Shown: positions 1 through 64,000 of the stretch, in pieces
Numbering within the stretch: position 1 is the first letter of the stretch
How the letters are laid out: the number at the start of each line of letters is the position of its first letter
Source: an uncultured Gammaproteobacteria bacterium
GTDB taxonomy: Bacteria; Patescibacteriota; Patescibacteriia; SG8-24
Direction: 5' to 3'
Assembly: GCA_964626205.1 (NCBI GenBank)
Contig: CAZVED010000001.1
Coordinates: 961 to 64,960, forward strand
Length of the DNA: 64,000 bases
Made by a program: the position numbers and the translations under genes
The notes under the pieces: generated by a model
The model's input: only the letters and a program-made list of their open reading frames with translations
Databases searched by the model: none
What the model was told of the DNA's origin: nothing

Positions 1-1
1 C

Positions 2-184
2 ATGACGCATCTACACCGCATGGAAGAGCCGTACCGCGAGGCGCTGATGTTGCGCTATCTCGAAGGTCTCGGTCCGCAGGAGATCGCCGAGGTTTGCGGA
101 GAGAAGGAGAACGCCGTTTCCGTCCGCATCAACCGCGGACTCAAGAAGCTCCGTGCCGCGTTCGATGCGGCGCCGAGCGCGTGA
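2..184 (+). CDS. sigma-70/ECF-family RNA polymerase sigma factor, C-terminal (region 4) fragment; 5' end lies outside the window
   Basis: 60-aa tail YREALMLRYLEGLGPQEIAEVCGEKENAVSVRINRGLKKLR matches the sigma-70 region 4 HTH; stop at 182-184; followed 7 nt later by a DUF5667 gene, as in the second pair at 19.5 kb. Confidence 0.7.
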   Translation: MTHLHRMEEPYREALMLRYLEGLGPQEIAEVCGEKENAVSVRINRGLKKLRAAFDAAPSA

Positions 185-190
185 ACCCCT

Positions 191-1873
191 ATGTCTATGG
201 AAGACTTGCTCGGACAACTCAAGGGTCACACCGACACGGTTCGCATGACTGCCGACGAGAAATCGGCGATGCGTTCGCGTCTTTCGGAGTACATGGCGCT
301 GCGTCCGGTAAGGAGTGTTGCGCCGATGCGTCATGGTACGGCGAAGACCAGAATGATTTCTAACCTTTTTGCCCGACCTATGCCGATTCTTGCAGCTATC
401 CTTTCCTTGATGCTTGCCGGTGGCGGTGTTTCCTACGCTGCCGAAGGAGCGATGCCTGGAGACACGTTGTACCCCGTGAAGGTCCGCGTGAACGAAGAAG
501 TCCGCGCCGCTTTGACGCTCGATGCCGAAGCGAAGGCACAGTGGGAGACTGCTCGCGCCGAGCGGCGTCTCAACGAAACGCGCGCATTGCTCGAGGCGGA
601 TGCCGCCACGCCGGAACTGCTCGACAAGCTGGAGGCGCGTTTCGATGCGCACGAGGAACGCATCGAGTCCGTCATTACGAAGATCGAGGAGAAAAAGGGC
701 CCGGAGGTCGCTGCACGCATCAGCTCGCAGTTGGAGGCCTCGCTTGCGGCGCACAAGGCCATTCTTGAGAAGCTGTCTGCTGGAGTGGATGTCGACGTGA
801 AGGCGGAATTCGACGCAGCATTCGCGGCCGAAGGGATTGTCGCGAAGGTCGGACAAGCTTCTGAGCGCGCCAAGGAGGTACGCGAGCGCACCGAGAAGGA
901 TGTTCATGATGAGCAGGCCGCGCGTCGTGCTGCCGCGCTCGCAAACGTGAAGCTTCGTGTCGCAGCGGACATGGAGGCGAAGTTTTTCGCGCGCCTCGGA
1001 GGAGAAACCGGAGGCATCGGCGAGCGCGTGCTGTTGGGGCTCCAGGAGTCCATCGCAGCGGCAAAGCGCTTCATCGCCGTGGGTGATGGAGCGATGGAGG
1101 ATGGAGCGTTCAATGACGCGTTCCGCGCCTACAATGAGGCGATTCGCGAACTGCGCGGCGCGGAGATCTTTGCGGAAGGTGGCCATGTCGTCGCTGCCGT
1201 GAAGAAGGAAGTCGTCGTAGAGGATGAGCAAGAAGAGAAAGCTCGTATTGAGGTGAAAGTGAAGGACGGTGATGACCAGGCTGCCGTGAAGTTGCCAGTG
1301 AAGCTTCCGGTGAAGGACGTCGTCGTCGATGTTGATGTTGCTGCGCGATACCGTGCTGATGGAAAGCGTGTCGTTGCGGTATCGGAATCGGAGAAACTGC
1401 GTGCTCGCATCGATGGGTACGCCCGCGAGGGGCACACATGGACGGCTGGCAAGGATGCGCATACCGCCGCGCTCGGAATCATTGCTCAAGGGGATGCGCA
1501 GTTCGCGGCCAAGAAGTTCGATGCCGCTTTCGAGTCGTTCTACCAGGCGTATTCCAAGGCGAACGGAGCGCTTGGCATGTACGTTTACGCCCCGAAGGAG
1601 GAATCGGTGAAAGACACGTCGTCTGTTGATGCTGATGCTCGTGCTCGCGCCGAGATGAAGCGTGGATACGCCATGGACGCCATCGCGAACTATGAGAAGA
1701 CCATCGCGTATAAGATCGACGCAGTCGGCGAGAATCATGAGTTCGTTATCGCGCTCCGTGTCAACTTGGCGAGCGCAGAGGACTTTGTCGCGGAAGGGGA
1801 CGCGAAGTTCTCCGCAGGCTCGTATGATGCGGCCTATGAGAGCTATCTCGCGGTCTGGTCCGTGCTCAAATAG
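191..1873 (+). CDS. membrane-anchored DUF5667-type protein, putative anti-sigma factor
   Basis: short cytoplasmic N-terminus, one TM (PMPILAAILSLMLAGGGVSYAA), then the GDTLYPVK...ARAERRLNE motif shared with ORF 20041..21096; long coiled-coil/low-complexity region and C-terminal TPR-like repeats (FDAAFESFYQAY, YDAAYESYLAVW). Confidence 0.6.
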   Translation: MSMEDLLGQLKGHTDTVRMTADEKSAMRSRLSEYMALRPVRSVAPMRHGTAKTRMISNLFARPMPILAAILSLMLAGGGVSYAAEGAMPGDTLYPVKVRVNEEVRAALTLDAEAKAQWETARAERRLNETRALLEADAATPELLDKLEARFDAHEERIESVITKIEEKKGPEVAARISSQLEASLAAHKAILEKLSAGVDVDVKAEFDAAFAAEGIVAKVGQASERAKEVRERTEKDVHDEQAARRAAALANVKLRVAADMEAKFFARLGGETGGIGERVLLGLQESIAAAKRFIAVGDGAMEDGAFNDAFRAYNEAIRELRGAEIFAEGGHVVAAVKKEVVVEDEQEEKARIEVKVKDGDDQAAVKLPVKLPVKDVVVDVDVAARYRADGKRVVAVSESEKLRARIDGYAREGHTWTAGKDAHTAALGIIAQGDAQFAAKKFDAAFESFYQAYSKANGALGMYVYAPKEESVKDTSSVDADARARAEMKRGYAMDAIANYEKTIAYKIDAVGENHEFVIALRVNLASAEDFVAEGDAKFSAGSYDAAYESYLAVWSVLK

Positions 1874-1897
1874 GGATTTTCGTCCATTCTGCATCGT

Positions 1898-1932
1898 GAA
1901 AACCGGACGGGGTATCCCGTCCGGTTTTCGTA
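1898..1932 (+). terminator. rho-independent terminator
   Basis: AAAACCGGACGG-ggtatc-CCGTCCGGTTTTCG hairpin plus T-run just after the stop at 1873. Confidence 0.6.
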
Positions 1933-1956
1933 TCTGGTCCTGATGACGGCAGCGCG

Positions 1957-2442
1957 GTGGCCATGCTATACTGCTCCCATATGCGAACCAAGCGACATGA
2001 TTCCTGGTTGAATGAATTCACGGTTTTCGGCACGTTCATTGCCGTCAGCTTCGTCGGTTTCCTGTACGTCGGCACGATGTTTGTCTTTGGCGGCAAGGGC
2101 GGTTTCGATGCGTCGGGGATGGAAATGGTCACCGCTCCGACCGTCGGCGCGTACCATGAAGATGCGCGAAGCGTCATGGAGCCGTTTTTTGGCGTCGCTG
2201 GTCAGTTGACCGTCGACGATATTGATGGGGTTCGGGAGGAGCTGCTCACTATCGTTGAAACGACACAAGGACGCCTCATCGACCTGCGCGTCCCGTCGGA
2301 GGAGCGCGAAGCGCATCTCGCTCTCGTGCTGCTCATGGAGCAGTGGAAACGCGTCCTTCCGGATGCGGATACTGAGCAGTACGCGGAGGCGTTCGTGCGC
2401 ACCCAGGATTTCGTCGTCGCGCATCCGTGGATCACTCCGTGA
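1957..2442 (+). CDS. hypothetical membrane-associated protein (alternative start at 1981)
   Basis: ORF with one hydrophobic segment (FTVFGTFIAVSFVGFLYVGTMFVF); no recognisable family; TGACGG-17-TATACT promoter-like motif at 1944-1972 suggests the later ATG at 1981. Confidence 0.4.
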   Translation: MAMLYCSHMRTKRHDSWLNEFTVFGTFIAVSFVGFLYVGTMFVFGGKGGFDASGMEMVTAPTVGAYHEDARSVMEPFFGVAGQLTVDDIDGVREELLTIVETTQGRLIDLRVPSEEREAHLALVLLMEQWKRVLPDADTEQYAEAFVRTQDFVVAHPWITP

Positions 2443-2456
2443 GTGCATAGGATTGT

Positions 2457-3173
2457 ATGACGCGCATCGATCCGCAAGGACCGGGCGTCCCGCTCCGGGA
2501 TGGCTCTGCCGGAACCACCTCGCGCGCGAGTGGTGTCCGCGTATGGGGGTGTGGCGGATGCGCGCTCCTGTTCTTGTTCGCGAGCGCGTTCGCCGTGTTC
2601 GCGGCAGTGTATGTCGTGGCGAAGGTCGGCGCCGTTCGCGTGCCGGTGCTGTCACAGGTGGTATATCGTCCGGTGGACCCCGTTCGGGACGTGGCTGAGC
2701 TATCAGGCTATTCCGTGCAGGACGTGCTCGCATCAGTCGGAGCCCGTGCGCGTTTTAACGCCGGAACCGGCGAAATCTCGTCTTTCATCGGCGAGGAAGA
2801 GCTGACGACGCTCGTCGCGAAGGGTCTCCGTGAGACAGGGGACGGGACGTCATCCTTGGACGATGTCCAGGTCGCTATCGGTAGGGACGGTCTTGAGTTC
2901 TCTGGGACGCTTGCCGCATGGGATGGTGGTACCTTGCCGGTCATCATCCGCGCGACGCCTTCCGTGAAGGATGGCGCGCTCGTGATTGATGTCGCGCGCG
3001 TGGCACTCGGGTCGCTCGAATTGCCGCGGTTCGCCGTGTCTGCGCTGTTCGCTGCTGCAGGGGAGTCTTTCGTCCGTGCGATGAATGAGGCGCTGGCGGA
3101 CGTGGGAAGACTGCGCGGGATCGTTTTGGAGGAGGGGAGGATGAATATACGTCTTTCACCGCACGCACAATGA
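2457..3173 (+). CDS. hypothetical protein with N-terminal TM anchor
   Basis: ORF with one TM (ALLFLFASAFAVFAAVYVVAKV); no antisense gene; stop overlaps next start (ATGA at 3170). Confidence 0.4.
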   Translation: MTRIDPQGPGVPLRDGSAGTTSRASGVRVWGCGGCALLFLFASAFAVFAAVYVVAKVGAVRVPVLSQVVYRPVDPVRDVAELSGYSVQDVLASVGARARFNAGTGEISSFIGEEELTTLVAKGLRETGDGTSSLDDVQVAIGRDGLEFSGTLAAWDGGTLPVIIRATPSVKDGALVIDVARVALGSLELPRFAVSALFAAAGESFVRAMNEALADVGRLRGIVLEEGRMNIRLSPHAQ

Positions 3174-3994
3174 CGCCGATTACTGTCGATAAACGAGGAA
3201 AATTTCCGGAATTCGTCCGTTCGGCGATTCCTGGCACGACGGCACTTCTTGTCGTCGCGGGATTCCTGTTCACGGAACGCATTCCCGTGCTGGATGTTGA
3301 TGTGAAGGAAGCGTTACTGCTTCTTCCTGCTGCGTATGTCGTCGCGGTCATTGCTGCCGCAGTCGTCATCTTGCATCGTCGAGGGACGGGACTTCGGGAG
3401 ATTGCGCGGGAATCCGCAACGGCCGTCTTGCTCGGTGTTGGTGCGTACGGTCATTTTCTCATTACGGGAAGTCGTTTTGCGCGGCTCGCCATCCTCGCCG
3501 TCGTCGCCGTGCTCCTCGTCATGTATCTCCGGGAAATCGCCTATGCGGAACGCGTCGGTCATGACGAGGAGGACGTCCGGGCGTTTGCGGCGTTCAGCGC
3601 AGCGCTGCATGCGCTCATCGCGTTCTTCCTTTCCGCGACCGCTTTCGCTTTCGTGAGTCTTTTACAGGCGCCTGCATGGCCGCTCGCGCTTGCCATCGGT
3701 GCCGTCACCGTGTTTCTGACGAAAGAGGTCTTGCGCCGTCATGGCGTTACCGCAGGAACGTTGTCGATCAGTATTGTCTGCGGTGTGCTCGCCACTGAGG
3801 CGTTTTGGGGCATCGCGGCACTCCCGACTCCGTTCGTGGCGAATGCCGCCGTCTTTACGATTCTTGTCGCCGTCGCGCAGCAAGTCGTCCTTCGCTCCAT
3901 GCGCCCGACGGAGCCGCAGTCGGCACTTCGACGTCTCGTCGTCGTATCGGCTATACTGATAGTGATACTCTTGGTAACCGCACGTTGGCGGTAA
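3170..3994 (+). CDS. polytopic integral membrane protein, unknown function
   Basis: about 7 hydrophobic helices across 274 aa; translationally coupled to the upstream ORF. Confidence 0.5.
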   Translation: MTPITVDKRGKFPEFVRSAIPGTTALLVVAGFLFTERIPVLDVDVKEALLLLPAAYVVAVIAAAVVILHRRGTGLREIARESATAVLLGVGAYGHFLITGSRFARLAILAVVAVLLVMYLREIAYAERVGHDEEDVRAFAAFSAALHALIAFFLSATAFAFVSLLQAPAWPLALAIGAVTVFLTKEVLRRHGVTAGTLSISIVCGVLATEAFWGIAALPTPFVANAAVFTILVAVAQQVVLRSMRPTEPQSALRRLVVVSAILIVILLVTARWR

Positions 3995-4003
3995 CAATGC
4001 CCT

Positions 4004-5143
4004 ATGCCGTTTTTCGGGAAGAAGACCGATCATAACGCCCTCATTTCTCCGCTCTTGCTGAGCGTGGTATTCGGGCTTGCTGCCGGCGGTGTCGGGACGT
4101 TGCTTGTTACCGCGTCGTTGCCGAATCCTGAGCCCATGCTCTCCATCGTCCGCCCTGTGTACCGCATTCCGGGAGCATCCGGTGACACGATGGCCCCGGA
4201 GCAGGCCACCGCAGCGAATCCGTCAGCGCTCGTTTTCCGGGCGAAAGACGGCGCGTCGATCGTCGAGCGCGCGTACGTTCCGGCGCAGGCGCTCGGCTCG
4301 GCGATGTTACTCACCTCCGACGGATGGCTAGTGTCCACGGATGCGGTCTTCACTGCCGCCGTCCGTTCGGCACTTCCGTCATATCGCGTCGTTTTCGATC
4401 ACGTCGCGTATGCCGTCACCGATGCTGTGGTCGACCCGTTCACCGGCATCGTTTTTCTCAAGATTGACGGACGGAACCTTCCGGTCACCGCGTTTCGCGG
4501 CGGTCTTGATTTGCAGGCGGGGAGCGCTGTGTTCGGATTTGATGTCGGTGGCAGTCCGCGCAAGTTCGATGTCGTAGGATACGATGCCGTTCCTGCCGCG
4601 TCGTCAGCGGAACTCGTTCGAAGTTCGGAGCGCTTGCAGCGTTTGCTCCGCTTGTCCGGTTCTGGCGGAGCTGTTCCGTCGGGATCCGTCGTCGTGGACG
4701 CGTCCGGTGAGGCGGTGGCAATTTTCTTGCACGATGACGCGTTCGGCTCCGTCGCTGTTCCTTTCGCAGTGTTCAGCGGGCAAATCGGTTCGGTGTTGCG
4801 GGGCCAGAAGACGCATCGTCCGTATCTCGGCGTGAAGTACGTCGATCTTTCCCGTACGCTTGGTGCGGCAACCGTTGGCATGCGGCCGCGTGGTGCGCTC
4901 GTGACGGCTGGCACCGACGGTTCGTTGGCTGTGCAGCGCAGGAGTCCAGCGGACGACGCAGGTATTCTCGCGGGCGACCGTATCCTTGCGGTGAATGGGG
5001 AGGAGCTCGGAGCGCGGACGGCATTGGCCGATCTCATCGCGGAGTATGCGCCCGGAAGCGTCCTGACGCTGACGGTGCGTCGCGGACCTGACGCAACGCC
5101 GACCGATCTCGCCATCCAAGTGACGCTTGGCGTGGCGCCATGA
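4004..5143 (+). CDS. HtrA-like PDZ-domain protein (trypsin-like fold, probably catalytically degenerate), N-terminal TM
   Basis: C-terminal PDZ motif (GMRPRGALVTAG...DAGILAGDRILAVNGEEL); upstream region aligns by eye to the HtrA protease core (LSGSGGAV vs GNSGGPL) but the His and Asp positions read A and G. Confidence 0.55.
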   Translation: MPFFGKKTDHNALISPLLLSVVFGLAAGGVGTLLVTASLPNPEPMLSIVRPVYRIPGASGDTMAPEQATAANPSALVFRAKDGASIVERAYVPAQALGSAMLLTSDGWLVSTDAVFTAAVRSALPSYRVVFDHVAYAVTDAVVDPFTGIVFLKIDGRNLPVTAFRGGLDLQAGSAVFGFDVGGSPRKFDVVGYDAVPAASSAELVRSSERLQRLLRLSGSGGAVPSGSVVVDASGEAVAIFLHDDAFGSVAVPFAVFSGQIGSVLRGQKTHRPYLGVKYVDLSRTLGAATVGMRPRGALVTAGTDGSLAVQRRSPADDAGILAGDRILAVNGEELGARTALADLIAEYAPGSVLTLTVRRGPDATPTDLAIQVTLGVAP

Positions 5144-5206
5144 TTGACAGAGACCGTTTTTCGTGCTATCATCCGCAGTCATCAATGATTTCCTGAACGA
5201 CATCGT

Positions 5207-5851
5207 ATGCAAGAAGCCCAATACGTCGGCATGCTCCTGCTCGGATGGAAGCGCATCCTCGCTTTCGCTATCGTTTCCGCGCTCGTTGGCGGCGCGTTGA
5301 GCTTCCTGTTCCCGCTGCAGTACAGCTCCACGACACGTCTGCTCATCATTCAGCGCCAACTTTCGGGAGCGGATCCGTATACCGCCATCAAGGCGTCGGA
5401 GCGCATTTCGGACAACCTTTCCCAGGCCATCTATACGACCTCGTTCTTCGACAAGGTTCTTGAGACGGACTTCGACATCGACCGCACGGTATTCAAGGCT
5501 GACGAGCATAAGCGCCGCAAGCAGTGGGCGCAGATGATCGGTACGCAGGTCATGCGCGGGTCCGGCATGATCGTGCTCACCGTGTATCATGTCGACAAGG
5601 AGCAGGCCACGCAGATTGCGCGCGCCGTTGCGTATGTGCTCACGACCGAGGGGTGGCAGTATGTCGGCGGGGGAGACCTCGAGGTAAAGATCGTCGATCA
5701 GCCACTCCAGTCCCGCTTCCCGGTGAAGCCGAACATTCCGGCGAACGTGCTCATGGGCTTCGCACTCGGTCTCATTGCCGGTTCCGGGTATGTGCTTATG
5801 ACGAGTCAAAAGAAGGGGTTGTTCGGCATTCCGACACGCGAGACCTTTTAA
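5207..5851 (+). CDS. Wzz/chain-length-determinant-like membrane protein
   Basis: N-terminal LLGWKRILAFAIVSALVGGALSFLF TM with a Wzz-type start; second TM near the C-terminus (GFALGLIAGSGYVLM); soluble domain between. Confidence 0.45.
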   Translation: MQEAQYVGMLLLGWKRILAFAIVSALVGGALSFLFPLQYSSTTRLLIIQRQLSGADPYTAIKASERISDNLSQAIYTTSFFDKVLETDFDIDRTVFKADEHKRRKQWAQMIGTQVMRGSGMIVLTVYHVDKEQATQIARAVAYVLTTEGWQYVGGGDLEVKIVDQPLQSRFPVKPNIPANVLMGFALGLIAGSGYVLMTSQKKGLFGIPTRETF

Positions 5852-5880
5852 GCTCAGTCGAGCTCAAATAAGGAAGAAAT

Positions 5881-5908
5881 AAGCTCAGCCACATCGGCTG
5901 AGCTTATT
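5881..5908 (+). terminator. rho-independent terminator
   Basis: AAGCTCAGCC-acatc-GGCTGAGCTTATTCT hairpin after the stop at 5851. Confidence 0.5.
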
Positions 5909-5922
5909 CTGTACCAGCTTTT

Positions 5923-6020
5923 TGTCATTGCGAGTGGGACTGTACTCAGTCCCCGAAGCAATCTTTATTCATGAGGGGAGGGATTGCTTCGGGGTCGAGT
6001 ACGACCCACTCGCAATGACA
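5923..6020. repeat. family-B palindromic element (two inverted arms GTCATTGCGAG..CCGAAGCAATC around a 17-bp core)
   Basis: TGTCATTGCGAGTGGG...CCCCGAAGCAATC / GGATTGCTTCGGGG...CCCACTCGCAATGACA; same arm sequence at 18662, 19031, 19162, 21097 and 21286. Confidence 0.7.
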
Positions 6021-6032
6021 AGTTGAGTGGGT

Positions 6033-6090
6033 TAAGCTCAGAAGCTTGTCCGGCAGTATTGACAAAACCGTGTGTTCATGCTATAGTCGC
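6033..6090 (+). promoter_or_regulatory. sigma-70-type promoter module (TTGACA-17-TATAGT) with conserved upstream box TAAGCTCAGAAGCTTGTCCGGCAGT
   Basis: TTGACA at 6059-6064, 17-nt spacer, TATAGT at 6082-6087; the whole roughly 55-bp module is duplicated at 7656-7713. Confidence 0.5.
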
Positions 6091-6287
6091 AAGTTCATTG
6101 AAGCACGGAAACCGTCTGGTGAACCGCGATGTCGCCTCCTCCTAGTCGTCGCGGACTCATCAGCCGGTTTCCGGTGCTGCAAGGCATCGGTGGTGTTTTC
6201 ATCGGTTCGAGGATAGTCCTCGGCCGACCATGATGTGATTTGCCCGGACGGGCTTTGTTTGCCCGATGAGGGCGGAGGGTACTGAAC

Positions 6288-7478
6288 ATGAAGACGAACG
6301 TGTTGGTCCTGGTGGTTTCCTGCGTGCTCATGGCGATTGCCGCTCCCGCGATGGCGGACGAGCAAGCGCCTGTCGCGACAAGTCTCGCCGCGGAGTTCAC
6401 TCCCGAGCAGATCCGCAAGATCTGTCGGGACAATGGCTACGCCGTACGTATCGGCAACGCGCATCTCGAAGGTGGCGAAGCGGGATTCCCCGCAGCGCGC
6501 CCCGAGAACATGACGCCGGCTGCGACGGCCACGGCAACTGCGACCGTTTCGACGGGAGCAGAGAACTGCGGCGAGTGCTGCGATCGGCTGCAAAGCCAGA
6601 TCAACGCGCTCAAGGATGGTCTCGCGCGCTTCCGTGGGGAACGCGAGCGTCTCGAACGCCGTGTCATGCTGCTCGAGCGTAATCCGCGCCATGCGGATGC
6701 AGCGGCCTCCGTCCGCGTCGACCTCTCGGAAGTGAATGCTGCGCAAGCCGCATTCGTCGCCGAGGTGAACGCGCGTCTCGAGAGCGAGTTCGGTCGCATC
6801 AACGAGCGGTTCGCACGCGTGAAGCGCGTGAACGCTCGGCAGGATAGCGAGCTGCAGGCCTTGCGGGACGTCAATTCCCGTCAGGAGATCGCAATCGGCG
6901 TCATTGCCGATAACGATCACGTGCAGGACGCGCTCCTCGATGCGCAACACGACGTCGACCAGATGCAGAACGAGGAGATCTCGGATCTGCGCCGCGAACG
7001 AAAGTACGCGGAAGTCGGACTGAACGTCGGTGTCCTGACCCTCGCGGGCTGGGATTACACCAACGTGTCCGGCATGGTCGGCGGTCAGCTCGCGCTTCGT
7101 GTGGGCGGACGGTGGTACCTCATGGGTGCTCCGTCGCTGCTCATCACGGGCGGCAACCGTCCGTTCGGTGCCACGTTCCAACTCGGAGTCGGCTACGACC
7201 TCGTGGAGGACCGCGACAACAACGGCATCGTGGATTCGTCCTATGCCGCGGCGTCCGTCGAGTTCGGTGGCATGCTGACCTCCACGCTGATGAACAATCA
7301 GCTGGAAGGGAAGTACGTGACCGTCGAACCGACAGTCGGACTCGTGGTCCGGTTCGGGAACGGCTTCCGCGCTGGCGGGTACGTGCACGGCGGTCCTCGG
7401 ACCGATGTGAACGGCAACCTCGCTGCGACGATCGGAGGTATCCTGAACCTCGGCTACGACTTCGGCTCTCGTCACTGA
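6288..7478 (+). CDS. secreted coiled-coil protein with C-terminal Gly-rich beta domain
   Basis: signal peptide MKTNVLVLVVSCVLMAIAAPAMA; central heptad-like region (ERLERRVMLLERN..., NARLESEFGRINERFARVKRVNARQDSELQALRD); C-terminal Gly/aromatic-rich beta-like region; strong promoter upstream and terminator downstream. Confidence 0.6.
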   Translation: MKTNVLVLVVSCVLMAIAAPAMADEQAPVATSLAAEFTPEQIRKICRDNGYAVRIGNAHLEGGEAGFPAARPENMTPAATATATATVSTGAENCGECCDRLQSQINALKDGLARFRGERERLERRVMLLERNPRHADAAASVRVDLSEVNAAQAAFVAEVNARLESEFGRINERFARVKRVNARQDSELQALRDVNSRQEIAIGVIADNDHVQDALLDAQHDVDQMQNEEISDLRRERKYAEVGLNVGVLTLAGWDYTNVSGMVGGQLALRVGGRWYLMGAPSLLITGGNRPFGATFQLGVGYDLVEDRDNNGIVDSSYAAASVEFGGMLTSTLMNNQLEGKYVTVEPTVGLVVRFGNGFRAGGYVHGGPRTDVNGNLAATIGGILNLGYDFGSRH

Positions 7479-7520
7479 GAGCCGACGGAGGGGCGGTAAG
7501 CCCCTCCACACACTTCTTCC

Positions 7521-7553
7521 GGCAGCCTCTTCGTGAGGCTGCCGTTTGATTTT
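7521..7553 (+). terminator. rho-independent terminator
   Basis: GGCAGCCTC-ttcg-tGAGGCTGCC followed by GTTTGATTTT. Confidence 0.6.
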
Positions 7554-7633
7554 AAGCTGGATGCGGGTACCAAAATAAGGCGAAAACGAGGAATAAGCGG
7601 GAGGAAATAGGCTGGATGCGGGTACCAGCTTAA
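7552..7633 (-). repeat. family-A REP/BIME-like element (copy 1, reverse orientation)
   Basis: TTAAGCTGGATGCGGGTACC ... GGAAATAGGCTGGATGCGGGTACCAGCTTAA; reverse complement of the copies at 16551, 26753 and 28189. Confidence 0.8.
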
Positions 7634-7655
7634 ATATCTAAGCGAGCTTATCTTT

Positions 7656-7713
7656 TAAGCTCAAAAGTCTGTCTGGCAGTCTTGACAAACACCACGATTT
7701 ATGCTATAGTCAT
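7656..7713 (+). promoter_or_regulatory. sigma-70-type promoter module (TTGACA-17-TATAGT) with conserved upstream box, paralogue of 6033-6090
   Basis: TAAGCTCAAAAGTCTGTCTGGCAGTCTTGACA at 7656-7688, 17-nt spacer, TATAGT at 7705-7710. Confidence 0.5.
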
Positions 7714-7850
7714 CCGTTCAGTGAGAGGCCCTTGTCGGGAGTCTCGCAGAACACGAAGTGTGGTCTTTCCAAGTGAATCTCACGATGTCGGCCACGGTGG
7801 TCGATGTCTCAGGTTTTGATGCCTTCGGGCTTTTGCAACGGGAGATAGCA

Positions 7851-9023
7851 ATGAACAAGCACTGGGTGATTCTGGGTTTCTTGGTTCTCGGTCTCTCCGC
7901 CTGTGTCGAAGACACGGGTGGTAAGGACGGCATGAACGGCATCGACGGCATGAACGGCGACGCCGGCCCGCAAGGCGAGCCTGGCGAAGACGGCACGAAC
8001 GGCCGCGACGGCACCGACGGTGAAGACGGTCAGAACGGCACGGACGGTACCAACGGTACCGACGGTGTCGATGGTCAGGACGGGCGTGACGGCGAAGACG
8101 GCACGGATGGTACCGACGGTACCGACGGTCGCGACGGCACGGACGGTCAGGACGGCCGCGACGGAACGACGACCATCGTCATCTGTGGTGATCACGAATG
8201 TGACACGCAGAACGGCGAGAACGTCAGCAACTGCGCCATCGACTGCGCTTCGACTCCGGCTCCGTTCTGCGGCGACAACAGCTGCAACAACGGTGAGACG
8301 CACGCGACCTGCTCTGCAGATTGCGATGCGCCTCCGGTCGACCCTCAGGCACCCTACTGCGGCGACGCGTCGTGTAACAACGGCGAGACGCCCAGCAGCT
8401 GCCCGGACGACTGCGGCACCTGCGGTGATGGAAGCTGCAACAACGGCGAAGATCACCTCCTGTGCCCGGACGACTGCGAAGCGCCCGTGGTGACCGAGAC
8501 GTACGCTGGCCCGTTCAAGATGTATCGTGAGCGCCTGACGGACGGTTCGTACCTCTGCTCGATCGGGGTCAACCCGAACTACGCGAGCGGCGCAGCCAAC
8601 AACCAGATCGTCGGAGAAGGCGCAAGCTTCCTCTCGAACTGGGAGTCGGGCTCATCGAGCCAGATCCTGGCCTACCAGAACGGCGGCATCGAGTCGGACG
8701 GATACGTTCGCTTCGAGCTTCCGCGCGATAGCCAGCCAATCGGCACGTCCACGATTCGCTTCTCGTACCGTGGCTGGAATCCCCAGTCGCACAAGTACGA
8801 GTACGCGCAGTACGGCGACGCGGACACGCAGCTCGCGCGCATGACGGACGAGAGCCTCTCGATGGTGTACTGCTTCCAGTACGACCCGTCGAAGTCCTCG
8901 TACGGCTGCTCGGGTCGCATGACCTACGAGGTGTTCGCCAACCCGAACACCAACAAGAAGGACTGTCGGCTGACCGCAGCCGGTAACGCCCAAGTTGCCA
9001 ACGACCTCGTCGTCAGCAACTGA
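7851..9023 (+). CDS. collagen-like triple-helix-repeat lipoprotein with three Cys-rich repeats and a C-terminal globular domain
   Basis: lipobox LVLGLSAC; about 29 uninterrupted G-X-Y triplets (GKDGMNGIDGMNGDAGPQGEPGEDG...GRDG); three repeats CGD(N/A/G)SCNNGE(T/D)H..C..DC; start placed at ATG 7851, preferred over the ORF-track start 7758. Confidence 0.7.
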   Translation: MNKHWVILGFLVLGLSACVEDTGGKDGMNGIDGMNGDAGPQGEPGEDGTNGRDGTDGEDGQNGTDGTNGTDGVDGQDGRDGEDGTDGTDGTDGRDGTDGQDGRDGTTTIVICGDHECDTQNGENVSNCAIDCASTPAPFCGDNSCNNGETHATCSADCDAPPVDPQAPYCGDASCNNGETPSSCPDDCGTCGDGSCNNGEDHLLCPDDCEAPVVTETYAGPFKMYRERLTDGSYLCSIGVNPNYASGAANNQIVGEGASFLSNWESGSSSQILAYQNGGIESDGYVRFELPRDSQPIGTSTIRFSYRGWNPQSHKYEYAQYGDADTQLARMTDESLSMVYCFQYDPSKSSYGCSGRMTYEVFANPNTNKKDCRLTAAGNAQVANDLVVSN

Positions 9024-9034
9024 TCCTTCCTCTC

Positions 9035-9080
9035 GGACCGCCTCCCAGCGCTTGCTGGTGATGGCGGTCCTTTTCTTTTC
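9035..9080 (+). terminator. putative rho-independent terminator
   Basis: GGACCGCC...GGCGGTCC stem with a long structured loop, followed by TTTTCTTTTCT. Confidence 0.45.
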
Positions 9081-9162
9081 TCGCGCGCTCGCAAGGGTGC
9101 GCTTTTTGATAGGGGAGACGACCGTGTGCCAGCCACCCTTAAATGAGGTACACTATCCGTAT

Positions 9163-10719
9163 ATGCTGCATATCGTACGGAGAATTGAAGCGCATCTTGG
9201 CATCGCTCCTGTGGAGACCGAGCGGGAGCAACGCCGTCGTTTCTTGAAGATCGTGCTCGGCACGGCGCTGGCCGTCGGTTTGCTCGTCATTGCGCTCTCG
9301 CCCTGGAAGGCGCTGGCGCTCGTCGTGGGCCTCATTTTCGCCGGGTTCGCGGTTGCAAAGCCGGAGCTCGTCATTTTGTTCCTTGTCGCATACACACCGT
9401 TCGAACCATTCCTTCTCAAGTTCGTTCCGGACGACATCTACCTCTTTGCGCGGTACTTCTCCGAGGGGCTCATTTACCTCTTGCTCGTCGTGGTTGGCAT
9501 TCTCGTTGCGCGGCGCAAGCGTAAGATCGTTCCCACGCCGCTCGACCTGCCGTTCGTTTTCCTGCTCATTGTGGCGATGACGTCGCTTGTCGTGAATGTC
9601 GTGCCTCCGTTTATTGGTCTTCTCGGGTTGCGTCAGGTCATTAGGTTCATGCTCTTGTTCTTCCTGACGGTGTATCTCGCTCCAGACAACGATTTCGTAA
9701 AAACGGTCACGAAGGTGATGTTCGCCATCGTGTTGTTCCAAGGCTTGCTCGGCATCACGCAGTCCGCCGTCGGCGGGCGCTTGGACGAGTTCCTTATTCC
9801 GAGCGAGCGTCGGTTCTTCGAGAGCATTCAGCTCACGAGCGGTACGGAGCAGTTCTGGTCGCCGGGCACGCGCGTCTTCGCGACTATGGGGCGCTATGAC
9901 CAGCTTGGCACATTCCTCGCGTTCTTCCTTCTTGTCGCAATCGGTCTTTGGTATCACGAAAAAGACCGTTCGAAGAAGCGAATGCTGCTCTGGCTCGTCC
10001 TGCTCTGCGCGCCAGGGCTCGTCATGACGCTTTCGCGCGCGTCATGGTTCGGGTTCCTTCTCGGGTTCCTGGTTATTGCGGCATGGTTGCGGGAGGACTG
10101 GCGCGTGCGCGCCGGCCTCGCCATCTGCGCGGCTGCGGCGATTCTCTATGTTACGTTCACGGGTCTTACAGTGAAGTACCTCACGGACTATGCCGGACAG
10201 ACGCCGGTCGAACGTTTGTTTGAAGCGTTCTCGTATGAGCGATGGCGCGGGGAATACCTCGGCCTCGGTCGCCTGTACTGGATCGTACAGACGCCGACGG
10301 TCGTCGTCCCGTCCTCACCGCTCTTTGGTGTCGGTCCCGGTCAGTATGGCGGGGGAGCGGCAGCCGCGCTCGGCAATTCTCGTGTGTACGAGAAGCTCGG
10401 TCTTCCATTCGGTGTGTACGGAACTGAGGGATACATCGACAACAACTGGTTCGCGGTTTGGGGCGAGCTCGGCACGCTCGGTCTCGCATTCTACATTTGG
10501 ATGGTCACGGCGCTTGGGCGTGTCGCGTATGACGCATGGCGGAACGGACGCGATACATGGACGAGGGGACTCGCACTCGGGTATCTCGGTGCGCTCGTTG
10601 CAGTGAGCTTCCAGGCTTTCCTCGGGACGTATCTCGAAGTGCGCACACTCGCCATCTACCTTTGGCTGTATGGGGCGTTCGTCCTCGTGCTGGCACGTCG
10701 TGATCGGCGTATCGCTTAA
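9163..10719 (+). CDS. O-antigen ligase/polymerase-family (Wzy_C-like) polytopic membrane protein
   Basis: more than 10 TM helices; LSRASWFGFLLGFLV and the C-terminal TEGYIDNNWFAVWGELGTLGL loop are typical of the O-antigen ligase family; start chosen at MLHIVRR (the ORF-track ORF extends to 8995). Confidence 0.6.
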   Translation: MLHIVRRIEAHLGIAPVETEREQRRRFLKIVLGTALAVGLLVIALSPWKALALVVGLIFAGFAVAKPELVILFLVAYTPFEPFLLKFVPDDIYLFARYFSEGLIYLLLVVVGILVARRKRKIVPTPLDLPFVFLLIVAMTSLVVNVVPPFIGLLGLRQVIRFMLLFFLTVYLAPDNDFVKTVTKVMFAIVLFQGLLGITQSAVGGRLDEFLIPSERRFFESIQLTSGTEQFWSPGTRVFATMGRYDQLGTFLAFFLLVAIGLWYHEKDRSKKRMLLWLVLLCAPGLVMTLSRASWFGFLLGFLVIAAWLREDWRVRAGLAICAAAAILYVTFTGLTVKYLTDYAGQTPVERLFEAFSYERWRGEYLGLGRLYWIVQTPTVVVPSSPLFGVGPGQYGGGAAAALGNSRVYEKLGLPFGVYGTEGYIDNNWFAVWGELGTLGLAFYIWMVTALGRVAYDAWRNGRDTWTRGLALGYLGALVAVSFQAFLGTYLEVRTLAIYLWLYGAFVLVLARRDRRIA

Positions 10720-10730
10720 CCCGTCGTTCT

Positions 10731-12011
10731 ATGCGTGTCATCATGGCGAACAAGTATTGGTACCTGAAGGGTGGCGCCGAACGCTACCTCTTCGACCTGT
10801 CCGCGACGCTCGAGGAACACGGACATCAGGTGTTGCCGTTCGCAATGCGAAGCGCGAAGAATCTCCCGACGCCGTGGGCAAAGCGTTTCGTGAGCGAAGT
10901 CATGACAGAGAAGGTCTCGTTCGGCTGGCGAGGTCTTCGTACTGCCGGGCGCATGCTGTACTCCTTGGAGGCTCGTCGGAAGTTCGCTGCGCTCGCAGAG
11001 GAGACGCATCCGGACGTCCTCCATGTACACAACATCTATCATCAGATTGGGCCGAGCTTCCTACCGTTGGCTCGTGCTGCAGGAATCCCCGTGGTGCTCA
11101 CTGCGCATGACTACGCGCTCGTCTCGCCGGACTACAGCCTGTTCCATCATGGACGCATCGATGAACCGAAAACGCCCGGCGATGTTTCTGGCATGATCAT
11201 GCGTCGCGCGGTGAAGGATTCCGTAGTCGCGACCGCGCTCGCCGTTGCTGCATGGAAGCTGCATGACGCGCTCCGTCTCTATACCGACAACGTGAACCGC
11301 ATCATCGCGCCAAGCGCGTTCATGAAGGCAATGCTTGTCCGCCACGGTATTTCGGAGGACCGTATCGCGCATGTCCCACATCCGATCGATACGCGTGCAT
11401 GGACGCCGTCAGATGCTGCTACAGGCACCTACGCGCTGTACGTCGGGCGCCTCGTGGAAGAGAAGGGTGTCGAGACGCTTATCCGCGCTGCCGCGAAGGT
11501 GCCAGGGATTCCGGTACGCATCGTTGGCACCGGTCCGGATGAAGCGAGGCTCAAAGCGCTTGCAAAGGAGCTCGGTACCACGAACGTGCGTTTCGATGGC
11601 TTCCAAGAAGGTGCTGCGCTCAAGGCGTTGTATGCCGGTGCGCGATTCATCGTTGTGCCGTCGTTGTGGTACGAGGTGTTCGGTCTCATCGTCCTTGAAG
11701 CGTACGCGGCGGGAATCCCCGTGGTCGCTTCGCAGATCGGTGCGCTTGGCGAGTTGGTGCAAGATGGCGAGACGGGCGTGCTCGTCTCAGCGGGAGATAC
11801 GGACGACCTTGCGGAACAGATGTCCGATCTTTGGGCACATCCGGACACGTGCGGAGCCATGGGTCGCGCGGGTCGTGCGTGGGTAGAAAAAGACTTCACG
11901 CCGGCGATGCATTACGACCGCATCGTTGAGGTGTACAACGACGCCGCTCGCGATCGCGCAGAAGAAGGCCGCGTATCGGTTCCCGATGACACAACGACAC
12001 TGACGGAATAA
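10731..12011 (+). CDS. glycosyltransferase family 4 (GT-B fold)
   Basis: N-terminal GT4 donor-domain motifs and the C-terminal EVFGLIVLEAYAAGIPVVASQIGALGELVQDGETGVL (E-x7-E region). Confidence 0.7.
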   Translation: MRVIMANKYWYLKGGAERYLFDLSATLEEHGHQVLPFAMRSAKNLPTPWAKRFVSEVMTEKVSFGWRGLRTAGRMLYSLEARRKFAALAEETHPDVLHVHNIYHQIGPSFLPLARAAGIPVVLTAHDYALVSPDYSLFHHGRIDEPKTPGDVSGMIMRRAVKDSVVATALAVAAWKLHDALRLYTDNVNRIIAPSAFMKAMLVRHGISEDRIAHVPHPIDTRAWTPSDAATGTYALYVGRLVEEKGVETLIRAAAKVPGIPVRIVGTGPDEARLKALAKELGTTNVRFDGFQEGAALKALYAGARFIVVPSLWYEVFGLIVLEAYAAGIPVVASQIGALGELVQDGETGVLVSAGDTDDLAEQMSDLWAHPDTCGAMGRAGRAWVEKDFTPAMHYDRIVEVYNDAARDRAEEGRVSVPDDTTTLTE

Positions 12012-12020
12012 TAGGGAAAC

Positions 12021-12050
12021 AAAAAACGGCACCTCAAGGGGTGTCGTTTT
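12021..12050. terminator. bidirectional rho-independent terminator
   Basis: AAAAAACGGCACC-tcaa-GGGGTGtCGTTTT between convergent genes. Confidence 0.6.
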
Positions 12051-12058
12051 ACGATAAG

Positions 12059-12241
12059 CTACTTTGTACTTCGTCGTTGCGGGGCGTTGAGGAGCGAGCT
12101 GATGCAGAACGTGAGGCTTGCGGCGAGCAGGCCCATGATGAAGCCGGTGATCGGATGCCAGCCGAAGATGATGGTGCCGCCGAAGAAGTTCCCGATGAAT
12201 ATTCCGAGCGCCAGACCAACGTTAGACATTGAGGTCTCCAT
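12059..12241 (-). CDS. small two-TM membrane protein (possibly GlsB/YeaQ/YmgE-like)
   Basis: 60-aa ORF METSMSNVGLALGIFIGNFFGGTIIFGWHPITGFIMGLLAASLTFCI...; Gly-zipper-rich helices; start at the internal Met of the 86-aa ORF. Confidence 0.35.
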   Translation of the reverse strand: METSMSNVGLALGIFIGNFFGGTIIFGWHPITGFIMGLLAASLTFCISSLLNAPQRRSTK

Positions 12242-12433
12242 GGTAGGAATACGAGGAGTTTTGTATAACGGACGCTTATTGTCAAGATATCCGGCATCCG
12301 GTTCGTGGCTGGGATGCATGGATGGTGGTGGTGGGTGGCGGAGTGCCTCGTCACTTACTGCCCACGTATTCCTGGCTCGGCAGAACCAAAAGACCGGCCC
12401 CCGTCAGGGAGTCGGTCTTGTCGCTGGTGCGGG

Positions 12434-13585
12434 TTATGCGTTGGCGGTTGCCGCGGTCGCTTCCTCATTGAGGAGGTGGACGTAGAGCGTTTCGACTTCG
12501 GCGACGATGTCGTTCCAGTGGTAGTCGCGGAGGACGAACTCGCGTGCAGCCGCCCCCTTTTCTGCGGCGAACTCGGGGTTCGCGAGGAGGTGACGGAGTT
12601 TGCGGGCGAGGTCCTTCACGCTACCACTCGTGAACGCGAGGCCGTGCTGGCGGGTGACTTCCATGATTTCCGGGATGTCGGAAGCAAGGACGGCTTTGCC
12701 GTAGCTCATCGCTTCGAGTACTGCGATCGGCAGACCCTCGGATTCCGAAGGGTGCACGATGGCGTACGCGTTGGCGAAGAGCTGGTGCAACCGCTCGCCG
12801 TTCTGGTAGCCAGTGAAGACGATGTCCGGATGATCGCCGGCGAGCTTCTTGCACTCCGCGACGTAGTCGTCCGTGAAGGCGGTGTCGCCGACGATGACGA
12901 GCTTCTTGCCGTGGGTCGCGCTCATGGCGTGGAGCTGCTGGTAGGCGTCAATGAGGTAGTGAGCGCCCTTGTGCCGCACGAGGCGGGACACCATGGCGAT
13001 GTACTTTCCTTTCTCCAGGCCAAAGTCGGCAAGGAGGTCATCGTTCGCTTCTTCCGGTGCGCTGATGCCGTTGGGGATGTAGCGCGCGTTCATGGAGAAG
13101 CTGTTGTTGCAGTAGGACTGCAGCGTGCGCGAGACCGCGATGGTCTCGTGCGCGAAGGTGCATGCGGCGCGCTCGCCGAGGCTGAGCGCGAGGCGCGCGA
13201 CGAAGCCCCACTTCTGGTGGTGGCGGTCGATACAGTGGAAGGTCGTCACAACCTTGATGCGCGGCGCGAAAACGCGCGGAATCCATGAGAGGAGGGAAGG
13301 GCCGACACCGTGGTAATGGATGATGTCGACGCCGTCCATGATGGCGCGGATGGTGGAGGTAAACGTGTGCACAATCGCATCGAGGTGCTTGGTGGCGATG
13401 GTGGGGGTGACGACGACACGCACGCCTGGAGCGAACTCCGTGCGCGCAGGTGCGTACCAGCCGCGAGCGAAGGCGGTGACGGTGTGGCCGGCAGCGCCAA
13501 GACGGACGGCAAGTGCTTCCACGTGTCGTTCGATGCCGCCGAAGCGGGTCGGGATACCTTTTTGGCCAATCATGGCGATATGCAT
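12434..13585 (-). CDS. glycosyltransferase family 4
   Basis: MHIAMIGQKGIPTRFGGIERHVEALAVRL (GT4 N-terminus) and ESEGLPIAVLEAMSYGKAVLASDIPEIMEV. Confidence 0.7.
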   Translation of the reverse strand: MHIAMIGQKGIPTRFGGIERHVEALAVRLGAAGHTVTAFARGWYAPARTEFAPGVRVVVTPTIATKHLDAIVHTFTSTIRAIMDGVDIIHYHGVGPSLLSWIPRVFAPRIKVVTTFHCIDRHHQKWGFVARLALSLGERAACTFAHETIAVSRTLQSYCNNSFSMNARYIPNGISAPEEANDDLLADFGLEKGKYIAMVSRLVRHKGAHYLIDAYQQLHAMSATHGKKLVIVGDTAFTDDYVAECKKLAGDHPDIVFTGYQNGERLHQLFANAYAIVHPSESEGLPIAVLEAMSYGKAVLASDIPEIMEVTRQHGLAFTSGSVKDLARKLRHLLANPEFAAEKGAAAREFVLRDYHWNDIVAEVETLYVHLLNEEATAATANA

Positions 13586-13687
13586 ACAGTCGATGTTTTT
13601 CGCTTATTTCAGCGATGAAACGGTATCTAGGGAACATCGGACTATAGCATAAAAACCACCCTTTGTCAAGGGTGGCGGGGAAACGAT

Positions 13688-13762
13688 TTAAGCTGGACAC
13701 GGGTACCGAAATAGGGCGGAAATGAAGAATGGGCGGGAGGAAATAGGCTGGATGCGGGTACA
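13688..13762 (+). repeat. family-A REP/BIME-like element (copy 2, left flank of RAYT)
   Basis: TTAAGCTGGACACGGGTACC-gaaatagggcggaaatgaagaatgggcgggaggaaata-GGCTGGATGCGGGTAC. Confidence 0.8.
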
Positions 13763-13815
13763 GAGCACGTAAATGCTCTTGCGGATATTTTTGCGCGGTG
13801 CTAACTCGCTGACAT

Positions 13816-14370
13816 ATGGCAAGAAAGCTTCGACAATTACATACGGGAGGGGTGTATCATGTCATTTATCGTGGCAATAACCGCGCGGCGATTTTTGCTG
13901 ATGCGGAAGATTCGGAATATTTTCTTGCGTTATTACGTCGGCTAAAGCGAAGAGATGGTATGCGCGTGTTTCACTATGTGGTCATGACGAATCATGTGCA
14001 TATGGTGGTGATGCCAGAAGCGACGAAAGAATTGTCGCGAATCATGCAGGGATTGGCGCGGGCATACACGGCGTACTACAAACGCAAGTACGGTTTTGTC
14101 GGACAGCTATGGCAGGGGAGATACTTTAGCGCGCTCATCGACACCGATGCGTATCTGTTGACGTGCGGCATCTATATCGAGCTCAATCCGGTCCGTGCGG
14201 GAATGGTCGATGATCCGATGCAGTATCCATGGTCCAGCGCGCATGCGTACGCAACTGAGAAGACAGACGCGATTGTTGACGAGAGTCCGTTGTATGCAGG
14301 ATTAGGCATGACGTATGAAGCGCGGCGGAAGTCATATCGACATTTGTTGAATATGTGGATGAAAAAATAA
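13816..14370 (+). CDS. REP-associated tyrosine transposase (RAYT, IS200/IS605-like Y1 HuH transposase)
   Basis: HuH motif NHVHMVV and catalytic-Tyr motif YIELNPVRAGMV (compare E. coli YafM HMHCIW / YIYINPVKHGWV); 184 aa; flanked by REP copies. Confidence 0.85.
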   Translation: MARKLRQLHTGGVYHVIYRGNNRAAIFADAEDSEYFLALLRRLKRRDGMRVFHYVVMTNHVHMVVMPEATKELSRIMQGLARAYTAYYKRKYGFVGQLWQGRYFSALIDTDAYLLTCGIYIELNPVRAGMVDDPMQYPWSSAHAYATEKTDAIVDESPLYAGLGMTYEARRKSYRHLLNMWMKK

Positions 14371-14452
14371 ATAGGCTGGATGCGGGTACCAGCCTATTTC
14401 CTCCCGCCTATTCTTCATTTCCGCCCTATTTCGGTACCCGTGTCCAGCTTAA
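14371..14452 (-). repeat. family-A REP/BIME-like element (copy 3, right flank of RAYT)
   Basis: GGCTGGATGCGGGTACCAGCC-tatttcctcccgcctattcttcatttccgccctatttc-GGTACCCGTGTCCAGCTTAA; contains the stop codon of the convergent gene 14449..16521. Confidence 0.8.
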
Positions 14453-16521
14453 TTTGGAACCACCACCGACCGAGCGTCATCGTAGTCGAACGGAAGCCGT
14501 GTCGTGACGTCACCGATATGGTGCGTAACTCGGGTTCCCGTCGCGACGTCCGTGCCGGTCACAGAGATGCCGGTAAGCAGCGCGGGGAGGGTGCCGATGT
14601 CGGTGTCGGTCGGGGTGAACGCCAGCTCGAAGCTTGCGCCAGGAGAACTTGCGCGTTCCTGCGTGAACGCGGAAACCGCAGGGATCTTCCAGGTCACGCG
14701 TCGCGTAGACGGGAAGTAGTCGAGCGCCTCGCCTTGCGTGACGCTGAACCGTCCGGTCCACTCCGTACCCGGTGCAAGGAACGCTTCCACGACCGCGTCC
14801 TCGATGACATGTTGCGCGTTGTCGAGTTGGAGGACGATGCGATAGCGCGTCGTTTCGTTAACGGTCGGTGGCAGCGGACCGCGGCCAATCTGGTCGCCGC
14901 TGCGCGTGTAGTAGATGCCCGCGGCTTGCAGGCGGAGCTCTGTCGCGACCGGCACATCGACGGTCGGAGTGTCGATGACGACTTGTTCGCCTCCAGCGGC
15001 TTCTTCGTGTACGGCGGTAAGCAGCGCGGAGAATGCCGCAGATGCTGTTTCTGTGCCGAGCGCGTCCATGACAGACGGCGTAATTTCGCGACGCACGGTG
15101 AGTGTTGTCGTGACTGAGATGGTGTCACCGGGTGCGATGCTGGCGAGCGATGGCGTGTCTTCTGCGGTCCAGGTGAGGATCGGAGTAGCATCGCCATCCA
15201 TGACAAAGAGGCTGTCGGTCACGGAAAGCTGAATAACGCCGTTCGTAAAGGTGCGATCGCCATCGTTGCGCGCGTTGAGGTGCACGGTGACAGTGTCGCC
15301 TGGGCGAAGGAATCGCGTTTCTGCGCTTCCAAGGTCCTGCGTGAGCGTGAGGCCGGAGGAGAGCGAGTTCGCATTCACGCGCGTCGTTGAGGCAGTCACG
15401 GCTGTTCGTGCAGATGCGTTGGCGACGAGGTCGGCAGCGAACGACGTGGACGATGCTTGTCCCGGTGTCGCGCGGAGATAACCGTAGACGACAATCGTCC
15501 CGCGCGCATCCGAAGCAAGGTCGCCTAAGCGCCACAAGCCGGAGCTCGTCGCACGAGGTGCGCTTCCGGTGGTCACGAAGTCCGCTGGGGGCGTGAAGCG
15601 TACTGCCGCGTCGGGGACGGCGCGGTTGGAGGTGTTGGCGTAGGAGAGCGTGACGGCGGTCGTTGCTCCGCGGAGGATGGTTTCCGGAACGGAGATGTCG
15701 ACGCCGACTGCGGAAGAACCGATGGGGAGGCGAATGTGGAACGGAGTAACGACGGGTTCTGTGCTCCCTTCAGTCCAATAGGAGATAGATGCCGGGATCT
15801 CCACGACTGAGCCGATAGGGCCGTAGGGGACGCCAGTCAGGGTTGCGCCACGCTTTGCGCCAGGCATGAGCGGCGGAAGCGGAACGGCGATGGAGGTCGC
15901 AGCGACCGCTGGAGGGACGCAGGAGCGAAGCTCGGTTTCGCTTAGTGCGCCGCCGTGCAGGGAAATGCCTGCATGCGCCATGGACGGCGGGAGATCGACG
16001 GTGAGGATAGTGCAAGGGAGTGCCACGGTAGTAGAGAAGTTCGTGTAATCGATGGTCGCGACCGAGGATTCGCCGCTCACGGATGCCACGGGAGCGTGGA
16101 CCGTGACGGTGAGCACGTTCGGGTTCGCGCTCGGCAGGAAATACGGCGAATAGACGCCGGCGACGATAAGTGCGGCGATGACGACAGCGAGCACGAGGTC
16201 GATAGCGACGAGCTTGTGTGCGTGCTTCGGGTACTTTGCCTTGTACTTCCGTTCCCAGTGCCCCTTGAGCGGCTCGTAGCAGATTTTATGGATGGGATCC
16301 GAGACGAGGACAGCATGCTTATGCGCATGTTTATGCATGCTCGCGAGCGGCGGATAGCAGACACGCTTTACCGGATCCATGAGCTCGCCTGCCTTGTCGC
16401 GCAAAAGGCTCAGTGTCTCAATGGCCGCGCTCATGCCTTTCGCCATAGGCGAAGCTGCCGCGGCGCGGAGCTTTTCCTCGTCGGTCATCACCTTCGGTTG
16501 TTTTGGAGTCTTTGCTTTCAT
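14449..16521 (-). CDS. membrane-anchored surface protein with tandem beta-sandwich (DUF11/Ig-like) repeats; Cys/His-rich cytoplasmic N-terminus
   Basis: cytoplasmic N-terminus with paired motifs RVCYPPLASMHKHAHKH / KICYEPLKGHWERKYKAKYPKHAHK; one TM (LVAIDLVLAVVIAALIVAGV); about 570-aa extracellular Thr/Val/Ser-rich repetitive beta region. Confidence 0.6.
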   Translation of the reverse strand: MKAKTPKQPKVMTDEEKLRAAAASPMAKGMSAAIETLSLLRDKAGELMDPVKRVCYPPLASMHKHAHKHAVLVSDPIHKICYEPLKGHWERKYKAKYPKHAHKLVAIDLVLAVVIAALIVAGVYSPYFLPSANPNVLTVTVHAPVASVSGESSVATIDYTNFSTTVALPCTILTVDLPPSMAHAGISLHGGALSETELRSCVPPAVAATSIAVPLPPLMPGAKRGATLTGVPYGPIGSVVEIPASISYWTEGSTEPVVTPFHIRLPIGSSAVGVDISVPETILRGATTAVTLSYANTSNRAVPDAAVRFTPPADFVTTGSAPRATSSGLWRLGDLASDARGTIVVYGYLRATPGQASSTSFAADLVANASARTAVTASTTRVNANSLSSGLTLTQDLGSAETRFLRPGDTVTVHLNARNDGDRTFTNGVIQLSVTDSLFVMDGDATPILTWTAEDTPSLASIAPGDTISVTTTLTVRREITPSVMDALGTETASAAFSALLTAVHEEAAGGEQVVIDTPTVDVPVATELRLQAAGIYYTRSGDQIGRGPLPPTVNETTRYRIVLQLDNAQHVIEDAVVEAFLAPGTEWTGRFSVTQGEALDYFPSTRRVTWKIPAVSAFTQERASSPGASFELAFTPTDTDIGTLPALLTGISVTGTDVATGTRVTHHIGDVTTRLPFDYDDARSVVVPN

Positions 16522-16550
16522 ATATATGCCGATAGTGTAGCAGAGTGCAT

Positions 16551-16632
16551 TTAAGCTGGTACCCGCATCCAGCCTATTTCCTCCCGCCTATTCTTCATTT
16601 CCGCCTTATTCCGGTACCCGTGTCCAGCTTAA
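16551..16632 (+). repeat. family-A REP/BIME-like element (copy 4)
   Basis: TTAAGCTGGTACCCGCATCCAGCC-tatttcctcccgcctattcttcatttccgccttattcc-GGTACCCGTGTCCAGCTTAA between two minus-strand genes. Confidence 0.8.
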
Positions 16633-16636
16633 ACCG

Positions 16637-18670
16637 TCACTGCCCAACGGACGAGAGCGTGAAGACGTCCGTGGTAAGCGTCACGACTTCGTCTTTTCCG
16701 TCGCCGTCGATGTCTGCCGAGGAGACGCGCACGCCAGTCCGACTTCGTGCGTCTCCGGCAAAGAAGCCGAGGCTGAGTGCGCGTCCGTACTTGTCGAAGA
16801 CGCGCACGTGCGGACCGCCGCCCGGCCCAGCTCCCGTGACGATTTCGTCTTTACCATCGCCGTCCAGGTCGCCGGCTGCCACATGGACGCCGCCGCGGAA
16901 GGCCGGGTCGTAGGCGAAGAAACCAGGATTGAGGAGCCGCCCGTTCTTGTCGAAGATGCGCACGTGCGGACCGCCGCCAACACCAGCACCGGCAATAATC
17001 TCGTGCGCGCCATTGCCGTCGATATCGCCCAGGGCGATGTTGACGCCGCCACGGAAGCGGGGGTCGTAGGCGAAGAAGCCGGGGTTGATGAGCACGCCAT
17101 CCATATTAAAGACGCGGATCTGCGGGCCGGCACCAGAGCCGGTACCGGTGACGATTTCCATCTTACCGTCGCCCTCAAGATCGCCGACCGCGAAGTTGAT
17201 GCCGAGGCGATAGTTTTCGCCGTACGGCTTGAAGGACGTCTTGAGCCGGCCGTCTGCCCAGTAGATGCGAATCTCCGAGTTCGTCGCAACGACCTTCTCG
17301 AGTGTCCCGGAGACGCCGTCGATATCCGTCACGACCACGTTCGTACCACCGTCAAACGGACCTTCATAGGCAAAGAAGCCGTTTCGGACTTGTGCGCCAG
17401 CCCCGGAATAGACGCGCGCAAAGGCGCCGTTCACGAACGTTCCGCCGACAATGCGCTCTACCGGGCGGGTGAGGACGATGCCGTCGAGGCCGGAGAGCGT
17501 CACCGAGGTGACGATGCTGCCGTCGTTGACGCGCGGGTCTTGTGTGCCGCTGAGCTTTTCCATTTCGATGCCGAGGTCGACGGTTTGCGCACGGTCCGTG
17601 GAGTTCACAAGAACGGTCCCGTTCGTGAAGTCGCGTCGGTACACGCCGCGCTGGAGGTTCCGAGCGTTGGGGGAGAGGAGGTTCACCGGGCCCGAGAGCG
17701 GACGTCCGAGATGGACGCTGTACTCATCGTAGTGCCAGAGCTGGCCGTGGTTCTGGTCGCCGAAGTCGTAGCTGAAGAAGCCTTGGCCGAGGAGTGCGGT
17801 CGTGAGCGTGTAGCGGACATTCGCGTAGTCGGCGTTATTGCCGGAGTTGGACGTATTGCCGTTCACGACGAAGACCGGCGTGTAGCCCACACGATCGTGG
17901 AGGTCGAGGTAGTTTTGCGTGACACCCTCCCACGTACCGCCCGCTTCCCACGGGGTAGGGTAGGTTTCGAACATGCGTCCGTTCACGTGTGGCTGGAGCT
18001 CGCCGGTGGAATCGCCGTTCGTCACGATGACGGCGCTCGCACCCAAAAGGTCGCGGGTGTTCTTGAGCAGGTTCACGGTCGCGCGCTTCCATGCCGTGTC
18101 CGCGAGGTGCGCGTCCGTCCGTGCGCCGGAGCGGTGGATGTCGATGTTGCCGCCGTTCACCCAAGAGATGTTCGCGGAGAGCTCATCGTAGAAGACACCG
18201 TCCCAGAGTCCGGTCGCCATGATCTCGTCTTTCACGAACTGCGGGAGGACGGTCTGCCAGCTCCCGACGGTGTTGATGACCGTCGTTCCCGGCCAGACGG
18301 AGACTGCGCGACCGGACGGGTCGCGGAGCCACATGTCGTCGGTGATGTGCGTGCGGAGTTTCTGGTGGAGCGGATCGACCCAGATGCTGTTCCATGACTT
18401 CGATGGGACGTAGGCGAGGATGAGGACGTTCGGATTCAGGCGGCGGAGTTCGTCGAACATCGCACGGTTGTACACCTGCGCTTCAGCCGGGAAGATGAGG
18501 AGGTCGTAGCGCGCGAGCTGCGGGTAGAGCGCCGGGGTGATGTCCGTTCCAGCACGGAGATAGTAGTTCGCCGTCCGCACGAACTTGTCGTCCGGCGTTT
18601 TGATGGCGGCATCTGCCGACTGTGCGCCGAAGAGCCCCATCGCGATGAGGGGGGCCATGAGCAGTGTCAT
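16637..18670 (-). CDS. secreted glycoside-hydrolase-like (TIM-barrel GHL-type) protein with C-terminal FG-GAP/beta-propeller repeats
   Basis: signal peptide MTLLMAPLIAMGLFGAQSADA; N-terminal roughly 400-aa domain resembling glycoside-hydrolase-like families; four C-terminal repeats FRGGV..A.GD.DGDG..EIVTGAG.GGGPHVR.F; the ORF-track start 18730 lies inside a family-B repeat, so start set at M21 (alternative 18658). Confidence 0.6.
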   Translation of the reverse strand: MTLLMAPLIAMGLFGAQSADAAIKTPDDKFVRTANYYLRAGTDITPALYPQLARYDLLIFPAEAQVYNRAMFDELRRLNPNVLILAYVPSKSWNSIWVDPLHQKLRTHITDDMWLRDPSGRAVSVWPGTTVINTVGSWQTVLPQFVKDEIMATGLWDGVFYDELSANISWVNGGNIDIHRSGARTDAHLADTAWKRATVNLLKNTRDLLGASAVIVTNGDSTGELQPHVNGRMFETYPTPWEAGGTWEGVTQNYLDLHDRVGYTPVFVVNGNTSNSGNNADYANVRYTLTTALLGQGFFSYDFGDQNHGQLWHYDEYSVHLGRPLSGPVNLLSPNARNLQRGVYRRDFTNGTVLVNSTDRAQTVDLGIEMEKLSGTQDPRVNDGSIVTSVTLSGLDGIVLTRPVERIVGGTFVNGAFARVYSGAGAQVRNGFFAYEGPFDGGTNVVVTDIDGVSGTLEKVVATNSEIRIYWADGRLKTSFKPYGENYRLGINFAVGDLEGDGKMEIVTGTGSGAGPQIRVFNMDGVLINPGFFAYDPRFRGGVNIALGDIDGNGAHEIIAGAGVGGGPHVRIFDKNGRLLNPGFFAYDPAFRGGVHVAAGDLDGDGKDEIVTGAGPGGGPHVRVFDKYGRALSLGFFAGDARSRTGVRVSSADIDGDGKDEVVTLTTDVFTLSSVGQ

Positions 18671-18716
18671 TGCGAGGGTCGACGTACTCGTCGGCCCGAA
18701 GCAATCCCGTTGTGGC
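18662..18716 (+). repeat. family-B palindromic arm (single arm)
   Basis: GTCATTGCGAGGGTCGACGTACTCGTCGGCCCGAAGCAATCCCGTTGTGG overlapping the 5' end of gene 16637..18670. Confidence 0.65.
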
Positions 18717-18726
18717 ATGGTGCGCG

Positions 18727-19020
18727 TCATACAGCTTCCTTTTCACGCTCTCGCTCCAACGCCTTCGGGTTGGGGGAGTAGAGTCGGTTCTTGATCTTCC
18801 ACTGGCTCACGAACTGACCGATACCATCCTTGGCGACCTTGGTGCGGACCTTGGGGCGTTCTTGTGACCAGCGCACGAGGCTCTCGAAATTGATCTTGTA
18901 CCGACCGCGCACGACGACGTACGTCAAAGCGCCGTCCGCGATGGCGCGGCGGACGGTCTTGGTGGAAACACCGAAGAGCCTCGATGCTTCAGAGACGGAG
19001 ACACGGATGAGTGAGGACAT
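18727..19020 (-). CDS. small helix-turn-helix DNA-binding protein (excisionase/MerR-like)
   Basis: 97 aa; N-terminal VSEASRLFGVSTKTVRRAIADGAL HTH; flanked by family-B arms at 18662 and 19031. Confidence 0.5.
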   Translation of the reverse strand: MSSLIRVSVSEASRLFGVSTKTVRRAIADGALTYVVVRGRYKINFESLVRWSQERPKVRTKVAKDGIGQFVSQWKIKNRLYSPNPKALEREREKEAV

Positions 19021-19030
19021 GTGAGAGGTG

Positions 19031-19200
19031 TGTCATTGCGAGGCCTGAAAGGCCGAAGCAACCCCGTTGAATCAGGAGAAGTATATCACGTTAAACTGAA
19101 TGCTTCATACCACGAAGATCCTTATTTGTCAAGAATAGTGTAGACAAATATCTTGAAATTGGACGGGATTGCTTCGGGCCTAAAGGCCCTCGCAATGACA
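19031..19200. repeat. family-B composite element: two inverted arms flanking a 95-bp AT-rich core
   Basis: TGTCATTGCGAGGCCTGAAAGGCCGAAGCAACCCC (19031-19065) ... GGGATTGCTTCGGGCCTAAAGGCCCTCGCAATGACA (19163-19198); core much lower in GC than its surroundings. Confidence 0.7.
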
Positions 19201-19352
19201 CGGTGGGCACCCGCGTTACCATTTCCACCCCACCAACGTAGAAGCATGGTCGCCGCAAAACCGTCACGGTGACTTCATGTCAGGAGAAGAACTGCAGCGG
19301 AACATCATTGCCGACACCTGCCTTAATCGCGCTCAAAAGCACCCCTGTCCAC

Positions 19353-19381
19353 TTCACAGTTTCATCGCGCGCGCCTATACT
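19353..19381 (+). promoter_or_regulatory. candidate sigma-70-type promoter (TTCACA-17-TATACT) for the ECF sigma gene
   Basis: TTCACA at 19353-19358, 17-nt spacer, TATACT at 19376-19381; about 105 nt upstream of the ATG at 19488. Confidence 0.3.
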
Positions 19382-19487
19382 AGGTTGGATTCACGGGCAT
19401 CTGACTCCGCAAAAGAGTACGGCTGATCCCGCTCCTCTAGGCTAAAGCGAAACTGTAACACTTCACCACGTCCCAACGTCTAAGTGC

Positions 19488-20087
19488 ATGCAGAGTCGTT
19501 TAAAAGAAAAGTTCCTGCTCTTCCGCATCCGCGCGAAGAAAGACCCGGACGCATTCGGGGAGGTGTACGACATGTACGTCACCCGCATCTACCGGTTCAT
19601 CTACTTCAAAGTGGCATCGGCTGAGCAGGCCGAGGATCTCACTTCCGAGACCTTCCTCAAAGCGTGGCAGTACCTCATGGAGCGCCGCGACGTGCAGAGC
19701 CTTCAAGCGCTCTTGTACACGGTCGCGAAGAACGTCGTCATCGACCATTACCGGCACACGGCGCGCGAGCGCGGCGACACCGGATTGGACGGCATCGTGG
19801 AAACGATGGGCGATGCGCACAGTGAGAAGCTGCTCAAGGACATCGAGACTCACTTCGATGCCACGCAAGTGCTGGAGAAACTCCGCGGACTCAAAGACGA
19901 GTACCGCGACGTCATCGTCATGAAATACTTTGACGAGCTCAGCACGGGAGAGATCGCAAGCATCCTCGGAAAATCCGCAGCCAACGTCAGGGTCATCCTT
20001 CATCGGGCGACCAAGATGCTCGGCGATGCGGTCCGAGAACATGACCAACAAGAAGCTCGACACAATCCTGGGTCAGATAAAGAATGA
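19488..20087 (+). CDS. ECF-type RNA polymerase sigma factor (sigma-70 family)
   Basis: region 2 (ETFLKAWQYLMERRDVQSLQALLYTVAKNVVIDHYR) and region 4 (YRDVIVMKYFDELSTGEIASILGKSAANVRVILHRATKML). Confidence 0.8.
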   Translation: MQSRLKEKFLLFRIRAKKDPDAFGEVYDMYVTRIYRFIYFKVASAEQAEDLTSETFLKAWQYLMERRDVQSLQALLYTVAKNVVIDHYRHTARERGDTGLDGIVETMGDAHSEKLLKDIETHFDATQVLEKLRGLKDEYRDVIVMKYFDELSTGEIASILGKSAANVRVILHRATKMLGDAVREHDQQEARHNPGSDKE

Positions 20088-21096
20088 ACGGCGAGGCGGT
20101 GCCCCGCACGCTGATTGGGTTTCGCGCAACAAAGAAGTGTTGATGATGCAGGTCCGCAATACGACGGACGCATCCGCGAAGAATCCGATGGGCGTGGTAG
20201 CGAGGCACCTTTTTGCTACCTTCTTCCCGTCCGAGCAACTTTCCATGGCCGCACGCGCGTTCGGCGTGTTTGTGCTTGCCGGTGGCATCGTGCTCTCCGG
20301 CGGTGTCGCGACTGCGCAGCTTTACGGCGACGCGGTCCCGGGCGACCTCGCCTACGGCATGAAGACCGCCATCGAAAAGACGCAGCTTGTTCTCGCACCG
20401 AACGACTCTTATAAGATGCACCTCCTCACGGACTTCTCCGACCGCCGCATGGACGAGATCGCGCGGCTCGCCGAAGGCTCCGGTTCCCAGCAGGCGCTCA
20501 TCCCGGGTGTACTCACGTCGTTCGAGAAGAACGTCATCGCCATGCAGACGAGCATCGAGGGTATGCGCGCCTCCGACCCGGAGAACGTCATCGAGACGGC
20601 CAAGCTCATGGAGCGCAAGATGGTCGTCTACCACAACGCCCTTCGTAAGGCGTCTGCGTCGGTACCATCGGATATCCGCATCCACCTCGCGCTCACGGGT
20701 AACCTCGTCGACGACGGCATGGTCACGGCGCTTGCGATGATCGTCGAAGCGCACTTGGCGGGGAACGAAAGGGCTCCGGGCTCAGTGCTCACTTCCAAGT
20801 TCGAGTCTCGCATCCGGCAGGCCGAAGAAGCGCTTGCCACGGTCGAAGAAGCCGCCGCAGCGCCGGCAACGGCCGCGAACAAACAGAAAGCGCAGCAAGC
20901 CATCGCCGCTGCCAAGGAGCTGGTGCAAAAGGAGGAATACCAGGCCGCGCTCCTCAAGATTGAAGAAATCGCCCAGCTCACAAAAGAAGAGCCGCCGGTC
21001 GAGGAAGAGGTTGTAACGCCCGAAGAACCGGTAACGGAAGCACCGCCCGAAACGTCTACTATAGAAGAGCCCCCCGAGAGTCCACCAGCGGAGTAG
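20041..21096 (+). CDS. membrane-anchored DUF5667-type protein, putative anti-sigma factor (paralogue of 191..1873)
   Basis: cytoplasmic N-terminus, TM (AFGVFVLAGGIVLSGGVATA), GDAVPGDLAYGMKTAIEKTQ motif as in the 191..1873 protein, C-terminal coiled-coil and Pro/Glu-rich tail; start at ATG 20041 overlapping the sigma gene by 47 nt (ORF-track start 19930 is antisense read-through). Confidence 0.6.
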   Translation: MTNKKLDTILGQIKNERRGGAPHADWVSRNKEVLMMQVRNTTDASAKNPMGVVARHLFATFFPSEQLSMAARAFGVFVLAGGIVLSGGVATAQLYGDAVPGDLAYGMKTAIEKTQLVLAPNDSYKMHLLTDFSDRRMDEIARLAEGSGSQQALIPGVLTSFEKNVIAMQTSIEGMRASDPENVIETAKLMERKMVVYHNALRKASASVPSDIRIHLALTGNLVDDGMVTALAMIVEAHLAGNERAPGSVLTSKFESRIRQAEEALATVEEAAAAPATAANKQKAQQAIAAAKELVQKEEYQAALLKIEEIAQLTKEEPPVEEEVVTPEEPVTEAPPETSTIEEPPESPPAE

Positions 21097-21191
21097 TGTC
21101 ATTGCGAGCGGGCCGTACCCGGCCCCGAAGCAATCCCGAACATGAACGGGATTGCCGCGGGCCGACGAGTACGTCGACCCTCGCAATGACA
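21097..21191. repeat. family-B palindromic element (two inverted arms, 9-bp core)
   Basis: TGTCATTGCGAGCGGGCCGTACCCGGCCCCGAAGCAATCCCG-aacatgaac-GGGATTGCCGCGGGCC...CCCTCGCAATGACA, immediately after the stop at 21096. Confidence 0.7.
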
Positions 21192-21285
21192 AAGTAGGGA
21201 AGCCGTCGCCACGCCCACAGTGCCACAGAGTAGGAAAGGTTCCTTCACAATCGAGTCCAGCCCCCACACCGTTTCCCGAGTGATG

Positions 21286-21323
21286 TGTCATTGCGAGGCC
21301 CGAAGGGCCGAAGCAATCCCGTC
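21286..21323 (+). repeat. family-B palindromic arm (single arm)
   Basis: TGTCATTGCGAGGCCCGAAGGGCCGAAGCAATCCCGTC. Confidence 0.6.
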
Positions 21324-21531
21324 GAAGACTCGGAGAACGATGCGGGGTCTGGCGCCCGTATAAAGGACCGATGATGCTTTCGGTCCTCATATGGTCGCTA
21401 TGGCCTGTATATCCAGACTCTCCGCATGCCCACCGAAAGGTCGAATCCACGCAAGTGGATGTGGCATGTTCACACCAAAGGGTTTCCGCAATTTAAGCGG
21501 ACCTCCTACTACTAGAAAAGGAAAATAAGAT

Positions 21532-24500
21532 ATGACAGACGTAATGAAAATGAGCCGGAAGGCCTTTTCGATCGGTGTCGTCGCTCTGACGGTTGCCTGG
21601 TCGATCGGTCTCTCCGCCCTCCTCGCTCCGCTCGCTTCGAGCGCTGCAGTGTCGGGTTCGCTCATCAAGGCTTCCATGCCGGCCGTGTACTACATGGGCT
21701 CGGATGGCAAGCGCTATGTGTTCCCGAACGAAAAGACCTACTTCTCTTGGTACGCGGATTTCTCCGCTGTCCAGGTCATCACGGATTCGGAGCTCGCCTC
21801 CCTTCCGATCGGTGGCAACGTCACGTACCGCCCGGGTGTTCGCATGGTGAAGATCCAGACTGATCCGAAGGTGTACGCAGTTGACTCTCATGGTGTCCTT
21901 CGCTGGATCACCTCTGAGGCGGCAGCTGTCGCTCTCTACGGTTCCGCTTGGAACACCATGGTTCACGATGTCTCGGATGCGTTCTTCACCAACTACACGG
22001 TTGGCGCAGACGTCTCCGGTCCGTCGGACTTCAACCCGGGTGCCGCAACGGCAGCCGCAACATCCATCAACCAGGACAAGAACCTCTCAACGGGTTCTGC
22101 CGCTGGCCTCAGCGTCTCCAAGGCGTCTGACTCCCCGATGGGTGCCACCCTTCCGCTCGGCGCGATGGGTGTCAACTTCGTCAAGTTCAACGTCATGAAC
22201 GGCGGTTCTTCCGCTGCTATGCTCTCCTCGCTCACGGTCATGCGTTCCGGCCCTGGCTATGCCAGCGACTTCGACGCGGTGTACGTGTACCGCGGCTCCG
22301 AGCGTTTGACGACCGGCCGCTCGATCAACTCCTCGTCCAACGAGGCGACGTTCAGCGGTTTGAACCTCTCGATCCCGGCGGGCGGCTCCGTCTCCCTCTG
22401 GATCGCGGGTGACATCTCCACGTCCGCTTTCGCAGGCAACGTGAACGCGCTCTCCGTGAGCAGCGTCATGGTTGGCAGCAGCTCCGTGTCCGGCACGCCG
22501 GTCATGGGCTCTTCCTTCAGCCTCGCAGGTGCAACGGTCGGTGAAATTGACATCGAGCGCACTGGCGGCTCCACCCTTGCCAACATCAAGGCAGGTGGTC
22601 TCGCGCAGCGCGTCGCATCGTTCCGTCTCACGGCCGGCAATCAGGAGGACCTCGATGTCCACTCTGTCGCGCTCACCTTCGGTGGTAACCTGAACCGTGC
22701 TCACCTCTCCAACTTCGTGCTCAAGCAGAGTGGCTCCACGCTCGCGTCGATCCCGTCCATCTCGGACAAGGACCTCGTGACGTTCGCCTTCTCGAGCCCG
22801 ATGTTCATGGAGAAGGGCGCTCAGCGCACCTTCGATGTGTTCGCGGATGTGAACGCAGGCGCTCGCTCCGGCGATGAGGTTGCGTTCTATGTCGATGTCA
22901 ACGCGGATGTCCGCGCCATGGGCCGCACCTACGGCTTCGGTGTGATGACGACCATTGACGCCACGTTCGACGCGTCCACCGATCAGGTGGCAACGGTCGA
23001 AGCAGGCAAGCTCACCACCACCTTCAATGGCCCGGCCTCCAAGGACGTGCTCGCGAACGGCAAGGATGTCGAGCTCTTCAACTTCACGGTCGCGGCTCAG
23101 GCCAACCTGGAGTTCCGCGAGGTCACGCTCGCACTTGACACCAACGGTGGCGACCCTCTCAACACCGTAGTCAGCGACATCAAGATCGTTGACACGGCCA
23201 ATGGTGCTATCGTTGCTGGTCCGACGGATGGCGGCGCAAGCTGCGTCCTCACGGCCAACACGGGTACGTGCGCCTTCTCGGAGACTTGGAACCTCGCGAG
23301 CGGCCAGTCGCGCACCTTCAAGGTGACGGCTGACATCAACTCCGCTGCGAATGGTGATGAAATTCGCGTGACGCTCGGCTCCGGCCAGTTGTTCGCGAAC
23401 AGCAAGGTCCGCAACTTGGACAACAACACCTACCTCGGCGCGTCCGACATGGTTCCGTCCACGGTGCTTGGAGGTAACATCCACACGGTGACCGACTCCG
23501 GTCTCACGGTTGGTAACGCCTCGACACCGGTTGCTCAGACCTACATCAAGGGCTCCTCGGACATCGCGCTCGCAGGCTGGTCCTTCACGGCAGCTGACGC
23601 TGCCCCGGTTCGCTTGAACTCGATCACGGTAGACTGTACCGCTGACGATGACAGCACGGTGAACGAGAAGGACGAGCTGTGCAACAGCGTTGTGCAGACA
23701 GTGAGGCTCATGAACGGTGCGACCCAGGTCGGCGTCACTGCCAGCCCGGATTCGTCCGACAGCATCCGCTTCGACAACCTCAATCTCACCATCAATGGTG
23801 GACAGAGCATGACGCTTGTGCTCATGGGCACGCTCTCCAGCTCTGCTCCGACCACGACCTACCTCGGGTTCGAGATTGAAGATGTTGATGTCACTGATGC
23901 TGACGGTGGTACGGTAAGCGACTCTGGCGTTCCTACGGCCATGAGCGCACTTATGACCGTCGCCGCGCAGGGCTCCGTCACGCTCGTCAACGCCCCAGTT
24001 GATATTGAGTCTGAGCCGAGCCTCGTTATCGGTGGCTCGTCGAACGTCGTGCTCGGTAAGTACCGCATGACCGCTCAGGACGAAGAGCTTCGCCTGTCGA
24101 AGGTGCAGTTCAGCGTCGCTACCCCGGCTGGTATTTCAACGGTGTCGCTCCACGATGGCGCAACGCTCGTTGGCGGTCCGGTCAGTGTGGTTGGCGGCCT
24201 CGCCACCTTCTCTTCGGTGAACTTCGTTGTTCCGAAGGACACGTCCAAGACCCTCACGGTCAAGGCGAACCTCAACACCGTCTCGCCGACCACTTCCGGT
24301 CCGCAGCCGATGGACCCGGTGACCATCACGATGCTTGATGCCAACCTCGAGATCCGCGGAACGTCCGCTGGTTCGGGCACGACCATCGTCTCCGCTGGTA
24401 CGGGCGACCCACTGGCCGGCAACCTCGCGGCCTACGGTAAGTTCATCGTGAAGTCCAAGCCGACGGTTGAAGTCGTGAGCGGTGACAAGGTGCTGGTCAA

Positions 24501-24945
24501 CAGCGCTGCCGCGAACGTCCTCACCCTTACGGTCTCGGCCGACACGGCTGGTCCGGTGGCGTTCCAGACCCTCGAGTTCACGGTGAACGACGACACGAAC
24601 CTCGGTGTCCTCGCCTGCTCGGGCACTGAGTCCAGCGTCTTCACGGCCAGCAACAACCAGGTTGTTGTCGGTAACTGTGACCTCACTGGCTCGTCTCTCA
24701 CCATCGACTTCACCGACGAACAGGTGGTCAACGCAGGAACCGCGAAGTCCTACTACCTCATGCTCAACATCTCGGGCACGGCAGATGGCGACTCGGTCAG
24801 CGTTGTTCTCGAGAGCACTGGCTTCGGCTGGTCTGATTACTCGGCTGTCGGTCACGACACGACGGGTATGACGGGTGCTGACTGGTTCACGGATGGTGAC
24901 TACGTCAAGTACCTTCCGTCCACGGCTCGCACGCTCTCCCGCTAA
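21532..24945 (+). CDS. large secreted surface protein: conserved ~110-aa N-terminal domain (YYxGxDGKRYxFPN...DPKVYAV...LRWI) plus tandem Ig-like beta-sandwich repeats
   Basis: signal peptide; N-terminal domain shared with 25412, 26892 and 28316 genes; more than 900 aa of Thr/Ser/Gly/Val-rich repeats; good RBS (AAAAGGAAAATAAGATATG). Confidence 0.65.
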   Translation: MTDVMKMSRKAFSIGVVALTVAWSIGLSALLAPLASSAAVSGSLIKASMPAVYYMGSDGKRYVFPNEKTYFSWYADFSAVQVITDSELASLPIGGNVTYRPGVRMVKIQTDPKVYAVDSHGVLRWITSEAAAVALYGSAWNTMVHDVSDAFFTNYTVGADVSGPSDFNPGAATAAATSINQDKNLSTGSAAGLSVSKASDSPMGATLPLGAMGVNFVKFNVMNGGSSAAMLSSLTVMRSGPGYASDFDAVYVYRGSERLTTGRSINSSSNEATFSGLNLSIPAGGSVSLWIAGDISTSAFAGNVNALSVSSVMVGSSSVSGTPVMGSSFSLAGATVGEIDIERTGGSTLANIKAGGLAQRVASFRLTAGNQEDLDVHSVALTFGGNLNRAHLSNFVLKQSGSTLASIPSISDKDLVTFAFSSPMFMEKGAQRTFDVFADVNAGARSGDEVAFYVDVNADVRAMGRTYGFGVMTTIDATFDASTDQVATVEAGKLTTTFNGPASKDVLANGKDVELFNFTVAAQANLEFREVTLALDTNGGDPLNTVVSDIKIVDTANGAIVAGPTDGGASCVLTANTGTCAFSETWNLASGQSRTFKVTADINSAANGDEIRVTLGSGQLFANSKVRNLDNNTYLGASDMVPSTVLGGNIHTVTDSGLTVGNASTPVAQTYIKGSSDIALAGWSFTAADAAPVRLNSITVDCTADDDSTVNEKDELCNSVVQTVRLMNGATQVGVTASPDSSDSIRFDNLNLTINGGQSMTLVLMGTLSSSAPTTTYLGFEIEDVDVTDADGGTVSDSGVPTAMSALMTVAAQGSVTLVNAPVDIESEPSLVIGGSSNVVLGKYRMTAQDEELRLSKVQFSVATPAGISTVSLHDGATLVGGPVSVVGGLATFSSVNFVVPKDTSKTLTVKANLNTVSPTTSGPQPMDPVTITMLDANLEIRGTSAGSGTTIVSAGTGDPLAGNLAAYGKFIVKSKPTVEVVSGDKVLVNSAAANVLTLTVSADTAGPVAFQTLEFTVNDDTNLGVLACSGTESSVFTASNNQVVVGNCDLTGSSLTIDFTDEQVVNAGTAKSYYLMLNISGTADGDSVSVVLESTGFGWSDYSAVGHDTTGMTGADWFTDGDYVKYLPSTARTLSR

Positions 24946-25054
24946 TTCCTTTCTCGCCTTGGAGCTCAGGTTCGCCTGAGCTCCGGGCAGAACGGTTTTC
25001 CGGAACGTGCTCCCGCTCGTGTACGAACCGGACAGCAGGAAAGCAAAACAAACA

Positions 25055-25087
25055 CCCCGCCTTTACTGGCGGGGTTTTGTTTTTTGG
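25055..25087 (+). terminator. rho-independent terminator
   Basis: CCCCGCC-tttact-GGCGGGG followed by TTTTGTTTTTT. Confidence 0.6.
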
Positions 25088-25170
25088 GGTCTTGTAGGTT
25101 TTTCGCGCATCACCTAGGTTCCGCATCGCCTCGACATCCAATCTTATTCTTCTGTACACTAACGTCATCT

Positions 25171-25398
25171 ATGAATGAAGATCTCATCATCCAAAAGCTC
25201 ATTGAGCTCGACCATAAGGTCGGCACGCTTGCCACGCAGGGGAGCGTTGACGCGAGGTTTGACGATGTCATGGCGACTCTCGACTCGCACACCGCCATGT
25301 TACAGCGCCTCGACCACGAGCGCGTGTTCACGTTTGAGCGGGTGAAGCGCATCGAAGACGACGTGCGCGGGCTGAAGACGCATTTGGGGGTGGTATGA
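25171..25398 (+). CDS. small (75 aa) coiled-coil hypothetical protein
   Basis: MNEDLIIQKLIELDHKVGTLATQ... heptad-like; starts 14 nt upstream of gene 25412; no antisense gene. Confidence 0.3.
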   Translation: MNEDLIIQKLIELDHKVGTLATQGSVDARFDDVMATLDSHTAMLQRLDHERVFTFERVKRIEDDVRGLKTHLGVV

Positions 25399-25411
25399 CA
25401 AAACCCCGCAG

Positions 25412-26698
25412 GTGCGCTATGCTGTCTCTATCATGTTTTCTATGTGGAAAACCGACGCCTTTCTCGAGACGAGCCTTTCGGTGCTCCAAACGCTCAAGCA
25501 GCAGCTCATCGAGAAGCTGATCATCCTTGCTATCGTCGGTGTCGCCCTCTTCGCGACGCTGGCCTCGGCTGCCGCTGGCGCCCGTTTCGCGTCCGCGGCC
25601 TCTCCGGCGTACGCAGAAGACGCCTCGTTCATGGTTTTGGATAAGACCGTCACAGTCCTCGCTGGGTCCTCGGTCGCTTCGCTCGAAACGTTTGGCGACC
25701 GTTTTACGGTCACACTCGACGAAGGCGACGTGGTGTCATTCCGTATGCCGTCGAACGGCCATTTCGTCAGTCATGGCGCGGCAATCGACACCTGCGAATA
25801 CCGCGAAGGGTCCAACTACCTCACGCTTTCTGAGCCGGGAACGTACACGCTTTCCGTTGACGGACGCATCTGCAACAGCACATACGGCGACGCCGAGGTC
25901 GTCAGCGTTTCCCGTCCGCAGGCAGGTGCGACAGTCACGGCAGGGGAGGAGGTGCTTGTCGTTTGGAGCGCTGCTGGATCGGTCTTCGGTGCGCGTCTCT
26001 CGTTGTCGTTGGACGGCGGCCTGACGTATCCGACGGTCCTTGTCGCCAACACGTTCAGCGCCGACGTGTTCGTATGGACGGTTCCACAGGTGCTCTCGAC
26101 GGACATGGCACGTATCCGTGTCGAAGCGCTCGGCTCGAGCACGGCCGTCGTCGCGGTCGGTGTCAGCGCACCATTCTCCATCGACGGTATCGCACCGCCA
26201 CCGGAACCGGAGCCGCAGCCGGCAACCTGGTACGACGCCGAAGAAGCCACACGCGCCGCGCTTACCATCGGCCATGACCGCGGTATCGTTCCTGGGCAGC
26301 TTCCGTCCGGAACCGTCACCTGCGCTGCGAATGCCCGCATCAAAGGCACGTCATCGAGCGCGGTGTATTACTGCGGCGCGGACGGCAAGCGGTACGCGTT
26401 CCCGAACCAGCGCGTCCATGACTCGTGGTACCTCGGCTTCGAAGGCGTCATCACGCTCACAGATGCAGAGCTTGCCGCTGCCCCGCTTGGTGGAACGGTC
26501 ACGTATCGCCCGGGTGTGCGTTTGGTGAAGATCACGACCGACCCCAAGGTCTACGCCGTTGCCGCGAACGGGGAACTGCGCTGGGTCACGTCGGAAGCGG
26601 TCGCTGTCGCGCTCTATGGAGCAGACTGGGCGACGAAGGTCGACGACATCCCTGACGCATTCTTCACGGACTACCGCATCGGCATACCGATCGAATAG
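25412..26698 (+). CDS. secreted/membrane-anchored protein with the conserved ~110-aa surface-family domain at its C-terminus
   Basis: N-terminal hydrophobic segment LIILAIVGVALFATLASAAAGA; C-terminal YYCGADGKRYAFPNQRVHDSWYLGF...DPKVYAVAANGELRWVTSEAVAVALYG paralogous to the N-terminal domains of 21532, 26892 and 28316 genes. Confidence 0.55.
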   Translation: MRYAVSIMFSMWKTDAFLETSLSVLQTLKQQLIEKLIILAIVGVALFATLASAAAGARFASAASPAYAEDASFMVLDKTVTVLAGSSVASLETFGDRFTVTLDEGDVVSFRMPSNGHFVSHGAAIDTCEYREGSNYLTLSEPGTYTLSVDGRICNSTYGDAEVVSVSRPQAGATVTAGEEVLVVWSAAGSVFGARLSLSLDGGLTYPTVLVANTFSADVFVWTVPQVLSTDMARIRVEALGSSTAVVAVGVSAPFSIDGIAPPPEPEPQPATWYDAEEATRAALTIGHDRGIVPGQLPSGTVTCAANARIKGTSSSAVYYCGADGKRYAFPNQRVHDSWYLGFEGVITLTDAELAAAPLGGTVTYRPGVRLVKITTDPKVYAVAANGELRWVTSEAVAVALYGADWATKVDDIPDAFFTDYRIGIPIE

Positions 26699-26700
26699 CA

Positions 26701-26730
26701 AGGAGCGGCCCGGCCGCTCCTTTTGCTTTT
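26701..26730 (+). terminator. rho-independent terminator
   Basis: GGAGCGGCC-cg-GCCGCTCC then TTTTGCTTTT directly after the stop at 26698. Confidence 0.6.
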
Positions 26731-26752
26731 GGGAGCGACACACCAGGCGGGT

Positions 26753-26832
26753 TTAAGCTGGTACCCGTGTCCAGCCTATTTCCTCCCGCTTATTTCTCGT
26801 TTCCGCCTTATTTCGGTACCCGCATCCAGCTT
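26753..26832 (+). repeat. family-A REP/BIME-like element (copy 5)
   Basis: TTAAGCTGGTACCCGTGTCCAGCC-tatttcctcccgcttatttctcgtttccgccttatttc-GGTACCCGCATCCAGCTTT. Confidence 0.8.
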
Positions 26833-26891
26833 TAGTGGTTGCCATACTGAGCGTTTTTCGGCATGCTGGAGGTCATATAACCCCACGTCGT

Positions 26892-28136
26892 ATGCACGCG
26901 TTTCGTTTTGTCTCGACAACCGCCATCGCCCCGTTCCTTGCCGCAGTCGCGCTCGTCGTCGCTCCGTCGGTACATGCGTTTCCGGTCCTTGTCGAGCAGA
27001 CGCTCGCGCAACAGCCGTCAGAGACGCATCTTTTTGCTGGTATCTCGATCGGCGACCTCGTGAAGCTGCCCGACGACAACGACCCGACGACGACGCAGGA
27101 TTCCGTCGTGTACTACTTCGATCGTGACTGGAAGCGTCGGCCGTTCCCGAACCGGCACGTGTTCGATTCATGGTACGCGGACTTCTCGTCCGTGCGAGAG
27201 GTCACGCCGGAGCAAATGGCAGGGATGCGCCTCGGTCCACCCATCCTGTACCGCCCGGGAACACGCCTCGTGAAGATTCCGTCCATTCCGAAGGTGTACG
27301 CCGTGGAACCCGGCGGTGTGCTGCGCTGGATCACGACAGAGGACGTTGCCATCGCGCTGTATGGCACAGAGTGGTCGAAGCGCGTGGATGACCTTCCGGA
27401 AGCGTTCTTTACCGCGTACACGGAAGGTCCGGCACTGTACGCCGATGCATATCCGACGAGAACGCTTTTGCGTCTCGGCGGCGGCGCCTCGTTCTATGTG
27501 GTGGACGGCGGGACCATTCGGTTCGTCGCACCGCAGGACATGGCGCGATTCCGTTTCCAGACGCGCCACGCCGTTGACACGACCGCGTTGCCGGAAGGGT
27601 ATCCGCTCCTCGGCACGCTCACGGAAAACGGCGAGAACCTGACAGATACGTCGCAGCTGTCGCGTTCCGAAACGCTGCCGGCGGCACAGATCGATTTTCC
27701 GGTCCGTTCGACATCTGTCGAGGCCGGAGCTAATCGCACACTCGCATCGTTCCGTTTGACCGTCGGTGCTACGGTGACGCTTCGCAGGATGGACGTCACG
27801 CTTGCCGGTGCATGGAGCGATGCGACGCCGCTTGTGCGCGGCGTGAGGCTTGTCGACCGCGCGACAGGGGAGACGCTGTTCGGGACGCGCGAATTAGAGT
27901 CGGTCGGTGCTGAGCGTGAGACGGTTCCGTTCACGGGCGCGTTCGGCATTCCGGACGACATGGTCGTGGAAGTCGATCTGCGCGCGGATATCGCCGACGG
28001 ATACGATGGTCGCACGCTGACCGTGCTCTTTGAGCAATCGTCCGCAGAGGTCGTCGATGGGTTGAACGTCGATCGGAAGATGCCGCTTTTGCCGATGCGA
28101 GCGTATCCGGCGCTTACGGTGACGATTGGGGAGTAG
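26892..28136 (+). CDS. secreted protein with N-terminal conserved surface-family domain and C-terminal beta-rich region
   Basis: signal peptide MHAFRFVSTTAIAPFLAAVALVVAPSVHA; VVYYFDRDWKRRPFPNRHVFDSWYADFSSV...PKVYAVEPGGVLRWITTEDVAIALYG; start at ATG 26892, preferred over the ORF-track start 26835. Confidence 0.55.
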   Translation: MHAFRFVSTTAIAPFLAAVALVVAPSVHAFPVLVEQTLAQQPSETHLFAGISIGDLVKLPDDNDPTTTQDSVVYYFDRDWKRRPFPNRHVFDSWYADFSSVREVTPEQMAGMRLGPPILYRPGTRLVKIPSIPKVYAVEPGGVLRWITTEDVAIALYGTEWSKRVDDLPEAFFTAYTEGPALYADAYPTRTLLRLGGGASFYVVDGGTIRFVAPQDMARFRFQTRHAVDTTALPEGYPLLGTLTENGENLTDTSQLSRSETLPAAQIDFPVRSTSVEAGANRTLASFRLTVGATVTLRRMDVTLAGAWSDATPLVRGVRLVDRATGETLFGTRELESVGAERETVPFTGAFGIPDDMVVEVDLRADIADGYDGRTLTVLFEQSSAEVVDGLNVDRKMPLLPMRAYPALTVTIGE

Positions 28137-28188
28137 GCGAGCAATCACGCACGCGAATCAAAACATCGAATCTTCAGGCGTTTTCGTT

Positions 28189-28270
28189 TTAAGCTGGTAC
28201 CCGTGTCCAGCCTATTTCCTCCCGCCCATTTCTCGCTTCCGCCTTATTTCGGTACCCGCATCCAGCTTAA
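28189..28270 (+). repeat. family-A REP/BIME-like element (copy 6)
   Basis: TTAAGCTGGTACCCGTGTCCAGCC-tatttcctcccgcccatttctcgcttccgccttatttc-GGTACCCGCATCCAGCTTAA. Confidence 0.8.
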
Positions 28271-28315
28271 AACCGTGGTATACTGCATGAACGATTCAGT
28301 GTTTTTGTCGTACCC

Positions 28316-31192
28316 ATGCCTATGCCCTCACGCGGCGTTATCGGCCTTGCTACGGTCTTCCTATGGGCCTTTTTCGCGCTTCCTGCCGTTGCTGCGCCGG
28401 TGCCGGGCGACCTCGTGAAGCTATCGGGTGACACCGCCGTCTATTACGTCGGCACGGACGGCAAACGGTACGTCTTTCCGAACGCGGCCACGTATGCCAC
28501 ATGGTATGCGGATTTCTCCGCCGTGAAGACCGTGAGCGCTTCGGAACTTGCAGCGCTACCCATCGGCGGGACGATTGCGTACCGCGCGGGGACGCGCATG
28601 GTGAAGATCGTGAGCGACCCGACGGTGTACATCGTGGAACCTGGCGGCGCGTTGCGTCCGGTACCATCCGAGTCTGTGGCGCGGTCGTTATATGGTGCGA
28701 ACTGGGCGCGACGCGTGGATGATCTTTCGGATGCGTTCTTTTTCGCGTACGAGGTCCGTGAACCGTTCGAGTCCGGCACTTTTCCGAGCGGTACTATCGC
28801 GCGCCGTTCGTCGGACGGCGTGTTGTTTTTCATCGACGGATTGCAGAAGCGGCGTATTACGTCGGACACGGCGCGTACGACCTTGCGCGTGCAAGACGCT
28901 TTCGTGCTGACGGTCTCCGCGACGTCCCTTGAGAAATACGTCGACGGTCCGAACATCACCGGTATCGAGCCGTCATACATCGACACGGCGCAGCGAACGG
29001 CTCGGCCGGATGCACCGGTGTCGCTTCGTCTCGTGCCACCTGTTGGCAACGCGATTCCGTTCCCGGGCGATGCCACGCTCGCCACGCTCCGTATTTCCTC
29101 CGGGCGCGCGGTAACGGTTCGCCGCCTCACCGTGCGACTTACCGCGCTGAAGAATGATCCGTTGAGCCGCGGTATCGCTGACATCGACGACGATGCTGGC
29201 GGCATCGTCTACGGCGACGCGGAGAGCCTGAATCTTTCGGAGCTCCGTTTCGCCTACGCCGACGGTCGCGATGCTACGACGCGTCGGTCGCCGGTGCTCG
29301 ACACGACGCTCGACCAGGCACAGGAGTTCACGTTCACGGATGCGATCTTCGTGCCAGCCGGCGGGAGCGTCGCAGTGCGGCTCATGGCGCGCATGGGACG
29401 GCTCCTGCCGGTGGGGGAGACGTATACGGTTACTATTGTTGCCGCGCAGACGGAGTTTGCGGATGTCGAAAGTGGCGTCAGCGTTCCGGTATTGCCTACA
29501 ACCGATCTCGTGACGCCGACGCTCACCACGGTGCGCGGTGGGCTTGAGGTAACGGCAGCTCCGGTTCCCGGAGGCACGACCGTGGTTCGCGGGGCGTCGC
29601 AAGCGTCGATTGCCGCGTTCGCGCTTCGGGCACCTGCGGGGTCCGATGCCGTGCTGACGCGTCTTACTGTCGTGGGGTACATCAACGAAGGCGAGGGCGG
29701 GAATCGCGACTTCCGTGCCGGTGAGGATACCGACAATACGACGCCGACGACGGTCAATCAGATGGTCCGCGAAGTGTCGCTGTATGACGGTGCAGGAACG
29801 CGTCTTGCTGGGCCTGTGCCAGTGGCGTTCAACGGACGCGCTGAGTTTTCCGGACTCGCATTTCGTGTTGCAGCCGGTCAGTCGGGAACGGTCGTCGTGC
29901 GCGGGGACATGGATGGCAGTGTCGATTTTGAAGAGCGCCCGAACGGCCTTACATTCGATGTCGCAGACGCGGAAACAGATGCGGCGGCCGTCGATGCCGA
30001 GGGTGCCGCGCTACCGGTCATCGGTAAGCTTCCGAACGGTGGCGAACGCCCACGGTATTCCGTCACTGTGTACGAGCAAGGCCGCCTCACGTTCTCTTGG
30101 GAGGGGGAGGAAGACGGTGTCGTGCTCGTCGGTACGGACGCTGATCTTGGCGAACTGACTGTCGCGGCTGAGTACGATTCCTTCCGCCTCACGTCAATGA
30201 GTTTCCGTCTGCAGGATGGCCTCGCAGCACCGCTTCCTTCCGCGCGTCTGACATATACGACGTCTTCCGGCCAGAGCGCGGAAGCTGTGGCCGCGTTCAC
30301 GGGGTCGGTCGTGTGGTTCACTGGTTTGGATATCGTCGTGATACCTGGGTCACCACGCACGTTCCGTCTCTTCGCGTCGGTACCGCTTCCGGGCGGGGGA
30401 ATCGTGACCGGCGATCGTTTGTCGGTGCTGTTCGAACCGGCGGGACCGATGGCGTTCTCGTCCATCACGACCGGCGATACGTTCGGCCCGACGGACGCGC
30501 CGAGCGGAATCTTCCGTGTCGGGACGAACGAGGTAAGCGATGTCGTCGTTCGTTTCACGACGCTCACGCTTCGTGTCGGCTCCGGGTCCCCGAGCGGTAT
30601 CATTCCGCGCTCGGATGCCGCGGAGGTCTTGCGGTTTACGGCGACGGCGGGGCCAACCGGAAACGCGCGCATTTTACAGATGGCCTTCCTCTTGCGTCCG
30701 GGAGACGCCGGCTACGTCTATGAGTTTGGTTATGAGGAGCAGTATGAAGCTGAAGATAACGATGCGCTCGAGCGGTGGGCTGCAAAGAGCGACGGATTCC
30801 TCGATGATGACGACATCGCGAACCTGTACATGTGGGAGGGGGTGAATCCTACGTTGATAGGGGAAGGGCGCGACGGCCGGACGATATTCACTATCGGTGG
30901 AGATACCGATCTTTCCGCGTATACCGTTTCGCGCCCGAACCAGACCGCGACACTCACGTACGAGTTTCCGCTCTCGCAAGCGCTCGTCATTCCGGCAGGA
31001 GCGACACGGACGTTCTCATTCGAGGTGGACACGACCGGATTTGCGAACTGGAACGAATGGCCATTCGGCGTCGAGCTTTTGGGTGCAGAAGCGTTCGTTT
31101 GGACGGATGTCGCGGATGGCGCACCGTCGTTGCTCGATGGTCGCGACGCGCCAGCGCTGCCGCTTCGTCGATCGGTCCGTGTCGCGCGTTGA
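28316..31192 (+). CDS. large secreted surface protein (958 aa) with N-terminal conserved surface-family domain and long beta-rich repeat region
   Basis: signal peptide MPMPSRGVIGLATVFLWAFFALPAVAAP; AVYYVGTDGKRYVFPNAATYATWYADFSAVKTV...DPTVYIVEPGGALRPVPSESVARSLYG. Confidence 0.65.
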   Translation: MPMPSRGVIGLATVFLWAFFALPAVAAPVPGDLVKLSGDTAVYYVGTDGKRYVFPNAATYATWYADFSAVKTVSASELAALPIGGTIAYRAGTRMVKIVSDPTVYIVEPGGALRPVPSESVARSLYGANWARRVDDLSDAFFFAYEVREPFESGTFPSGTIARRSSDGVLFFIDGLQKRRITSDTARTTLRVQDAFVLTVSATSLEKYVDGPNITGIEPSYIDTAQRTARPDAPVSLRLVPPVGNAIPFPGDATLATLRISSGRAVTVRRLTVRLTALKNDPLSRGIADIDDDAGGIVYGDAESLNLSELRFAYADGRDATTRRSPVLDTTLDQAQEFTFTDAIFVPAGGSVAVRLMARMGRLLPVGETYTVTIVAAQTEFADVESGVSVPVLPTTDLVTPTLTTVRGGLEVTAAPVPGGTTVVRGASQASIAAFALRAPAGSDAVLTRLTVVGYINEGEGGNRDFRAGEDTDNTTPTTVNQMVREVSLYDGAGTRLAGPVPVAFNGRAEFSGLAFRVAAGQSGTVVVRGDMDGSVDFEERPNGLTFDVADAETDAAAVDAEGAALPVIGKLPNGGERPRYSVTVYEQGRLTFSWEGEEDGVVLVGTDADLGELTVAAEYDSFRLTSMSFRLQDGLAAPLPSARLTYTTSSGQSAEAVAAFTGSVVWFTGLDIVVIPGSPRTFRLFASVPLPGGGIVTGDRLSVLFEPAGPMAFSSITTGDTFGPTDAPSGIFRVGTNEVSDVVVRFTTLTLRVGSGSPSGIIPRSDAAEVLRFTATAGPTGNARILQMAFLLRPGDAGYVYEFGYEEQYEAEDNDALERWAAKSDGFLDDDDIANLYMWEGVNPTLIGEGRDGRTIFTIGGDTDLSAYTVSRPNQTATLTYEFPLSQALVIPAGATRTFSFEVDTTGFANWNEWPFGVELLGAEAFVWTDVADGAPSLLDGRDAPALPLRRSVRVAR

Positions 31193-31268
31193 TATTCACG
31201 ATGAACAAAAAAAGTGTTACTCGGGTCTTTTCAAGCTGTCGAAAAAATGGTATGATGACGGTATCGAT

Positions 31269-31454
31269 ATGCAGTTTGGCGACACCAATTCTTTCGACGG
31301 CAACGGCATGACTCCTCCCGGCGGCGATGAAGCGCCATGGGACGGTTTCCTTGAGTACGACGCGTTCATTCCGACGCGAGCCAAGGCGCGGCCGAACAAG
31401 TTCCTCGCCATCGGATTGCACTTCTTCGCGGAAATCCAGGAGTCGCGAAAATGA
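31269..31454 (+). CDS. candidate small protein (61 aa) with own promoter-like motif and terminator
   Basis: MQFGDTNSFDGNGMTPPGGDEAPWDGFLEYDAFIPTRAKARPNKFLAIGLHFFAEIQESRK; upstream TTCAAG...TGGTATGAT (extended -10-like); intrinsic terminator directly downstream. Confidence 0.3.
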   Translation: MQFGDTNSFDGNGMTPPGGDEAPWDGFLEYDAFIPTRAKARPNKFLAIGLHFFAEIQESRK

Positions 31455-31455
31455 C

Positions 31456-31487
31456 GAAAAGACCTTCTTACGAGGGTCTTTTTTCGT
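31456..31487 (+). terminator. rho-independent terminator
   Basis: GAAAAGACCTTC-ttac-GAgGGTCTTTTTTCG. Confidence 0.55.
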
Positions 31488-31526
31488 ATTGATTTCCCGC
31501 GTCAGGAACGGTACGCTTCCTCCATT

Positions 31527-32333
31527 ATGGAAGGCGTTGAATCCAAAGGAAGGATTGCGGTGATGGGCGTCGGCTACGTCGGGGGAGCGCTTGCGCGGTA
31601 CCTCGACGAAGCCGGTCATTCGCCGCTCCGGTACGACCCGGCGAAGGGGCTCGACGACGCTGGCGTGCTTACGCTCGCGGACGTGGTATTCGTCTGCGTT
31701 CCCACGCCGTATCTCGCGGACGGCACAGGCTTCGATTTGTCGTTCGTTCGCGCGGCCGTCGGCGCGCTTCCGGGGGAGAAGACTGTCGTCATCAAGTCGA
31801 CGGTGTTGCCGGGTACGACAGAGATGCTGCAACAGGAGTTTCCGCAGCACCGAATGCTCTTCAATCCGGAGTTCCTCCGGCAGGTGACGGCAGACGAGGA
31901 CATGCGTCACCCGGATCGCCAGCTCATGGGGTATACGGAACGCTCGAAGGACGTTGCGCCGTTCATTCTGCGCTTGTTGCCGAGCGCGCCGTTCATGCGG
32001 ACGCTCACTGCGACGGAAGCCGAGACGGTGAAGTACTTCGGCAACTGCTTCCTCGCCATGAAGGTCGTCTTTGCGAACCAGATGTTCGACCTGTGCAAGG
32101 CTATCGGTGCCGACTACGACGCGGTGAAGGATTGCGCTGCGGCCGACCCACGCATCGGTACAAGCCACCTGCAAGTCTTGCAGGACGGTTTCCGTGGCTA
32201 CGGCGGTTCGTGTTTCCCGAAGGATGTGAAGTCGTTTGTCCAGTTTGCGGAGTCGCTCGGGACAGACATGACCCTGCTTGCGACTGCCGATCGTATTAAC
32301 GATGAGCTCGTAAAAGATCGGCAACCCGCATGA
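31527..32333 (+). CDS. UDP-glucose/GDP-mannose dehydrogenase-family protein, short form lacking the C-terminal UDP-binding domain
   Basis: Rossmann N-terminus IAVMGVGYVGGALA, catalytic-Cys motif GYGGSCFPKDV; only 268 aa against about 430 for canonical UGDH; stop overlaps next start. Confidence 0.6.
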   Translation: MEGVESKGRIAVMGVGYVGGALARYLDEAGHSPLRYDPAKGLDDAGVLTLADVVFVCVPTPYLADGTGFDLSFVRAAVGALPGEKTVVIKSTVLPGTTEMLQQEFPQHRMLFNPEFLRQVTADEDMRHPDRQLMGYTERSKDVAPFILRLLPSAPFMRTLTATEAETVKYFGNCFLAMKVVFANQMFDLCKAIGADYDAVKDCAAADPRIGTSHLQVLQDGFRGYGGSCFPKDVKSFVQFAESLGTDMTLLATADRINDELVKDRQPA

Positions 32334-34345
32334 GTCGCATGAGCTTTCGTATCAGGACGGGTATCGTTCTCGCGGCGCTCGCCATTCCCGGCGGGCAGGC
32401 TTTTGCCGCACCACGTGCCACGAACGACCCGTTTTTCGAGGAGCAGACCTACCTGCACCACATTGGCGCGCCGGAGGCATGGAATCACAGCCTTGGCTTC
32501 GAGGGCGTTATCGTGGCGGTCATCGATTCGGGCGTCGACATCCGCCACCCCGACCTTCGTGACAACATCTGGCGCAACGTCCGTGAGATTCCCGGCGATG
32601 GTATCGACAACGACGGTAACGGCTACATCGACGACGTGCATGGGTGGGACTTCGTGGACAGTGACAACGATCCGCGCCCGACTCCGTCACCGGGGGACCT
32701 TGTCGGCACGAATCACGGCACAGTGAGCGCCGGTATCATTGCGGCACGCGGCGACAACGGCATTGGAATCTCTGGCGTGACGTGGCAGACGACCATCATG
32801 CCGTTGCGTGCGCTCGGCTCCGACGGTTCTGGCGACCCGACGGCGGTGGTACGCGCCATCGAGTATGCCATGAACAACGGCGCAAAGGTCATCAACCTGA
32901 GTTTCACGGGGCCGGTAGAAGGCGAGACGCTGCGCATCGCCGTACGTCGTGCATACGAGCGCGGCGTGTTCGTTGTTGCGGCAGCGGGGAACGCGCCGGA
33001 GGGCGGCGTCGCTCAGGATCTCGATGCGCGGCCGCTTTTCCCGGTCTGTCTTGATGCGGGCGAGTCGGAGAACTTCATCTATGGCGTTGCGGCCGTGGAT
33101 GCGGAAGATCGCAAAGCATCGTTCTCCAACTATGGCGCGGGATGTGTCGACGGCGCTGCGCCAGGAACACGTTTCATTGGCACGCAGTACTATGATGCCT
33201 CTTCGCCCGCCTTCGCGGATCCGTACGGTGGGTACTACAACGGCACGTCCGTCGCCGCGCCGGTCGTTTCTGGCGTTGCTGCGCTTTTGCTTGCGCTCGA
33301 CTCGAAGCTCACGCCAAAACAGATCACGAATATCCTCACGCAATCCGCCGTCGCTATTGATGAGAAGAACCCGGCATATTTCGGCAAGCTTGGTCGTGGG
33401 CGTATCGACGCGGCAAAGGCGGTCGCGCTTCTCAGGGAGGGGATGCGTGTCATTCCTGCAACTCCGACAGTCCCGACTCAGACGCTCGTTTCGCCGGACG
33501 TAGGCGTATCGCTCGTCGCAACAGCTCCCGGCCCCGGACGCGCTCCAGAGGTGCAGCTCTTCACTGAGGATGGTCTCTACGTGCGCGGATTCTCGGCGTA
33601 TCCTGCAGCGTTTCGCGGCGGCGTTTCCTTGGCCGTCGCGCGTTTTGACGGCCCGCTTCGCCAGACTATCGTCACGGGTGCCGGACCGGGCGGTGGTCCG
33701 CACGTCCGTATTTTCAACGTAAACACGCAGGCTATTGGCGGCTTCATGGCATACGATGAAGCATTCCGTGGTGGCGTCACCGTCGCGACAGCGGATGTCA
33801 TGAACGATGCCGGCGACGAAATCGTTACGGGTGCAGGCCCTGGCGGCGGTCCGCACGTCCGCATTTTCGACGACCATGGTACGCCACTTCGAGGATTCTT
33901 CGCGTTCGAAGAGGCCTTCCGCGGTGGTATCCACGTAGCGGCGGGCGACGTGGATGGCGACGGTGTTGGTGAAGTCATCGTGGCGAGCGGTCGGGGACGA
34001 ACGACTGCGGTACGTGTTTTCCGCGCGGACGGTACGCTGGTGCGCGAGATGCTTCCGTTCGGCGAGCGCGACGTATTTGGCGCGACGGTCGAAGTCGCTG
34101 ATCTCGATGGCGATGGCGATAGGGACCTCATTGTGCGTTCGCTTGCGTCTACAGGAACGGTCCGTTTCCTCCGCGGTGATGGTACTACCATCGATACTGC
34201 ATCCGCTCCGTATCTGCTCGGCAGCCAAGCCGGCTCTCAGCCGCTCGTTGCGTCTTTCAGCGCGCGCGGCATCAGGATCGATTTCGCCGCATACGAACTG
34301 CGGTTCATGGGTGGTGTTCGCGCGGCTCGCGTTTGGCTCGAATAA
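32330..34345 (+). CDS. secreted subtilisin-like (S8) serine peptidase with C-terminal FG-GAP/beta-propeller repeats
   Basis: signal peptide; catalytic triad contexts VIDSGVDIRHPDL (Asp), GTNHGTVSAGIIAA (His), GTSVAAPVVSGVAALLL (Ser); C-terminal repeats FRGGV...TGAGPGGGPHVRIF as in 16637..18670. Confidence 0.75.
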   Translation: MSRMSFRIRTGIVLAALAIPGGQAFAAPRATNDPFFEEQTYLHHIGAPEAWNHSLGFEGVIVAVIDSGVDIRHPDLRDNIWRNVREIPGDGIDNDGNGYIDDVHGWDFVDSDNDPRPTPSPGDLVGTNHGTVSAGIIAARGDNGIGISGVTWQTTIMPLRALGSDGSGDPTAVVRAIEYAMNNGAKVINLSFTGPVEGETLRIAVRRAYERGVFVVAAAGNAPEGGVAQDLDARPLFPVCLDAGESENFIYGVAAVDAEDRKASFSNYGAGCVDGAAPGTRFIGTQYYDASSPAFADPYGGYYNGTSVAAPVVSGVAALLLALDSKLTPKQITNILTQSAVAIDEKNPAYFGKLGRGRIDAAKAVALLREGMRVIPATPTVPTQTLVSPDVGVSLVATAPGPGRAPEVQLFTEDGLYVRGFSAYPAAFRGGVSLAVARFDGPLRQTIVTGAGPGGGPHVRIFNVNTQAIGGFMAYDEAFRGGVTVATADVMNDAGDEIVTGAGPGGGPHVRIFDDHGTPLRGFFAFEEAFRGGIHVAAGDVDGDGVGEVIVASGRGRTTAVRVFRADGTLVREMLPFGERDVFGATVEVADLDGDGDRDLIVRSLASTGTVRFLRGDGTTIDTASAPYLLGSQAGSQPLVASFSARGIRIDFAAYELRFMGGVRAARVWLE

Positions 34346-34374
34346 GCTAGGATGAGCCTCTAGCTACTTTCTCC

Positions 34375-35094
34375 ATGGACATAGCGCTCATCGCCTTGCT
34401 GACTGCCGTTGCAACGGCCATCGGAACGACCTCCGGTTTCGGGACGTCGACGGTTATGATTCCCGTGCTCGTCATGGTGCTGCCGCCGGTTGAGGCGATT
34501 TATCTCGTCTCCATCATTCATTGGTTCGGTAATGTTTGGAAGGTCGCGTTGTATCGGAGCGGATTCAGCTGGCGTCTTGTGGGGCTGTTCGGTGTTCCGG
34601 GCGTCGTTGCCGCGCTTGCGGGCGCGTTCTTGACGCTCGCGATCGATCCCGTGCATCTCATGCGCACGCTCGGCGTCATCCTCATCGCCTATGCAACTTT
34701 TACGTTGATGCGTCCGCATCTTCGCGTCCGCGCATCGATAGCGAATGCTGTCGCTGGTGGCGCATTCTCCGGATTCGCGGCAGGCATGTTCGGATTCGGC
34801 GGCATCCTGCGCGGGATGTTCCTTTCCGCGTTCAATCTTCCGGCGCCCGTGTATCTCGCTACCGCGGGAGCCATCGGACTGTTCGTCGATAGTGCGCGCG
34901 TTTTTGCCTACGCGATCGGAGGAGCGCATATTGACGGACGTCTCTGGGCCGGCCTCCTGCTCTTCATTCCGGTTTCCTATGCGAGCGCCGTCGTTGCCAA
35001 GCGGTTCGTCGATCGGTTGTCACAGGCAACGTATCGCATCGTGCTCATGTCCTGCTTTCTACTCATCGGCCTCAAGCTGGCAGTGTTTCCTTAA
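34375..35094 (+). CDS. TauE/SafE-family (DUF81) anion exporter-like membrane protein
   Basis: 239 aa, about 7 TM helices, duplicated Gly-rich helices (TSGFGTSTVMIPVLV..., GGAFSGFAAGMFGFGG) typical of TauE/SafE. Confidence 0.6.
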   Translation: MDIALIALLTAVATAIGTTSGFGTSTVMIPVLVMVLPPVEAIYLVSIIHWFGNVWKVALYRSGFSWRLVGLFGVPGVVAALAGAFLTLAIDPVHLMRTLGVILIAYATFTLMRPHLRVRASIANAVAGGAFSGFAAGMFGFGGILRGMFLSAFNLPAPVYLATAGAIGLFVDSARVFAYAIGGAHIDGRLWAGLLLFIPVSYASAVVAKRFVDRLSQATYRIVLMSCFLLIGLKLAVFP

Positions 35095-35348
35095 AACATC
35101 CTTTTTTCCAACAGGGCGTCCAAAAGTAGGTAGACGATGGGTTTGGGTTATGAGCGGCACGGGCTTGCGGAGGTAGGTGGCGGGCACGACGGGTACACTT
35201 TTTTGCGAGACTGTGGCTCGCAAAAAAGTGGTACCCCGAGATGCCCGCCATCCCGACCTTCGAATGACCCGTTCCGTTTATCTCGAGCCCATTGTATACT
35301 TAGCGCCATCAGCTTCTTTAAGGCTGCATTTTCTGCCCGAGCACCCCT

Positions 35349-36365
35349 ATGGACGCCCAAGACAAGAAGAACGTGGTCGTGACCGGAGGCGCCGGATTCG
35401 TCGGGTCGTTCCTCTGCGAACGTCTCCTGCACGACGGCTATCGTGTCATTTGCATCGACAACCTCGTCACGTCCAGCACGCAGAACATTGACCATCTCCT
35501 TAAGAACTCGGACTTCGAGTTCCTGCGCGCGGACATCACCGAACCTATCGACCTCGAGGTATACCCCGAGCTCGAGCGATTCAAGGTGCGTTTTCAGGGT
35601 ATCCAGTCCATTTACCACCTCGCGTGCCCGACGAGCATCAAGCGGTTCGATGCGCTGCGCAAGCAGACGCTGCTCGCCAACTCGGTCGGCATGCGGAACG
35701 TGCTGGAGCTCGCCGTGAAGTACAAGGCGAAGTTCTTCCACTCGTCTACATCGATCATCTACGGGTTCCGTCCGGACGATGGGCATCTGTTCGAGGAGTC
35801 GGAGTACGGACTCGTTCCGCATCTCACGCCGCGCAGCTGCTACGACACCGGAAAGTTCTGGGCCGAGACCATGGCCATGACGTACGCCGACATCCACGGC
35901 TTGGATGTCCGTATCGCCCGCGTCTTCCGCACGTACGGGCCACGCATGCCGCTCGACGACGGCCACATGATCCCGGATTTCGTCATCGCTGCGCTCGACA
36001 ACAAGGACATGGTCATCTATGGCGATGAGACGCTTCGTACGTCGTTCGTGTATGTCACCGATGTCGTTGACGGCATCGCCCGTCTCATGGACCTTCCGAC
36101 GAATCCGGGCCCGGTGAACCTTGGCAGCGACTACGAGATGAAGGTCGTCGATGTCGCGACGCGCATCAAGGAACTCGTCGGATCGACGTCTGGTATCACG
36201 TACCAGCCGCGACTCCCGTTCTTGCGCGACCTTGGTCTCCCGAACCTCACGAAGGCGAAGGCCGACCTCGGCTGGATTCCGCTCGTGAGCCTGGAGCAGG
36301 GCCTCAAGAAGACCATCGAGTACACGCAGGGACACCGCGGCCTGCTCTCGTCGTTCGGCGGCTAA
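35349..36365 (+). CDS. UDP-glucuronate decarboxylase (UDP-xylose synthase)-like NAD-dependent sugar epimerase/dehydratase
   Basis: VVVTGGAGFVGSFLCERLL Rossmann motif, IYHLACPTS, catalytic YDTGKFWAE (YxxxK) matching the UXS subfamily of SDR enzymes. Confidence 0.75.
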   Translation: MDAQDKKNVVVTGGAGFVGSFLCERLLHDGYRVICIDNLVTSSTQNIDHLLKNSDFEFLRADITEPIDLEVYPELERFKVRFQGIQSIYHLACPTSIKRFDALRKQTLLANSVGMRNVLELAVKYKAKFFHSSTSIIYGFRPDDGHLFEESEYGLVPHLTPRSCYDTGKFWAETMAMTYADIHGLDVRIARVFRTYGPRMPLDDGHMIPDFVIAALDNKDMVIYGDETLRTSFVYVTDVVDGIARLMDLPTNPGPVNLGSDYEMKVVDVATRIKELVGSTSGITYQPRLPFLRDLGLPNLTKAKADLGWIPLVSLEQGLKKTIEYTQGHRGLLSSFGG

Positions 36366-36374
36366 TCATCGGAT

Positions 36375-37043
36375 ATGAAGACCGTCGTCGTCATCCCGGC
36401 ATATAACGAAGAACGGCACGTCGGCGACGTGGTCCGTTCTTTGCGTTCCGTCGCGGATGCGGTCGTGGTGGTGAATGACGGCTCGACTGACCGGACGGGG
36501 GAGGTGGCTGCCGCGGCCGGTGCCACAGTCGTGCGACATGCCGTGAACCGCGGCTACGGCGCAGGTACCGCGACCGGCATCGCCGCCGCGCTTCGCATGG
36601 GCGCGGACGCCATCGTCACTTTCGACGCGGACGGGCAGCATGCGGCTTCCGATGTTCCACGCATCGTGGCTCCGCTCGTCGATGGAGGAGCGGACATCGT
36701 CATCGGCGTGCGCACGGTGGAGCGCGATCGCATTCCGGTGACGCGCCGTGCCGCGCACTGGTGCGCCAACGCGCTCACCTACGCGCTCTTCGGTCTCTGG
36801 GTGACAGACTCCCACTCCGGTCTTCGCGCGTTCTCGCGCCGGATGAGTGAGGGCATGGAGCTGAAGTGCGACCGCATGGAAGTCGCTTCGGAAATCATCA
36901 AGGAAATCAAGCGTGGTGGGTGGAAGCTCGCGGAGGTTCCCATCGTGCCTATTTATACCGAATACTCTCTTTCGAAAGGTCAGAGCTTCACGGTCGGTCT
37001 CAAGACCGCCTGGCGTCTCATCGTGAGCAAGGTCCTTCATTAG
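36375..37043 (+). CDS. glycosyltransferase family 2, polyprenyl-phosphate sugar transferase-like (DPM1/GtrB/ArnC type)
   Basis: VVVIPAYNEERHVGDVV...VVVNDGSTDRTGEVA..., DADGQH motif, C-terminal amphipathic region; 222 aa. Confidence 0.75.
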   Translation: MKTVVVIPAYNEERHVGDVVRSLRSVADAVVVVNDGSTDRTGEVAAAAGATVVRHAVNRGYGAGTATGIAAALRMGADAIVTFDADGQHAASDVPRIVAPLVDGGADIVIGVRTVERDRIPVTRRAAHWCANALTYALFGLWVTDSHSGLRAFSRRMSEGMELKCDRMEVASEIIKEIKRGGWKLAEVPIVPIYTEYSLSKGQSFTVGLKTAWRLIVSKVLH

Positions 37044-37044
37044 T

Positions 37045-37401
37045 ATGCCGCTCATCCAAATCATCATCGTCGCTTTCGCCGCGTATGCGCTTTCCCGCGC
37101 GGTCGTTCGGTTCCGCTCCGGCGAACTGCACCTTGGCCAGATGGCGCTGTGGTCGCTGTTTTGGGTCGTCGTCGCAACCGTTGCGCTGCTCCCGCAGACG
37201 ACATCGTGGGTCGCCGCCGCCGTCGGTGTCGGGCGCGGCGCGGATCTTGTCATCTACTGCTCCATCATCGCGCTTTTCTATGCAGTGTTCCGCCTCTTCG
37301 TGCGTATCGAGCGTATGGAGCGGAACATCACGACGCTCGTGCGCGAGGTCGGGCTTCGTGAAGCCGGACTCGATGAGAAAGAGCCGTCCGACGCCGCATG
37401 A
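37045..37401 (+). CDS. DUF2304-like small membrane protein (GT2 partner)
   Basis: MPLIQIIIVAFAAYALSRAVVRFRSGELHLGQMALWSLFWVVVATVAL; family commonly encoded next to GtrB-type GT2 genes; coupled start/stop on both sides. Confidence 0.5.
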   Translation: MPLIQIIIVAFAAYALSRAVVRFRSGELHLGQMALWSLFWVVVATVALLPQTTSWVAAAVGVGRGADLVIYCSIIALFYAVFRLFVRIERMERNITTLVREVGLREAGLDEKEPSDAA

Positions 37402-38465
37402 GCACGCCAGTCGCCGCAAAGAAGATCACGGTCATTGTGCTCGCCTATAACGGTGAGCGTTTTCTCGAAACGTGTCTCGCGAGCGTCCAGGCGCTCAATT
37501 ATAGTCCGCATGACGTCCGGGTCATCGTTGTCGACAATGCTTCCACCGACCGAAGTGCGGATATTGTTGTGGAGAAGTTCCCGTCCGTGACGCTTATCCG
37601 GAACCCGAAAAACGATGGGTTCGCAGGTGGTAACAACATCGCCATTCGTCGCGCGCTCGAGGATGGCGCAGACTACGTCTATCTGCTCAATCAAGATGCC
37701 TCACTCGCGCCGGACGCGCTCACGGAGGCGGTGCGTGTCGCGGAAGCGGACGAGCGTATCGGGTCCGTGCAGTCCATGCTGCTTTTGGCGAAGGAGCCGG
37801 AACGCATCAACTCCGCCGGAAATGCCATTCATTTCCTCGGGCTTGGGTATGCCACGGGATATCGCGTACCGCTCGCGGAGTGGCCGCACCACGGCATCCC
37901 GGAGATCGCGTACGCCTCGGGCGCATGCGTGCTGTATCGTGCGGACGCTTTGCACGCCGCTGGCCTCTTCGACGAGGAGCTGTTCCTGTATCACGAAGAC
38001 CTCGATCTTGGCTGGCGTATCCGTCTCGCAGGCTTCGGCAACGTGCTCGCGCCGCATTCGTTCGCGTATCACGACTACGAGTTCTCGCGCAGCATCACGA
38101 AGTACTACTTCATGGAGCGCAACCGTTTCATCGTGCTGCTCAAGAACTTCCGCGTCTGGACGCTCGTCCTGCTGTCACCGTTTTTGCTTGCGGCCGAAGT
38201 CGCGCTGTTCCTCGCGGCGTTCGCGGGAGGTTGGTGGAAGGAGAAGCTCCAGGTGTACCGGTATTTCTTCGACGCACGCGTTTGGCGGCATATCGCGCGG
38301 GAACGCGCGAAGGTCATCTTGCTACGCACGGTCGGTGACCGGGAAATCGTCCGTCTGTTCACTCCGATCATCGCGTTCCAGGACGTGACGGGACCCTTTA
38401 CGACGTACGTCGCGAACCCGCTCATGCGTGTCGTGTGGGCCGTCATCCGCATCTTCATCATATGA
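37398..38465 (+). CDS. glycosyltransferase family 2 (rhamnosyl/glucosyl-transferase-like)
   Basis: ITVIVLAYNGERFLETCLASV..., VVDNASTDRS, DxD-type region (YVYLLNQDA), 355 aa. Confidence 0.7.
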   Translation: MSTPVAAKKITVIVLAYNGERFLETCLASVQALNYSPHDVRVIVVDNASTDRSADIVVEKFPSVTLIRNPKNDGFAGGNNIAIRRALEDGADYVYLLNQDASLAPDALTEAVRVAEADERIGSVQSMLLLAKEPERINSAGNAIHFLGLGYATGYRVPLAEWPHHGIPEIAYASGACVLYRADALHAAGLFDEELFLYHEDLDLGWRIRLAGFGNVLAPHSFAYHDYEFSRSITKYYFMERNRFIVLLKNFRVWTLVLLSPFLLAAEVALFLAAFAGGWWKEKLQVYRYFFDARVWRHIARERAKVILLRTVGDREIVRLFTPIIAFQDVTGPFTTYVANPLMRVVWAVIRIFII

Positions 38466-39610
38466 GCTCATCGAAACCTCGCATCGCTATCGTCACTGCG
38501 ACCTTTCCGCCCTATCGCGGCGGCATGGGTCGCGTCGCCCAGCTCGACGCCGAACAGCTCGCGTCGGCCGGATTCGACGTGCATGTCTACGCACCGCACG
38601 TCTACGAGCGTTCTACGGACGGGTATACGACGCACGCGCTGCGCTCATGGTTCCGATACGGGAACGCGTCCTTCGTGCCGGGTGTACGCGCGCTGTTGCG
38701 GCGGTATCCGCTCGTCCTCTTGCACTACCCGTTCTTCGGAGGGGCTGAGCCGCTCGCGCTCTTTCGGAAACCGGGCGAGGGCAAGCTCGCGGTGACGTAC
38801 CACATGGACGTCGTCGGCAAGGGCATGCTTCGGCCGGTGTTCGCGTTCCATACACGCGCGGTGATGCCGCGTATCGTCCGTGCGGCGGATCGCGTCATTG
38901 TCACAAGTCGGGACTACATTGAACACTCCGCGGCTGCGCCGCTTTTCCGCGAACGCCCGGATGCTTTCGCTGTCGTGCCGCCGTCCGTCGACACGGAACG
39001 GTTTGCGCCGGGCGCGCCGAACTCCGCGGTCTGTGAACGGTTCAGTATCGACGCGAAGATGCCTGTCGTCATGTTCACTGGCGGCCTCGACCGCGCACAC
39101 TACTTCAAAGGCCTCTCGCATCTTATCCGCGCGGTGGCATCGAAGCCGCTCCGGGGCGCGCAGCTCATCGTTGCGGGGGACGGGGACCTTCGCAAGCGGT
39201 ATGAGCAGGAAGCGGAAGCGGCCGGTATCGCCGAACGTGCGAATTTTCTTGGTGCGGTCTCGGATGACGATCTGCCGTGCCTTTTGCAGCGTGCCGATGT
39301 TTTTGCGTTTCCATCGGTCGATCGCTCGGAAGCGTTCGGTATCGCCGCGCTTGAGGCGCTCTCGAGTGGTGTCCCTGTGGTCGCGAGCGATCTTCCGGGC
39401 GTGCGCACCGTGGTGCGCGATGGCGTGAACGGTTTCACGGTCCCGCCGGGAGACGTCTCCGCGCTTGCCGCACGATTAGCAGAGGTACTCGGAGACGCCG
39501 CGCTTCGTGCGCGCATGAGCGGGGCTGCCCGCGCAATCGCGGTCGCGGAGTATGCTCCCGCGCCGCGCAAAGAGGCGTTGCTTGCGGCGCTTTCGCCGCT
39601 GCTGCCGTGA
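38462..39610 (+). CDS. glycosyltransferase family 4
   Basis: EAFGIAALEALSSGVPVVASDLPGVRTVVRDGVNGFTVPPGD; ATG overlaps the upstream stop (ATGA). Confidence 0.7.
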   Translation: MSSSKPRIAIVTATFPPYRGGMGRVAQLDAEQLASAGFDVHVYAPHVYERSTDGYTTHALRSWFRYGNASFVPGVRALLRRYPLVLLHYPFFGGAEPLALFRKPGEGKLAVTYHMDVVGKGMLRPVFAFHTRAVMPRIVRAADRVIVTSRDYIEHSAAAPLFRERPDAFAVVPPSVDTERFAPGAPNSAVCERFSIDAKMPVVMFTGGLDRAHYFKGLSHLIRAVASKPLRGAQLIVAGDGDLRKRYEQEAEAAGIAERANFLGAVSDDDLPCLLQRADVFAFPSVDRSEAFGIAALEALSSGVPVVASDLPGVRTVVRDGVNGFTVPPGDVSALAARLAEVLGDAALRARMSGAARAIAVAEYAPAPRKEALLAALSPLLP

Positions 39611-40806
39611 CACGCATGAAGATCTGCATTGTTTCCAACTTGTATGGGGAGCTCGCGCGCGGGGGAGCGGAGCGTATCGCGGAAGCCCAGGCGCGCGCGT
39701 TGGTTGGGGCCGGGCATGTGGTAACCGTCATCACCGCAAAGCCGGTGGATTCGGCGGCGCCGGACACGGAAACCATCGATGGTGTCACCGTGCATCGCAT
39801 CATGCCTCGCAACCTTTTCTTTTACACCGACGCACACCGCCATTCGCTCGTCGCACGGTTCGCTTGGCACCTCATTGATACGTTCAACGGTGGCGCGGCG
39901 GAAGCGGTCGGCGACATTCTTCGTAAAGATCCGCCAGACATCGTGCATACGCACAACCTCATGGGTCTGAGTTTTCTCGTGCCAGCGACGGTGCGCCGCA
40001 TGCGATTCCGTCATGTTCATACGTTGCACGACGTGCAGCTGCTGCACCCGTCGGGACTCATTGGTGTCGGGGAAGAACATCCGCCGTTTTTCGTACGACT
40101 CGCGCGCCGTGCGTATGGTGCGCTCATGCGATGGCTCATGGGGTCACCGGACGTCGTCATTTCGCCATCGCGATTCCTGGCCGATAAGCACGTGCACACC
40201 GGGTTCTTCCGGCGGTCTGATGTGCGTATCGTGCCGAATCCGGTACCGGACGCGCTCGTCGAACCGGTCAAAAAGGAGGGTCGAAACCGCTTCTTGTTCG
40301 TGGGGCAGATGGAGGCGCATAAGGGCGCTGTAGGCCTCTTGGAGGCCTGGGAGAGGCTCCAGGGCCTCGATGGGGGTACGTTGGAGCTGGCAGGGGACGG
40401 GACGCTGGCGGAGGAGGTCGCGCGGCGTTGTGCCGGGCTTTCGGGCTGCCGCATGCTCGGCAAAGTTACAGGAGAGACGCTTTCCGCAGCGTATGACCGC
40501 GCGGCATTCGTGGTGCTGCCGTCCGTCGTCATCGAGAACGCGCCGACCGTCATCGGCGAGGCGTTCGCGCGCGGTGTGCCGGTGATCGCTTCCGCGATCG
40601 GTGGTATTCCGGAGATCGTCCGTAACGACGTGAACGGCTTCCTTGCGATTCCGGGCGACGCGGCATCTTTGGACGGAGCGTTGCTCCGTGCTACGCGTCA
40701 CGGTGATTGGGACGCGCTCTCCGCGAACGCGCTCGTCTCCGCGCGCGGGCGTTCCATGGAACGGCACCTTGCGGGGTTGCTGGAGGCATACGCGGGCGAC
40801 GATTGA
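39607..40806 (+). CDS. glycosyltransferase family 4
   Basis: KICIVSNLYGELARGGAERIAEAQARALVGAGHVVTVI..., ENAPTVIGEAFARGVPVIASAIGGIPEIVRNDVNGFL. Confidence 0.7.
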   Translation: MTRMKICIVSNLYGELARGGAERIAEAQARALVGAGHVVTVITAKPVDSAAPDTETIDGVTVHRIMPRNLFFYTDAHRHSLVARFAWHLIDTFNGGAAEAVGDILRKDPPDIVHTHNLMGLSFLVPATVRRMRFRHVHTLHDVQLLHPSGLIGVGEEHPPFFVRLARRAYGALMRWLMGSPDVVISPSRFLADKHVHTGFFRRSDVRIVPNPVPDALVEPVKKEGRNRFLFVGQMEAHKGAVGLLEAWERLQGLDGGTLELAGDGTLAEEVARRCAGLSGCRMLGKVTGETLSAAYDRAAFVVLPSVVIENAPTVIGEAFARGVPVIASAIGGIPEIVRNDVNGFLAIPGDAASLDGALLRATRHGDWDALSANALVSARGRSMERHLAGLLEAYAGDD

Positions 40807-40856
40807 CGCGGGTCGGGCGAAGCGCTATCCTTTTCCACGCTTCCTAGGAGGTCTGC

Positions 40857-41111
40857 ATGAACACGAGAATCGCGATGGGCTTTTCCCTGCTATTCGTTTT
40901 CATCCCGATCGTTATCGGGGTATTCGCTTCGGCACCGGCCGTCCTCGTCATGGGAGTCGTCTATCTGCTTGCGGGAGCACTTCCCGTCCTTCCGGTCGGC
41001 AGGAACGTCGGCGGGGACCCACTCGCCGCGGAGATCAATCCGCCGATCATCGCGCTCATCATTCTCGGCCTGCTTGGCACAGCTCGCTTCGTCCTGCACG
41101 TGCTTCCGTGA
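40857..41111 (+). CDS. small (84 aa) membrane protein
   Basis: three hydrophobic helices; followed by a strong terminator. Confidence 0.4.
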   Translation: MNTRIAMGFSLLFVFIPIVIGVFASAPAVLVMGVVYLLAGALPVLPVGRNVGGDPLAAEINPPIIALIILGLLGTARFVLHVLP

Positions 41112-41142
41112 AAAAGCTACCGCCTTCCGGGCGGTATTTTTA
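41111..41142 (+). terminator. rho-independent terminator
   Basis: AAAAAGCTACCGCC-ttcc-GGGCGGTATTTTTAAAA. Confidence 0.6.
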
Positions 41143-41208
41143 AAACATCAGCTAAAGGAGAGTACGAATGCAGATGAGGTGCGAGAGAGGTGACTTTGGA
41201 ACAGATGC

Positions 41209-41313
41209 AAGTCTTGGCAAAGCACGGGTGACGCCGGGAGAGGTCTCCACAAGCCGCGCGCTTCAGCGCGCGGAGCAGTGGAGAAACCCGGCGGCAGGAC
41301 CCGTGCCGTCATG
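41209..41313 (+). repeat. family-C conserved ~105-nt structured hairpin element (candidate small RNA or second REP-like family), copy 1
   Basis: AAGTCTTGGCAAAGCACGGGTGACGCCGGGAGAGGTCTCCACAAGCCGCGCGCTTCAGCGCGCGGAGCAGTGGAGAAACCCGGCGGCAGGACCCGTGCCGTCATG folds into a long imperfect hairpin; about 92% identical to the copy at 58709-58813 (minus strand), with compensatory differences. Confidence 0.6.
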
Positions 41314-41351
41314 AATGGAATACATGGTCCAAGACCCTGCTCGTACCATCA

Positions 41352-43505
41352 TCAGCGTTCATACCGGAAGATCCATACGCGATCCTCCACGACCCACGAC
41401 TCCGCCGCGTCACGTCGCGCGCCGACGAGGATGTTCTGCGCGCCGTGCCAGTAGTGGTTCACTACGAAGAACGCCTGGTCTACGCCGGCGAGGTCCATCG
41501 CCGCGAGTGCTTCATCGGCACAGCCTGCACAGTCGTTCATAGCGAGGAAGCGCGCATAGAGCGGTCCGCCGGTTGGGACGGGGTAGAAGAAGATGTCACC
41601 GCGTTCACCGAAGTACGTGCGGAACCCGGATTCCTTGATTGCCGCGGCGGACACCGATTGGTTCGCGAGGACGACGTACGGTTTTCCTTTTGCCGCTTCT
41701 TCGATGCGCTGGACGGCTGTGACGTCGTGCGCGCTCGTAGACCATCCACGGCTGCTTTCGTACGTGTCGCGGCGTGGGTAGGCGAGGTAGAAGGACGCGG
41801 TCACAAGGATCGCGATGAGCGCCGCTGTGCCGACACGGAGACTCGGCATGCCGTTCCGTGCGCGTCGGAGCATTTCGCCGAACGCGACGACGGCGGTTGG
41901 GGCGAGGAGGAACACCGTCAGGTCGAGAAGGCGATCGGCGTAGTTGGATTGTTCGTAGTCGATGAGGAATGGGAAGTCGATGAACGACTTGAGGAGCACG
42001 TAGTTGCCGAGGAAGACGATGGCACCGACGGCGTAGGCATCCGCTGCTTCGCGGCGTTTGCGGAGGAGGACGATGCCAGCGAGGCCTGCAAGGAGCAGGA
42101 GCGGTATGCGCCAGGTCCGCCAAGCGTAGACGAGGTCGAGTCCGGCGCGGAACTGCCGCGTGGCGATGTCTGGCGCGGCGTTGAGCTCACGGACGATGGC
42201 AGCAGGACTCTTGAGCGTGTCCGTGTCGAGGTGGACGGATGCGCCTGAGAGCGCGGCGTTCAGCATGAAGACTGCAGGTAGCGCGAGGGAGCCGAGGATG
42301 GCGACGGCGACGAGTGCACGACGACGTGCGGTCACGGCAAGGCGACCGTAGCCTTCGATAGCGACGACGATAATGACAACGCCGACGAAGAGGAGCGCGG
42401 GGATGCCGGCGAGCGGATGCACGAGCGCGGTCGCGATGCCTAAGAGGACGAGCAGCGGCTTCGGGAACGCTGATGGCAGATGCACGGCCACGAGCGCGAG
42501 GAACGCAGTCATGAGTAGGAGCGCGTTCGCGACTCCTTGCGGCGTGGTCGCCACGAACGATGAGAGCGGGAGGAGGAACAGGCCGGCGCTTGCAGCTGCG
42601 GCTAACGGAGCATCCCACCGAAACGCGCGGCGAAGGCTCCAGAATGCAATCGGAACGGCGAGCGCGGCAAGAGCATGGACGAGGGAGAGGTCGATGGCGC
42701 CGACTGCGGAACCGGTGAGCCGTGCCAGCACGACGACAATCGCGTACTGACCGACGTAGTAGAACGGTTTTGGTGAAATCATTCCGTCGCGGAAGATGGC
42801 TTCTTCCGTGGCGCGGTGAATGAACGGGTCGAAGCCGTAGCCGATCGCGTAGACGAGCGTTGCGACGGAGGTCAATGTGGCCATGAGGAGCATCATGGGG
42901 AGTACGGCGGTGCGTCCTATGACACCGGATGCGGAAAGCATGAAGATGCCGCCTGCCGTGAGGAAGACGAGCGGAAAGACTGCGGAAGGGACTGCGTCCC
43001 ATGGTGTACGGATAGCCGCGTCTGTGGCGGATCCTGCGACGAGCGTTATCACGTACCAGAGGACGGCGACATAGGCCATGAGAAGCACGCTCGCAATGAT
43101 GCGCGCAGGCAGGGGTGGTGTTGATGGAGTACTGTCGGCGTCATCAGTATTCGCGTTGAAGATGCCGTTACTGCTCGCCTGACGTCGTGGGATGGCCGTG
43201 ACAATGAGCGGAGTACTAATGACAACGAACATGGTCGCCATCGTTCCGAGGTTTGCCGCATAGTACATTGCGCTTCCGGCAATCATGAGGATGCAGAGGA
43301 AGAGCGTGCCGCCGAGCGTGATGCGCCAGATACCACGTTCGGCAGGGAGGAGGCGTTCGCCGCAGAGCCAGGATCCGAGGATGAGGTAGATTGCTCCAAG
43401 GAAGGGTTTGAGCGGCACGGTGGCGGGAAGCAGAAGCGCGAGTGCGCCACATGCTGTCAGGATAAGCGGGAAAAGGGTATACTTTTTCAGTGAAATGCTT
43501 CCCAT
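41352..43505 (-). CDS. large polytopic membrane protein with C-terminal extracytoplasmic domain (GT-C/YfhO/PMT-like candidate)
   Basis: about 14 TM helices then a ~200-aa soluble C-terminal domain; start set at MGSISLKK (43505); the first ~288 aa of the ORF-track ORF to 44369 are antisense read-through of 43531..44124. Confidence 0.5.
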   Translation of the reverse strand: MGSISLKKYTLFPLILTACGALALLLPATVPLKPFLGAIYLILGSWLCGERLLPAERGIWRITLGGTLFLCILMIAGSAMYYAANLGTMATMFVVISTPLIVTAIPRRQASSNGIFNANTDDADSTPSTPPLPARIIASVLLMAYVAVLWYVITLVAGSATDAAIRTPWDAVPSAVFPLVFLTAGGIFMLSASGVIGRTAVLPMMLLMATLTSVATLVYAIGYGFDPFIHRATEEAIFRDGMISPKPFYYVGQYAIVVVLARLTGSAVGAIDLSLVHALAALAVPIAFWSLRRAFRWDAPLAAAASAGLFLLPLSSFVATTPQGVANALLLMTAFLALVAVHLPSAFPKPLLVLLGIATALVHPLAGIPALLFVGVVIIVVAIEGYGRLAVTARRRALVAVAILGSLALPAVFMLNAALSGASVHLDTDTLKSPAAIVRELNAAPDIATRQFRAGLDLVYAWRTWRIPLLLLAGLAGIVLLRKRREAADAYAVGAIVFLGNYVLLKSFIDFPFLIDYEQSNYADRLLDLTVFLLAPTAVVAFGEMLRRARNGMPSLRVGTAALIAILVTASFYLAYPRRDTYESSRGWSTSAHDVTAVQRIEEAAKGKPYVVLANQSVSAAAIKESGFRTYFGERGDIFFYPVPTGGPLYARFLAMNDCAGCADEALAAMDLAGVDQAFFVVNHYWHGAQNILVGARRDAAESWVVEDRVWIFRYER

Positions 43506-43530
43506 AGAGTTCTCGTAGTGTACCACAGTC

Positions 43531-44124
43531 TTGCCTATGTTCAGCGCCAAATGGAATGAGAATATCCGCCTGACTCGGATGGACCACGTCCTCGCTGCGA
43601 CTTTTCTCAGGCTCCTCCCGTCACGCGTCACCCCGAACCACCTCACCGTGCTTCGGATGTTGCTTATCGTCCCGACGGTCACCTTGTTAGTGCGGGAACG
43701 GTATGGGTGGGGTATAGCATTGTTTTTATTCGCAGGACTTACTGATGCGCTTGATGGTGCGCTCGCGCGGACGCGGAAACAGATTACGGAATGGGGGATT
43801 CTGTACGATCCGGTTGCGGATAAACTGCTCATCGGCACGGTGCTCGTCGTTATCGTGCTGCGGCACGTGAACGCGGTCATCGGTATCGCGCTGCTGTTCG
43901 TAGAGGCGGTACTCGTGGTCGGCGGATGGCTCCGGAAGCGTCGAGGTGTCGTTGTCCCTGCCGGGCCGTGGGGAAAAGCGAAGATGTTCTTCGAGGTCGC
44001 CGCCGTCCTCTTCTTGCTTATCGCGCTGGCATCCGGCGTCGACCTTTTTGTCGACCTCTCGCAAGGAACGCTTGTTGTCGCTCTCATCACGGCAATCGTC
44101 AGCGTGTTCGCTAAGCTGCACTGA
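43531..44124 (+). CDS. CDP-alcohol phosphatidyltransferase-family protein
   Basis: D-G-x2-A-R...G...D-x3-D signature: LFAGLTDALDGALARTRKQITEWGILYDPVADKLLIG; multiple TM helices. Confidence 0.7.
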   Translation: MPMFSAKWNENIRLTRMDHVLAATFLRLLPSRVTPNHLTVLRMLLIVPTVTLLVRERYGWGIALFLFAGLTDALDGALARTRKQITEWGILYDPVADKLLIGTVLVVIVLRHVNAVIGIALLFVEAVLVVGGWLRKRRGVVVPAGPWGKAKMFFEVAAVLFLLIALASGVDLFVDLSQGTLVVALITAIVSVFAKLH

Positions 44125-45752
44125 TGTCTATGTACGCTGCACTCCGTCGCGCAGTCGTTTTTCTGCCCGCCATCATCGCGCTTGTCATCACCTATGCTTT
44201 CTTGCCGCTTACTGTTCCCGGTATCGATAATTCTCCGGATGAAGCCGCTAACCGTACGTTTGCGACGGAGTTTGCGGAGCATCAGCGACTTTGGCGTCCG
44301 GAACCGCTCGATGTCGTAGCACCCGACCTCGTGCACCCACGCAGCGTCCGCTTCGCGCAGGGCGTACAAGTTCCGGTCGGATTCCTGGGTTTACCGGTTC
44401 TCTACGGAGGCATTGCCATGTTCGCAGGAGTTTGGAGCATTCCATTTTTCACGCCGCTCCTCGCTGCACTCGCCGCACTTGCTTGGGGTGGCATCGTGGC
44501 GCAGGCGTCTGATCGCCGCACGGGTGTCATCGCTGGTACGCTGCTCGCAGCACATCCGGCGTGGTGGTATGTGGCGAGCAGGACGCTCCAACCGAACCTC
44601 CTCTTCATGGCGTTGCTCATCGGCGCGTTATGGTTCTTCACCGCATCACCGCTCAAAGAGGTGCGTCGTGCGATTCCCGCCGGCATGCTGCTTGGTCTCG
44701 CACTTGCCGTCCGTCCGTCCGAAGCGTATTGGATCGCGCTCGTCATCGGTGCGATGCTCGTCATCCTGCGTGATCGTCGTGCGTGGATCGATGCCATGAT
44801 TGCTGCGGCCTGCGCCGGAGTGATGCTGGTACCGTTTGTCATCACGCAGGTTGGCTTGTATGGCGGCATTTTCGCGACCGGGTACGGCAGCGCCATCGGT
44901 TCGGACGTGGTCGGTGCGGCAACAGGCGGCAACGCGGCGAAGCTACTCGGTCCGCTGCAACCGTACCTGTTTCCGCTCGGCTTCGCGCCACGTCTCGCCA
45001 TTGAGACATTCAAAACGTATGGCATCGTGTTTTTCGGATGGTGGTCTGCGCTCGTCGGCGTGGCAGCGCTCGTTGCCGTCGTGCTCGCCGCCCGACGTCG
45101 GCTGACGGTGACGCGCCCTGTCGTCGCCATGCTCGTCGCAGGGATAGTGCTCACGATGTGGCTTGCCGTGTTTTACGGTTCCTGGAGCATTCAGGATAAT
45201 CCCGACCCCAACGCCGTCACTATCGGCGCGTCGTACATCCGATACTGGCTCCCGGTGTTTGCTGCTTCGACGCTTCCGGTTGCCTGGCTCATTTCCCGCA
45301 TCGTGTCCGCTCTTCCGCGCCGACGTATCGGCACGCTCATCGCTGCTATCGCCGTCATCGGTATCGTGGTGACATCCGGGTATCAGATATTCACGTCGCA
45401 TGAAGAGGGGTTGCTCACGGTCCGTGCAAACCTGGAGCGATACATGGAAGAGCGCGATACCGTTCTCACACTCACCGAAGAAGACGCCCTTATCGTCGTG
45501 GACCGTTCCGACAAGGTGCTCTACCCGCATCGTAGCGTCGTCACACCGCTTCGTTCCGATCGCACCTATGCTGCGCTGCCGGCACTCGCCGCGGAAGTGC
45601 CCGTGTACTACTTCGGTATCACGTTGCCAGCGTCGGACCTTGCCTGGCTGAACACGGTGAAGCTTCCTCCACTGGGGTTGTCTATCGAGCCGATCCGACC
45701 GTTCGTAGATCAGACGTTATACCGATTCATCCGTAACGAGGAGTCGCAATGA
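44124..45752 (+). CDS. GT-C glycosyltransferase, family 39/83-like (PMT_2/ArnT-type) membrane protein
   Basis: more than 10 TM helices; N-terminal loop GIDNSPDEAANRTFATEF resembles the PMT_2/ArnT DE-motif loop. Confidence 0.5.
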   Translation: MSMYAALRRAVVFLPAIIALVITYAFLPLTVPGIDNSPDEAANRTFATEFAEHQRLWRPEPLDVVAPDLVHPRSVRFAQGVQVPVGFLGLPVLYGGIAMFAGVWSIPFFTPLLAALAALAWGGIVAQASDRRTGVIAGTLLAAHPAWWYVASRTLQPNLLFMALLIGALWFFTASPLKEVRRAIPAGMLLGLALAVRPSEAYWIALVIGAMLVILRDRRAWIDAMIAAACAGVMLVPFVITQVGLYGGIFATGYGSAIGSDVVGAATGGNAAKLLGPLQPYLFPLGFAPRLAIETFKTYGIVFFGWWSALVGVAALVAVVLAARRRLTVTRPVVAMLVAGIVLTMWLAVFYGSWSIQDNPDPNAVTIGASYIRYWLPVFAASTLPVAWLISRIVSALPRRRIGTLIAAIAVIGIVVTSGYQIFTSHEEGLLTVRANLERYMEERDTVLTLTEEDALIVVDRSDKVLYPHRSVVTPLRSDRTYAALPALAAEVPVYYFGITLPASDLAWLNTVKLPPLGLSIEPIRPFVDQTLYRFIRNEESQ

Positions 45753-47311
45753 TGCCAAGTCGTCACATCAGCAGGTTCGTTCGTTTCGTGGCAACGCTGG
45801 TCGTCATCGGGGTGGCGTGCGCGGTCGTTTTGCGCATCACGGTTCCGTCCGGCGTCTTACACGCAGAGACGGGGTTCCTCCGACCGACGCCGCTTCTCTC
45901 CGCCCCGAAGCCGTCAGAGCGAGTCATGGGACCAACAGGAGCAGGCGCGCGAAATGCCACTGGCGTGACGGCAGTCGCCACGCCGGTCTACGTCGATATG
46001 ACCCCGCCGGATGCCTACGATCGCGCCATCGTCACGTTGCGCTACCGCAGCGAAGGGCAGCCGGTCATCGAAATCGGCGCGCTCACGTCGCCGCTCGATG
46101 AATCGTTCCTTATGCGCCCCGCCGGAAATCGTTTGCTCGACCTGCTTTCTTGGTCTCGGATCACGAGCGGGACGCTGACGCTCTTGCAGCGCGATGCACG
46201 GTATCCGTCCATCGATGCGTTCCTGCAGGACCCGCCATCTCCGGAGGAAATCGCCGTCTACCACGCATCCGTCGATGCGCCGTTCCGCATTCCAGGGTAC
46301 GTCCCATCATCCGATATGACCTCGACGGACGTTTCGTTGCGCGGCGGACATACGATGCTGACGTACGTGGAGGGCGAGGACTTGCAGTTCACGTTTTCCG
46401 TGCAGGATATGAACCGGCAGCTTGGCGGTGATCCGGTGACGGTTTCCGTCTACAAGGCGGGGGACTCCTCGCGCGCACTGGCTCGAGCGGTGCTTGCTGA
46501 CGACGGGAACGTTTCCGACGATCAGCGCTCGGAGGGCCTGCGCTCCGTCTCCGTGACGCTCACGGATCCGCCGACGGGCGCATACCGCATTGTCGTGACC
46601 GTCTCCGACGACGTGTTCATTCGTTCCATTCGCACACCGCAGCGTAAGCTCGTTGTTGACGGGCGCATCTACCTCGGTGATCACGTTGGGTATAGCAATC
46701 GCACCGACCCGATCGCGGTCATCGCGAGCGGCACGCGTCTCGTCGCACGAACGCCGCATGCAGAGGCGCTTCAGACGCTCGATGTCGATGGCCGCCCACT
46801 GGTTATCGATGCCATGCATGCCGCCGTGCACGCCCGGCTCGGAGAGGTTCGCGGACGCCGTACTGTTACGTCCCCGAAACGCTCCGTGACGCTTGAAACG
46901 GACGGCGTCTTTGCGCTCTCGGACGCGCAATTTTTCGATCCGCTTCCGCTCACGATACGGTGGCACACCGATGAAGCGGCGCTTTCCGCTGCAGGTATTC
47001 GGTACGTACTCACGTCATACGTGTCGCCAGTGTACGATGGGGACGTATCCGTCGCGACCGCGGAGTTTCCGACGTCGATGCTTGCGCTGACACCGGACGG
47101 GGCGTACCGTTTTACCATCTCCGCACCAGGACTCGGCGAGAACGGTCATGCCGTGCATGTGGAGTCGTTGGGCGTCACGCTGCGACGGCCGGCGTCGTCC
47201 TTTGCGGAGGCGATGAGCCGTCTCGTGCGCGGTTTGGAGCCACCATCCGCATCGTCCTTCATTCCTTCCGTCGTGGCGGATACCGTCACGTTCGGTGAAC
47301 GTATCCCGTGA
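45749..47311 (+). CDS. membrane-anchored hypothetical protein (520 aa), translationally coupled to the GT-C gene
   Basis: N-terminal TM (FVRFVATLVVIGVACAVVL), large extracytoplasmic beta-rich region; ATGA overlap at 45749-45752. Confidence 0.45.
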   Translation: MMPSRHISRFVRFVATLVVIGVACAVVLRITVPSGVLHAETGFLRPTPLLSAPKPSERVMGPTGAGARNATGVTAVATPVYVDMTPPDAYDRAIVTLRYRSEGQPVIEIGALTSPLDESFLMRPAGNRLLDLLSWSRITSGTLTLLQRDARYPSIDAFLQDPPSPEEIAVYHASVDAPFRIPGYVPSSDMTSTDVSLRGGHTMLTYVEGEDLQFTFSVQDMNRQLGGDPVTVSVYKAGDSSRALARAVLADDGNVSDDQRSEGLRSVSVTLTDPPTGAYRIVVTVSDDVFIRSIRTPQRKLVVDGRIYLGDHVGYSNRTDPIAVIASGTRLVARTPHAEALQTLDVDGRPLVIDAMHAAVHARLGEVRGRRTVTSPKRSVTLETDGVFALSDAQFFDPLPLTIRWHTDEAALSAAGIRYVLTSYVSPVYDGDVSVATAEFPTSMLALTPDGAYRFTISAPGLGENGHAVHVESLGVTLRRPASSFAEAMSRLVRGLEPPSASSFIPSVVADTVTFGERIP

Positions 47312-47320
47312 TCGATACCT

Positions 47321-47713
47321 ATGCGACGAGACGAACTGCGCACTTTTCTTCCCATCATCGCCGATGTCGCATCGGTGACGTTCGTCGCGAGCTGCCTTCT
47401 TGTGCTCATTGCGGCAGCAGGCGAGCTACGAAGCCCTGGTCTTGCCGCGAGTTTCCTTTCCCTGCAGGTGCTTGTCGTTCTTGCCGTGACAGCAGGGTTG
47501 GTGTCGTTGTCTGTGCCGAGGGCATCCCCGATGTCACGTGCTGCGCGCGTCGGGTATGTTGTGACAGGCACCATTGCGACGGCTGCCGTCGCGGCGCTTG
47601 CATGGGAGTACTTCGCGCCGTTTCCTGATATGCGCTTCCCGCTCACCGCACTCACGACGCTCACTGTTGCGACAGCTTTCATTTTTTTCCGCCGGCCGTC
47701 CGTAGCCGCATGA
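47321..47713 (+). CDS. small polytopic membrane protein
   Basis: 130 aa with four hydrophobic helices. Confidence 0.4.
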   Translation: MRRDELRTFLPIIADVASVTFVASCLLVLIAAAGELRSPGLAASFLSLQVLVVLAVTAGLVSLSVPRASPMSRAARVGYVVTGTIATAAVAALAWEYFAPFPDMRFPLTALTTLTVATAFIFFRRPSVAA

Positions 47714-47723
47714 CCATACGCCT

Positions 47724-48134
47724 ATGACCGACTGCATCTTCTGCAAGATCGTCCGCAAGGAAATTCCCGCCAGCATCGTCCATGAAGACGATGTCAGTCT
47801 CGCATTCCTCGACATTCGCCCCACGAGTGAGGGGCACGTGCTCGTCATCCCCAAGGCGCACTTCGACGGATTCGCCACGACGCCGCCAGATGTCCTCTCC
47901 GCACTCATGCCCATCGTGCAGCGCGTTGCCGTTGCGGCGACCGCGGCTGTCGGTGCGCCAGCGTTCAATATCGGCGTGAATACGGGCAAGGAGGCAGGTC
48001 AGGTCGTTTTCCATACGCACATCCACGTCATCCCACGGAAGACGGACGATGGTCTCGAGATGTGGCATGGTAAGGAGCTTCCGAAGGAGCGCATGGAAGA
48101 GATTCTCGCTGCCGTCCAGACACGCATGGTATGA
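47724..48134 (+). CDS. HIT-family (histidine triad) nucleotide hydrolase/transferase
   Basis: CIFCKIV...; histidine triad HTHIHVIPR; stop overlaps the rfbB start. Confidence 0.75.
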   Translation: MTDCIFCKIVRKEIPASIVHEDDVSLAFLDIRPTSEGHVLVIPKAHFDGFATTPPDVLSALMPIVQRVAVAATAAVGAPAFNIGVNTGKEAGQVVFHTHIHVIPRKTDDGLEMWHGKELPKERMEEILAAVQTRMV

Positions 48135-49159
48135 GGACGCTCTTGGTCACTGGCGGCGCCGGATTCATCGGCTCCGCGTTCATCCGTCACCAGCTCACCG
48201 CGCATGACGACGTCCACATCGTCAATTTCGACGCGCTCACGTATGCCGGGAACTTGGAGAATCTCGCGAGCGTGCAGGACGATCCACGGTACCGGTTCGT
48301 GAAAGGTGACATCTTGGACGCTGACGCCGTCGTTGCCGCGCTGCAAGGAGTGGATGCCCTCGTGCATTTCGCCGCTGAGTCGCACAATGACCGCGGAGTG
48401 TTGGACCCGTCCGTTTTCGTACGTACCAACGTCCTCGGCACACAGACGCTGCTCGAGGCATGCCGCCGTAACGGCAATGTCCGCTTCCATCACATTTCCA
48501 CGGACGAGGTGTACGGGCACCTCGGTCTCGACGACGACCGTTCCTGGACGGAAGAGGAACCAAAGAAACCACGGTCACCCTACAGCGCCTCTAAGGCCGC
48601 AAGCGATCATCTCGTGATGGCGTACTTCCACACGTTCGGCCTGCCGGTCACTATCAGCAATTGCGTGAACAACTACGGGCCGTACCAGTTTCCGGAAAAG
48701 CTCATTCCGCTCTTCACGACGAATGCATTGGAGGACAAGCCGCTACCGTTGTTCAAGAGCAGTCTCAACCGTCGCGAGTGGATCGATGCCGCGGACCACA
48801 GCTCCGCGGTGGACCTTATCTTGCGGAATGGCAGGTTGGGGGAGACGTACCATATCGGTACCGGCGAGGAGCGTTCCGTGGAGCAGGTGACGGACATCAT
48901 CCTGCGGACATTGGGCAAGCCGGATTCGCTCAAGACCTACGTCCCGGACCGGCCGGGCCACGACGCACGCTACGCCCTCGACTCCACCAAGCTCCGTACA
49001 GAGCTCGGTTGGAAGCCGTCCAAGACAGTCGACGAAGGCATTGCCGAGACCGTACGCTGGTATCGGGACAATCCAGAATGGTGGAAGCGGGTGAAGTCCG
49101 GCGACTATCAACGCCACTACGACGCGTACTACAAAGGAGCGCTCGGCGCTGACGTCTGA
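48131..49159 (+). CDS. rfbB: dTDP-glucose 4,6-dehydratase
   Basis: LVTGGAGFIGSAFIRH, catalytic YSASKAASDHL; 342 aa; in operon with rfbC/D/A. Confidence 0.9.
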   Translation: MRTLLVTGGAGFIGSAFIRHQLTAHDDVHIVNFDALTYAGNLENLASVQDDPRYRFVKGDILDADAVVAALQGVDALVHFAAESHNDRGVLDPSVFVRTNVLGTQTLLEACRRNGNVRFHHISTDEVYGHLGLDDDRSWTEEEPKKPRSPYSASKAASDHLVMAYFHTFGLPVTISNCVNNYGPYQFPEKLIPLFTTNALEDKPLPLFKSSLNRREWIDAADHSSAVDLILRNGRLGETYHIGTGEERSVEQVTDIILRTLGKPDSLKTYVPDRPGHDARYALDSTKLRTELGWKPSKTVDEGIAETVRWYRDNPEWWKRVKSGDYQRHYDAYYKGALGADV

Positions 49160-49162
49160 CCT

Positions 49163-49714
49163 ATGCGAAAGATCGATACGCATATCCCCGGTCTCTGCGT
49201 CATCGAACCGCAGGTCTTCCAAGATGACCGCGGACATTTCTTCGAGCTGTACAGCGCGGAGAAGCTCGCCGCGTTCGGCATCGATCCGATCGTGAAACAG
49301 ATCAACCAGAGTTCGTCCAAGAAGGGTGTACTCCGCGGCCTGCATTTTCAGGCGCCACCGCATGACCAGACCAAGCTTGTCCGTTGCGCGCGCGGACGGA
49401 TCTTCGATGTCACGGTCGACATTCGTAAGGGCTCGCCAACGTACGGTGCGTGGTTCGGCATCGAACTCTCGGAGGAGAACAAGAAGATGCTCTACGTGCC
49501 GACAGGTTTCGCGCACGGATTCATTGCGCTCACCGATGGTGCGGAGTTGCAGTACATGGTCGGCAACGCGCCGTATGTAAAGGATGCCGAGGGCGGTCTC
49601 CGTTTCGACGATCCTGTGCTCGGCATCGAATGGCCGCTGGAAGGCGCACCGCTCGTGAACGAGCGCGATCGTACGTTCCCGGATTTTGCGACATTTGTAA
49701 CGCCGTTCCCATGA
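49163..49714 (+). CDS. rfbC: dTDP-4-dehydrorhamnose 3,5-epimerase
   Basis: IPGLCVIEPQVFQDDRGHFFE, GLHFQ, cupin fold, 183 aa. Confidence 0.9.
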   Translation: MRKIDTHIPGLCVIEPQVFQDDRGHFFELYSAEKLAAFGIDPIVKQINQSSSKKGVLRGLHFQAPPHDQTKLVRCARGRIFDVTVDIRKGSPTYGAWFGIELSEENKKMLYVPTGFAHGFIALTDGAELQYMVGNAPYVKDAEGGLRFDDPVLGIEWPLEGAPLVNERDRTFPDFATFVTPFP

Positions 49715-50580
49715 AGGTCCTCATTCTTGGCGCAAAAGGAAATCTCGGCAGCGAGCTCGTGCGCGCCTTTACCGCTGCCGAGCATGAGGTCGAGGGTACG
49801 GACCGGGAGGAGCTCGACGTCACGGACGTCGAGGCCTTGCATTCGCGTATCGTGCACGGCGGCTATGGGGCGGTCGTGAACGCGGTCGCGTGGAATGACG
49901 TCGATGGCGCGGAAGATGTGGCGAAGCAGCCGGCGGTGATCGCGCTGAATGCGGTCGCGCCGGGCGTCATGGCGGCGGCCTGCGCGGAGGCAGGTGCGGC
50001 GTTCGTGCACTATTCCACCGACTACGTGTTCGATGGCACCAAGCCGGAAGGCTATGTCGAAGCCGATGAGCCGACGCCGGTTTCTTTCTACGGCGTATCG
50101 AAAGCGGCAGGGGAGCGTGCGGCGCTTGTCGCTGGTGGCAAGGTCTACGTGGTGCGGACGAGTAAGATTTTCGGCCCACAGGGACCGTCGCCGGCAGCGA
50201 AGCCGAGCTTCGTGAGCGTGATGCTCCGCCTCGCCATGGAGAAGTCGGAGCTCTCCATCGTGGACGAGGAGACCGGCATGCCCACCTTCACGTGCGATAT
50301 CGCCGAGGCGACAGTCCGTCTGCTCGTCGAAGGGTTCGCCCCTGGCATTTATCATTTCGTGAACGAGGGCCCGGCAGTGACCTGGTACGGATTCGCCGAA
50401 GAGTTCTTTGGCCTCATGGGTGTCACGACCCCACGCAAGCCGGTTCCGATGTCGGCGTTCCCGCGTCCGGCGAAGCGCCCGCTTTTTGCTCCGCTCCGCA
50501 ACACCACGTTTCCGCCGTTAAGGCCGCGCAGCGAGGCGCTCGCCGCCTTCCTTTTGTCTTTTCTGCCTGCCGTGCGGTAG
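49711..50580 (+). CDS. rfbD: dTDP-4-dehydrorhamnose reductase
   Basis: MKVLILGAKGNLGSEL Rossmann N-terminus, YGVSKAAGE (YxxxK); start ATG 49711 overlaps the rfbC stop (ORF-track start 49450 is read-through). Confidence 0.85.
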   Translation: MKVLILGAKGNLGSELVRAFTAAEHEVEGTDREELDVTDVEALHSRIVHGGYGAVVNAVAWNDVDGAEDVAKQPAVIALNAVAPGVMAAACAEAGAAFVHYSTDYVFDGTKPEGYVEADEPTPVSFYGVSKAAGERAALVAGGKVYVVRTSKIFGPQGPSPAAKPSFVSVMLRLAMEKSELSIVDEETGMPTFTCDIAEATVRLLVEGFAPGIYHFVNEGPAVTWYGFAEEFFGLMGVTTPRKPVPMSAFPRPAKRPLFAPLRNTTFPPLRPRSEALAAFLLSFLPAVR

Positions 50581-50594
50581 GCTTGAACGTACCT

Positions 50595-51674
50595 ATGAAA
50601 GCGCTCATCACCGCCGGAGGACGCGCCACGCGCTTGCGTCCCATCACCACGACCATCAACAAGCACCTCATCCCGTTGGCCAACAAGCCGATGCTCTTCA
50701 ACGCGATCGAGAAGATCACGGAAGCCGGCATCACGGAGATCGGCATCAACGTGAATCCGGGGGAGACGGAGATCCAGGCGGTGCTGGGTGACGGCAGCCG
50801 TTGGGGAGCGCACATCACCTACATCGAGCAGGTCGGCGGACCACTCGGTCTGGCGCACATCGTGAAGAACGCGCGTCCGTTCATCGGGAACGAGCCGTTC
50901 CTGTTCTATCTCGGCGACAACATCATTCTCGGCAGCATCAAGGGCTTCGTGAAGCAGTTTCAAGAAGAGAAGCGCGATGCGCTCCTTGCACTTTCCAAAG
51001 TGCGCGATCCGCAGCGTTTCGGGGTGCCGGTCATCGAGGATGGTCGCATCGTACGCGTGGATGAGAAGCCAATGAACCCCAAGAGCGATTTCGCGGTCAC
51101 GGGCATTTACCTGTACGGTCCGAGCATCTTCGACGCCTGCGACGCCATTCCGCCGTCCGCGCGCGGCGAGTATGAGATCTCTGACGCGCATACCTGGCTC
51201 ATCGAGAATGGCGGGTCGGTCGGCTATCAGGAAATCACTGGATGGTGGAAGGATACCGGTAAGCCGGCGGATCTCCTCGAAGGCAACCAGCTCCTTCTCG
51301 CGGAGATGAAGCCGGAGCACGCCACGCAGGAGGGGGTGGTCAACGAATCCGCCGTCATTCACGGCAAGGTGCAGATCGGAAAGGGGACAGTCATCGGTCC
51401 TGACACGATCATTCGTGGCCCCGTTGCAATCGGGGAGAACTGCACGATCACTCGGAGCTATATCGGTCCGTCCACCTCCATTGGCAACGGCGTCACCATC
51501 TCGGATGCGGAAATCGAGCACTCCGTCATCTTCGAAGGCGTGAGCATCGTCGGTATCAAGCGCCGTCTCGTCGATTGCCTCATCGGTCGCAACGCGCAGA
51601 TCGTTTCCGCGGAGTCTTCACTTCCGCGTGGGCATCAGCTTCTCGTCGGCGATAACTCGCTCGTGCAGGTGTAG
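50595..51674 (+). CDS. rfbA: glucose-1-phosphate thymidylyltransferase, long form with C-terminal left-handed beta-helix (hexapeptide) domain
   Basis: GGRATRLRPIT nucleotidyltransferase motif; C-terminal hexapeptide-like repeats (VIHGKVQIGKGTVIGPDTIIRGPVAIGENCTI...); 359 aa. Confidence 0.75.
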   Translation: MKALITAGGRATRLRPITTTINKHLIPLANKPMLFNAIEKITEAGITEIGINVNPGETEIQAVLGDGSRWGAHITYIEQVGGPLGLAHIVKNARPFIGNEPFLFYLGDNIILGSIKGFVKQFQEEKRDALLALSKVRDPQRFGVPVIEDGRIVRVDEKPMNPKSDFAVTGIYLYGPSIFDACDAIPPSARGEYEISDAHTWLIENGGSVGYQEITGWWKDTGKPADLLEGNQLLLAEMKPEHATQEGVVNESAVIHGKVQIGKGTVIGPDTIIRGPVAIGENCTITRSYIGPSTSIGNGVTISDAEIEHSVIFEGVSIVGIKRRLVDCLIGRNAQIVSAESSLPRGHQLLVGDNSLVQV

Positions 51675-51734
51675 GAATGGTCGGCTGGCGGAACCGGGTG
51701 GCCCCGCGCCAGCCGAGCGTTCCTGATTTTCGCA

Positions 51735-51764
51735 AAAAGCCGCCCAGGAAAGGCGGTTTCTGTT
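51735..51764. terminator. bidirectional rho-independent terminator
   Basis: AAAAAGCCGCC-caggaaa-GGCGGTTTCTGTT between convergent rfbA and the 51775..53154 gene. Confidence 0.55.
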
Positions 51765-51774
51765 CAAGGCGATG

Positions 51775-53154
51775 TCACAGCCCTCGAGCGTAGATGCCGT
51801 GCTGGTTGCCAATCGCGCCGAGGAAGAGGATACGTGTGCCTTGTAGATCGAAGCCGACTCCGCCGACGGTTTCGAATCGGACAAGATCGTAAGTGGCGCG
51901 CCCACCGATGTCATCGCGTTCGATGAGCGTGATACCGGCATCCGTGGCATAGGCGATGAGCGGGAGTCCGGAAAGCGCATGGACGTCGCGAATGGTCGAT
52001 CCGATACGGGTGATGAGCGTTCGGCTTCCCGACACAGCATCGACCGATATGATTTCATAGTCGTTCCAGAGCAACAGGTCGCGCCAGCCGGTTTCCTGCG
52101 CCGGTAGCGTAAGGCGGTCGGCGTCATACGTGCCGATGACCTTTTTCGCAGCGAGGTCCACCAGCAGCATTGTTTCACGCGAGGTTGCGGCGAGGAGCGC
52201 GCGGTCGCCCGCGACGCGCAGGATGCGGTCCGCAGGAATCGGCAGCTCCAGGAGCGTATCATCGGCGAAGCCGAGCTGGCGGATGCCGTCGACGGTGACG
52301 ATGGCCAGTCCAGCGTCTTCATTCGCGTCGAAGATTTCCGTTTCTTCGAACGAGAGACCCAGGCCGACCCCGGGCGGATACCCCTCTCCGGGAGATTGTG
52401 CCAGCGGATCGATGCTCAGGAGCAGACCCGAGTCGAAGCCCGGGAGGTCATTGAAGACGACGATGGCGCGTTCATCGTTCGCCCAATGGAACCACGACGA
52501 TCGCAACCATGGCAGTACGTCGTGAATCGCGATGGCATCATGCGGCGGCGACGTCCGGTACAGGGTCAATGTTGGCGCACCATCGCGCATTGCGGCGACG
52601 GAAACGTAGGAACCGCTCGGTGACCACTGTACGACGATGTCCTTGTAGGCGTCTTTGCCGAAGCGTGCAAGGAGCGAGGTGCCGCCGGTTGCCACGTCCG
52701 CGATGCCGAGCTCTTTCCATTCCCCGGCGTCACGCGTGAACGCGAAGCGAGCGCCGTTCTCGTCGAAGACTGCCGTATCGGCGTTGAACGGCGTTTGCAA
52801 AATCGGAAGCCTGTCGCTCACGAGATGGATGCCTGACGCGAACGTCGTTTCACCGCTCCGCACATCCAAGGCTCTTTCCCATGGGAGGGTTCCCGGTCGT
52901 TCGAGCCGGATGAGATATCGTTCGGGCAGCAACCGGAAGAGCGAGGCCGGGGTGGTTTGGCCTGTTGGAGCGTCGTTCAGGAAAATCATCGCGCCGGACG
53001 GAGAGGTCTCAATGCGAAGGATTCCTGTCTTTTCCAGTTTCGCCTTCTGCCAATCGTACCGATAGCCCTGCGTATACAGGACGATGGCTGGCGCGGTCAT
53101 CGCGAAGGCGATGAAAAAGAGGGTGACGAGGATTGTTCTGGCGCGTTTCGACAT
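51775..53154 (-). CDS. PEGA-domain protein with N-terminal TM and C-terminal beta-propeller-like region
   Basis: TM ILVTLFFIAFAMTAPAIVLY, then PEGA-like GILRIETSPSGAMIFLNDAPTGQTTP...YLIRLERPG; about 350-aa beta-rich C-terminus. Confidence 0.5.
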   Translation of the reverse strand: MSKRARTILVTLFFIAFAMTAPAIVLYTQGYRYDWQKAKLEKTGILRIETSPSGAMIFLNDAPTGQTTPASLFRLLPERYLIRLERPGTLPWERALDVRSGETTFASGIHLVSDRLPILQTPFNADTAVFDENGARFAFTRDAGEWKELGIADVATGGTSLLARFGKDAYKDIVVQWSPSGSYVSVAAMRDGAPTLTLYRTSPPHDAIAIHDVLPWLRSSWFHWANDERAIVVFNDLPGFDSGLLLSIDPLAQSPGEGYPPGVGLGLSFEETEIFDANEDAGLAIVTVDGIRQLGFADDTLLELPIPADRILRVAGDRALLAATSRETMLLVDLAAKKVIGTYDADRLTLPAQETGWRDLLLWNDYEIISVDAVSGSRTLITRIGSTIRDVHALSGLPLIAYATDAGITLIERDDIGGRATYDLVRFETVGGVGFDLQGTRILFLGAIGNQHGIYARGL

Positions 53155-53181
53155 TTCCGTCTATCGTTAGGAGATACGCAT

Positions 53182-54462
53182 ATGGGAAAAGGTACATCCA
53201 CGTTCAGAATCCACGGGGGGAAGCCGCTTGACGGCGTCATTCCGGTCAAGGGTATGAAGAACGCCGCGACACCCATCATCGCGGCGACGTTGCTCGTTCG
53301 GGAGCCGGTGACGCTCACGAACATGCCGCGCTTGTCGGACGTTGAGCGGATGTTCGACATCCTGCGCTCCGTCGGCACGGAGGTGGAATGGATCGGCGAC
53401 GACGAGGTGCGCATCGACGCGTCGAAAGCTGATATCGGCACCATCGACGAGAAGGCGGTGAAGGCAATGCGATCATCCATTCTGGTCCTCGGCGCACTGC
53501 TTTCGCGTTTTCATCATGTCCGTCTTCCGGAGCCGGGAGGGTGCATCATCGGTAACCGGCCAATCGACGCCCATCTTGTCGGCCTCGAGCAGCTCGGCGC
53601 GAAGGTCGTGCGTGAGGACGACATGCTCGATCTCTCGACCGACGGCCTCGTCGGTTCGACGGTCATCTTACCACAATTCTCGGTCACAGCAACGGAGAAT
53701 CTTATCATCGCGGCCGTGCTCGCGAAGGGTGTGACGACGATCCATATGGCGGCTGCGGAGCCACATGTGCAGGACCTCATCGATTTCCTCACTGCTGCCG
53801 GCGCCTCCATTCGCTGGGCCGGTCAGCACATCCTCGAAATCACGGGCGTCGAGAAGCTCCACGGCACCACGCATCGCATCATCGCAGACCAAATCGAGGC
53901 GGGCACGTTCGCCGTGCTCGGCGCGCTCACCAAGGGGACGCTTCACGTCACCGGCGTCGATCATCGCCACATGCATATCATCACGCTGTTGTTGCGCACT
54001 GCGGGCGTGGATTTCGACGTCGAGGACGATGCCTACGTGATGCGTTCAGGCGGCACACTCAAGGCGTTGCCGGCACATTGGCTCAAGGCGTTGCCGTATC
54101 CGGGATTCCCCACAGACCTCCAAGCTCCGTTCGGCGTACTTGCCACGCAATGCCAAGGCACCACGCTCATCCAGGATCCGCTCTATGAAGGCCGTTTGGG
54201 GTACATCAACGAACTCACGAAGATGGGTGCCAACGCGACCATTTGCGACCCGCATCGTGTGCTCGTCTCCGGCCCGACACCCTTGTACGGCCAGGAGATC
54301 CAGAGCCTCGATCTCCGCGCCGGCGCAACGCTCGTTATCGCTGGACTCGTCGCACAGGGTGTGACAACGCTCAAGGATGCACAGGTTCTTGACCGGGGGT
54401 ACGACCGCTTCGACGAGCGTCTCCGTGCGGTCGGTGCAGACATTCAACGTATCGAGGGATAA
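53182..54462 (+). CDS. murA: UDP-N-acetylglucosamine 1-carboxyvinyltransferase
   Basis: FRIHGGKPLDGVIPVKGMKNAATPIIAATLL..., 426 aa, characteristic EPT-family repeats; start at ATG 53182 (the ORF-track start 52957 has no homology). Confidence 0.9.
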   Translation: MGKGTSTFRIHGGKPLDGVIPVKGMKNAATPIIAATLLVREPVTLTNMPRLSDVERMFDILRSVGTEVEWIGDDEVRIDASKADIGTIDEKAVKAMRSSILVLGALLSRFHHVRLPEPGGCIIGNRPIDAHLVGLEQLGAKVVREDDMLDLSTDGLVGSTVILPQFSVTATENLIIAAVLAKGVTTIHMAAAEPHVQDLIDFLTAAGASIRWAGQHILEITGVEKLHGTTHRIIADQIEAGTFAVLGALTKGTLHVTGVDHRHMHIITLLLRTAGVDFDVEDDAYVMRSGGTLKALPAHWLKALPYPGFPTDLQAPFGVLATQCQGTTLIQDPLYEGRLGYINELTKMGANATICDPHRVLVSGPTPLYGQEIQSLDLRAGATLVIAGLVAQGVTTLKDAQVLDRGYDRFDERLRAVGADIQRIEG

Positions 54463-54492
54463 ACGAAAACGCCTTGAAAAGGGCGTTTTTCC
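54463..54492 (+). terminator. rho-independent terminator
   Basis: AAAACGCCtT-gaaaa-GGGCGTTTTTCC after the murA stop. Confidence 0.6.
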
Positions 54493-54586
54493 GTACATTG
54501 ACCAGCCTTGCTCGGACTGGTACACTTGCGTCATATACGGCTCCCACAGGGCGCCGAGCCTCCTCGCGGGGCTTTTCTCAAGGGCT

Positions 54587-55903
54587 ATGGACAATCAAGA
54601 ATCGCGACAGACCACACCGAAGTCCGAGGATTCGGTCATGAAAGGCTATACCTACGGCGTCGTCATGGCGCTGGCAGTGACTTTGAGTTTCATCGCTGGT
54701 GTCTTCATGGGTGATCTCCGCCCGGCATCCGGATCGCCGGGAGCGCAGGCGCGCCTTACCGGTATCGGCTCCATGGCACCGAAGGAGTTCAGCGATGTCG
54801 ATTTCTCCGCATTTTGGGAAGTCTGGTCCATGATCAAGGAGCGTTCCGTCGAGGAAGAGGTCTCCGATCTCGATCTGTTCTATGGCGCAGTATCCGGCAT
54901 GGTCGGAGCGTTAGACGACCCGTATTCGGTGTTCTTCGATCCGGCGCTCGCCACCGAATTCGCCAACGGACTCGAAGGGGAATTCGAGGGTATTGGTGCT
55001 GAGATCGGCATCAAGCGCAATCAGCTCATCGTTATTGCTCCGTTGCCGGAGACTCCTGCTGAGCGTGCGGGTCTGAAGCCGGGTGATGCCATCCTCGCTA
55101 TCGACGACGAGGACACGTTCGGCATGTTCCTCGATGAGGCGGTTCGCCGCATTCGTGGCACAGGAGGCACCGATGTACGCTTGCTCATTTATCGCGACGG
55201 TATGACGGAACCGGAAGAGGTTGTCATCACTCGTGCACGCATCACGGTCGACTCCGTGAAGTTCAGCGTTATTGAGCGCGACGGAAAGAAGGTCGCACAT
55301 CTCGTCATCTCGAGTTTCAACGAAACGACCGCCGCAGGATTCTCGGACGCGGTCCGTAAGTCGCTTTTGGAGGACGTTGACGGTGTTGTGCTCGATATGC
55401 GGAGCAATCCGGGAGGGTACCTCGATACCGCAGTGAAGGTCGCGGGGGAGTGGGTTCCGCGCGATGTCGTTCTCATCGAGCAGTTCACCGAGGGTGACAG
55501 CCGTACGTACTCGTCCGAAGGGAATGCGCGATTAACGCGCATGCCGACGGTCGTGCTGGTGAACGGGGGGTCCGCATCCGCATCGGAGATCGTGGCGGGC
55601 GCGTTGCAGGACCACGATAAGGCGTATGTCATCGGCGAACAGACGTTTGGCAAAGGCTCGGTACAGGACTACGTCGAGTTCGAGGACGGTTCCGCGCTCA
55701 AGCTCACCATCGCGCGCTGGCTCACGCCTGACGGCAGGTCCATCGACAAGGAGGGTATCCGACCCGACGAAATCGTCGCTTTAACAGACGAAGATTACGA
55801 TGCCGACCGCGACCCGCAGCTCGACCGCGCGGTCGAGGCGGTGCTGTACCCGGATCGTCGCACGCCGACACCGCTTCCGGAAGAGGAATCCGTAACGCCA
55901 TGA
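54587..55903 (+). CDS. ctpA: carboxy-terminal processing protease (S41 family) with PDZ domain and N-terminal TM
   Basis: TM GVVMALAVTLSFIAGVFMG; PDZ GLKPGDAILAIDD; S41 core LVNGGSASASEIVAGALQD...GEQTFGKGSVQ (Ser/Lys dyad context). Confidence 0.8.
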   Translation: MDNQESRQTTPKSEDSVMKGYTYGVVMALAVTLSFIAGVFMGDLRPASGSPGAQARLTGIGSMAPKEFSDVDFSAFWEVWSMIKERSVEEEVSDLDLFYGAVSGMVGALDDPYSVFFDPALATEFANGLEGEFEGIGAEIGIKRNQLIVIAPLPETPAERAGLKPGDAILAIDDEDTFGMFLDEAVRRIRGTGGTDVRLLIYRDGMTEPEEVVITRARITVDSVKFSVIERDGKKVAHLVISSFNETTAAGFSDAVRKSLLEDVDGVVLDMRSNPGGYLDTAVKVAGEWVPRDVVLIEQFTEGDSRTYSSEGNARLTRMPTVVLVNGGSASASEIVAGALQDHDKAYVIGEQTFGKGSVQDYVEFEDGSALKLTIARWLTPDGRSIDKEGIRPDEIVALTDEDYDADRDPQLDRAVEAVLYPDRRTPTPLPEEESVTP

Positions 55904-56544
55904 CGACGCCTATGCCTCCACGGGAAACCCAAGACGGGCGGCACCAGCGACGGCAAGCGCCGCGCCGTCGCCGTATTGAACGGAAGGAGGGTGAGCCGGT
56001 GCTCGTCGAGCAGTGCGCCGGCGGCATCGTTTTCAAGCGCACGCCGAAGGGCGTGATGGTCGCGTTGCTCACCGATCCGTACGGATGGTGGTCGTTCGCG
56101 AAGGGTCATGTGGAGAAAGGTGAGACGCTCGAGCAGGCAGCGTTGCGCGAGACACGCGAGGAAATGGGTCTCGGTCGGCTCCGTGTCATCATGAAGCTCG
56201 GCACCATCGATCTCTGGTTCCGCGACCGCTACCGCGAGGCGTCGCGTGGCGCGCTCATCCACAAGTACGTCACGTATTTCCTGATGGAAGCGCCGCCGAG
56301 CGCCAAGGGCATGCCGCAGAAGAAAGAGCGCATCCGCCGGCTTACGTGGGTCCCGCTCCGCCAGGTGAAGTACAAGTCCGGCTACCGCGACATGCAGCCG
56401 TTGCTCGCGAAAATGCGCGCCTATTTCGGCTCGGAATTTGGCGTTCGCCGTGCTCCGCACCAGCATCCGCCGAAGCCACCGCAGTCACCTGCAGCGCCTC
56501 AGCAACGACCACCACAAGCCCCGTCGAAGGACTTCATTATCTGA
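55900..56544 (+). CDS. NUDIX hydrolase
   Basis: Nudix box GHVEKGETLEQAALRETREEMGL (G-x5-E-x7-REUxEExGU); Pro-rich C-terminal tail. Confidence 0.7.
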   Translation: MTTPMPPRETQDGRHQRRQAPRRRRIERKEGEPVLVEQCAGGIVFKRTPKGVMVALLTDPYGWWSFAKGHVEKGETLEQAALRETREEMGLGRLRVIMKLGTIDLWFRDRYREASRGALIHKYVTYFLMEAPPSAKGMPQKKERIRRLTWVPLRQVKYKSGYRDMQPLLAKMRAYFGSEFGVRRAPHQHPPKPPQSPAAPQQRPPQAPSKDFII

Positions 56545-56597
56545 TTGAAGGGCTGTCGGTGGCGTGCTAGACTGCGGGAGGAGTAACCCCCACCCCC

Positions 56598-58232
56598 ATG
56601 GCAAAAGCCAAATACATCTTCATCGTCGGTGGCGTCATGTCCGGAGTGGGCAAGGGCGCGGCATGCGCCTCCATCGGGCGTATTTTGCAAGGTGCGGGAT
56701 ACCGCGTGACGGCCATCAAGATCGACCCGTACATCAACGTCGATGCGGGAACCATGAATCCGGTGGAGCATGGGGAGGTCTTCGTTACTGCCGACGGCGA
56801 CGAGACGGACCAGGACATCGGCAACTACGAGCGCTTCCTCGATCAGGACATCACGTCGGTCAACTACATGACGACCGGGCGCGTGTATCAGGAGGTCATC
56901 CGTAAGGAGCGCAACCTCGAGTACGGCGGCAAGACGGTGGAGGTGGTGCCGCATGTTCCGGAAGAAGTCATCCGCCGCATCAAGGCCGCGCAGCGCAAGG
57001 CGAAGGCCGACTTCGTCATGATCGAGATCGGTGGGACGGTGGGCGAGTACCAGAACGTGCTCTTCTTGGAGGCTGCGCGCATGATGAAGCTCGAGTCGCC
57101 GAAGGACGTCATGACCATTCTCGTGAGCTACCTGCCGATCCCGTCAAAGACGGGGGAGATGAAGACCAAGCCGACACAGTACGCGGTTCGCACGCTCAAC
57201 TCCGCAGGCATCCAGCCGGATTTCATTCTCGCGCGCGCCGAACGCGAAGTGGACGAACCACGGCGGAAGAAGCTTTCGGTGTTCTGCGGCATCGGACCGG
57301 ATGACGTCATCTCCGCTCCAGACGTGGATTCCATCTACGAGATCCCGCTCAATTTCGCCAAACAAGGTCTCGACCGCAACATCCTCCGGAAGTTCGGTAT
57401 GCGTCAACGCAAACAGGACCTCAAGGAGTGGAAGAAGCTTGTGCGCAACATCCATACCGCCGAGAAGCCGGTCCGCATCGGTATCGTCGGGAAATACTTC
57501 ACGACCGGCTCGTTCACGCTTGTTGACTCGTATCTTTCGGTACTGGAGGCGCTGAAGCACGCCGCCTGGAGCCGTCATGCCAAGCCGCAGCTCGAATGGC
57601 TCAACGCCGAGGAATTTGAACAGGGTGGCGCATCGCTGAAGAAGCTCTCGCAGTACGACGGTATCGTCATTCCGGGCGGCTTCGGCGCACGCGGTGTGGA
57701 AGGCAAGATCAACGTCATCAAGTACTGTCGCGAGAAGAAGATTCCGTACTTCGGGCTTTGCTACGGCATGCAGCTCGCGGTCGTTGAGTTCGCGAGACAT
57801 GTCGGGAAACTCAAGGGTGCCAACACCGCCGAGGTGGACCCGAAGTCGCCGCACCAGGTCGTCCACATCATGCCGGAGCAGGAGGCTATCCTGAAAGCGA
57901 AGAACTTCGGCGGATCCATGCGTCTCGGTGAGTACGACTGTGTCCTCGCGGAGGGCACCTCGTCCCGCCGTGCGTACGGAGCAGGGAAGATTGTCGAGCG
58001 CCACCGCCATCGCTACGAGGTCAACAACGCGTACCGCGAACGGCTGCGCGACGCCGGCCTCGTCATCGCCGGCACTTCGCCGGACGGCCTGCTCGTGGAG
58101 ATTATCGAGCATAAAGACCACCCGTTCTTTGTCGGCGTGCAGTTCCATCCGGAACTCCTCTCGCGTCCATTGCGACCACATCCGTTGTTCAGCGCTTTCG
58201 TGAAGGCGTGCATGGGGAAAAAGAAACGCTGA
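56598..58232 (+). CDS. pyrG: CTP synthase
   Basis: MAKAKYIFIVGGVMSGVGKGAACASIGRIL...; C-terminal glutamine-amidotransferase domain with GLCYGMQLAV and HPE; 544 aa. Confidence 0.95.
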   Translation: MAKAKYIFIVGGVMSGVGKGAACASIGRILQGAGYRVTAIKIDPYINVDAGTMNPVEHGEVFVTADGDETDQDIGNYERFLDQDITSVNYMTTGRVYQEVIRKERNLEYGGKTVEVVPHVPEEVIRRIKAAQRKAKADFVMIEIGGTVGEYQNVLFLEAARMMKLESPKDVMTILVSYLPIPSKTGEMKTKPTQYAVRTLNSAGIQPDFILARAEREVDEPRRKKLSVFCGIGPDDVISAPDVDSIYEIPLNFAKQGLDRNILRKFGMRQRKQDLKEWKKLVRNIHTAEKPVRIGIVGKYFTTGSFTLVDSYLSVLEALKHAAWSRHAKPQLEWLNAEEFEQGGASLKKLSQYDGIVIPGGFGARGVEGKINVIKYCREKKIPYFGLCYGMQLAVVEFARHVGKLKGANTAEVDPKSPHQVVHIMPEQEAILKAKNFGGSMRLGEYDCVLAEGTSSRRAYGAGKIVERHRHRYEVNNAYRERLRDAGLVIAGTSPDGLLVEIIEHKDHPFFVGVQFHPELLSRPLRPHPLFSAFVKACMGKKKR

Positions 58233-58239
58233 GAACGAA

Positions 58240-58268
58240 AAAAACGCCCGTGAGGGCGTTTTCGTTTT
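58240..58268. terminator. bidirectional rho-independent terminator
   Basis: AAAAACGCCC-gtga-GGGCGTTTTCGTTTT between convergent pyrG and rpmA. Confidence 0.6.
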
Positions 58269-58279
58269 GCGTCGGAGGC

Positions 58280-58615
58280 TTACGCCTTCTTCGCGATCTT
58301 CTTTGCCTTCTTCACTTCAGCGGCGGCTGGAGCTTCGGCTTCCGGGACGACGGACACGAAGTTGGCGTCTTCCAATTTGCCGTGGAATTTGCGGACCTTG
58401 CGCTTGGCGAAGTGCACGATGCCCGGCATCGTCGCGAACAAGGTGTCATCGCCTCCACGCTCGACATTCTTTCCGGCGCGGAATTTGGAGCCACGCTGGC
58501 GGATAAGAATGGCGCCCTGCTTGGCGTACTGACCCTCATACAGCTTCACGCCGAGGCGCTTGGCGATGGAATCGCGTCCTAATTGTGTTGAGCCGCCGGC
58601 TTTTTTACTTGCCAT
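58280..58615 (-). CDS. rpmA: 50S ribosomal protein L27 with a Lys/Ala-rich C-terminal extension
   Basis: [61 protein letters not shown] matches the L27 core; extra ~25-aa tail [20 protein letters not shown]. Confidence 0.9.
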
Positions 58616-58708
58616 AGGGTCTGGTGGATAAGAGGATTTCGGATAGGGGCAGTATAAGGGAAGGGCTGGGGGCCGTCAAGAGGTGGTAGGCAGGGCAGGA
58701 TTGAGCCT

Positions 58709-58813
58709 ATGACGGCACGGGTCCTGCCGCTGGGTTTCTCCACTTCACCGTGCGCCAGAGGCGCACGGCTTGTGGAGGCCTCTCCCAGCGTCACCCGTGC
58801 TTTGCCAAGACTT
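58709..58813 (-). repeat. family-C conserved ~105-nt structured hairpin element, copy 2 (in the rpmA upstream region)
   Basis: minus-strand sequence AAGTCTTGGCAAAGCACGGGTGACGCTGGGAGAGGCCTCCACAAGCCGTGCGCCTCTGGCGCACGGTGAAGTGGAGAAACCCAGCGGCAGGACCCGTGCCGTCATA; pairs preserved by compensatory C:G to T:A changes relative to copy 1. Confidence 0.6.
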
Positions 58814-58928
58814 TGGCCTATCCCATCCTCCCACCCGTGCTCCATCCCGCTTACTGCCCCTGGGAGGTGGTCTAAGGGCAAGGTCGCCCCTAGACCACCA
58901 AGAATTGGCGTGATAGGCTCGGCACACT

Positions 58929-60113
58929 ATGGAGTCCGCTTCTCGCGCTTATCTGGATCATGCTGCCTCGACCCCGCTGTGCGCGGAGGCGGCTTCGGCG
59001 ATGGCTGCCGTTCCGACCGTCGGCAACCCATCGTCCGTTCATGCCGAGGGGCTGGCGCTTCGTCGGCTCGTTGATGACGCTCGCGCCAAGGTCGCGCGGC
59101 TCCTGGAGGTTCCTGCGGATCGGTGTGTCTTCACGTCTGGCGCCACCGAGGCGAACCTGCTCGGCGTCATGGGGTACATCCGTGCGGTCCGCGAGCTCAT
59201 CCCGGACGGTGTCTTGCATGCGGTCACGACGCCGATCGAGCACGCATCCATGAGTCAGGCGCTCGCATTGGCGGCAGAGGAATACGGCATCGTCGTCGAT
59301 ACGGTTCCGGTCGACGAGCGCGGCGTCGTTCGTGCGGAGGACATCCGTGCGGCCATGACGGACCGGACGATTCTCGTTTCCTGCATGTGGGCGAACAACG
59401 TCTTCGGTTCCGTGCAACCGATGAAAGCCATCGGTGATGTCGTGGCCTCGACACGTGCGGCACGGGAGGCGGCCGCGCTCCCGCTCGCGTTCATGACGGA
59501 TGCAGTGCAAGCGGTACGGACGTTGCCGGTGGCACCGCATGCGGTCGGCGCGGATATCCTGACGGCCTCGTCACATAAAATCTACGGTCCCAAGGGCGTC
59601 GGGCTTCTCATGGTTCGTGCAGGCACCCCATTCCGTCCGCTCGCGGCTGGTGGCGGGCAGGAGCGCGGCCTGCGTGGCGGAACGGAGAACGTCGCAGGCA
59701 TCGTCGGGTTCGGCGCTGCGGCGGAGGTACTACGCGAACGTCGGAAGGAGGATCGCGTACATGCGGAGTCGCTTCGAAGAGCATTTGTCGCCACGCTTCA
59801 AGATCGTCTTGGCGCCAAGGTCGCCGTGCTTGGCGATACGTCCGGCGAGGATGCGCTTCCCGACGTCGTGTTCCTGCAAGCATACGGTGCAGACGCGGAA
59901 ACGCTCATCGTGAAGCTCGATGTCGCGGGGTTCGCGGTCTCGGCAGGTTCGGCATGCGACTCCGGGAAACGCCGCTCCGCTTCCGCCGTGCGCGCGGCGT
60001 ACGGCGATCGTGTGGCCAGGGACGGCGGTATCCGTATCTCTTTCGGACGCGAGACGCGCGTCGAGGATCTTCTCCGATTCACCGACGCATTGGAGCGCGT
60101 CATTCGGAACTGA
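58929..60113 (+). CDS. cysteine desulfurase (class V PLP-dependent aminotransferase, NifS/IscS-like)
   Basis: AYLDHAASTPL, FTSGATEANL, PLP-lysine context SSHKIYGPKGVGLL, active-site Cys loop SAGSACDSG. Confidence 0.8.
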   Translation: MESASRAYLDHAASTPLCAEAASAMAAVPTVGNPSSVHAEGLALRRLVDDARAKVARLLEVPADRCVFTSGATEANLLGVMGYIRAVRELIPDGVLHAVTTPIEHASMSQALALAAEEYGIVVDTVPVDERGVVRAEDIRAAMTDRTILVSCMWANNVFGSVQPMKAIGDVVASTRAAREAAALPLAFMTDAVQAVRTLPVAPHAVGADILTASSHKIYGPKGVGLLMVRAGTPFRPLAAGGGQERGLRGGTENVAGIVGFGAAAEVLRERRKEDRVHAESLRRAFVATLQDRLGAKVAVLGDTSGEDALPDVVFLQAYGADAETLIVKLDVAGFAVSAGSACDSGKRRSASAVRAAYGDRVARDGGIRISFGRETRVEDLLRFTDALERVIRN

Positions 60114-60146
60114 AACACCCACCTCTTGATGAGGTGGGTGTTTTGC
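60114..60146. terminator. bidirectional rho-independent terminator
   Basis: AACACCCACCTC-ttgat-GAGGTGGGTGTTTTG between convergent genes. Confidence 0.6.
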
Positions 60147-60149
60147 ATA

Positions 60150-60557
60150 TCAGCTACCCGTGGCGTCCGCGGAGGGTTCTTCAGGAGGAGGTGGGGGAGG
60201 CGGAGGAACGACGATGGGAGCGAACGGGTTCCGGAGGTCTGATGGAATGGGTTCGACAGATGCGCGCAGGCGCTCTTGTTCCGAACGCAGGCGATCGATG
60301 AGCTCCGGCGCAAGCAATGCATCATCGCGACGCGTCGCACCGACGGCCGCTTCGGGAACGGTGAATGCGTCGTTCAGCACGTTCATGACGAACGCGACGG
60401 CGAAAGCGATGCCAACACCCCCCACGATGATCGCGGCGGCAACAAGGACCTTTGCGAGCGTGCGCCCATCCTTCCAGAAGGCGAGTGAGAAACGTTTTGG
60501 CATGACCGGCATGGCTAGTTTTCCCATACGAATGCAGGTGAAGAGTTCGCCAACCAA
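60150..60557 (-). CDS. small membrane protein with proline-rich C-terminal tail, last gene of the pilMNO operon (PilP-like role possible)
   Basis: TM VLVAAAIIVGGVGIAFAVAFV; coiled-coil segment; PPPPPPPPEEP tail; start overlaps the pilO end. Confidence 0.4.
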   Translation of the reverse strand: MVGELFTCIRMGKLAMPVMPKRFSLAFWKDGRTLAKVLVAAAIIVGGVGIAFAVAFVMNVLNDAFTVPEAAVGATRRDDALLAPELIDRLRSEQERLRASVEPIPSDLRNPFAPIVVPPPPPPPPEEPSADATGS

Positions 60558-61081
60558 TGAATCCGTCCGACCATGCGGACGTCGACCGTTCCTGGAGCGA
60601 CGCTCGAGGTCTGTGCTTCGCTGATACGGATATCGTGGATACTGATGCGATACGGGAGAGCTTCCGTGTTGCGGAGGTATCGCAGGATGTCGGGGAACGG
60701 TCCTCGCAAGGTGACCGTCAACGGGATGCTCTTCTCCCAGTCGGAGACGGTCTGCTGGTTCGCGGTATCCAGATTGATGGTCTGCACGAGGCCGATGTCT
60801 TCCGCGACACTCTCCAGCGCTTGGATGAAACGCAGCTCCTCGCCTTCGCGGATGGCATAGCTGTTAACCTCGCTGGTGATTTCGCGGGTCGCCTGCAGGT
60901 TCGCCGCGAGATCGCGGAGCGCCTGTTGTTGCCGGTACTGTTGGTCCATCGCGATTTGCGCCGCGTCGATGTCTTCGCGGATAGCCTTGATGGAGAGCAG
61001 CGTCGGAAGGATGATGCCGAAACTGACCAGGAGGATGCCTCCGGACAACGAGAGCGTCGCTTTGAGCTTGGAGAGCATCAT
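60515..61081 (-). CDS. pilO: type IV pilus assembly protein PilO-like
   Basis: N-terminal TM then coiled-coil then C-terminal alpha/beta domain; 188 aa; positioned after pilN with overlapping stop/start. Confidence 0.55.
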   Translation of the reverse strand: MMLSKLKATLSLSGGILLVSFGIILPTLLSIKAIREDIDAAQIAMDQQYRQQQALRDLAANLQATREITSEVNSYAIREGEELRFIQALESVAEDIGLVQTINLDTANQQTVSDWEKSIPLTVTLRGPFPDILRYLRNTEALPYRISIHDIRISEAQTSSVAPGTVDVRMVGRIHWLANSSPAFVWEN

Positions 61082-61620
61082 AGACCGAGGTCGACAAGCG
61101 GTTGATAGGTCGCCTCGAACGTGAATTGCACGTCGGTGCGCTGCAGGATGTTGGAGAGCGGTGAAGAGATGGAGGAGAACAAGCCGGATGCTTCCAGTGC
61201 GTCATTGTAGCGCAGGACGTGGTCACGCGTCGGTGCCATGCCGCGGACAGACACCTTTCCTTTCGGTGTCACGTCGATACCGGCAAGCCGGATACCGGAG
61301 GGTGTGGCTTCCGCAAGTCCGACAAAAACGTCCGACCAGGCAATGGCCTGTCGCTGTACGGCATCGACACGCTTGAGGTAGGCATCGATGTTCCGGATCT
61401 CGGCGCGCGTTGAACCGGATTCCGTGGAGATTTCGTCGGCGCGTCCGGCGAGATCGTCGTGGAATCCGCGTAGCACGAAACGGAGGGAGACGAGCGTTAC
61501 GGCGAAGATGCAGGCGAGAATGAGGAAGGAGAGCAGGATGTTCTCTACGTACGTGATGACGAGCCCGGCACGGAGCGCCTGCTGTTTCTCGCTGGGGAGG
61601 AGATTGATGGTGAAGCGCAT
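61078..61620 (-). CDS. pilN: type IV pilus assembly protein PilN
   Basis: hallmark N-terminus MRFTINLLPSE, single TM, periplasmic coiled-coil and alpha/beta domain; 180 aa. Confidence 0.65.
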   Translation of the reverse strand: MRFTINLLPSEKQQALRAGLVITYVENILLSFLILACIFAVTLVSLRFVLRGFHDDLAGRADEISTESGSTRAEIRNIDAYLKRVDAVQRQAIAWSDVFVGLAEATPSGIRLAGIDVTPKGKVSVRGMAPTRDHVLRYNDALEASGLFSSISSPLSNILQRTDVQFTFEATYQPLVDLGL

Positions 61621-61632
61621 AGGGCCTTGGTG

Positions 61633-62853
61633 TCAGTGTGTCGGTTCTCCTGCCTCCTCGATCGCGCGCAGGGCCAGACCGATGGCAGTCGCGTAGGACA
61701 GGCCGTTCGCGGTCGGGAATCGTTTCGGCAGTTTCTCGTTCAGATTCACAAACGCGTTGCCGCGGCGCACCTTGATGCCGAGCTTACGTGAGAGGACGGT
61801 GTCGATCTCCTTGAAGTAGGCGCCGCCGCCGCACAGGTAGACACGGTCGATGCGCTTTCCGGATTCGAAACCGATGCGGTAGAAGCGCAGCGCGTTCCGG
61901 ATGCGCTCACTCATCTCGTCGATGAATGGCAGGAGGATGTTCCACATGCGGTCTTCGCAGAGCTGCACATCGAGGCCGCATTCGATCTTCATGCGTTCGG
62001 CTTCTTCTGATTCCACGCCGAGCTTCTCGGCGACGACCTGGGTGATCTGGTTGCCGGAAATCGGAATGCCGATGGAAATCTGCAGCGTGTTCTCGTCGTA
62101 GATGATGAGGCTAGACCGTGTCGCGCCGATGTCGAGCATGGCGAGACGAACCTTGTCCATCTTCGCGTCAGGCACGATGGCACGCGTGACGGCCATGCCT
62201 TCGATCTCCATGGCCGCAGGGATAAGGCCAGCCCCTTCGATGAGTGCCGCATATTTGTCCACGAGATCGCGCGGAGCAGCGGCAATGAGTACACCGTGAC
62301 GTGTATCCGTCGTGGCATCCGTGGCGATGGTGGCGTCTGCGGCGTCGTCGCCGTATTCCGGGGCCTGCGTCGCGATTGCTGGCGCATGTCCGTCATCGAC
62401 GTCGTCATCATCAGATATCGTGACATCAGCACTGGTCGATGCGGTCGGTGCGAGGATGCGTTGCCAGTCGAAATAGAGTTCTTCGAGGGGGAGTGGAATG
62501 TTTTGCCGTACTTCCTCGGCGACCGCTTTCCGTAGCGCGTCGTCGTCCATATCTGCGGAGACACGGATGACCTTCACGAACGTCTTTGCTTCGGGAAGGC
62601 TCGCGACGACAGTCTTGCCGCGCAGACGGCCTTGGGATTCCTTGAGGAGGCGCTTGAGGAGCGCGATCGCGGCATCCATCTGCAAGATATCGCCGTTGTC
62701 CATGACTTCGGCGGGTACGTCAACAGAGCCCCATGCGGAGAGGAAGAACGGGGAGGTCTTGGATCGCTTCCGCGTGATTTGGATGAGCTTGAACGAACGG
62801 TCGCCGAGGTCAAGCCCGAACGCGTGCGAAAGAGGGTTGAAGAACATGCTCAT
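61633..62853 (-). CDS. pilM: type IV pilus assembly ATPase-like protein PilM (actin/FtsA fold) with an acidic insertion
   Basis: N-terminus FGLDLGDRSFKLIQI; C-terminal actin-like half MLDIGATRSSLIIYDENTL...RVYLCGGGA; about 45-aa Asp-rich insertion (ISDDDDVDDGHAPAIATQAPEYGDDAADATIATDATTD). Confidence 0.8.
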   Translation of the reverse strand: MSMFFNPLSHAFGLDLGDRSFKLIQITRKRSKTSPFFLSAWGSVDVPAEVMDNGDILQMDAAIALLKRLLKESQGRLRGKTVVASLPEAKTFVKVIRVSADMDDDALRKAVAEEVRQNIPLPLEELYFDWQRILAPTASTSADVTISDDDDVDDGHAPAIATQAPEYGDDAADATIATDATTDTRHGVLIAAAPRDLVDKYAALIEGAGLIPAAMEIEGMAVTRAIVPDAKMDKVRLAMLDIGATRSSLIIYDENTLQISIGIPISGNQITQVVAEKLGVESEEAERMKIECGLDVQLCEDRMWNILLPFIDEMSERIRNALRFYRIGFESGKRIDRVYLCGGGAYFKEIDTVLSRKLGIKVRRGNAFVNLNEKLPKRFPTANGLSYATAIGLALRAIEEAGEPTH

Positions 62854-62885
62854 AGGAGAGGTCCGATGAGCCTAAGTATACCGTA

Positions 62886-64000
62886 TTAACGGACGATGCG
62901 CCACGTTCCCGGGCTCACGGCCCAGATGCCGCCCGGGCTGTTCGAGAAGCTCATGTCGGAGAGCTCGGATTCGACGTAGCTGACGATCGCATTCTGGTCG
63001 ATGAAGAGGCGGTAGGCAGCAAGGGATTTCGCGCCGGCATTGTTCTGCAGGCGCAGCGTTCCGTTCAGTGCATAGAACACCGCGCCAGACGCGTTGTTGG
63101 AGACGCTGATGGCCGGATCCGCGTCGTTGACAGAGGAGTTCGTGGCGATGACGACAATGTGGCTCTTGGAGTTTCCGCTGCCGAAGAGGCCGGTGTTCGG
63201 AACCGCGGAGAATTTTCCTTTCGTCGCGAGGTTCGCCTGGTCGTCCGCGAGGAGTGCTGTGCCGTTCGCGCCGAAGGATGGGTGGACGGTGAAGGTGGAG
63301 TTGTTACTCATCGTGATATTCCCTACGACCCAGACCGGACCCATGAGCGTCACGTCGACATTGTTGCCGAGCGTGAGGTCGCCGATGATCTTCACGGGGC
63401 CGAGCGTGCTGTTGTCCGCAGGTGCGTGGTTACCCACGATGAGACCGCCGGATTCCGCGGCATCGCGCCAGAAGTCGAGGTCGACCTCCGGGAGCGGAAT
63501 CGGGACAGGGCGCGTGCTGCCGGAGTACTTCGTGCCTGCAACGGTCGTTCCGCTGACGCCAGACGGGTCGATGGCGTAATAGGCGTCGCCGTCGATTTGA
63601 GAATTGAGGACACTGTCCGCGTGAGCGTGGTAGAAGATGCGGCAGGAGTCGATGAAGCCGTTCGTTTTGGTCACGTAGGCGTCGCCGGTGACGCGGGAGT
63701 TCGTGGACTGGCATTCGATGTCGCCGTCGGCATAGATGGTGCCGGTGATTTCCGCGTTGTTCTCGAGGCGCGCGCCGCCGGCTCCGGCTTGGAGCGCATA
63801 GGAGAACGCCATGGCATCATCGGCGGGAACGGTCGTGACATCCGTGACGATCGTCGTCGTTGCGCCCTGCAGCGTTCCGACAGAGGTGATCGTGCGGGTA
63901 TTGCCTGTCCCAATGACCATGGTCGTGAAGGTGCCGTCGCCGGTGGGTACATCCGTTTCTCCCGCATAGGAACTGCCGTAGGAGCCGCCACAGTTCGTTC
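62886..64000 (-). CDS. C-terminal portion of a large secreted beta-helix-like protein (N-terminus beyond window end), upstream of pilMNO
   Basis: uninterrupted minus-strand reading frame to the window edge; Gly/Asn/Thr/Val-rich sequence with repeated GD.Y..G / N.T..G segments typical of right-handed beta-helix or pseudopilin-associated adhesin proteins. Confidence 0.5.
   Translation of the reverse strand, partial: TNCGGSYGSSYAGETDVPTGDGTFTTMVIGTGNTRTITSVGTLQGATTTIVTDVTTVPADDAMAFSYALQAGAGGARLENNAEITGTIYADGDIECQSTNSRVTGDAYVTKTNGFIDSCRIFYHAHADSVLNSQIDGDAYYAIDPSGVSGTTVAGTKYSGSTRPVPIPLPEVDLDFWRDAAESGGLIVGNHAPADNSTLGPVKIIGDLTLGNNVDVTLMGPVWVVGNITMSNNSTFTVHPSFGANGTALLADDQANLATKGKFSAVPNTGLFGSGNSKSHIVVIATNSSVNDADPAISVSNNASGAVFYALNGTLRLQNNAGAKSLAAYRLFIDQNAIVSYVESELSDMSFSNSPGGIWAVSPGTWRIVR

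Follow-up and report, generated by a model that had tools for sequence, protein, structure and literature searches.

A predicted collagen-like lipoprotein with cysteine-rich repeats in a cell-envelope glycan locus of an uncultured Patescibacterium

The 64-kb window (the whole stretch of DNA analysed, 64,000 nucleotides) belongs to a high-GC Patescibacterium: its PyrG is 74–83% identical to those of Patescibacteria, Parcubacteria and Uhrbacteria MAGs, and DUF5667 proteins are present. The gene considered here (7851–9023, + strand) sits in a cell-envelope glycan locus that encodes a Wzz-like protein, a Wzy_C protein, GT4, GT2 and RmlA/B/D. The product of its upstream partner (6288–7478, +) is a secreted protein of 396 aa that has a coiled-coil, RVNARQD-repeat middle and a Gly-rich beta C-terminus; this protein is 48% identical to its syntenic orthologue in a second locus, L001, and has no match in Pfam, NCBIfam, PHROG or the PDB. 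The downstream neighbour (9163–10719, +) codes for a polytopic membrane protein of 518 aa that belongs to Wzy_C (Pfam E = 3.8e-9), a superfamily of O-antigen ligases, polymerases and O-oligosaccharyltransferases, and shares 79% identity with its syntenic counterpart in L001. The order partner, collagen-like gene, Wzy_C and GT4 is the same in the two genomes despite an IS200/Y1_Tnp insertion in one of them.

The collagen-like gene is a single open reading frame of 390 aa plus stop codon, starting at ATG 7851. Its self match in the protein search, P0001, is the NCBI 412-aa model, which starts at ATG 7785; in the orthologous locus L001 that codon lies in another frame, whereas ATG 7851 is kept together with the signal peptide and the Shine–Dalgarno sequence GGGAG (7840–7844, 6 nt upstream), and ATG 7851 is therefore the preferred start. 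With a GC3 of 0.81 the coding sequence resembles the neighbouring genes, and its codon composition is native. The near-consensus promoter reported in a preliminary description of this DNA was recovered at 7655–7710 (+): a –35 element TTGACA (7682–7687), a 17-nt spacer with TG at 7702–7703 and a –10 element TATAGT (7705–7710), matching 11 of the 12 consensus positions in a consensus scan (7682–7710), with both elements and their flanks kept in L001. The upstream cassette of this promoter, TTAAGCTCAnAAGnnTGTCnGGCAGTnTTGACAAA (35 nt, 7655–7689), has just two copies in the window, the other lying at 6032–6066 in the promoter region of the partner gene (6032–6087); this common cassette suggests that the two genes are co-regulated. 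A putative 5' leader of about 135 nt (7717–7850, +; transcription start placed from the –10 position) is conserved with L001 and contains a conserved hairpin/direct repeat, CGATGTCGGCCACGGTGGTCGATGTC. Its RNA fold is no better than that of shuffled sequences (z = –0.47) and it has no Rfam match; Rfam and tRNA scans of the whole window likewise returned nothing. Downstream of the stop codon lies an intrinsic-terminator-like hairpin with a T-run (9083–9110, +), consisting of a hairpin (9083–9102) with an 8-bp stem that includes six GC pairs, followed by TTTTTGATAG. With its strong predicted promoter and terminator, the gene appears to be monocistronic.

The encoded protein begins with a predicted type II signal peptide, MNKHWVILGFLVLGLSAC (7851–7904, +), whose lipobox reads L15-S16-A17-C18 in the sequence. 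The lipobox of the preliminary description is thus present, in the form MNKHWVILGFLVLG-LSAC, and it conforms to the pattern [LVI][ASTVI][GAS]C that follows the signal peptide in bacterial lipoproteins, the substrates of Lgt and LspA; the orthologue has LVGC at the same place. The codon of Cys18, the predicted lipidated N-terminus of the mature lipoprotein, is 7902–7904, and the mature chain has a computed mass of about 39 kDa and a computed pI of about 4.05. From the lipobox the protein proceeds through a collagen-like run and a series of Cys repeats to a globular C-terminus. A full-length search gave 1988 matches, mostly to collagen, among which only the self entry P0001 and one orthologue, P0002 (E = 2.7e-137), aligned over the full length. 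P0002, the single orthologue among about 15 billion proteins, is 59–67% identical and syntenic (locus L001); it has the same domain order, with lipobox, all Cys and head conserved in the same frame, and carries five Cys repeats.

The collagen-like region (7920–8171, +; residues 24–107) comprises 28 unbroken G-X-Y triplets, one fewer than the approximately 29 first counted, while its continuity stands as described. It matches Pfam PF01391 Collagen with 54.4 bits (cut-off 27.2), and it is the only run of at least six G-X-Y triplets across all frames of the window. The underlying DNA consists of degenerate tandem repeats of 9, 18, 36 and 45 nt, and a frameshifted repeat artefact had been named as a possible cause of the run. 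This is not borne out: P0002, which comes from an independent JGI metagenome, contains an unbroken run of 20 triplets, which differ from the present ones in sequence as well as in number, within the same order of elements. That Gly recurs at each third position through all 28 triplets of one genome and all 20 of another, independent one points to a structural constraint on this periodicity. The composition of the run is unusual, being mostly G-T-D and G-x-D with two Pro in total and a terminal TTT tail. Over the 28 triplets, X is occupied mainly by Thr (10), Glu (4), Arg (4) and Gln (3), and Y by Asp (19) and Asn (5); the stalk has 24 acidic residues against 5 basic ones, a net charge of about –19 per chain, from which strong repulsion within a trimer would be expected. 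Under host–guest rules attributed to Persikov and colleagues from 2000, Asp or Asn in Y and Thr in X are reportedly among the weaker triple-helix formers. The stalk contains none of the stabilising KGE or KGD triplets (PMC11923368). Being mostly G-T-D and G-x-D, with only two Pro and no KGE/KGD, it can be called no more than a candidate triple helix.

Following the stalk, and preceded by a conserved hydrophobic linker, (T/V)IVI, is the Cys-repeat region (8172–8477, +; residues 108–209), which is devoid of Lys and Arg and contains 19 Asp and Glu residues. Three repeats had been described; there are four copies of C-x4-C-x8(10)-C-x3-C, as a divergent first copy, CGDHECDTQNGENVSNCAIDC (8184–8246, +; residues 112–132), precedes the three C-x4-C-x8-C-x3-C copies at 8268–8324, 8358–8414 and 8421–8477 (all +). 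Nor are they regular units of about 30 aa: the cores measure 19–21 aa and are separated by uneven linkers of 7, 11 and 2 aa. At E ≤ 10 no Pfam or NCBIfam family was assigned to the region, the strays being zf-TRAF_2 (16 bits, cut-off 27) and RET_CRD (E = 7.2), and a profile of the repeat found nothing below E = 1.7 among PDB sequences. The small disulfide or metal-binding domains considered as relatives (EGF, anaphylatoxin, DUF4215, Stig1, MopE-like domains and zinc fingers) thus did not match.

The C-terminal head (8478–9020, +) spans residues 210–390, ending ...ANDLVVSN, and at 181 aa is shorter than the approximately 250 aa first proposed. It is predicted to be beta-rich and is the best-conserved part of the protein, with 72% identity to the orthologue and four invariant Cys. 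Neither Pfam (E ≤ 10), PHROG nor PDB sequences gave a significant match, and no relatives were found in GTDB genomes, JGI metagenomes or IMG/VR. A HMMER search of 1.84 billion representatives returned the orthologue and one weak match alone, P0122 (E = 2.4e-4). P0122, in which BLAST located the similarity in a 125-aa tandem repeat, was rejected as a relative, with an hhalign probability of 2.4% and no PDB relative of the repeat itself. Also set aside was a match to the F–G strand region of antibody VL domains in a PDB sequence profile search (E about 0.03–0.5), too weak to be more than a hint of a beta-sandwich. AlphaFold2 monomer models were of low confidence both for residues 108–390 (pLDDT 40.7) and for the head alone (pLDDT 48.5, pTM 0.44); a fold search with the head model, which is too poor for fold comparison, found nothing, so that a distant jelly-roll of the C1q/TNF kind is still conceivable. 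As judged from these searches, the head appears to be a lineage-specific orphan domain with one other known carrier protein.

Several characterised collagen-like proteins offer points of comparison. As in BclA of the Bacillus anthracis exosporium and, by architecture, in eukaryotic C1q and the collectins, an N-terminal attachment is followed by a collagen-like stalk of variable triplet number and then by a C-terminal globular head, which would seed trimer formation and determine what is bound. The bclA gene lies near rhamnose and glycosyltransferase genes, and the present Thr-rich, Pro-poor stalk is encoded in a similar setting. Thr glycosylation of BclA-type stalks is covered in PMC11923368. 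In other respects the protein departs from BclA: the anchor is a predicted lipobox lipid instead of an exosporium-targeting N-terminal domain, Thr occupies X with Asp in Y in place of GPT triplets, four Cys modules stand between stalk and head, and the head has no sequence similarity to any Pfam family, the BclA/C1q type included. The streptococcal proteins Scl1 and Scl2, Legionella Lcl and Pasteuria Pcl similarly present a globular domain on a collagen-like rod of polymorphic triplet number. Membership in the Scl families is not indicated, since NF038329 (Scl2; 57.1 bits, cut-off 325) and NF038330 (Scl1; 39.8 bits, cut-off 400) matched residues 22–107 alone, and the Lcl equivalog NF046116 (33 bits, cut-off 500) likewise matched only the G-X-Y run. 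In Scl the head is N-terminal and the anchor C-terminal; the present protein has the reverse polarity, a different composition and an unrelated head, and an LPXTG motif is absent from its C-terminus. Pcl7 is proposed to be the adhesin by which an obligate parasite attaches to its host (PMC10987987), and an analogous role in an episymbiotic CPR cell is plausible. A literature search on collagen-like proteins of Patescibacteria/CPR found nothing relevant.

Taken as a whole, the architecture suggests an extracytoplasmic lipoprotein of Patescibacteria (CPR) that works as a projecting surface fibre, a reading to which we give about an even chance. Sec export would lead to lipidation of Cys18 and cleavage of the signal peptide, as the lipobox implies, leaving the chain tethered at the outer face of the cytoplasmic membrane. 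The four Cys modules, presumed to be disulfide-bonded, and the beta-rich head would fold first and bring three chains into register, after which the 28-triplet segment could wind up, starting at its C-terminal end, as an acidic triple helix of the collagen type. Collagen triple helices nucleate C-terminally and propagate toward the N-terminus (PMC11923368), with which the placement of the globular and Cys-rich domains C-terminal to the stalk is consistent; a trimerising role for these domains is proposed by analogy. The Cys modules would lengthen and stiffen the stalk. For the collagen-like segment, the triple-helical rise of 0.286 nm per residue gives 84 residues × 0.286 nm = 24 nm, if it is triple-helical. 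The head, placed at the tip, may be the ligand-binding part, with host cell surfaces, particles or the glycan of its own envelope as conceivable ligands; given the episymbiotic lineage, host adhesion is plausible. A stalk with so little Pro and so much Thr and Asp would probably form the helix only with one or more helpers, possibly low ambient temperature, divalent cations, or Thr O-glycosylation by the surrounding glycan locus. This fuller picture, of a very acidic, lipid-anchored and probably trimeric fibre, roughly 24 nm long or longer, with a lineage-specific head at its tip, seems to us evenly poised between right and wrong.

Such a fibre, the most likely of the readings, would be an unusual form of bacterial collagen-like protein and no new type of system. 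A bolder proposal, which we consider improbable, is that the lipoprotein, its partner (6288–7478) and the Wzy_C protein make up an undescribed Patescibacteria envelope appendage, a glycosylated, cation-stabilised acidic collagen fibre whose orphan head attaches an ultra-small episymbiont to its host, and that the Cys repeat is a new, widespread extracellular disulfide stalk domain absent from the domain databases. Most CPR/Patescibacteria are uncultured, their ultra-small cells are believed to grow on other microbes, and to our knowledge few of their surface structures have been described beyond type IV pili. The present gene, conserved, strongly promoted and coding for a putative fibre whose tip is lineage-specific, thus offers a concrete candidate for experiments on host attachment or on how the envelope is organised, and its Pro-poor G-T-D/G-x-D stalk is a test case for helix stabilisation by charge, cations or Thr glycosylation without hydroxyproline.

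The composition of the stalk also admits a monomeric lipoprotein, in which the G-x-D/G-T-D run would be an extended polyanionic, possibly cation-binding tether, a flexible linker holding the Cys modules and the head. The Asp- and Asn-filled Y positions, the scarcity of Pro, the lack of KGE/KGD and the excess of acidic over basic residues all fit this reading, as do the low-confidence AlphaFold2 models and the lack of a recognisable trimerisation domain in the Cys region or head by Pfam, PDB sequence and fold searches. A flexible acidic linker, however, needs no Gly at each third position, yet the diverged orthologues keep their periodicity without a break; moreover, about 2000 Pfam-Collagen-positive proteins show the same G-x-[DN] style, and both Pfam collagen and PHROG tail-fibre profiles match the stalk strongly. 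We therefore regard a monomeric tether as possible, at appreciably longer chances than the trimeric fibre; were the stalk non-helical, the finding would shrink to another orphan lipoprotein. The same PHROGs, for collagen-like phage tail fibres, raise the question of a phage or prophage-derived gene, and a long antisense ORF (7809–8456, –) overlapping the collagen-like repeat DNA raises that of a spurious ORF in a GC-rich repeat. Phage origin was rejected: the PHROG matches are limited to the 84 residues of the G-X-Y run, the other 283 aa have no phage family, the head scan of IMG/VR gave no relative, and the gene has native GC3 and chromosomal envelope genes as neighbours. The + frame, for its part, is conserved as protein in the orthologue (lipobox, all Cys and head) and is equipped with promoter, Shine–Dalgarno sequence and terminator. 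Both possibilities are effectively refuted and retain a very slight probability.

A reading that overlaps with the fibre, with no mutual exclusion, takes the protein as an envelope glycoprotein or glycan-assembly accessory and not as an adhesin: the dedicated acceptor of the adjacent Wzy_C enzyme, acting as a PglL/WsaB-like O-oligosaccharyltransferase, or a structural partner of Wzz/Wzy. The Thr-rich stalk would carry a locus-encoded, rhamnose-containing glycan that stabilises the helix. The gene order maintained across the IS200/Y1_Tnp insertion and the Wzz-like, GT4, GT2 and RmlA/B/D content of the locus favour it, although adjacency inside a large envelope locus is weak evidence. The ten Thr in X and the TTT tail could serve as acceptors; in BclA-type collagen, however, the glycosylated Thr is in Y, not X. 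Triple helices poor in Pro can gain stability from glycosylated Thr (PMC11923368, citing Bann et al. 2000 and BclA), and PglL-type oligosaccharyltransferase genes often adjoin their target genes (PMC3643930). Assignment of the neighbour at 9163–10719 to the PglL type was nevertheless rejected, as it has Wzy_C without PglL_A (PF15864) at E ≤ 0.001 and its NCBIfam matches are weak and far below cut-off; on these grounds it may equally be an ordinary polymerase or ligase. Since the PglL_A model derives from enzymes of Gram-negative bacteria (PMC3643930), a protein that lacks this signature could still have oligosaccharyltransferase activity. On balance, we consider the glycoprotein or accessory role unlikely.

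Returning to the Cys repeat, relatives are abundant in environmental sequences. It occurs in at least 291 metagenome loci, at 2–71 copies per protein, and 13 aligned units give the consensus xCGDGxCxNGETxxxCPxDCG (in summary form, YCGDGsCNxGEtxxxCPxDCG), and among 663 metagenomic units the 588 with the modal length of 22 residues yield the same one. A word-indexed protein search with the Cys region had P0121 as its sole match, and a literature search on the Cys motif strings found nothing relevant. The environmental 'CGDGxCNxGE..C..DC' proteins (for example P0121, L083, L105 and L120; L084 with 71 copies) share the identical 19-aa core C-x4-C-x8-C-x3-C, in which Gly follows the first Cys, Glu lies in the middle and Asp precedes the last Cys, but most of their copies carry one or two extra Cys (a 6-Cys version). 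These proteins are secreted or have a lipobox, and the repeats, mostly arranged in tandem, form a stalk or spacer in them. A signal-peptide-like hydrophobic N-terminus is found in 50 of the 55 metagenomic carriers with complete N-termini (a lipobox-like motif in 13), and the partner domains are extracellular: NPCBM_assoc, CarboxypepD_reg, CAP, Peptidase_C25 and CHAP. These N-termini and the family searches speak against the suggestion that the repeats might belong to an intracellular metal-binding family.

No domain family covers the repeat across 74 carrier proteins, and NCBIfam has no model for it. The repeat is an extracytoplasmic module, widespread in secreted proteins and unmodelled in Pfam and NCBIfam. 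This 19–22-aa unit merits being defined as a domain and having its structure determined. Its combination with collagen, called unusual at the outset, is indeed so: none of 80 other Cys-repeat proteins sampled joins the repeat to a genuine long collagen run or to the head domain, the longest G-x-x runs (8–12 triplets, in three proteins) being Gly-rich stretches, and collagen matches cover at most 39% of the query. The nearest described modules are the Myxococcus cysteine-rich repeat (Pfam DUF4215/TIGR02232) and the acidic double-disulfide repeat (NF033662), which are likewise small, acidic extracellular Cys repeats starting with CGNG or CGDG, but differ in Cys spacing and length, and the lipoprotein has no match to those models at E ≤ 10. 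DUF4215 matches 3 of the 74 carriers, through separate repeats in those proteins, and DUF4215/TIGR02232 and NF033662 co-occur with the present repeat in L105, L141, L154 and L136.

The open reading frame that ends at position 9023 on the forward strand is a real gene, and translation from the ATG at 7851 gives a protein of 390 residues. The NCBI model of this protein (P0001, 412 aa) begins at ATG 7785, a codon that lies one base out of frame in the orthologous locus, whereas ATG 7851 and its Shine–Dalgarno site are kept there; we therefore assign the true start to 7851. The protein opens with a type II signal peptide (residues 1–18, MNKHWVILGFLVLGLSAC) ending in the lipobox L-S-A-C, as the preliminary description had it. 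The following G-X-Y run, the stalk (residues 24–107; 7920–8171, +), is uninterrupted as described and counts 28 triplets rather than about 29. It scores 54.4 bits against Pfam Collagen (cut-off 27.2) and is the only run of at least six G-X-Y triplets in all six frames of the window. The next region (residues 108–209) holds not three but four copies of a C-x4-C-x8-C-x3-C module, the Cys repeat: CGDHECDTQNGENVSNCAIDC (8184–8246), CGDNSCNNGETHATCSADC (8268–8324), CGDASCNNGETPSSCPDDC (8358–8414), and CGDGSCNNGEDHLLCPDDC (8421–8477), all on the + strand. Their linkers of 7, 11, and 2 residues contradict the regular period of about 30 residues originally proposed. The C-terminal domain, or head (residues 210–390), comprises 181 aa instead of about 250. 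With these numbers corrected, the original observation is essentially right. The gene's GC3 of 0.81 is similar to that of its neighbors and thus gives no sign of recent acquisition.

Against ~5.8 billion protein clusters, the search gave P0001, the protein itself, and one full-length orthologue, P0002, a 379-aa protein from a JGI metagenome (E = 2.7e-137); the remaining matches covered at most 39% of the query and aligned to the collagen run alone. The parts of P0002 follow one another as in the window protein—lipobox (LVGC), 20 unbroken triplets, five Cys repeats, and head—with identities of 65% in the stalk, 65% in the Cys region, and 72% in the head, and indels affect only complete triplets and a single complete Cys repeat. 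A frameshifted repeat had been raised as an alternative to the G-X-Y run; given P0002's own unbroken run and shared part order, the sequences indicate a gene and a repeat artefact is judged excluded.

The best-supported reading is that of a lipid-anchored, acidic surface fiber, probably trimeric, in which the anchor would be followed by a collagen-like stalk of ~24 nm (the length computed for a triple helix), four Cys modules, and an orphan head. As an interpretation, the surface fiber is reasonable but unproven. The protein belongs among the bacterial collagen-like surface proteins, an already-known kind. Its architecture is nearest to BclA and C1q/collectins, which share its layout of N-terminal anchor, intervening stalk, and C-terminal head; ecologically, it is nearest to the collagen-like adhesins known from obligate parasites, for example Pasteuria (PMC10987987). 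It falls outside the Scl and Lcl families and shows no sequence sign of a BclA-type head, and phage origin, like artefact, was rejected.

The main alternative to a collagen-like fiber is a non-helical acidic tether. Strict Gly periodicity in two diverged orthologues of unequal triplet number favors a triple helix, as does the G-x-[DN] style of the stalk, which recurs in ~2000 Pfam-Collagen-positive proteins, several also with a lipobox. Composition argues the other way: the X position holds T10, E4, R4, Q3, M2, and others, the Y position D19 and N5, with only two Pro and 24 acidic versus 5 basic residues, and in the host–guest data of Persikov et al. 2000, Asp or Asn in Y and Thr in X are reportedly poor helix formers. 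No KGE or KGD triplets occur in the stalk, which also disfavors a helix since such Lys-Gly-Glu/Asp salt-bridge triplets stabilize collagen helices (PMC11923368). The same work reports that prokaryotic collagens are enriched in Thr-containing triplets, that a Pro-poor peptide can turn triple-helical via Thr glycosylation, and that collagen folding nucleates from the C-terminal end (PMC11923368); the last fits Cys modules and a head placed C-terminal to the stalk.

Compatible with the surface fiber is a role for the protein as a glycoprotein that is the dedicated substrate, or an accessory, of the neighboring Wzy_C-family membrane protein (9163–10719, +). PglL-type OTase genes often adjoin their targets (PMC3643930), but a PglL_A signature was not found in this neighbor, whose NCBIfam matches lie far under the cut-off. 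In both genomes the Wzy_C gene adjoins the Thr-rich collagen-like gene, and its product could be a protein O-oligosaccharyltransferase instead of a polymerase or ligase. A mechanical ORF list starts this gene at TTG 8995; the orthologue alignment favors ATG 9163.

Under-described aspects of the protein are its orphan head and the widespread Cys repeat, which lacks a domain model. Across 13 units from the window protein, P0002, and the environmental protein P0121, the repeat consensus is xCGDGxCxNGETxxxCPxDCG, in which all four Cys, the Glu at the center, and the Asp preceding the last Cys are invariant. Neither Pfam nor NCBIfam matched the repeat at E ≤ 10, its profile matched nothing in PDB sequences under E = 1.7, and a literature search for its motif strings gave nothing. 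Scanning with two narrow peptide patterns located it in at least 291 confirmed metagenome loci, at 2–71 copies per encoded protein, and it is left unmodeled by Pfam (74 carriers) and NCBIfam (9 carriers). Among 55 carriers whose N-termini are complete, a hydrophobic segment resembling a signal peptide is present in 50 and a lipobox-like motif in 13; partner domains are heterogeneous and extracellular. The modal length of 22 residues accounts for 588 of 663 extracted units, and these give the same consensus, most commonly with an additional Cys. An intracellular metal-binding family, the other identity considered, does not describe the repeat; by these sequence features it behaves like a spacer module of extracellular proteins, with disulfide bonds presumed. 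None of 80 sampled carriers combined it with a genuine long collagen run. Environmental secreted proteins carry the repeat in abundance (carrier loci L083–L162; e.g., L084, L105, L141, L154), often with an additional pair of Cys and at times in tandem with Myxococcus-type DUF4215 repeats or acidic double-disulfide repeats.

Conservation is highest in the head, whose four Cys are invariant relative to the orthologue. HMMER searches of 1.84 billion representatives returned the orthologue, one marginal match (P0122, E = 2.4e-4), and nothing else; profile–profile comparison does not support P0122 as a relative (2.4% probability). The head matched nothing in Pfam, PHROG, or PDB sequences, barring weak VL-like matches (E ~0.03), and had no relative in GTDB genomes, JGI metagenome contigs, or IMG/VR. 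AF2 models are beta-rich yet unreliable (pLDDT 40.7 and 48.5), and Foldseek found nothing with these low-confidence models.

The host is a high-GC Patescibacterium: PyrG (56598–58232) is 74–83% identical to Patescibacteria, Parcubacteria, and Uhrbacteria MAGs, two window proteins carry DUF5667, which we take to be typical of CPR, and overall GC is 60.7%. The collagen-like gene sits in a cell-envelope glycan region, with a Wzz-like chain-length protein (5207–5851), a secreted protein without known family (6288–7478, +), the Wzy_C gene, a GT4 glycosyltransferase (10731–12011), and, farther along, additional GT4 and GT2 genes and RmlB/RmlD/RmlA. The P0002 contig is syntenic: a 392-aa protein (48% identical to its window counterpart), the collagen-like gene, an inserted IS200-type Y1_Tnp, Wzy_C (79% identical), and a 420-aa gene incomplete at the contig end.

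The promoter (−35 TTGACA, 7682–7687; −10 TATAGT, 7705–7710; +; 17-nt spacer with TG) agrees with 11 of 12 consensus positions, bearing out the near-consensus promoter described. With a Shine–Dalgarno GGGAG 6 nt upstream of ATG 7851 (+), a hairpin and T-run terminator 3' of the stop codon (9083–9102, +), and an upstream terminator closing the preceding gene (7520–7544), the gene forms a self-contained transcription unit. The 35-nt promoter cassette TTAAGCTCAnAAGnnTGTCnGGCAGTnTTGACAAA has only two copies in the 64 kb, preceding 6288–7478 and the collagen-like gene, which suggests that the two secreted proteins are co-regulated. Through this common cassette, the upstream 396-aa protein (cassette region from 6032, +) is a candidate functional partner. 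Its central part is a coiled coil bearing RVNARQD-type repeats, and its C-terminal half is Gly-rich and beta; searches of Pfam, NCBIfam, PHROGs, and PDB sequences gave no family for it, and it is kept in the second genome in synteny at 48% identity. The ~135-nt leader of the collagen-like gene (7717–7850, +) is conserved in the orthologous locus and contains CGATGTCGGCCACGGTGGTCGATGTC, at once an 11-bp hairpin and a direct repeat; it has no Rfam match, and its overall fold energy is no better than that of shuffles (z = −0.47).

Near-consensus sigma-70 promoters with extended −10 (TTGACA-17-TG-TATxxT) lie at 5144–5172, 6059–6087, 7682–7710 (+), and 13669–13641 (−), each preceding one envelope gene. 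Scanning 5000–12500 gave five sites against 1.9 expected; the site at 13669–13641 came from a whole-window pattern search, outside that scan. With one strong promoter apiece, these four genes appear to be strongly transcribed one by one, not as an operon.

Elsewhere in the window, several large secreted FG-GAP-repeat proteins are fused to a GHL15 glycosyl-hydrolase-like domain or an S8 subtilase (14449–18730, −; 32330–34345, +), and at least eight large ORFs (~330–1140 aa; 21.5–31.2, 35.1–37.3, and 41.3–47.3 kb) matched no family at E ≤ 1e-5; the stretch is rich in uncharacterized envelope proteins. An intergenic element of ~85 nt, TTTAAGCTGGATGCGGGTACCGAAATAAGGCGGAAACGAGGAATAGGCGGGAGGAAATAGGCTGGATGCGGGTACCAGCTTAAA, is bounded by 10-nt terminal inverted repeats and contains a 17-nt direct repeat, with copies at 7548–7635 (+), ~26755–26840 (−), ~28190–28275 (−), and ~16550–16625 (−) and partial copies near 13747 and 14375. 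Its 17-mer matches nine times in the window, with zero expected by chance. The orthologous locus lacks the copy just 5' of the collagen-like gene's promoter, suggesting that the element is mobile and MITE- or REP-like.

What the first reader, a model, noticed from the sequence alone, without database searches (positions are those of the whole stretch)
13688..14452. Complete REP-RAYT module: HuH tyrosine transposase bracketed by inverted BIME-like REP elements
The 184-aa ORF 13816..14370 carries both signature motifs of REP-associated tyrosine transposases. It has the HuH motif (NHVHMVV) and the catalytic-Tyr motif (YIELNPVRAGMV), compared with HMHCIW and YIYINPVKHGWV in E. coli YafM. About 50 bp on either side lie roughly 80-bp elements (13688-13762 and 14371-14452) in mutually inverted orientation. 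Each has TTAAGCTGG...CCAGCTTAA termini and GCTGG-N9-CCAGC hairpin units. Four more copies occur elsewhere in the window. This is the architecture by which RAYTs are thought to mobilise their cognate REPs. If the organism is a reduced-genome uncultivated lineage, as other genes hint, an active REP/RAYT system there is little described.
Basis: partly seen in the sequence, partly recalled or inferred. Interest (0 to 1): 0.7.

Follow-up and report, generated by a model that had tools for sequence, protein, structure and literature searches.

The report
RAYT-type transposase gene with cognate repeats
A candidate-phyla-radiation (Patescibacteria) genome carries an intact RAYT-like single-strand-DNA tyrosine transposase gene, bracketed by inverted copies of an 85-base repeat that is also scattered between nearby genes; this is a known kind of system seen in a lineage where it has not been described.

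Summary
ORF 13816-14370 is an intact Y1 HUH enzyme: Pfam Y1_Tnp scores 56.8 bits, and the best structural match is E. coli TnpA-REP (4ER8). It is bracketed by 64-nt inverted repeats matching at 63 of 64 positions. These belong to a roughly 85-nt family with four more intergenic copies in the window (6 core hits against 0.01 expected).

Several details are wrong. The right copy overlaps the stop codon. Neither flanking copy has both termini. The units are not GTAG-REPs or BIMEs; each carries two direct 16-mers and 10-nt terminal inverted repeats.

The motifs NHVH / WQ / YIELNP place the protein in TnpA-Y1 subclass 2.1 (Bertels Group 1, the "TIRYT/TIRtron" type). It is a short form lacking the distal C-terminal domain.

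The organism is Patescibacteria. Homologues in six related loci have the same layout, a hairpin upstream and a hairpin over the stop codon, but with different repeat sequences. Four lie in shared synteny.

The best reading is a domesticated RAYT-like enzyme that acts in trans on its cognate repeats. Activity is inferred, not shown. I class it as a new member of a known kind, of modest interest.

The parts
13687..13761 (-). Left flanking copy of the 85-nt family-A unit. Its outer terminus TTTAAGCTGG is intact. The inner 9 nt (CAGCTTAAA) are missing.
   Evidence: (D9, I10)
13741..13761 (+). Upstream copy of the 21-nt direct repeat AAATAGGCTGGATGCGGGTAC. It lies at -75 to -55 from the ATG, the same position as the upstream hairpin in related loci.
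13762..13815 (+). Leader of the gene. It contains a small hairpin AGAGCA-CGTAAA-TGCTCT (13762-13779) and a CTTGCG box. The box aligns by position with CTTGC(A/G)T boxes upstream of most homologues, so it is a putative promoter (inferred).
   Evidence: the consensus scan gives no strong sigma-70 match here
13816..14370 (+). Intact 184-aa Y1 HUH (RAYT-like, subclass 2.1 type) gene. It has HUH at H60/H62 and Tyr at Y120. GC is 49% against 61% for the window.
14369..14399 (+). Perfect hairpin AAATAGGCTGG-ATGCGGGTA-CCAGCCTATTT overlapping the TAA stop. Its first 21 nt are the downstream copy of the direct repeat.
14369..14452 (+). Right flanking copy of the family-A unit. The inner roughly 19 nt are inverted relative to solo units. 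The outer TTAA supplies the stop codon of the convergent 690-aa gene (14449-16521).
7551..7634 (-). Solo family-A unit in a divergent intergenic region.
16550..16633 (+). Solo family-A unit between two co-directional genes. It is 95-97% identical to the copies flanking the gene.
26752..26832 (+). Solo family-A unit between paralogous genes.
28188..28271 (+). Solo family-A unit between paralogous genes. It is 95% identical to 26752, although the flanking DNA does not align.

Best explanation
This is a RAYT-type locus of the 'TIRtron' flavour. The gene encodes a chromosomal, low-copy HUH/Y1 single-strand-DNA endonuclease-ligase of TnpA-Y1 subclass 2.1 (Bertels Group 1), in a short form. It is bracketed by two inverted, slightly modified copies of its cognate 85-nt repeat.

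Inferred mechanism, by analogy with E. coli TnpA-REP and IS608/ISDra2 TnpA: the enzyme binds the folded repeat on transiently single-stranded DNA. The likely determinant is the 16-mer GGTACCCGYRTCCAGC and the GCTGG/CCAGC stem. It then cleaves through Y120, with H60/H62 holding the metal, and rejoins strands. In this way it copies or moves the short non-autonomous units into intergenic sites, while the gene itself is mostly inherited vertically.

What is shown: the intact catalytic motifs and fold; the inverted flanking copies; the dispersed family; and the conserved hairpin-gene-hairpin layout in relatives.

What is inferred: binding, cleavage, mobilisation in trans, and which strand and site are cut.
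For: Protein:
- Pfam Y1_Tnp scores 56.8 bits against a cutoff of 23.
- The best NCBIfam model is REP_Tyr_transpos.
- All family-invariant residues are present: R19, G20, N59, H60, H62, G96, R102, Y120, N124, P125, R127, S141.
- The AlphaFold model has pLDDT 91.5. Its top PDB hit is 4ER8 (E=6e-10, TM 0.66/0.73), ahead of the IS200/IS608/ISDra2 transposases.
- The motifs NHVH / WQ / YIELNP are those of subclass 2.1 in PMC6006769 Table 1.

Repeats:
- The TIRs match at 63 of 64 positions.
- There are 6 family copies against 0.01 expected, all intergenic.
- Copies fall into two subfamilies, 95-98% identical within each.
- Copies 26752 and 28188 are 95% alike while their flanks do not align. They therefore arrived after the gene duplication.

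Relatives:
- Six Patescibacteria loci (L001, L009, L016, L018, L019, L020) carry a homologue of 44-52% identity. Each is flanked by a direct-repeat hairpin upstream and another over the stop codon.
- Solo hairpins occur at L009:6009 and L020:9636.
- Two paralogues in one genome are only 44% identical and have different flanking repeats.
- Synteny is shared among L001, L009, L016 and L017. RAYT divergence is similar to that of the neighbouring genes.

Other:
- Close homologues are absent from phages and rare on plasmids, in 22 of 72,556 records, all below 45% identity.
Against: - There is no direct evidence of activity. No empty-site or filled-site comparison and no target duplication could be found.
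- Only 64 kb of the genome is visible, so genome-wide copy number and single-copy status are unknown.
- NCBIfam REP_Tyr_transpos falls 1 bit short of its cutoff.
- PMC6006769 reports no REP-like sequences next to subclass 2.1 genes.
- The units fold only moderately better than shuffles. They lack the GTAG foot that E. coli TnpA-REP needs.
- The gene is 12 GC points below the window. It also sits at a different place from its position in the relatives, which could mean it moves or was reacquired.
Confidence: 0.75

Rival explanations
1. The whole 766-bp module (13687-14452) is an autonomous insertion-sequence-like element with long terminal inverted repeats. It moves as a unit, and the 85-nt solo copies are its MITE-like derivatives.
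For: - The 64-nt TIRs match at 63 of 64 positions.
- Solo units share the outer termini of the module, TTTAAGCTGG...CCAGCTTAAA.
- The cassette has 49% GC against 61% for the window.
- Relative to L001, L009, L016 and L017, the gene sits about 10 kb away and in the opposite orientation within the same gene neighbourhood.
- PMC5581495 describes Group 1 as one of the two most IS-like RAYT groups.
Against: - There is one copy in 64 kb and no second hit by tblastn.
- The homologues in L001, L009, L016 and L017 keep one chromosomal position, and their divergence is like that of the neighbouring genes.
- Low GC is shared by all seven homologues, so it is a family trait rather than a sign of recent arrival.
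- A solo unit equals one arm plus 9-10 nt, not two arms.
- Y1 enzymes studied so far do not use double-stranded TIRs (established knowledge of IS200/IS605).
Confidence: 0.15
2. It is an ordinary IS200/IS605-family insertion sequence carrying TnpA only.
For: - It has the Y1_Tnp domain.
- Direct-repeat hairpins lie at both ends of the gene, as with IS200 left and right ends.
Against: - The Tyr motif is Y---NP, not Y---Q (PMC6006769).
- The NCBIfam IS200 model scores 23.7 bits against a cutoff of 55.
- The fold is closer to 4ER8 than to any IS200/IS608 TnpA.
- There is no tnpB next to it.
- The gene is single-copy in the window, while the short repeat is multi-copy.
Confidence: 0.03
3. The repeats are host structural or regulatory elements, such as protein-binding sites or RNA stabilisers. 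They are unrelated to the Y1 protein, which merely lies between two of them.
For: - All copies are intergenic and close to gene ends.
- Two other unrelated repeat families occupy intergenic DNA in the window.
- All family-A copies lie in the repeat-rich first 28 kb.
Against: - The two copies most alike, at 98%, are exactly the pair bracketing the gene in mirror orientation.
- Every related homologue is likewise bracketed by its own repeat, at the same two positions.
- No Rfam family matches.
- The small hairpin is weak as a terminator.
Confidence: 0.07

Closest known systems
TIRYT / TIRtron (Di Nocera et al. 2013, PMC3733652), which corresponds to TnpA-Y1 subclass 2.1 (Quentin et al. 2018, PMC6006769) and RAYT Group 1 (Bertels et al. 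2017, PMC5581495)
   Same: - The motifs NHVH, WQ and YIELNP match.
- The gene is flanked by long inverted repeats unrelated to GTAG REPs, with the 3' repeat overlapping the gene end.
- There is a moderately abundant solo-repeat family.
- Copy number is low and the gene is chromosomal.
- Relatives L001, L009 and L020 even carry the GGGGWSAS motif, as GGGGACAG.
   Different: - This is a short form of 184 aa. It lacks the distal C-terminal HTH-like domain of typical members of 235-245 aa.
- The window's repeat lacks GGGGWSAS.
- The host is Patescibacteria, a phylum not covered by those surveys.
- PMC6006769 found no REP-like sequences beside subclass 2.1 genes, whereas they are clear here.
E. coli TnpA-REP (YafM, PDB 4ER8) with REP/BIME. 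This is subclass 2.2, RAYT Group 2.
   Same: - It has the same HUH/Y1 fold and is the best structural match.
- It has the Y---NP motif.
- The gene is flanked by inverted copies of the repeat it is thought to act on.
   Different: - Sequence similarity is weak (phmmer E=5e-4; 19% identity in the structural alignment).
- The motifs differ: DHLH / WE / YIHYNP there, NHVH / WQ / YIELNP here.
- There is no GTAG foot.
- The units are 85 nt with two direct 16-mers, not 20-40-nt palindromes in alternating orientation.
REPIN-RAYT systems of Pseudomonas (Bertels & Rainey 2011, PMC3116915)
   Same: A single-copy, vertically inherited Y1 gene is accompanied by a population of short non-autonomous repeats in extragenic space.
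   Different: - A REPIN is two inverted REPs forming one long hairpin. Here the two 16-mers of a solo unit are direct.
- Only the copy abutting the gene has them inverted, and that copy folds at -13.9 kcal/mol.
- The copy number seen is small.
IS200/IS605 TnpA (IS608, ISDra2)
   Same: - It shares the HUH/Y1 catalytic core.
- Hairpins lie at both ends of the gene in direct orientation.
   Different: It is Y---Q class, multi-copy, often paired with tnpB, and frequently transferred horizontally. None of these applies here.

Membership tests
Y1 HUH transposase superfamily (Pfam PF01797) | Profile score above the gathering cutoff | tested here: met
   56.8 bits against a cutoff of 23, covering profile positions 6-119 of 121
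Y1 HUH transposase superfamily (Pfam PF01797) | HUH metal-binding motif and a single catalytic Tyr on the C-terminal helix | tested here: met
   H60-V-H62 and Y120 are invariant columns in a 33-sequence alignment. They align to HMH and Y of 4ER8.
Y1 HUH transposase superfamily (Pfam PF01797) | HUH fold | tested here: met
   AF2 model has pLDDT 91.5. By Foldseek, 4ER8 scores E=6e-10 and IS200/IS608/ISDra2 TnpA score E=1e-4 to 3e-6.
RAYT / TnpA-REP in the broad sense (class 2 of PMC6006769) | Y---NP tyrosine motif, as opposed to Y---Q in the IS200 class | tested here: met
   Y120-IEL-N124-P125
RAYT / TnpA-REP in the broad sense (class 2 of PMC6006769) | Gene flanked by repeats that are over-represented in extragenic space | tested here: met
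   The flanking 19-mer occurs 6 times against 0.01 expected, always intergenic
RAYT / TnpA-REP in the broad sense (class 2 of PMC6006769) | Low copy number per genome, with paralogues divergent | tested here: inconclusive
   There is one copy in the 64-kb window. A related genome has two paralogues at 44% identity. The rest of the source genome is not available.
RAYT / TnpA-REP in the broad sense (class 2 of PMC6006769) | NCBIfam NF047646 REP_Tyr_transpos equivalog cutoff | tested here: not met
   79 bits against a cutoff of 80, a miss of 1 bit. It is nonetheless the best-scoring model.
Subclass 2.1 / RAYT Group 1 / TIRYT-TIRtron | Motif set NHVH, W[EQ], YIELNP | tested here: met
   NHVH at 59-62, LWQGRY, and YIELNP at 120-125, compared with Table 1 of PMC6006769
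Subclass 2.1 / RAYT Group 1 / TIRYT-TIRtron | Long terminal inverted repeats flanking the gene and unrelated to GTAG REPs | tested here: met
   The arms are 64 nt and match at 63 of 64 positions. There is no GTAG in the unit.
Subclass 2.1 / RAYT Group 1 / TIRYT-TIRtron | Conserved distal C-terminal HTH-like extension (median length 238 aa) | tested here: not met
   The protein is 184 aa. The alignment shows it ends about 50 residues before the typical members do.
Subclass 2.1 / RAYT Group 1 / TIRYT-TIRtron | GGGGWSAS motif in the TIR. This is present in many TIRtrons, not all. | tested here: not met
   It is absent from the window unit. It is present as GGGGACAG in relatives L001, L009 and L020.
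Classical GTAG-REP / BIME (E. coli type, subclass 2.2) | Imperfect palindrome of 20-40 nt with a 5' GTAG foot, arranged in alternating orientation | tested here: not met
   The units are 85 nt with no GTAG. Their two 16-mers are in direct orientation, and the solo copies are monomers.
REPIN | Two inverted REPs forming one long hairpin | tested here: not met
   Solo units pair only through their 10-13-nt termini. The 16-mers are direct. Only the gene-proximal right copy has them inverted.
IS200/IS605 insertion sequence | Y---Q motif, the IS200 equivalog score, multiple near-identical copies, and often tnpB | tested here: not met
   The NF033573 model scores 23.7 bits against a cutoff of 55. There is no second copy. 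The neighbouring genes are a GT4 glycosyltransferase and an unknown 690-aa protein.
Any of the above | Binding and cleavage of the cognate repeat on single-stranded DNA | not testable with these tools
   This needs biochemistry

The most novel reading that the evidence does not exclude
Within one Patescibacteria clade, an orthologous and mostly vertically inherited short-form subclass 2.1 Y1 enzyme has switched its cognate repeat. Relatives have a 36-40-nt hairpin, TTATCCACA-GGGGACAGTCCCC-TGTGGATAA, whose arms match the DnaA-box consensus. This genome has an unrelated 85-nt composite unit, and the gene has also moved about 10 kb with its repeats. If so, three things would follow. Subclass 2.1 enzymes, reported as lacking REPs, would in fact drive repeat families. 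The gene-plus-repeat module would retain some mobility. Streamlined CPR genomes would tolerate several such families.
Probability: 0.3. Interest if true: 0.5.

Novelty: new member of a known kind. Interest (0 to 1): 0.3.

Why it matters
RAYT/REPIN biology has been worked out almost entirely in Gammaproteobacteria (Groups 2 and 3). For the largest group (Group 1, subclass 2.1) the link to repeats is disputed: Di Nocera found TIR families, whereas Quentin found no REPs.

This locus and its relatives give clean examples in that group of gene-flanking repeats that are also dispersed. They occur in small, uncultivated Patescibacteria genomes, and the repeat sequence turns over between close relatives.

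That is useful comparative material for studying how Y1 enzymes and their DNA targets co-evolve. It is also a reminder that CPR genomes are not free of repeats. It does not reveal a new mechanism.

Tried and rejected
Searches that led nowhere:
- Exact look-ups of the window's own RAYT, of the NCBI call P0002 and of PyrG P0121 found no contig. The rest of the source genome could not be read.
- A scan of 185,579 representative genomes with the 19-nt core gave 6 single hits in unrelated phyla. That is the number expected by chance for about 6e11 bases. The family is therefore absent from that collection, and genome-wide counts were impossible.
- The metagenome scan with the protein returned only relatives of 34-56% identity.
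- The viral scan gave no hits. Rfam gave nothing at the gathering threshold.

Readings rejected:
- IS200-type insertion sequence: rejected on the motif, the model score and the copy number.
- BIME or REPIN: rejected on unit anatomy.
- Copies 26752 and 28188 arising by segmental duplication with their paralogous genes: rejected because the flanks do not align while the units are 95% alike.
- Solo units as internal-deletion derivatives of the cassette bounded by the 21-nt direct repeats: rejected. Only 6 nt beyond the 16-mer match, as seen by reading.
- Target-site duplications: none is visible outside the TTTAA/TTAAA termini.
- A remnant of the gene or a hairpin at the position the gene occupies in relatives (24946-25411): none found.
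- A DnaA_C-like domain in long-form homologues: no Pfam hit at E<=1.

Full report
**1. Observation**

The ORF 13816-14370(+) encodes 184 aa.
- It matches Pfam Y1_Tnp at 56.8 bits (cutoff 23) over nearly the whole profile.
- Among NCBIfam models the best is REP_Tyr_transpos, at 79 bits against a cutoff of 80. The IS200 equivalog fails clearly, at 23.7 against 55.
- In a 33-sequence alignment, all invariant columns of the family are present. These include H60 and H62 of NHVHMVV, and Y120, N124 and P125 of YIELNP.
- phmmer against PDB sequences aligns these motifs with HMHCI and YIYINPVKHGWV of E. coli TnpA-REP, 4ER8 (E=5e-4).
- An AlphaFold model (pLDDT 91.5, pTM 0.88) matches 4ER8 best (E=6e-10, TM 0.66/0.73). 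The IS200/IS608/ISDra2 transposases follow.

The NCBI gene call for this ORF (P0002, 136 aa) appears truncated. Homologues align from M1.

**2. The repeats**

The arms 13688-13751 and 14389-14452 are inverted and match at 63 of 64 positions. They belong to a family of about 85 nt with four further copies: 7551-7634(-), 16550-16633(+), 26752-26832(+) and 28188-28271(+).
- The invariant 19-mer CCAGCCTATTTCCTCCCGC occurs six times against 0.01 expected.
- All copies are intergenic.

A complete solo unit has these features:
- Perfect 10-nt terminal inverted repeats, TTTAAGCTGG...CCAGCTTAAA.
- Two direct copies of the 16-mer GGTACCCGYRTCCAGC, 55 nt apart (12 hits against 0.12 expected).
- One GCTGG-N9-CCAGC hairpin (5 hits against 0.04 expected).
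- A T/C-rich spacer.

- The left flanking copy lacks its inner 9 nt.
- In the right copy the inner roughly 19 nt are inverted. This creates a perfect 11-bp hairpin (14369-14399) that starts inside the TAA stop codon.
- The right element therefore abuts the gene rather than lying 50 bp away.
- As a consequence, a 21-nt direct repeat, AAATAGGCTGGATGCGGGTAC, brackets the gene at 13741-13761 and 14369-14389.

As single-stranded DNA the units fold moderately better than shuffles, with z from -1.3 to -3.5. The folds mainly use the termini. The truncated left copy does not fold.

The copies form two subfamilies, {13687, 14370, 16550} and {7551, 26752, 28188}. Identity is 95-98% within a subfamily and 85-89% between them.

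Copies 26752 and 28188 sit upstream of paralogous genes. Their flanks do not align, and two other paralogues lack a unit. They were therefore inserted after the gene duplication rather than copied with it.

No target duplication is visible. No Rfam family matches.

**3. Organism**

The window has 61% GC and no tRNA genes. It encodes many large proteins without Pfam domains. It also encodes DUF5667, PEGA, PilM and GT4 glycosyltransferase proteins.

Its CTP synthase is 100% identical to a protein on a 143,069-bp NCBI contig. It is 68-84% identical to the listed hits. Among those that carry a name, most are named Patescibacteria group, Candidatus Parcubacteria or Candidatus Uhrbacteria.

The source genome is not in the representative-genome collection. 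It could not be retrieved by exact look-up either.

**4. Relatives**

The closest homologue is P0001, at 75% identity. It lies on a 2,960-bp JGI contig, followed after 77 nt by a convergent 685-aa gene. The window has a 78-nt gap before its convergent 690-aa gene. That contig begins 130 nt upstream of the ATG, which is where the left unit begins in the window.

Six further Patescibacteria loci hold homologues of 44-52% identity: L001, L009, L016/L017, L018, L019 and L020. Each has the same layout.
- A repeat or hairpin lies about 45-110 nt upstream of the ATG.
- A second copy lies in direct orientation and overlaps the stop codon.

In L001, L009 and L020 the element is TTATCC(A/C)CA-N-GGGGACAGTCCCC-N-TG(T/G)GGATAA. 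This contains Di Nocera's GGGGWSAS motif. Solo copies occur at L009:6009-6044 and L020:~9636. L016, L018 and L019 have other sequences. Two paralogues in one genome (L009 and L018, GCA_964407925.1) are 44% identical and have different flanking repeats.

Synteny:
- In L001, L009 and L016/L017 the gene sits between orthologues of window genes 25412-26698 and 21532-24945.
- The divergence of the Y1 gene (44-52%) is similar to that of its neighbours (44-66%). This argues for vertical inheritance.
- In the window, and apparently in P0001's contig, the gene lies at the other end of the same block, in the opposite orientation. No remnant is left at the old site. The module has therefore moved at least once.

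All seven genes are 8-16 GC points below their loci. Low GC is thus a trait of the family here, not a sign of recent import.

Homologues are absent from phage records. They occur on only 22 of 72,556 plasmids, all below 45% identity.

**5. Classification**

Table 1 of Quentin et al. 2018 (PMC6006769) lists NHVH / W[EQ] / YIELNP as the signature of subclass 2.1. This corresponds to Bertels' Group 1 (PMC5581495).
- That paper found no REP-like sequences beside these genes.
- It equates the subclass with the TIRYT/TIRtron of Di Nocera et al. 2013 (PMC3733652). Those are RAYT-like genes flanked by long TIRs unrelated to GTAG REPs, sometimes with moderately abundant TIR families.

The window locus fits that description. 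It is a short form lacking the distal C-terminal domain of typical members of 235-245 aa. It fails the defining features of GTAG-REP/BIME, of REPINs and of IS200/IS605 (see the membership table).

**6. Mechanism**

Shown:
- An intact catalytic core and fold.
- Mirror-image cognate repeats.
- A dispersed intergenic family with young subfamilies.
- A conserved hairpin-gene-hairpin layout across a clade, with repeat turnover.

Inferred from the biochemistry of E. coli TnpA-REP and IS608/ISDra2 TnpA (PMC3479197, PMC8266576 and established knowledge):
- The enzyme recognises the folded repeat on single-stranded DNA.
- It cleaves through Y120 with the HUH-bound metal, and rejoins strands.
- It thereby propagates the short units in trans.

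Which strand and which site are cut is unknown.

A rival reading is that the whole 766-bp TIR-bounded module is itself a mobile element, with the 85-nt units as its MITEs. The relocation and the near-identical TIRs keep this rival alive. The single copy and the conserved synteny in relatives weaken it.

**7. Literature and novelty**

Full-text searches found no paper linking RAYTs, REPINs or TIRYTs with Patescibacteria/CPR. The only paper matching a CPR term and 'tyrosine transposase' together mentions a K07491 hit in an archaeon.

The system is a known kind, seen in a new host lineage and as a short-form protein. I rate it a new member of a known kind, with interest about 0.3.

Noticed in passing
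window 5923, 6020(-), 18665, 19031, 19200(-), 21097, 21191(-), 21286: A second repeat family of about 45 nt: TGTCATTGCGAG-[variable GC-rich hairpin]-CGAAGCAATCCC. There are eight copies, several as inverted pairs 95-170 nt apart (REPIN-like). No cognate Y1 gene lies in the window.
   Followed up: partly
window 41209-41312 and 58709-58813: A third repeat of about 105 nt, with two copies in inverted orientation 17 kb apart, roughly 92% identical (91-93% in the two repeat segments). It folds as one long hairpin (consensus -61.8 kcal/mol), with three compensatory base-pair changes between the copies. There is no Rfam family at the gathering score, only a sub-threshold Acido-Lenti-1 hit.
   Followed up: partly
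L001:9917-9955 and 10544-10582; L009:6009-6044, 9919-9957 and 10544-10580; L020:~8530-8570 and ~9600-9636: In relatives, the hairpin flanking the Y1 gene has arms matching the DnaA-box consensus TTATCCACA, around a GGGGACAGTCCCC core. Quentin et al. noted DnaA_C-like tails in some subclass 2.1 proteins but no DnaA-box-like TIRs. The CPR proteins lack that tail, and long-form homologues gave no Pfam DnaA_C hit.
   Followed up: partly
window 13816-14370, and the homologous genes in L001, L009, L016, L018, L019 and L020: The Y1 genes are consistently 8-16 GC points below their genomic surroundings, even where they are syntenic and apparently vertically inherited. This is unexplained.
   Followed up: partly
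window 1-28300 versus 28300-64000: All copies of repeat families A and B lie in the first 28 kb, which holds glycosyltransferases, collagen-like proteins and large secreted proteins. None lies in the housekeeping-rich remainder. For the four solo family-A copies alone, chance is about 0.04 if placement is uniform; this is a post hoc estimate.
   Followed up: no
window 14449-14452 and 16633-16639: The units sit tightly against gene ends. The outer TTAA of the right flanking copy provides the TAA stop of the convergent 690-aa gene. The unit at 16550-16633 lies 3 nt from the stop of the GHL15/FG-GAP gene and 29 nt upstream of the 690-aa gene's start.
   Followed up: no
window 21532-31192: An array of four paralogous genes (1137, 428, 433 and 958 aa) shares an N-terminal region and has no Pfam domains. 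Orthologues flank the Y1 gene in related genomes.
   Followed up: partly
window 7758-9023: A collagen-like GXY repeat protein (Pfam Collagen, 9-nt periodic repeats at 7920-8185) followed by Cys-rich repeats.
   Followed up: no
window 13641-13669(-), 6032-6101 and 7655-7724: Near-consensus TTGACA-N17-TATAGT promoters recur within short conserved blocks upstream of several genes. One lies immediately outside the left repeat and drives the GT4 gene 12434-13585.
   Followed up: no

What the first reader, a model, noticed from the sequence alone, without database searches (positions are those of the whole stretch)
21532..31192. Array of four paralogous large secreted proteins sharing a conserved ~110-aa domain used at either terminus
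Genes 21532..24945, 25412..26698, 26892..28136 and 28316..31192 all contain a domain with the pattern YY-x-G-x-DGKRY-x-FPN...WY-x-DF...YR-x-G-x-R-x-VKI...DPKVYAV...G-x-LRWI-x-SE-x-VA-x-x-LYG...AFF. It follows the signal peptide in three of them and sits at the C-terminus in the fourth. The remainder of each protein is a different Thr/Ser/Val/Gly-rich beta-repeat region 300-950 aa long. The domain is not one I can assign to a characterised family. Its placement suggests a common anchoring or cell-wall-binding module on variable adhesin-like bodies. REP elements sit at two of the gene junctions. The array is 10 kb, about 15% of the window.
Basis: seen in the sequence. Interest (0 to 1): 0.65.

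Follow-up and report, generated by a model that had tools for sequence, protein, structure and literature searches.

The report
Uncharacterised cell-wall anchor domain in Patescibacteria
Four neighbouring secreted proteins of an ultra-small (Patescibacteria/CPR) bacterium share an unnamed but very widespread 120-residue module that most likely fastens surface proteins, including a probable S-layer-type protein, to the cell wall.

Summary
Four + strand genes (A 21532-24945, B 25442-26698, C 26892-28136, D 28316-31192) share a ~120-aa domain. It follows the signal peptide in A, C and D and is C-terminal in B. The copies are 48-58% identical in protein and 59-65% in DNA, so they are real paralogues, not assembly duplicates.

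The domain matches no Pfam or NCBIfam model, yet it is found in at least 5,502 protein clusters, almost all from Patescibacteria. AlphaFold models it at pLDDT 95.5 as two tandem alpha/beta units that weakly resemble EccB repeats. Its fusion partners are all extracytoplasmic: Ig-like domains, S8, C25 and trypsin proteases, and M23 peptidase.

The strongest evidence is comparative. Full-length homologues of the A body carry PG_binding_1 or SLH domains in the same N-terminal slot. This points to a non-covalent cell-wall anchor.

A belongs to a conserved ~1,200-aa family with six beta-sandwich repeats. It almost always lies downstream of a sigma factor and a DUF5667 gene, and it is a candidate S-layer protein. 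The A-B-(C)-D array is syntenic in related genomes.

The ligand and the S-layer role remain untested.

The parts
19488..20087 (+). ECF-type sigma-70 factor gene, first gene of the conserved sigma-DUF5667-A cassette
   Evidence: Pfam Sigma70_r2, r4_2 and Sigma70_ECF. A homologue lies upstream on the same strand in 36 of 37 evaluable A-type loci.
19930..21096 (+). Single-pass membrane protein with a DUF5667 domain and a Pro/Glu-rich tail. It resembles an anti-sigma factor. The true start is probably the ATG near 20044.
   Evidence: Pfam DUF5667, E 1.9e-9. Found directly upstream of the A-type gene in 31 of 37 loci.
21393..21444 (+). Conserved upstream motif of gene A (GGTCGCTATGGCCTGTATAT ... 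AAAGGTCGA), a possible promoter or leader element
   Evidence: Aligned with the upstream regions of L028, L008 and L003. The first half of the motif (GGTCG...TATAT) occurs only here in the window.
21532..24945 (+). Gene A, 1137 aa: signal peptide, anchor domain, short helical linker, six beta-sandwich repeats. Member of a conserved ~1,130-1,350-aa Patescibacteria family and a candidate S-layer or sheath protein.
   Evidence: ORF. 982 homologues at E<=1e-10; the best 120 are all unnamed or 'hypothetical' and most align at ~100% coverage. AF2 model pLDDT 87.7.
21661..22026 (+). Anchor domain copy 1 (A aa 44-165)
   Evidence: AF2 pLDDT 95.5.
22096..24942 (+). A body: six homologous ~155-aa beta-sandwich repeats (aa 189-1137)
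   Evidence: hhalign probability 84-99% for 13 of 15 repeat pairs. All-beta AF2 model. Foldseek finds only generic Ig/MG-domain chains.
25054..25075 (+). Intrinsic-terminator-like hairpin with a T-run after gene A
   Evidence: sequence.
25442..26698 (+). Gene B, 418 aa: N-terminal signal peptide or signal-anchor, Ig-like body (weak Big_7 match), Pro-rich linker, C-terminal anchor domain with a Cys...YYC pair
   Evidence: B-type orthologues follow A in L028, L008, L003 and L039.
26357..26695 (+). Anchor domain copy 2 (C-terminal, Cys-pair variant)
   Evidence: The Cys pair is present in 17 of 31 C-terminal copies.
26700..26722 (+). Intrinsic-terminator-like hairpin after gene B
26755..26832 (+).
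26892..28136 (+). Gene C, 414 aa: signal peptide, anchor domain, segment shared with D, one A-type beta-sandwich repeat
27102..27449 (+). Anchor domain copy 3
28191..28268 (+). Dispersed ~80-nt intergenic repeat, C/D junction
28316..31192 (+). Gene D, 956-958 aa: signal peptide, anchor domain, segment shared with C, at least four A-type beta-sandwich repeats. It has its own ~940-990-aa orthologues.
28433..28780 (+). Anchor domain copy 4
16637..18730 (-). GHL15 glycoside-hydrolase-like protein with FG-GAP repeats; conserved left flank of the locus
   Evidence: Pfam. Synteny in L028, L008, L003 and L041.
32330..34345 (+). Secreted subtilase (S8) with FG-GAP repeats; conserved right flank of the locus
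   Evidence: Pfam. Synteny in L028 and L008.

Best explanation
The shared ~120-aa module is a Patescibacteria-specific, non-covalent cell-wall anchoring domain. It consists of two tandem ~55-60-aa units, each three beta strands, a helix, a strand and a helix. After Sec export it holds proteins on the cell by binding peptidoglycan or a wall-associated glycan. This is the role that SLH, CWB2, LysM or PG_binding_1 domains play in other bacteria. Protein A is this genome's member of a conserved ~1,200-aa envelope protein family: anchor plus six beta-sandwich repeats, expressed from a conserved sigma factor-DUF5667-A cassette. It is probably a major structural surface protein, an S-layer or sheath candidate. 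B, C and D are accessory wall-associated proteins that use the same anchor. Shown: the domain, its family size and taxonomic range, its high-confidence predicted fold, its architectures, the displacement of the anchor by PG_binding_1 and SLH in orthologous bodies, and the synteny. Inferred: actual wall binding, the ligand, the S-layer role, and regulation by the adjacent sigma factor.
For: (1) There are four true paralogous copies. (2) The family is large and lineage-restricted. There are 5,502 clusters at 50% identity with E<=1e-3 and 2,270 with E<=1e-30. Named hits are Patescibacteria, Uhrbacteria, Veblenbacteria, Falkowbacteria and Parcubacteria. (3) The module sits at either end: N-terminal 112, C-terminal 25, both 7 of 149. 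(4) Partners are all extracytoplasmic: Big_7, fn3, Big_1, Invasin_D3, S8, C25, trypsin, M23, DUF3048, Ice_binding, LVIVD, Laminin_G_3 and cohesin. The fusions include C-terminal fusions to M23 peptidoglycan hydrolases. (5) Anchor displacement. The A body alone retrieves full-length homologues that carry PF01471 PG_binding_1 at aa ~80-155 (P0390, P0391, P0393, P0403, P0404) or PF00395 SLH (P0398, P0400) in the same slot. A aa 193-1135 aligns with P0391 aa 169-1137 at E 2e-127, and A aa 206-1093 aligns with the SLH protein P0398 aa 305-1234 at E 2e-57. (6) The AF2 model has pLDDT 95.5. The best PDB fold matches are the EccB1, EccB3 and EccB5 periplasmic repeats (probability 0.7-0.93), whose fold has been likened to the wall-binding PlyCB (PMC4769845). 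(7) The C-termini of A, C and D read directly show no C-terminal TM helix or LPXTG-type signal; they end in the last beta-sandwich repeat. (8) The locus context is an envelope-glycan island: Wzz, Wzy_C, GT2 and GT4 enzymes, Rml-like enzymes, UDP-glucose dehydrogenase and PMT_2. (9) The array and cassette are conserved. Sigma lies upstream in 36 of 37 loci and DUF5667 in 31 of 37. A-B-(C)-D synteny is seen in L028, L008 and L003. (10) There is outside support for the S-layer idea. A preprint predicts Patescibacteria S-layer proteins of 1,131-1,274 aa (10.1101/2024.05.28.596244). PGBD-bearing secreted proteins are among the most highly expressed in Paceibacteria (PMC10936435).
Confidence: 0.65

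Rival explanations
1. The domain is a host-recognition lectin or adhesin tip. A-D are adhesins of an episymbiotic cell, and the conserved module binds the surface glycan or wall of the host organism rather than the bacterium's own wall.
For: Patescibacteria are widely inferred to be episymbionts. Kuroda et al. propose that highly expressed PGBD-bearing proteins take part in host attachment (PMC10936435). An N-terminal position at the far end of a long Ig-like stalk is typical of Gram-positive adhesins. M23, S8 and C25 fusions could attack a host.
Against: A, C and D have no second element that could hold them on the producer cell. The equivalent slot is filled by SLH, which is known from the literature as a domain that binds the cell's own wall polymers. 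A single highly conserved module (41 invariant columns among the four paralogues; 5,502 clusters) across lineages with presumably different hosts fits a conserved self-ligand better. Multiple copies per genome joined to unrelated enzymes resemble the SLH and CWB2 surface proteomes.
Confidence: 0.2
2. The domain is a protein-protein docking module, comparable to dockerin-cohesin. It attaches its carriers to a membrane-anchored partner such as the extracellular part of the adjacent DUF5667 protein, or to the S-layer lattice itself.
For: A DUF5667 membrane protein is encoded directly upstream of the A-type gene in 31 of 37 loci. A second DUF5667 protein lies at 191-1873. One family member carries a cohesin domain.
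Against: Most domain-bearing genes among the 80 loci are not A-type and many lack a neighbouring DUF5667 gene. The PG_binding_1 homologue P0391 has the same body without an annotated sigma or DUF5667 neighbour. The displacing domains are wall or glycan binders, not docking modules.
Confidence: 0.08
3. The four copies are an assembly or annotation artefact, or the similarity is compositional.
For: None found.
Against: Nucleotide identity is only 59-65%. Each protein has its own full-length orthologues in other genomes. Synteny is conserved in independent assemblies. The AF2 model has pLDDT 95.5.
Confidence: 0.01

Closest known systems
SLH (S-layer homology, PF00395) and CWB2 (PF04122) wall-anchoring modules of Gram-positive S-layer and S-layer-associated proteins
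   Same: A terminal module shared by an S-layer-type protein and a set of enzymes and adhesins, with multiple copies per genome. SLH occupies exactly the same N-terminal slot in homologues of the A body.
   Different: No sequence similarity. The predicted fold is a different alpha/beta fold made of two beta3-alpha-beta-alpha units, not a three-fold SLH helical trimer. The ligand is unknown.
PG_binding_1 (PF01471) N-terminal domain of 'peptidoglycan-binding proteins' of Liptonbacteria, Wildermuthbacteria and Paceibacteria
   Same: It precedes the same ~950-aa six-repeat body (P0391 vs A, E 2e-127 from just after the anchor to the C-terminus), so it is positionally and presumably functionally equivalent.
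   Different: An unrelated domain: no HMM match, and PG_binding_1 is a small helical bundle.
EccB periplasmic repeat domains (type VII secretion) and the PlyCB wall-binding subunit of phage lysin PlyC
   Same: They are the best PDB fold matches. EccB repeats are ~55-aa units of four strands and two helices (PMC4769845), the same size and composition as each half of this domain.
   Different: The similarity is weak (E 0.014-0.05, TM 0.35-0.40). There is no sequence similarity. EccB has four repeats around a core domain and a TM helix. PlyCB itself was not recovered.
Uncharacterised actinophage proteins (Rhodococcus phage Weasels2 A0A1I9SA71; Streptomyces phage LukeCage A0A345MGB2)
   Same: They are the best overall structural matches (E 1e-6, TM 0.67/0.72 over the whole domain).
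   Different: Their function is unknown, sequence identity is 15-20%, and there are no tblastn or PHROG matches.
Predicted Patescibacteria S-layer proteins (SymProFold preprint 10.1101/2024.05.28.596244)
   Same: Same phylum, same size class (1,131-1,274 aa), and the same description: signal peptide, anchor and multiple Ig-like domains.
   Different: Their sequences could not be retrieved, so membership of the A family is untested.

Membership tests
SLH domain (PF00395) | Match to the SLH profile, usually three tandem ~45-aa copies | tested here: not met
   No Pfam hit at E<=1 on the whole proteins or at E<=10 on the domain alone. SLH is readily detected in the homologues P0398 and P0400.
LysM (PF01476), SH3b, CWB2 (PF04122), choline-binding repeats | Match to the respective Pfam profile | tested here: not met
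   None is listed.
PG_binding_1 (PF01471) | Match to the profile; small helical bundle | tested here: not met
   No hit. The AF2 model is a mixed alpha/beta fold with about 9 strands.
EccB repeat / PlyCB-like fold | ~55-aa unit with a four-stranded sheet and two helices; significant structural superposition | tested here: inconclusive
EccB family (T7SS component) | Sequence homology to EccB, an N-terminal TM helix, and an ESX locus context | tested here: not met
   No sequence match in PDB or Pfam. No ESX genes in the window.
Conserved ~1,200-aa Patescibacteria envelope protein family (A-type) | Full-length homology: signal peptide, N-terminal anchor slot, six ~155-aa beta-sandwich repeats, conserved C-terminal W-S-D...LP motif | tested here: met
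   Of the 120 homologues listed, about 100 align over at least 90% of A, at 31-56% identity. Repeats. Alignment runs to the C-terminus.
S-layer protein (functional class), for A | Signal peptide, wall anchor and a multi-domain beta body | tested here: met
   Sequence reading, AF2 model, and SLH or PG_binding_1 in homologues.
S-layer protein (functional class), for A | Very high expression and self-assembly into a 2D lattice on the cell | not testable with these tools
   Only indirect evidence: the literature.
REP (repetitive extragenic palindromic) element, for the junction repeats | Dispersed and intergenic | tested here: met
   Six full or partial copies in the window with 81% mean column identity. 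Compared with the ORF coordinates, none lies deep inside a confident gene.
REP (repetitive extragenic palindromic) element, for the junction repeats | Stable imperfect palindrome | tested here: not met
   MFE -19.8 kcal/mol against -17.8 for shuffles, z -0.68. The element is built from direct sub-repeats flanked by two GGTACCCGYRTCCAGC units.

The most novel reading that the evidence does not exclude
This domain is the Patescibacteria counterpart of SLH or CWB2. It would be the general non-covalent anchor that defines the wall-associated surface proteome of a large part of the CPR. It would bind a lineage-specific secondary wall glycan, possibly the rhamnose-containing polymer encoded by the flanking Rml/GT/Wzy island. 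The sigma-DUF5667-A cassette would encode the S-layer protein seen by cryo-EM on ultra-small bacteria, and B-D would be S-layer-associated proteins.
Probability: 0.3. Interest if true: 0.75.

Novelty: new variant of a known kind. Interest (0 to 1): 0.55.

Why it matters
Patescibacteria (CPR) make up a large share of bacterial diversity, are almost entirely uncultured, and live attached to other cells. Their envelope and surface proteins are central to that lifestyle, yet most are annotated as 'hypothetical'.

A sequence-defined wall anchor present in thousands of protein clusters would have three uses:
- It would let the surface proteome of these organisms be read directly from genomes.
- It would nominate a concrete S-layer candidate family and its dedicated sigma/anti-sigma-like regulators.
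- It would provide a ready-made affinity probe, as a domain-GFP fusion, for labelling or capturing Patescibacteria cells, as phage cell-wall-binding domains do for Gram-positive bacteria.

It is also a clear case of three unrelated anchors (the new domain, PG_binding_1 and SLH) being exchanged on one conserved body.

Tried and rejected
- **PDB sequence search:** profile searches returned only antibody heavy chains and nanobodies. This is a spurious match of the domain's 'AVYYC/AVYY' strand to the VH framework-3 motif.
- **Phage links:** tblastn against 50,697 phage genomes and a PHROGs scan found nothing significant. IMG/VR gave a single contig, so there is no evidence that phage lysins of CPR hosts use this module.
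- **Internal duplication:** hhalign of the two halves gave only a weak signal (P 0.0027 over 16 columns; reciprocal weak HMM hits). The duplication therefore rests mainly on the model's secondary structure.
- **Source record:** The look-up of encoding contigs did not find protein A.
- **Link to published S-layer predictions:** cluster look-ups returned no UniProt accessions that would tie the A family to the preprint's predicted S-layer proteins.
- **Common promoter:** the conserved motif upstream of A is absent from the regions before B, C and D, so a shared promoter for the four genes is not supported. A and B also have their own terminators.
- **Small ORF between A and B (25084-25398):** no Pfam hit and no counterpart in the 80 related loci. 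I did not count it as part of the system.
Full report
**1. The observation**

The region 21532-31192 carries four + strand ORFs. Public gene calls on the same 143,069-bp NCBI contig give A 1137 aa, B 418 aa (start 25442), C 414 aa (start 26892) and D 956 aa.

It lies after a signal peptide in A, C and D and at the C-terminus in B. Forty-one alignment columns are invariant among the four copies. An HMM built from the four copies and run against the six-frame translation of the whole window finds exactly these four (E 1e-67 to 1e-71; next best 0.09).

Pairwise identity is 48-58% at protein level and 59-65% at nucleotide level. These are old paralogues, not assembly duplicates.

**2. The domain is unnamed but very common**

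No Pfam-A or NCBIfam model reaches its cutoff on the whole proteins or on the domain alone. Profile searches of PDB sequences returned only antibody VH domains, a spurious match to the 'AVYYC' motif.

An exhaustive HMM search of 1.84 billion cluster representatives found 5,502 proteins at E<=1e-3 and 2,270 at E<=1e-30. Where hits carry names they are 'hypothetical protein' from Patescibacteria: Uhrbacteria, Veblenbacteria, Falkowbacteria and Parcubacteria. The window, at about 60% GC, is most likely from an Uhrbacteria-like member of this phylum.

Many loci are titled 'uncultured Gammaproteobacteria'. I take these titles to be mislabels, because such loci (for example L003) share the window's gene order.

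**3. Fold**

With a 124-sequence alignment, AlphaFold2 models the domain at mean pLDDT 95.5. The model shows two tandem units, each with three strands, a helix, a strand and a helix.

Sequence support for an internal duplication is weak (hhalign P 0.0027; reciprocal weak HMM hits).

Foldseek against the PDB gives the EccB1, EccB3 and EccB5 periplasmic repeats as the best matches. They are weak: E 0.014-0.05, probability 0.7-0.93, TM 0.35-0.40. Those repeats are ~55-aa units of four strands and two helices. Their describers likened them to the phage wall-binding protein PlyCB and suggested peptidoglycan binding, without experimental data (PMC4769845).

**4. Architectures**

Among the 149 best representatives, the domain is N-terminal (after the signal peptide) in 112, C-terminal in 25 and at both ends in 7.

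Pfam domains found in 68 of these proteins are all extracytoplasmic: Big_7, fn3, Big_1, Invasin_D3, PQQ_2, Ice_binding, S8, C25, trypsin, M23, DUF3048, LVIVD, Laminin_G_3 and cohesin. Several M23 peptidoglycan hydrolases carry the domain at their C-terminus.

C-terminal copies, including B, often have a Cys...YYC pair (17 of 31). A short I-N-x-D-K-x-L motif frequently follows the domain.

This promiscuity is what surface-anchoring modules such as SLH, CWB2 and LysM show.

**5. The decisive comparison**

A search with the A body alone (aa 190-1137) retrieved the expected A-type proteins. It also retrieved full-length homologues in which the N-terminal slot holds a different domain:
- PF01471 PG_binding_1 in P0390-P0393 and P0403-P0405. 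P0391 is annotated 'peptidoglycan-binding protein', Candidatus Liptonbacteria.
- PF00395 SLH in P0398 and P0400.

Pfam places PG_binding_1 at aa ~80-155. It places SLH at aa 107-154 in P0398 and finds three SLH stretches in P0400.

A aa 193-1135 aligns with P0391 aa 169-1137 at E 2e-127. A aa 206-1093 aligns with the SLH protein P0398 aa 305-1234 at E 2e-57. Homology thus begins immediately after the anchor slot.

One conserved body with three interchangeable, unrelated N-terminal modules, two of them known wall binders, is the strongest evidence here that the new domain is a wall anchor. Frequent swapping of wall-binding domains on S-layer and wall-homeostasis proteins has been described for Firmicutes (10.1101/2025.04.02.646754).

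Read directly, A, C and D have no C-terminal TM helix or sorting signal. They end in the last repeat.

**6. The bodies**

The full-length AF2 model of A (pLDDT 87.7) has four parts: a signal-peptide helix, the anchor (aa 44-155), two short helices, and about 950 residues of beta structure. Foldseek finds only generic chains of Ig or MG domains, such as PrgB, alpha-2-macroglobulins and antigen I/II.

Profile-profile comparison shows six homologous ~155-aa repeats, with probability 84-99% in 13 of 15 pairs. The same repeat occurs in D (iE 1e-23, plus further copies) and once in C (iE 1e-7). C and D share an extra segment after the anchor (E 4e-8). B has a different, weakly Big_7-like body.

Each of A, B, C and D has its own full-length orthologues elsewhere. 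A belongs to a family of about 1,000 detected proteins of 1,130-1,350 aa, all unnamed.

**7. Conservation of the locus**

A scan of one genome per GTDB species gave 551 loci, of which 80 were kept. Within +-10 kb, the copy number of the domain was 1 in 60 loci, 2 in 12, 3 in 5 and 4 in 3.

L028, L008 and L003 share much of the window's gene order. The window's order is GHL15/FG-GAP (-), sigma factor, DUF5667 protein, A, B, C, D, S8/FG-GAP. L028 has all of these, L008 lacks C, and in L003 D and the S8 gene were not detected.

Of 37 A-type loci with enough upstream sequence, 36 have the ECF-type sigma gene upstream and 31 have a detectable DUF5667 gene directly upstream. The PG_binding_1 and SLH versions sit in other envelope contexts: Wzy_C genes, a class A PBP, ABC-2 exporters and GT2 enzymes.

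In the window, A and B each end with a strong terminator-like hairpin. A has a conserved upstream motif that B-D lack. The four genes are therefore neighbours, not one operon.

**8. Wider context of the window**

The window is an envelope and glycan island. It encodes:
- Wzz-like and Wzy_C proteins
- five GT4 or GT2 glycosyltransferases
- PMT_2
- UDP-glucose dehydrogenase and epimerases
- RmlA-, RmlB- and RmlD-like enzymes
- a collagen-repeat protein
- an HtrA-like protease
- a PEGA protein
- a second DUF5667 protein

This fits a surface-protein locus. It also raises the untested possibility that the ligand is a secondary wall glycan made nearby.

**9. Link to the literature**

A structure-prediction survey of S-layers reports new S-layer protein families in Patescibacteria and lists candidates of 1,131-1,274 aa (10.1101/2024.05.28.596244). 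Kuroda et al. found secreted proteins with peptidoglycan-binding domains among the most highly expressed genes of three Paceibacteria (PMC10936435). Cryo-EM of a Nealsonbacteria cell showed an apparent S-layer (10.1101/2022.04.20.488981).

The A family fits these descriptions. However, I could not retrieve the cited sequences to test identity. The S-layer role is therefore a reasoned hypothesis with a probability of about 0.4, not a result.

**10. The 'REP' elements**

The B/C and C/D junctions each carry a copy of an ~80-nt element: 89% identical over 98 nt, with the cores at 26755-26832 and 28191-28268. There are further copies at 7554-7631 (-) and 16553-16630 (+), and partial copies near 13690 (-) and 14424 (+).

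It is a dispersed intergenic repeat but not a stable palindrome (z -0.68).

A second repeat family (GTCATTGCGAG...GAAGCAATCCCG) has three copies just upstream of A, within 21098-21325, and five elsewhere in the window.

**11. Verdict**

The best explanation is a lineage-specific, non-covalent cell-wall anchor, functionally analogous to SLH, CWB2 and PG_binding_1. It is carried by a conserved S-layer-candidate protein and three accessory surface proteins (confidence about 0.65). The main rival is a host-binding lectin module (about 0.2).

This is a new, unnamed domain family filling a known functional niche, so I rate it a new variant of a known kind, of moderate to good interest.

Noticed in passing
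window 21098-21325; also 5924-6019, 18666-18676, 19032-19199: A second dispersed repeat family, GTCATTGCGAG...(GC-rich hairpin)...GAAGCAATCCCG, in both orientations. There are eight exact 11-mer cores in the window against 2.0 expected, three of them packed into the 430-nt gap upstream of gene A.
   Followed up: partly
window 7554-7631(-), 13690-13716(-), 14424-14450(+), 16553-16630(+), 26755-26832(+), 28191-28268(+): An ~80-nt intergenic repeat built from two GGTACCCGYRTCCAGC units flanking three C(C)GCYTATTYC sub-repeats. In the copy near 14424 the left unit is inverted. There is no significant RNA fold.
   Followed up: partly
window 25084-25398 (+): A small ORF (probable start 25172, ~75 aa, heptad-like) between the terminator of A and the start of B. 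It has no Pfam hit and no counterpart in 80 related loci, so it may not be a real gene.
   Followed up: partly
window 21393-21444: The motif GGTCGCTATGGCCTGTATAT followed by AAAGGTCGA, about 90-140 nt upstream of the A start codon, is conserved in L028, L008 and L003 but absent before B, C and D. It may be a promoter plus long leader of the A-type gene.
   Followed up: partly
window 191-1873 (+) and 19930-21096 (+): There are two DUF5667 membrane proteins in one 64-kb window. The literature search found no paper that mentions DUF5667.
   Followed up: no
window 7758-9023 (+): A protein with collagen triple-helix (G-X-Y) repeats (Pfam Collagen, E 1.4e-14) lies next to an O-antigen-ligase-like (Wzy_C) gene.
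   Followed up: no
window 48131-51674: RmlB-like, RmlD-like and RmlA-like genes (dTDP-rhamnose pathway) sit among glycosyltransferases. This is relevant only as a speculative source of a wall-glycan ligand.
   Followed up: no
window 41352-44369 (-): A 1005-aa ORF with no Pfam match overlaps shorter + strand ORFs. It is unclear which strand is coding.
   Followed up: no
domain N-terminal strand (e.g. window 26357-26380, 'SAVYYCGA'): The 'AVYYC' strand of the domain produces spurious sub-threshold sequence matches to antibody and nanobody VH framework 3 in PDB searches. This is a trap for automated annotation.
   Followed up: yes
A aa 176-184 (window ~22057-22083) and family-wide: A short I-N-x-D-K-x-L motif lies 15-30 residues after the domain in about 45% of N-terminal copies, and before the domain in M23 fusions. 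It forms part of two short helices in the AF2 model. Its role is unknown.
   Followed up: partly
L084 584-2089 (IMG/VR contig IMGVR_UViG_3300033066_000406): This is the only viral-collection hit: a 501-aa protein with a signal peptide and the domain, encoded next to a 651-aa protein. I read the C-terminal segment of that protein as transglycosylase-like, by eye and untested. It may be a CPR phage or prophage.
   Followed up: partly
related genomes (contigs of P0321/P0339, P0287/P0340, P0147/P0333, P0310/P0312): Several genomes carry two A-type paralogues on the same contig. In one case the two genes have locus tags two apart (AAB554_01020 and AAB554_01030). This resembles organisms with alternative S-layer genes.
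   Followed up: no
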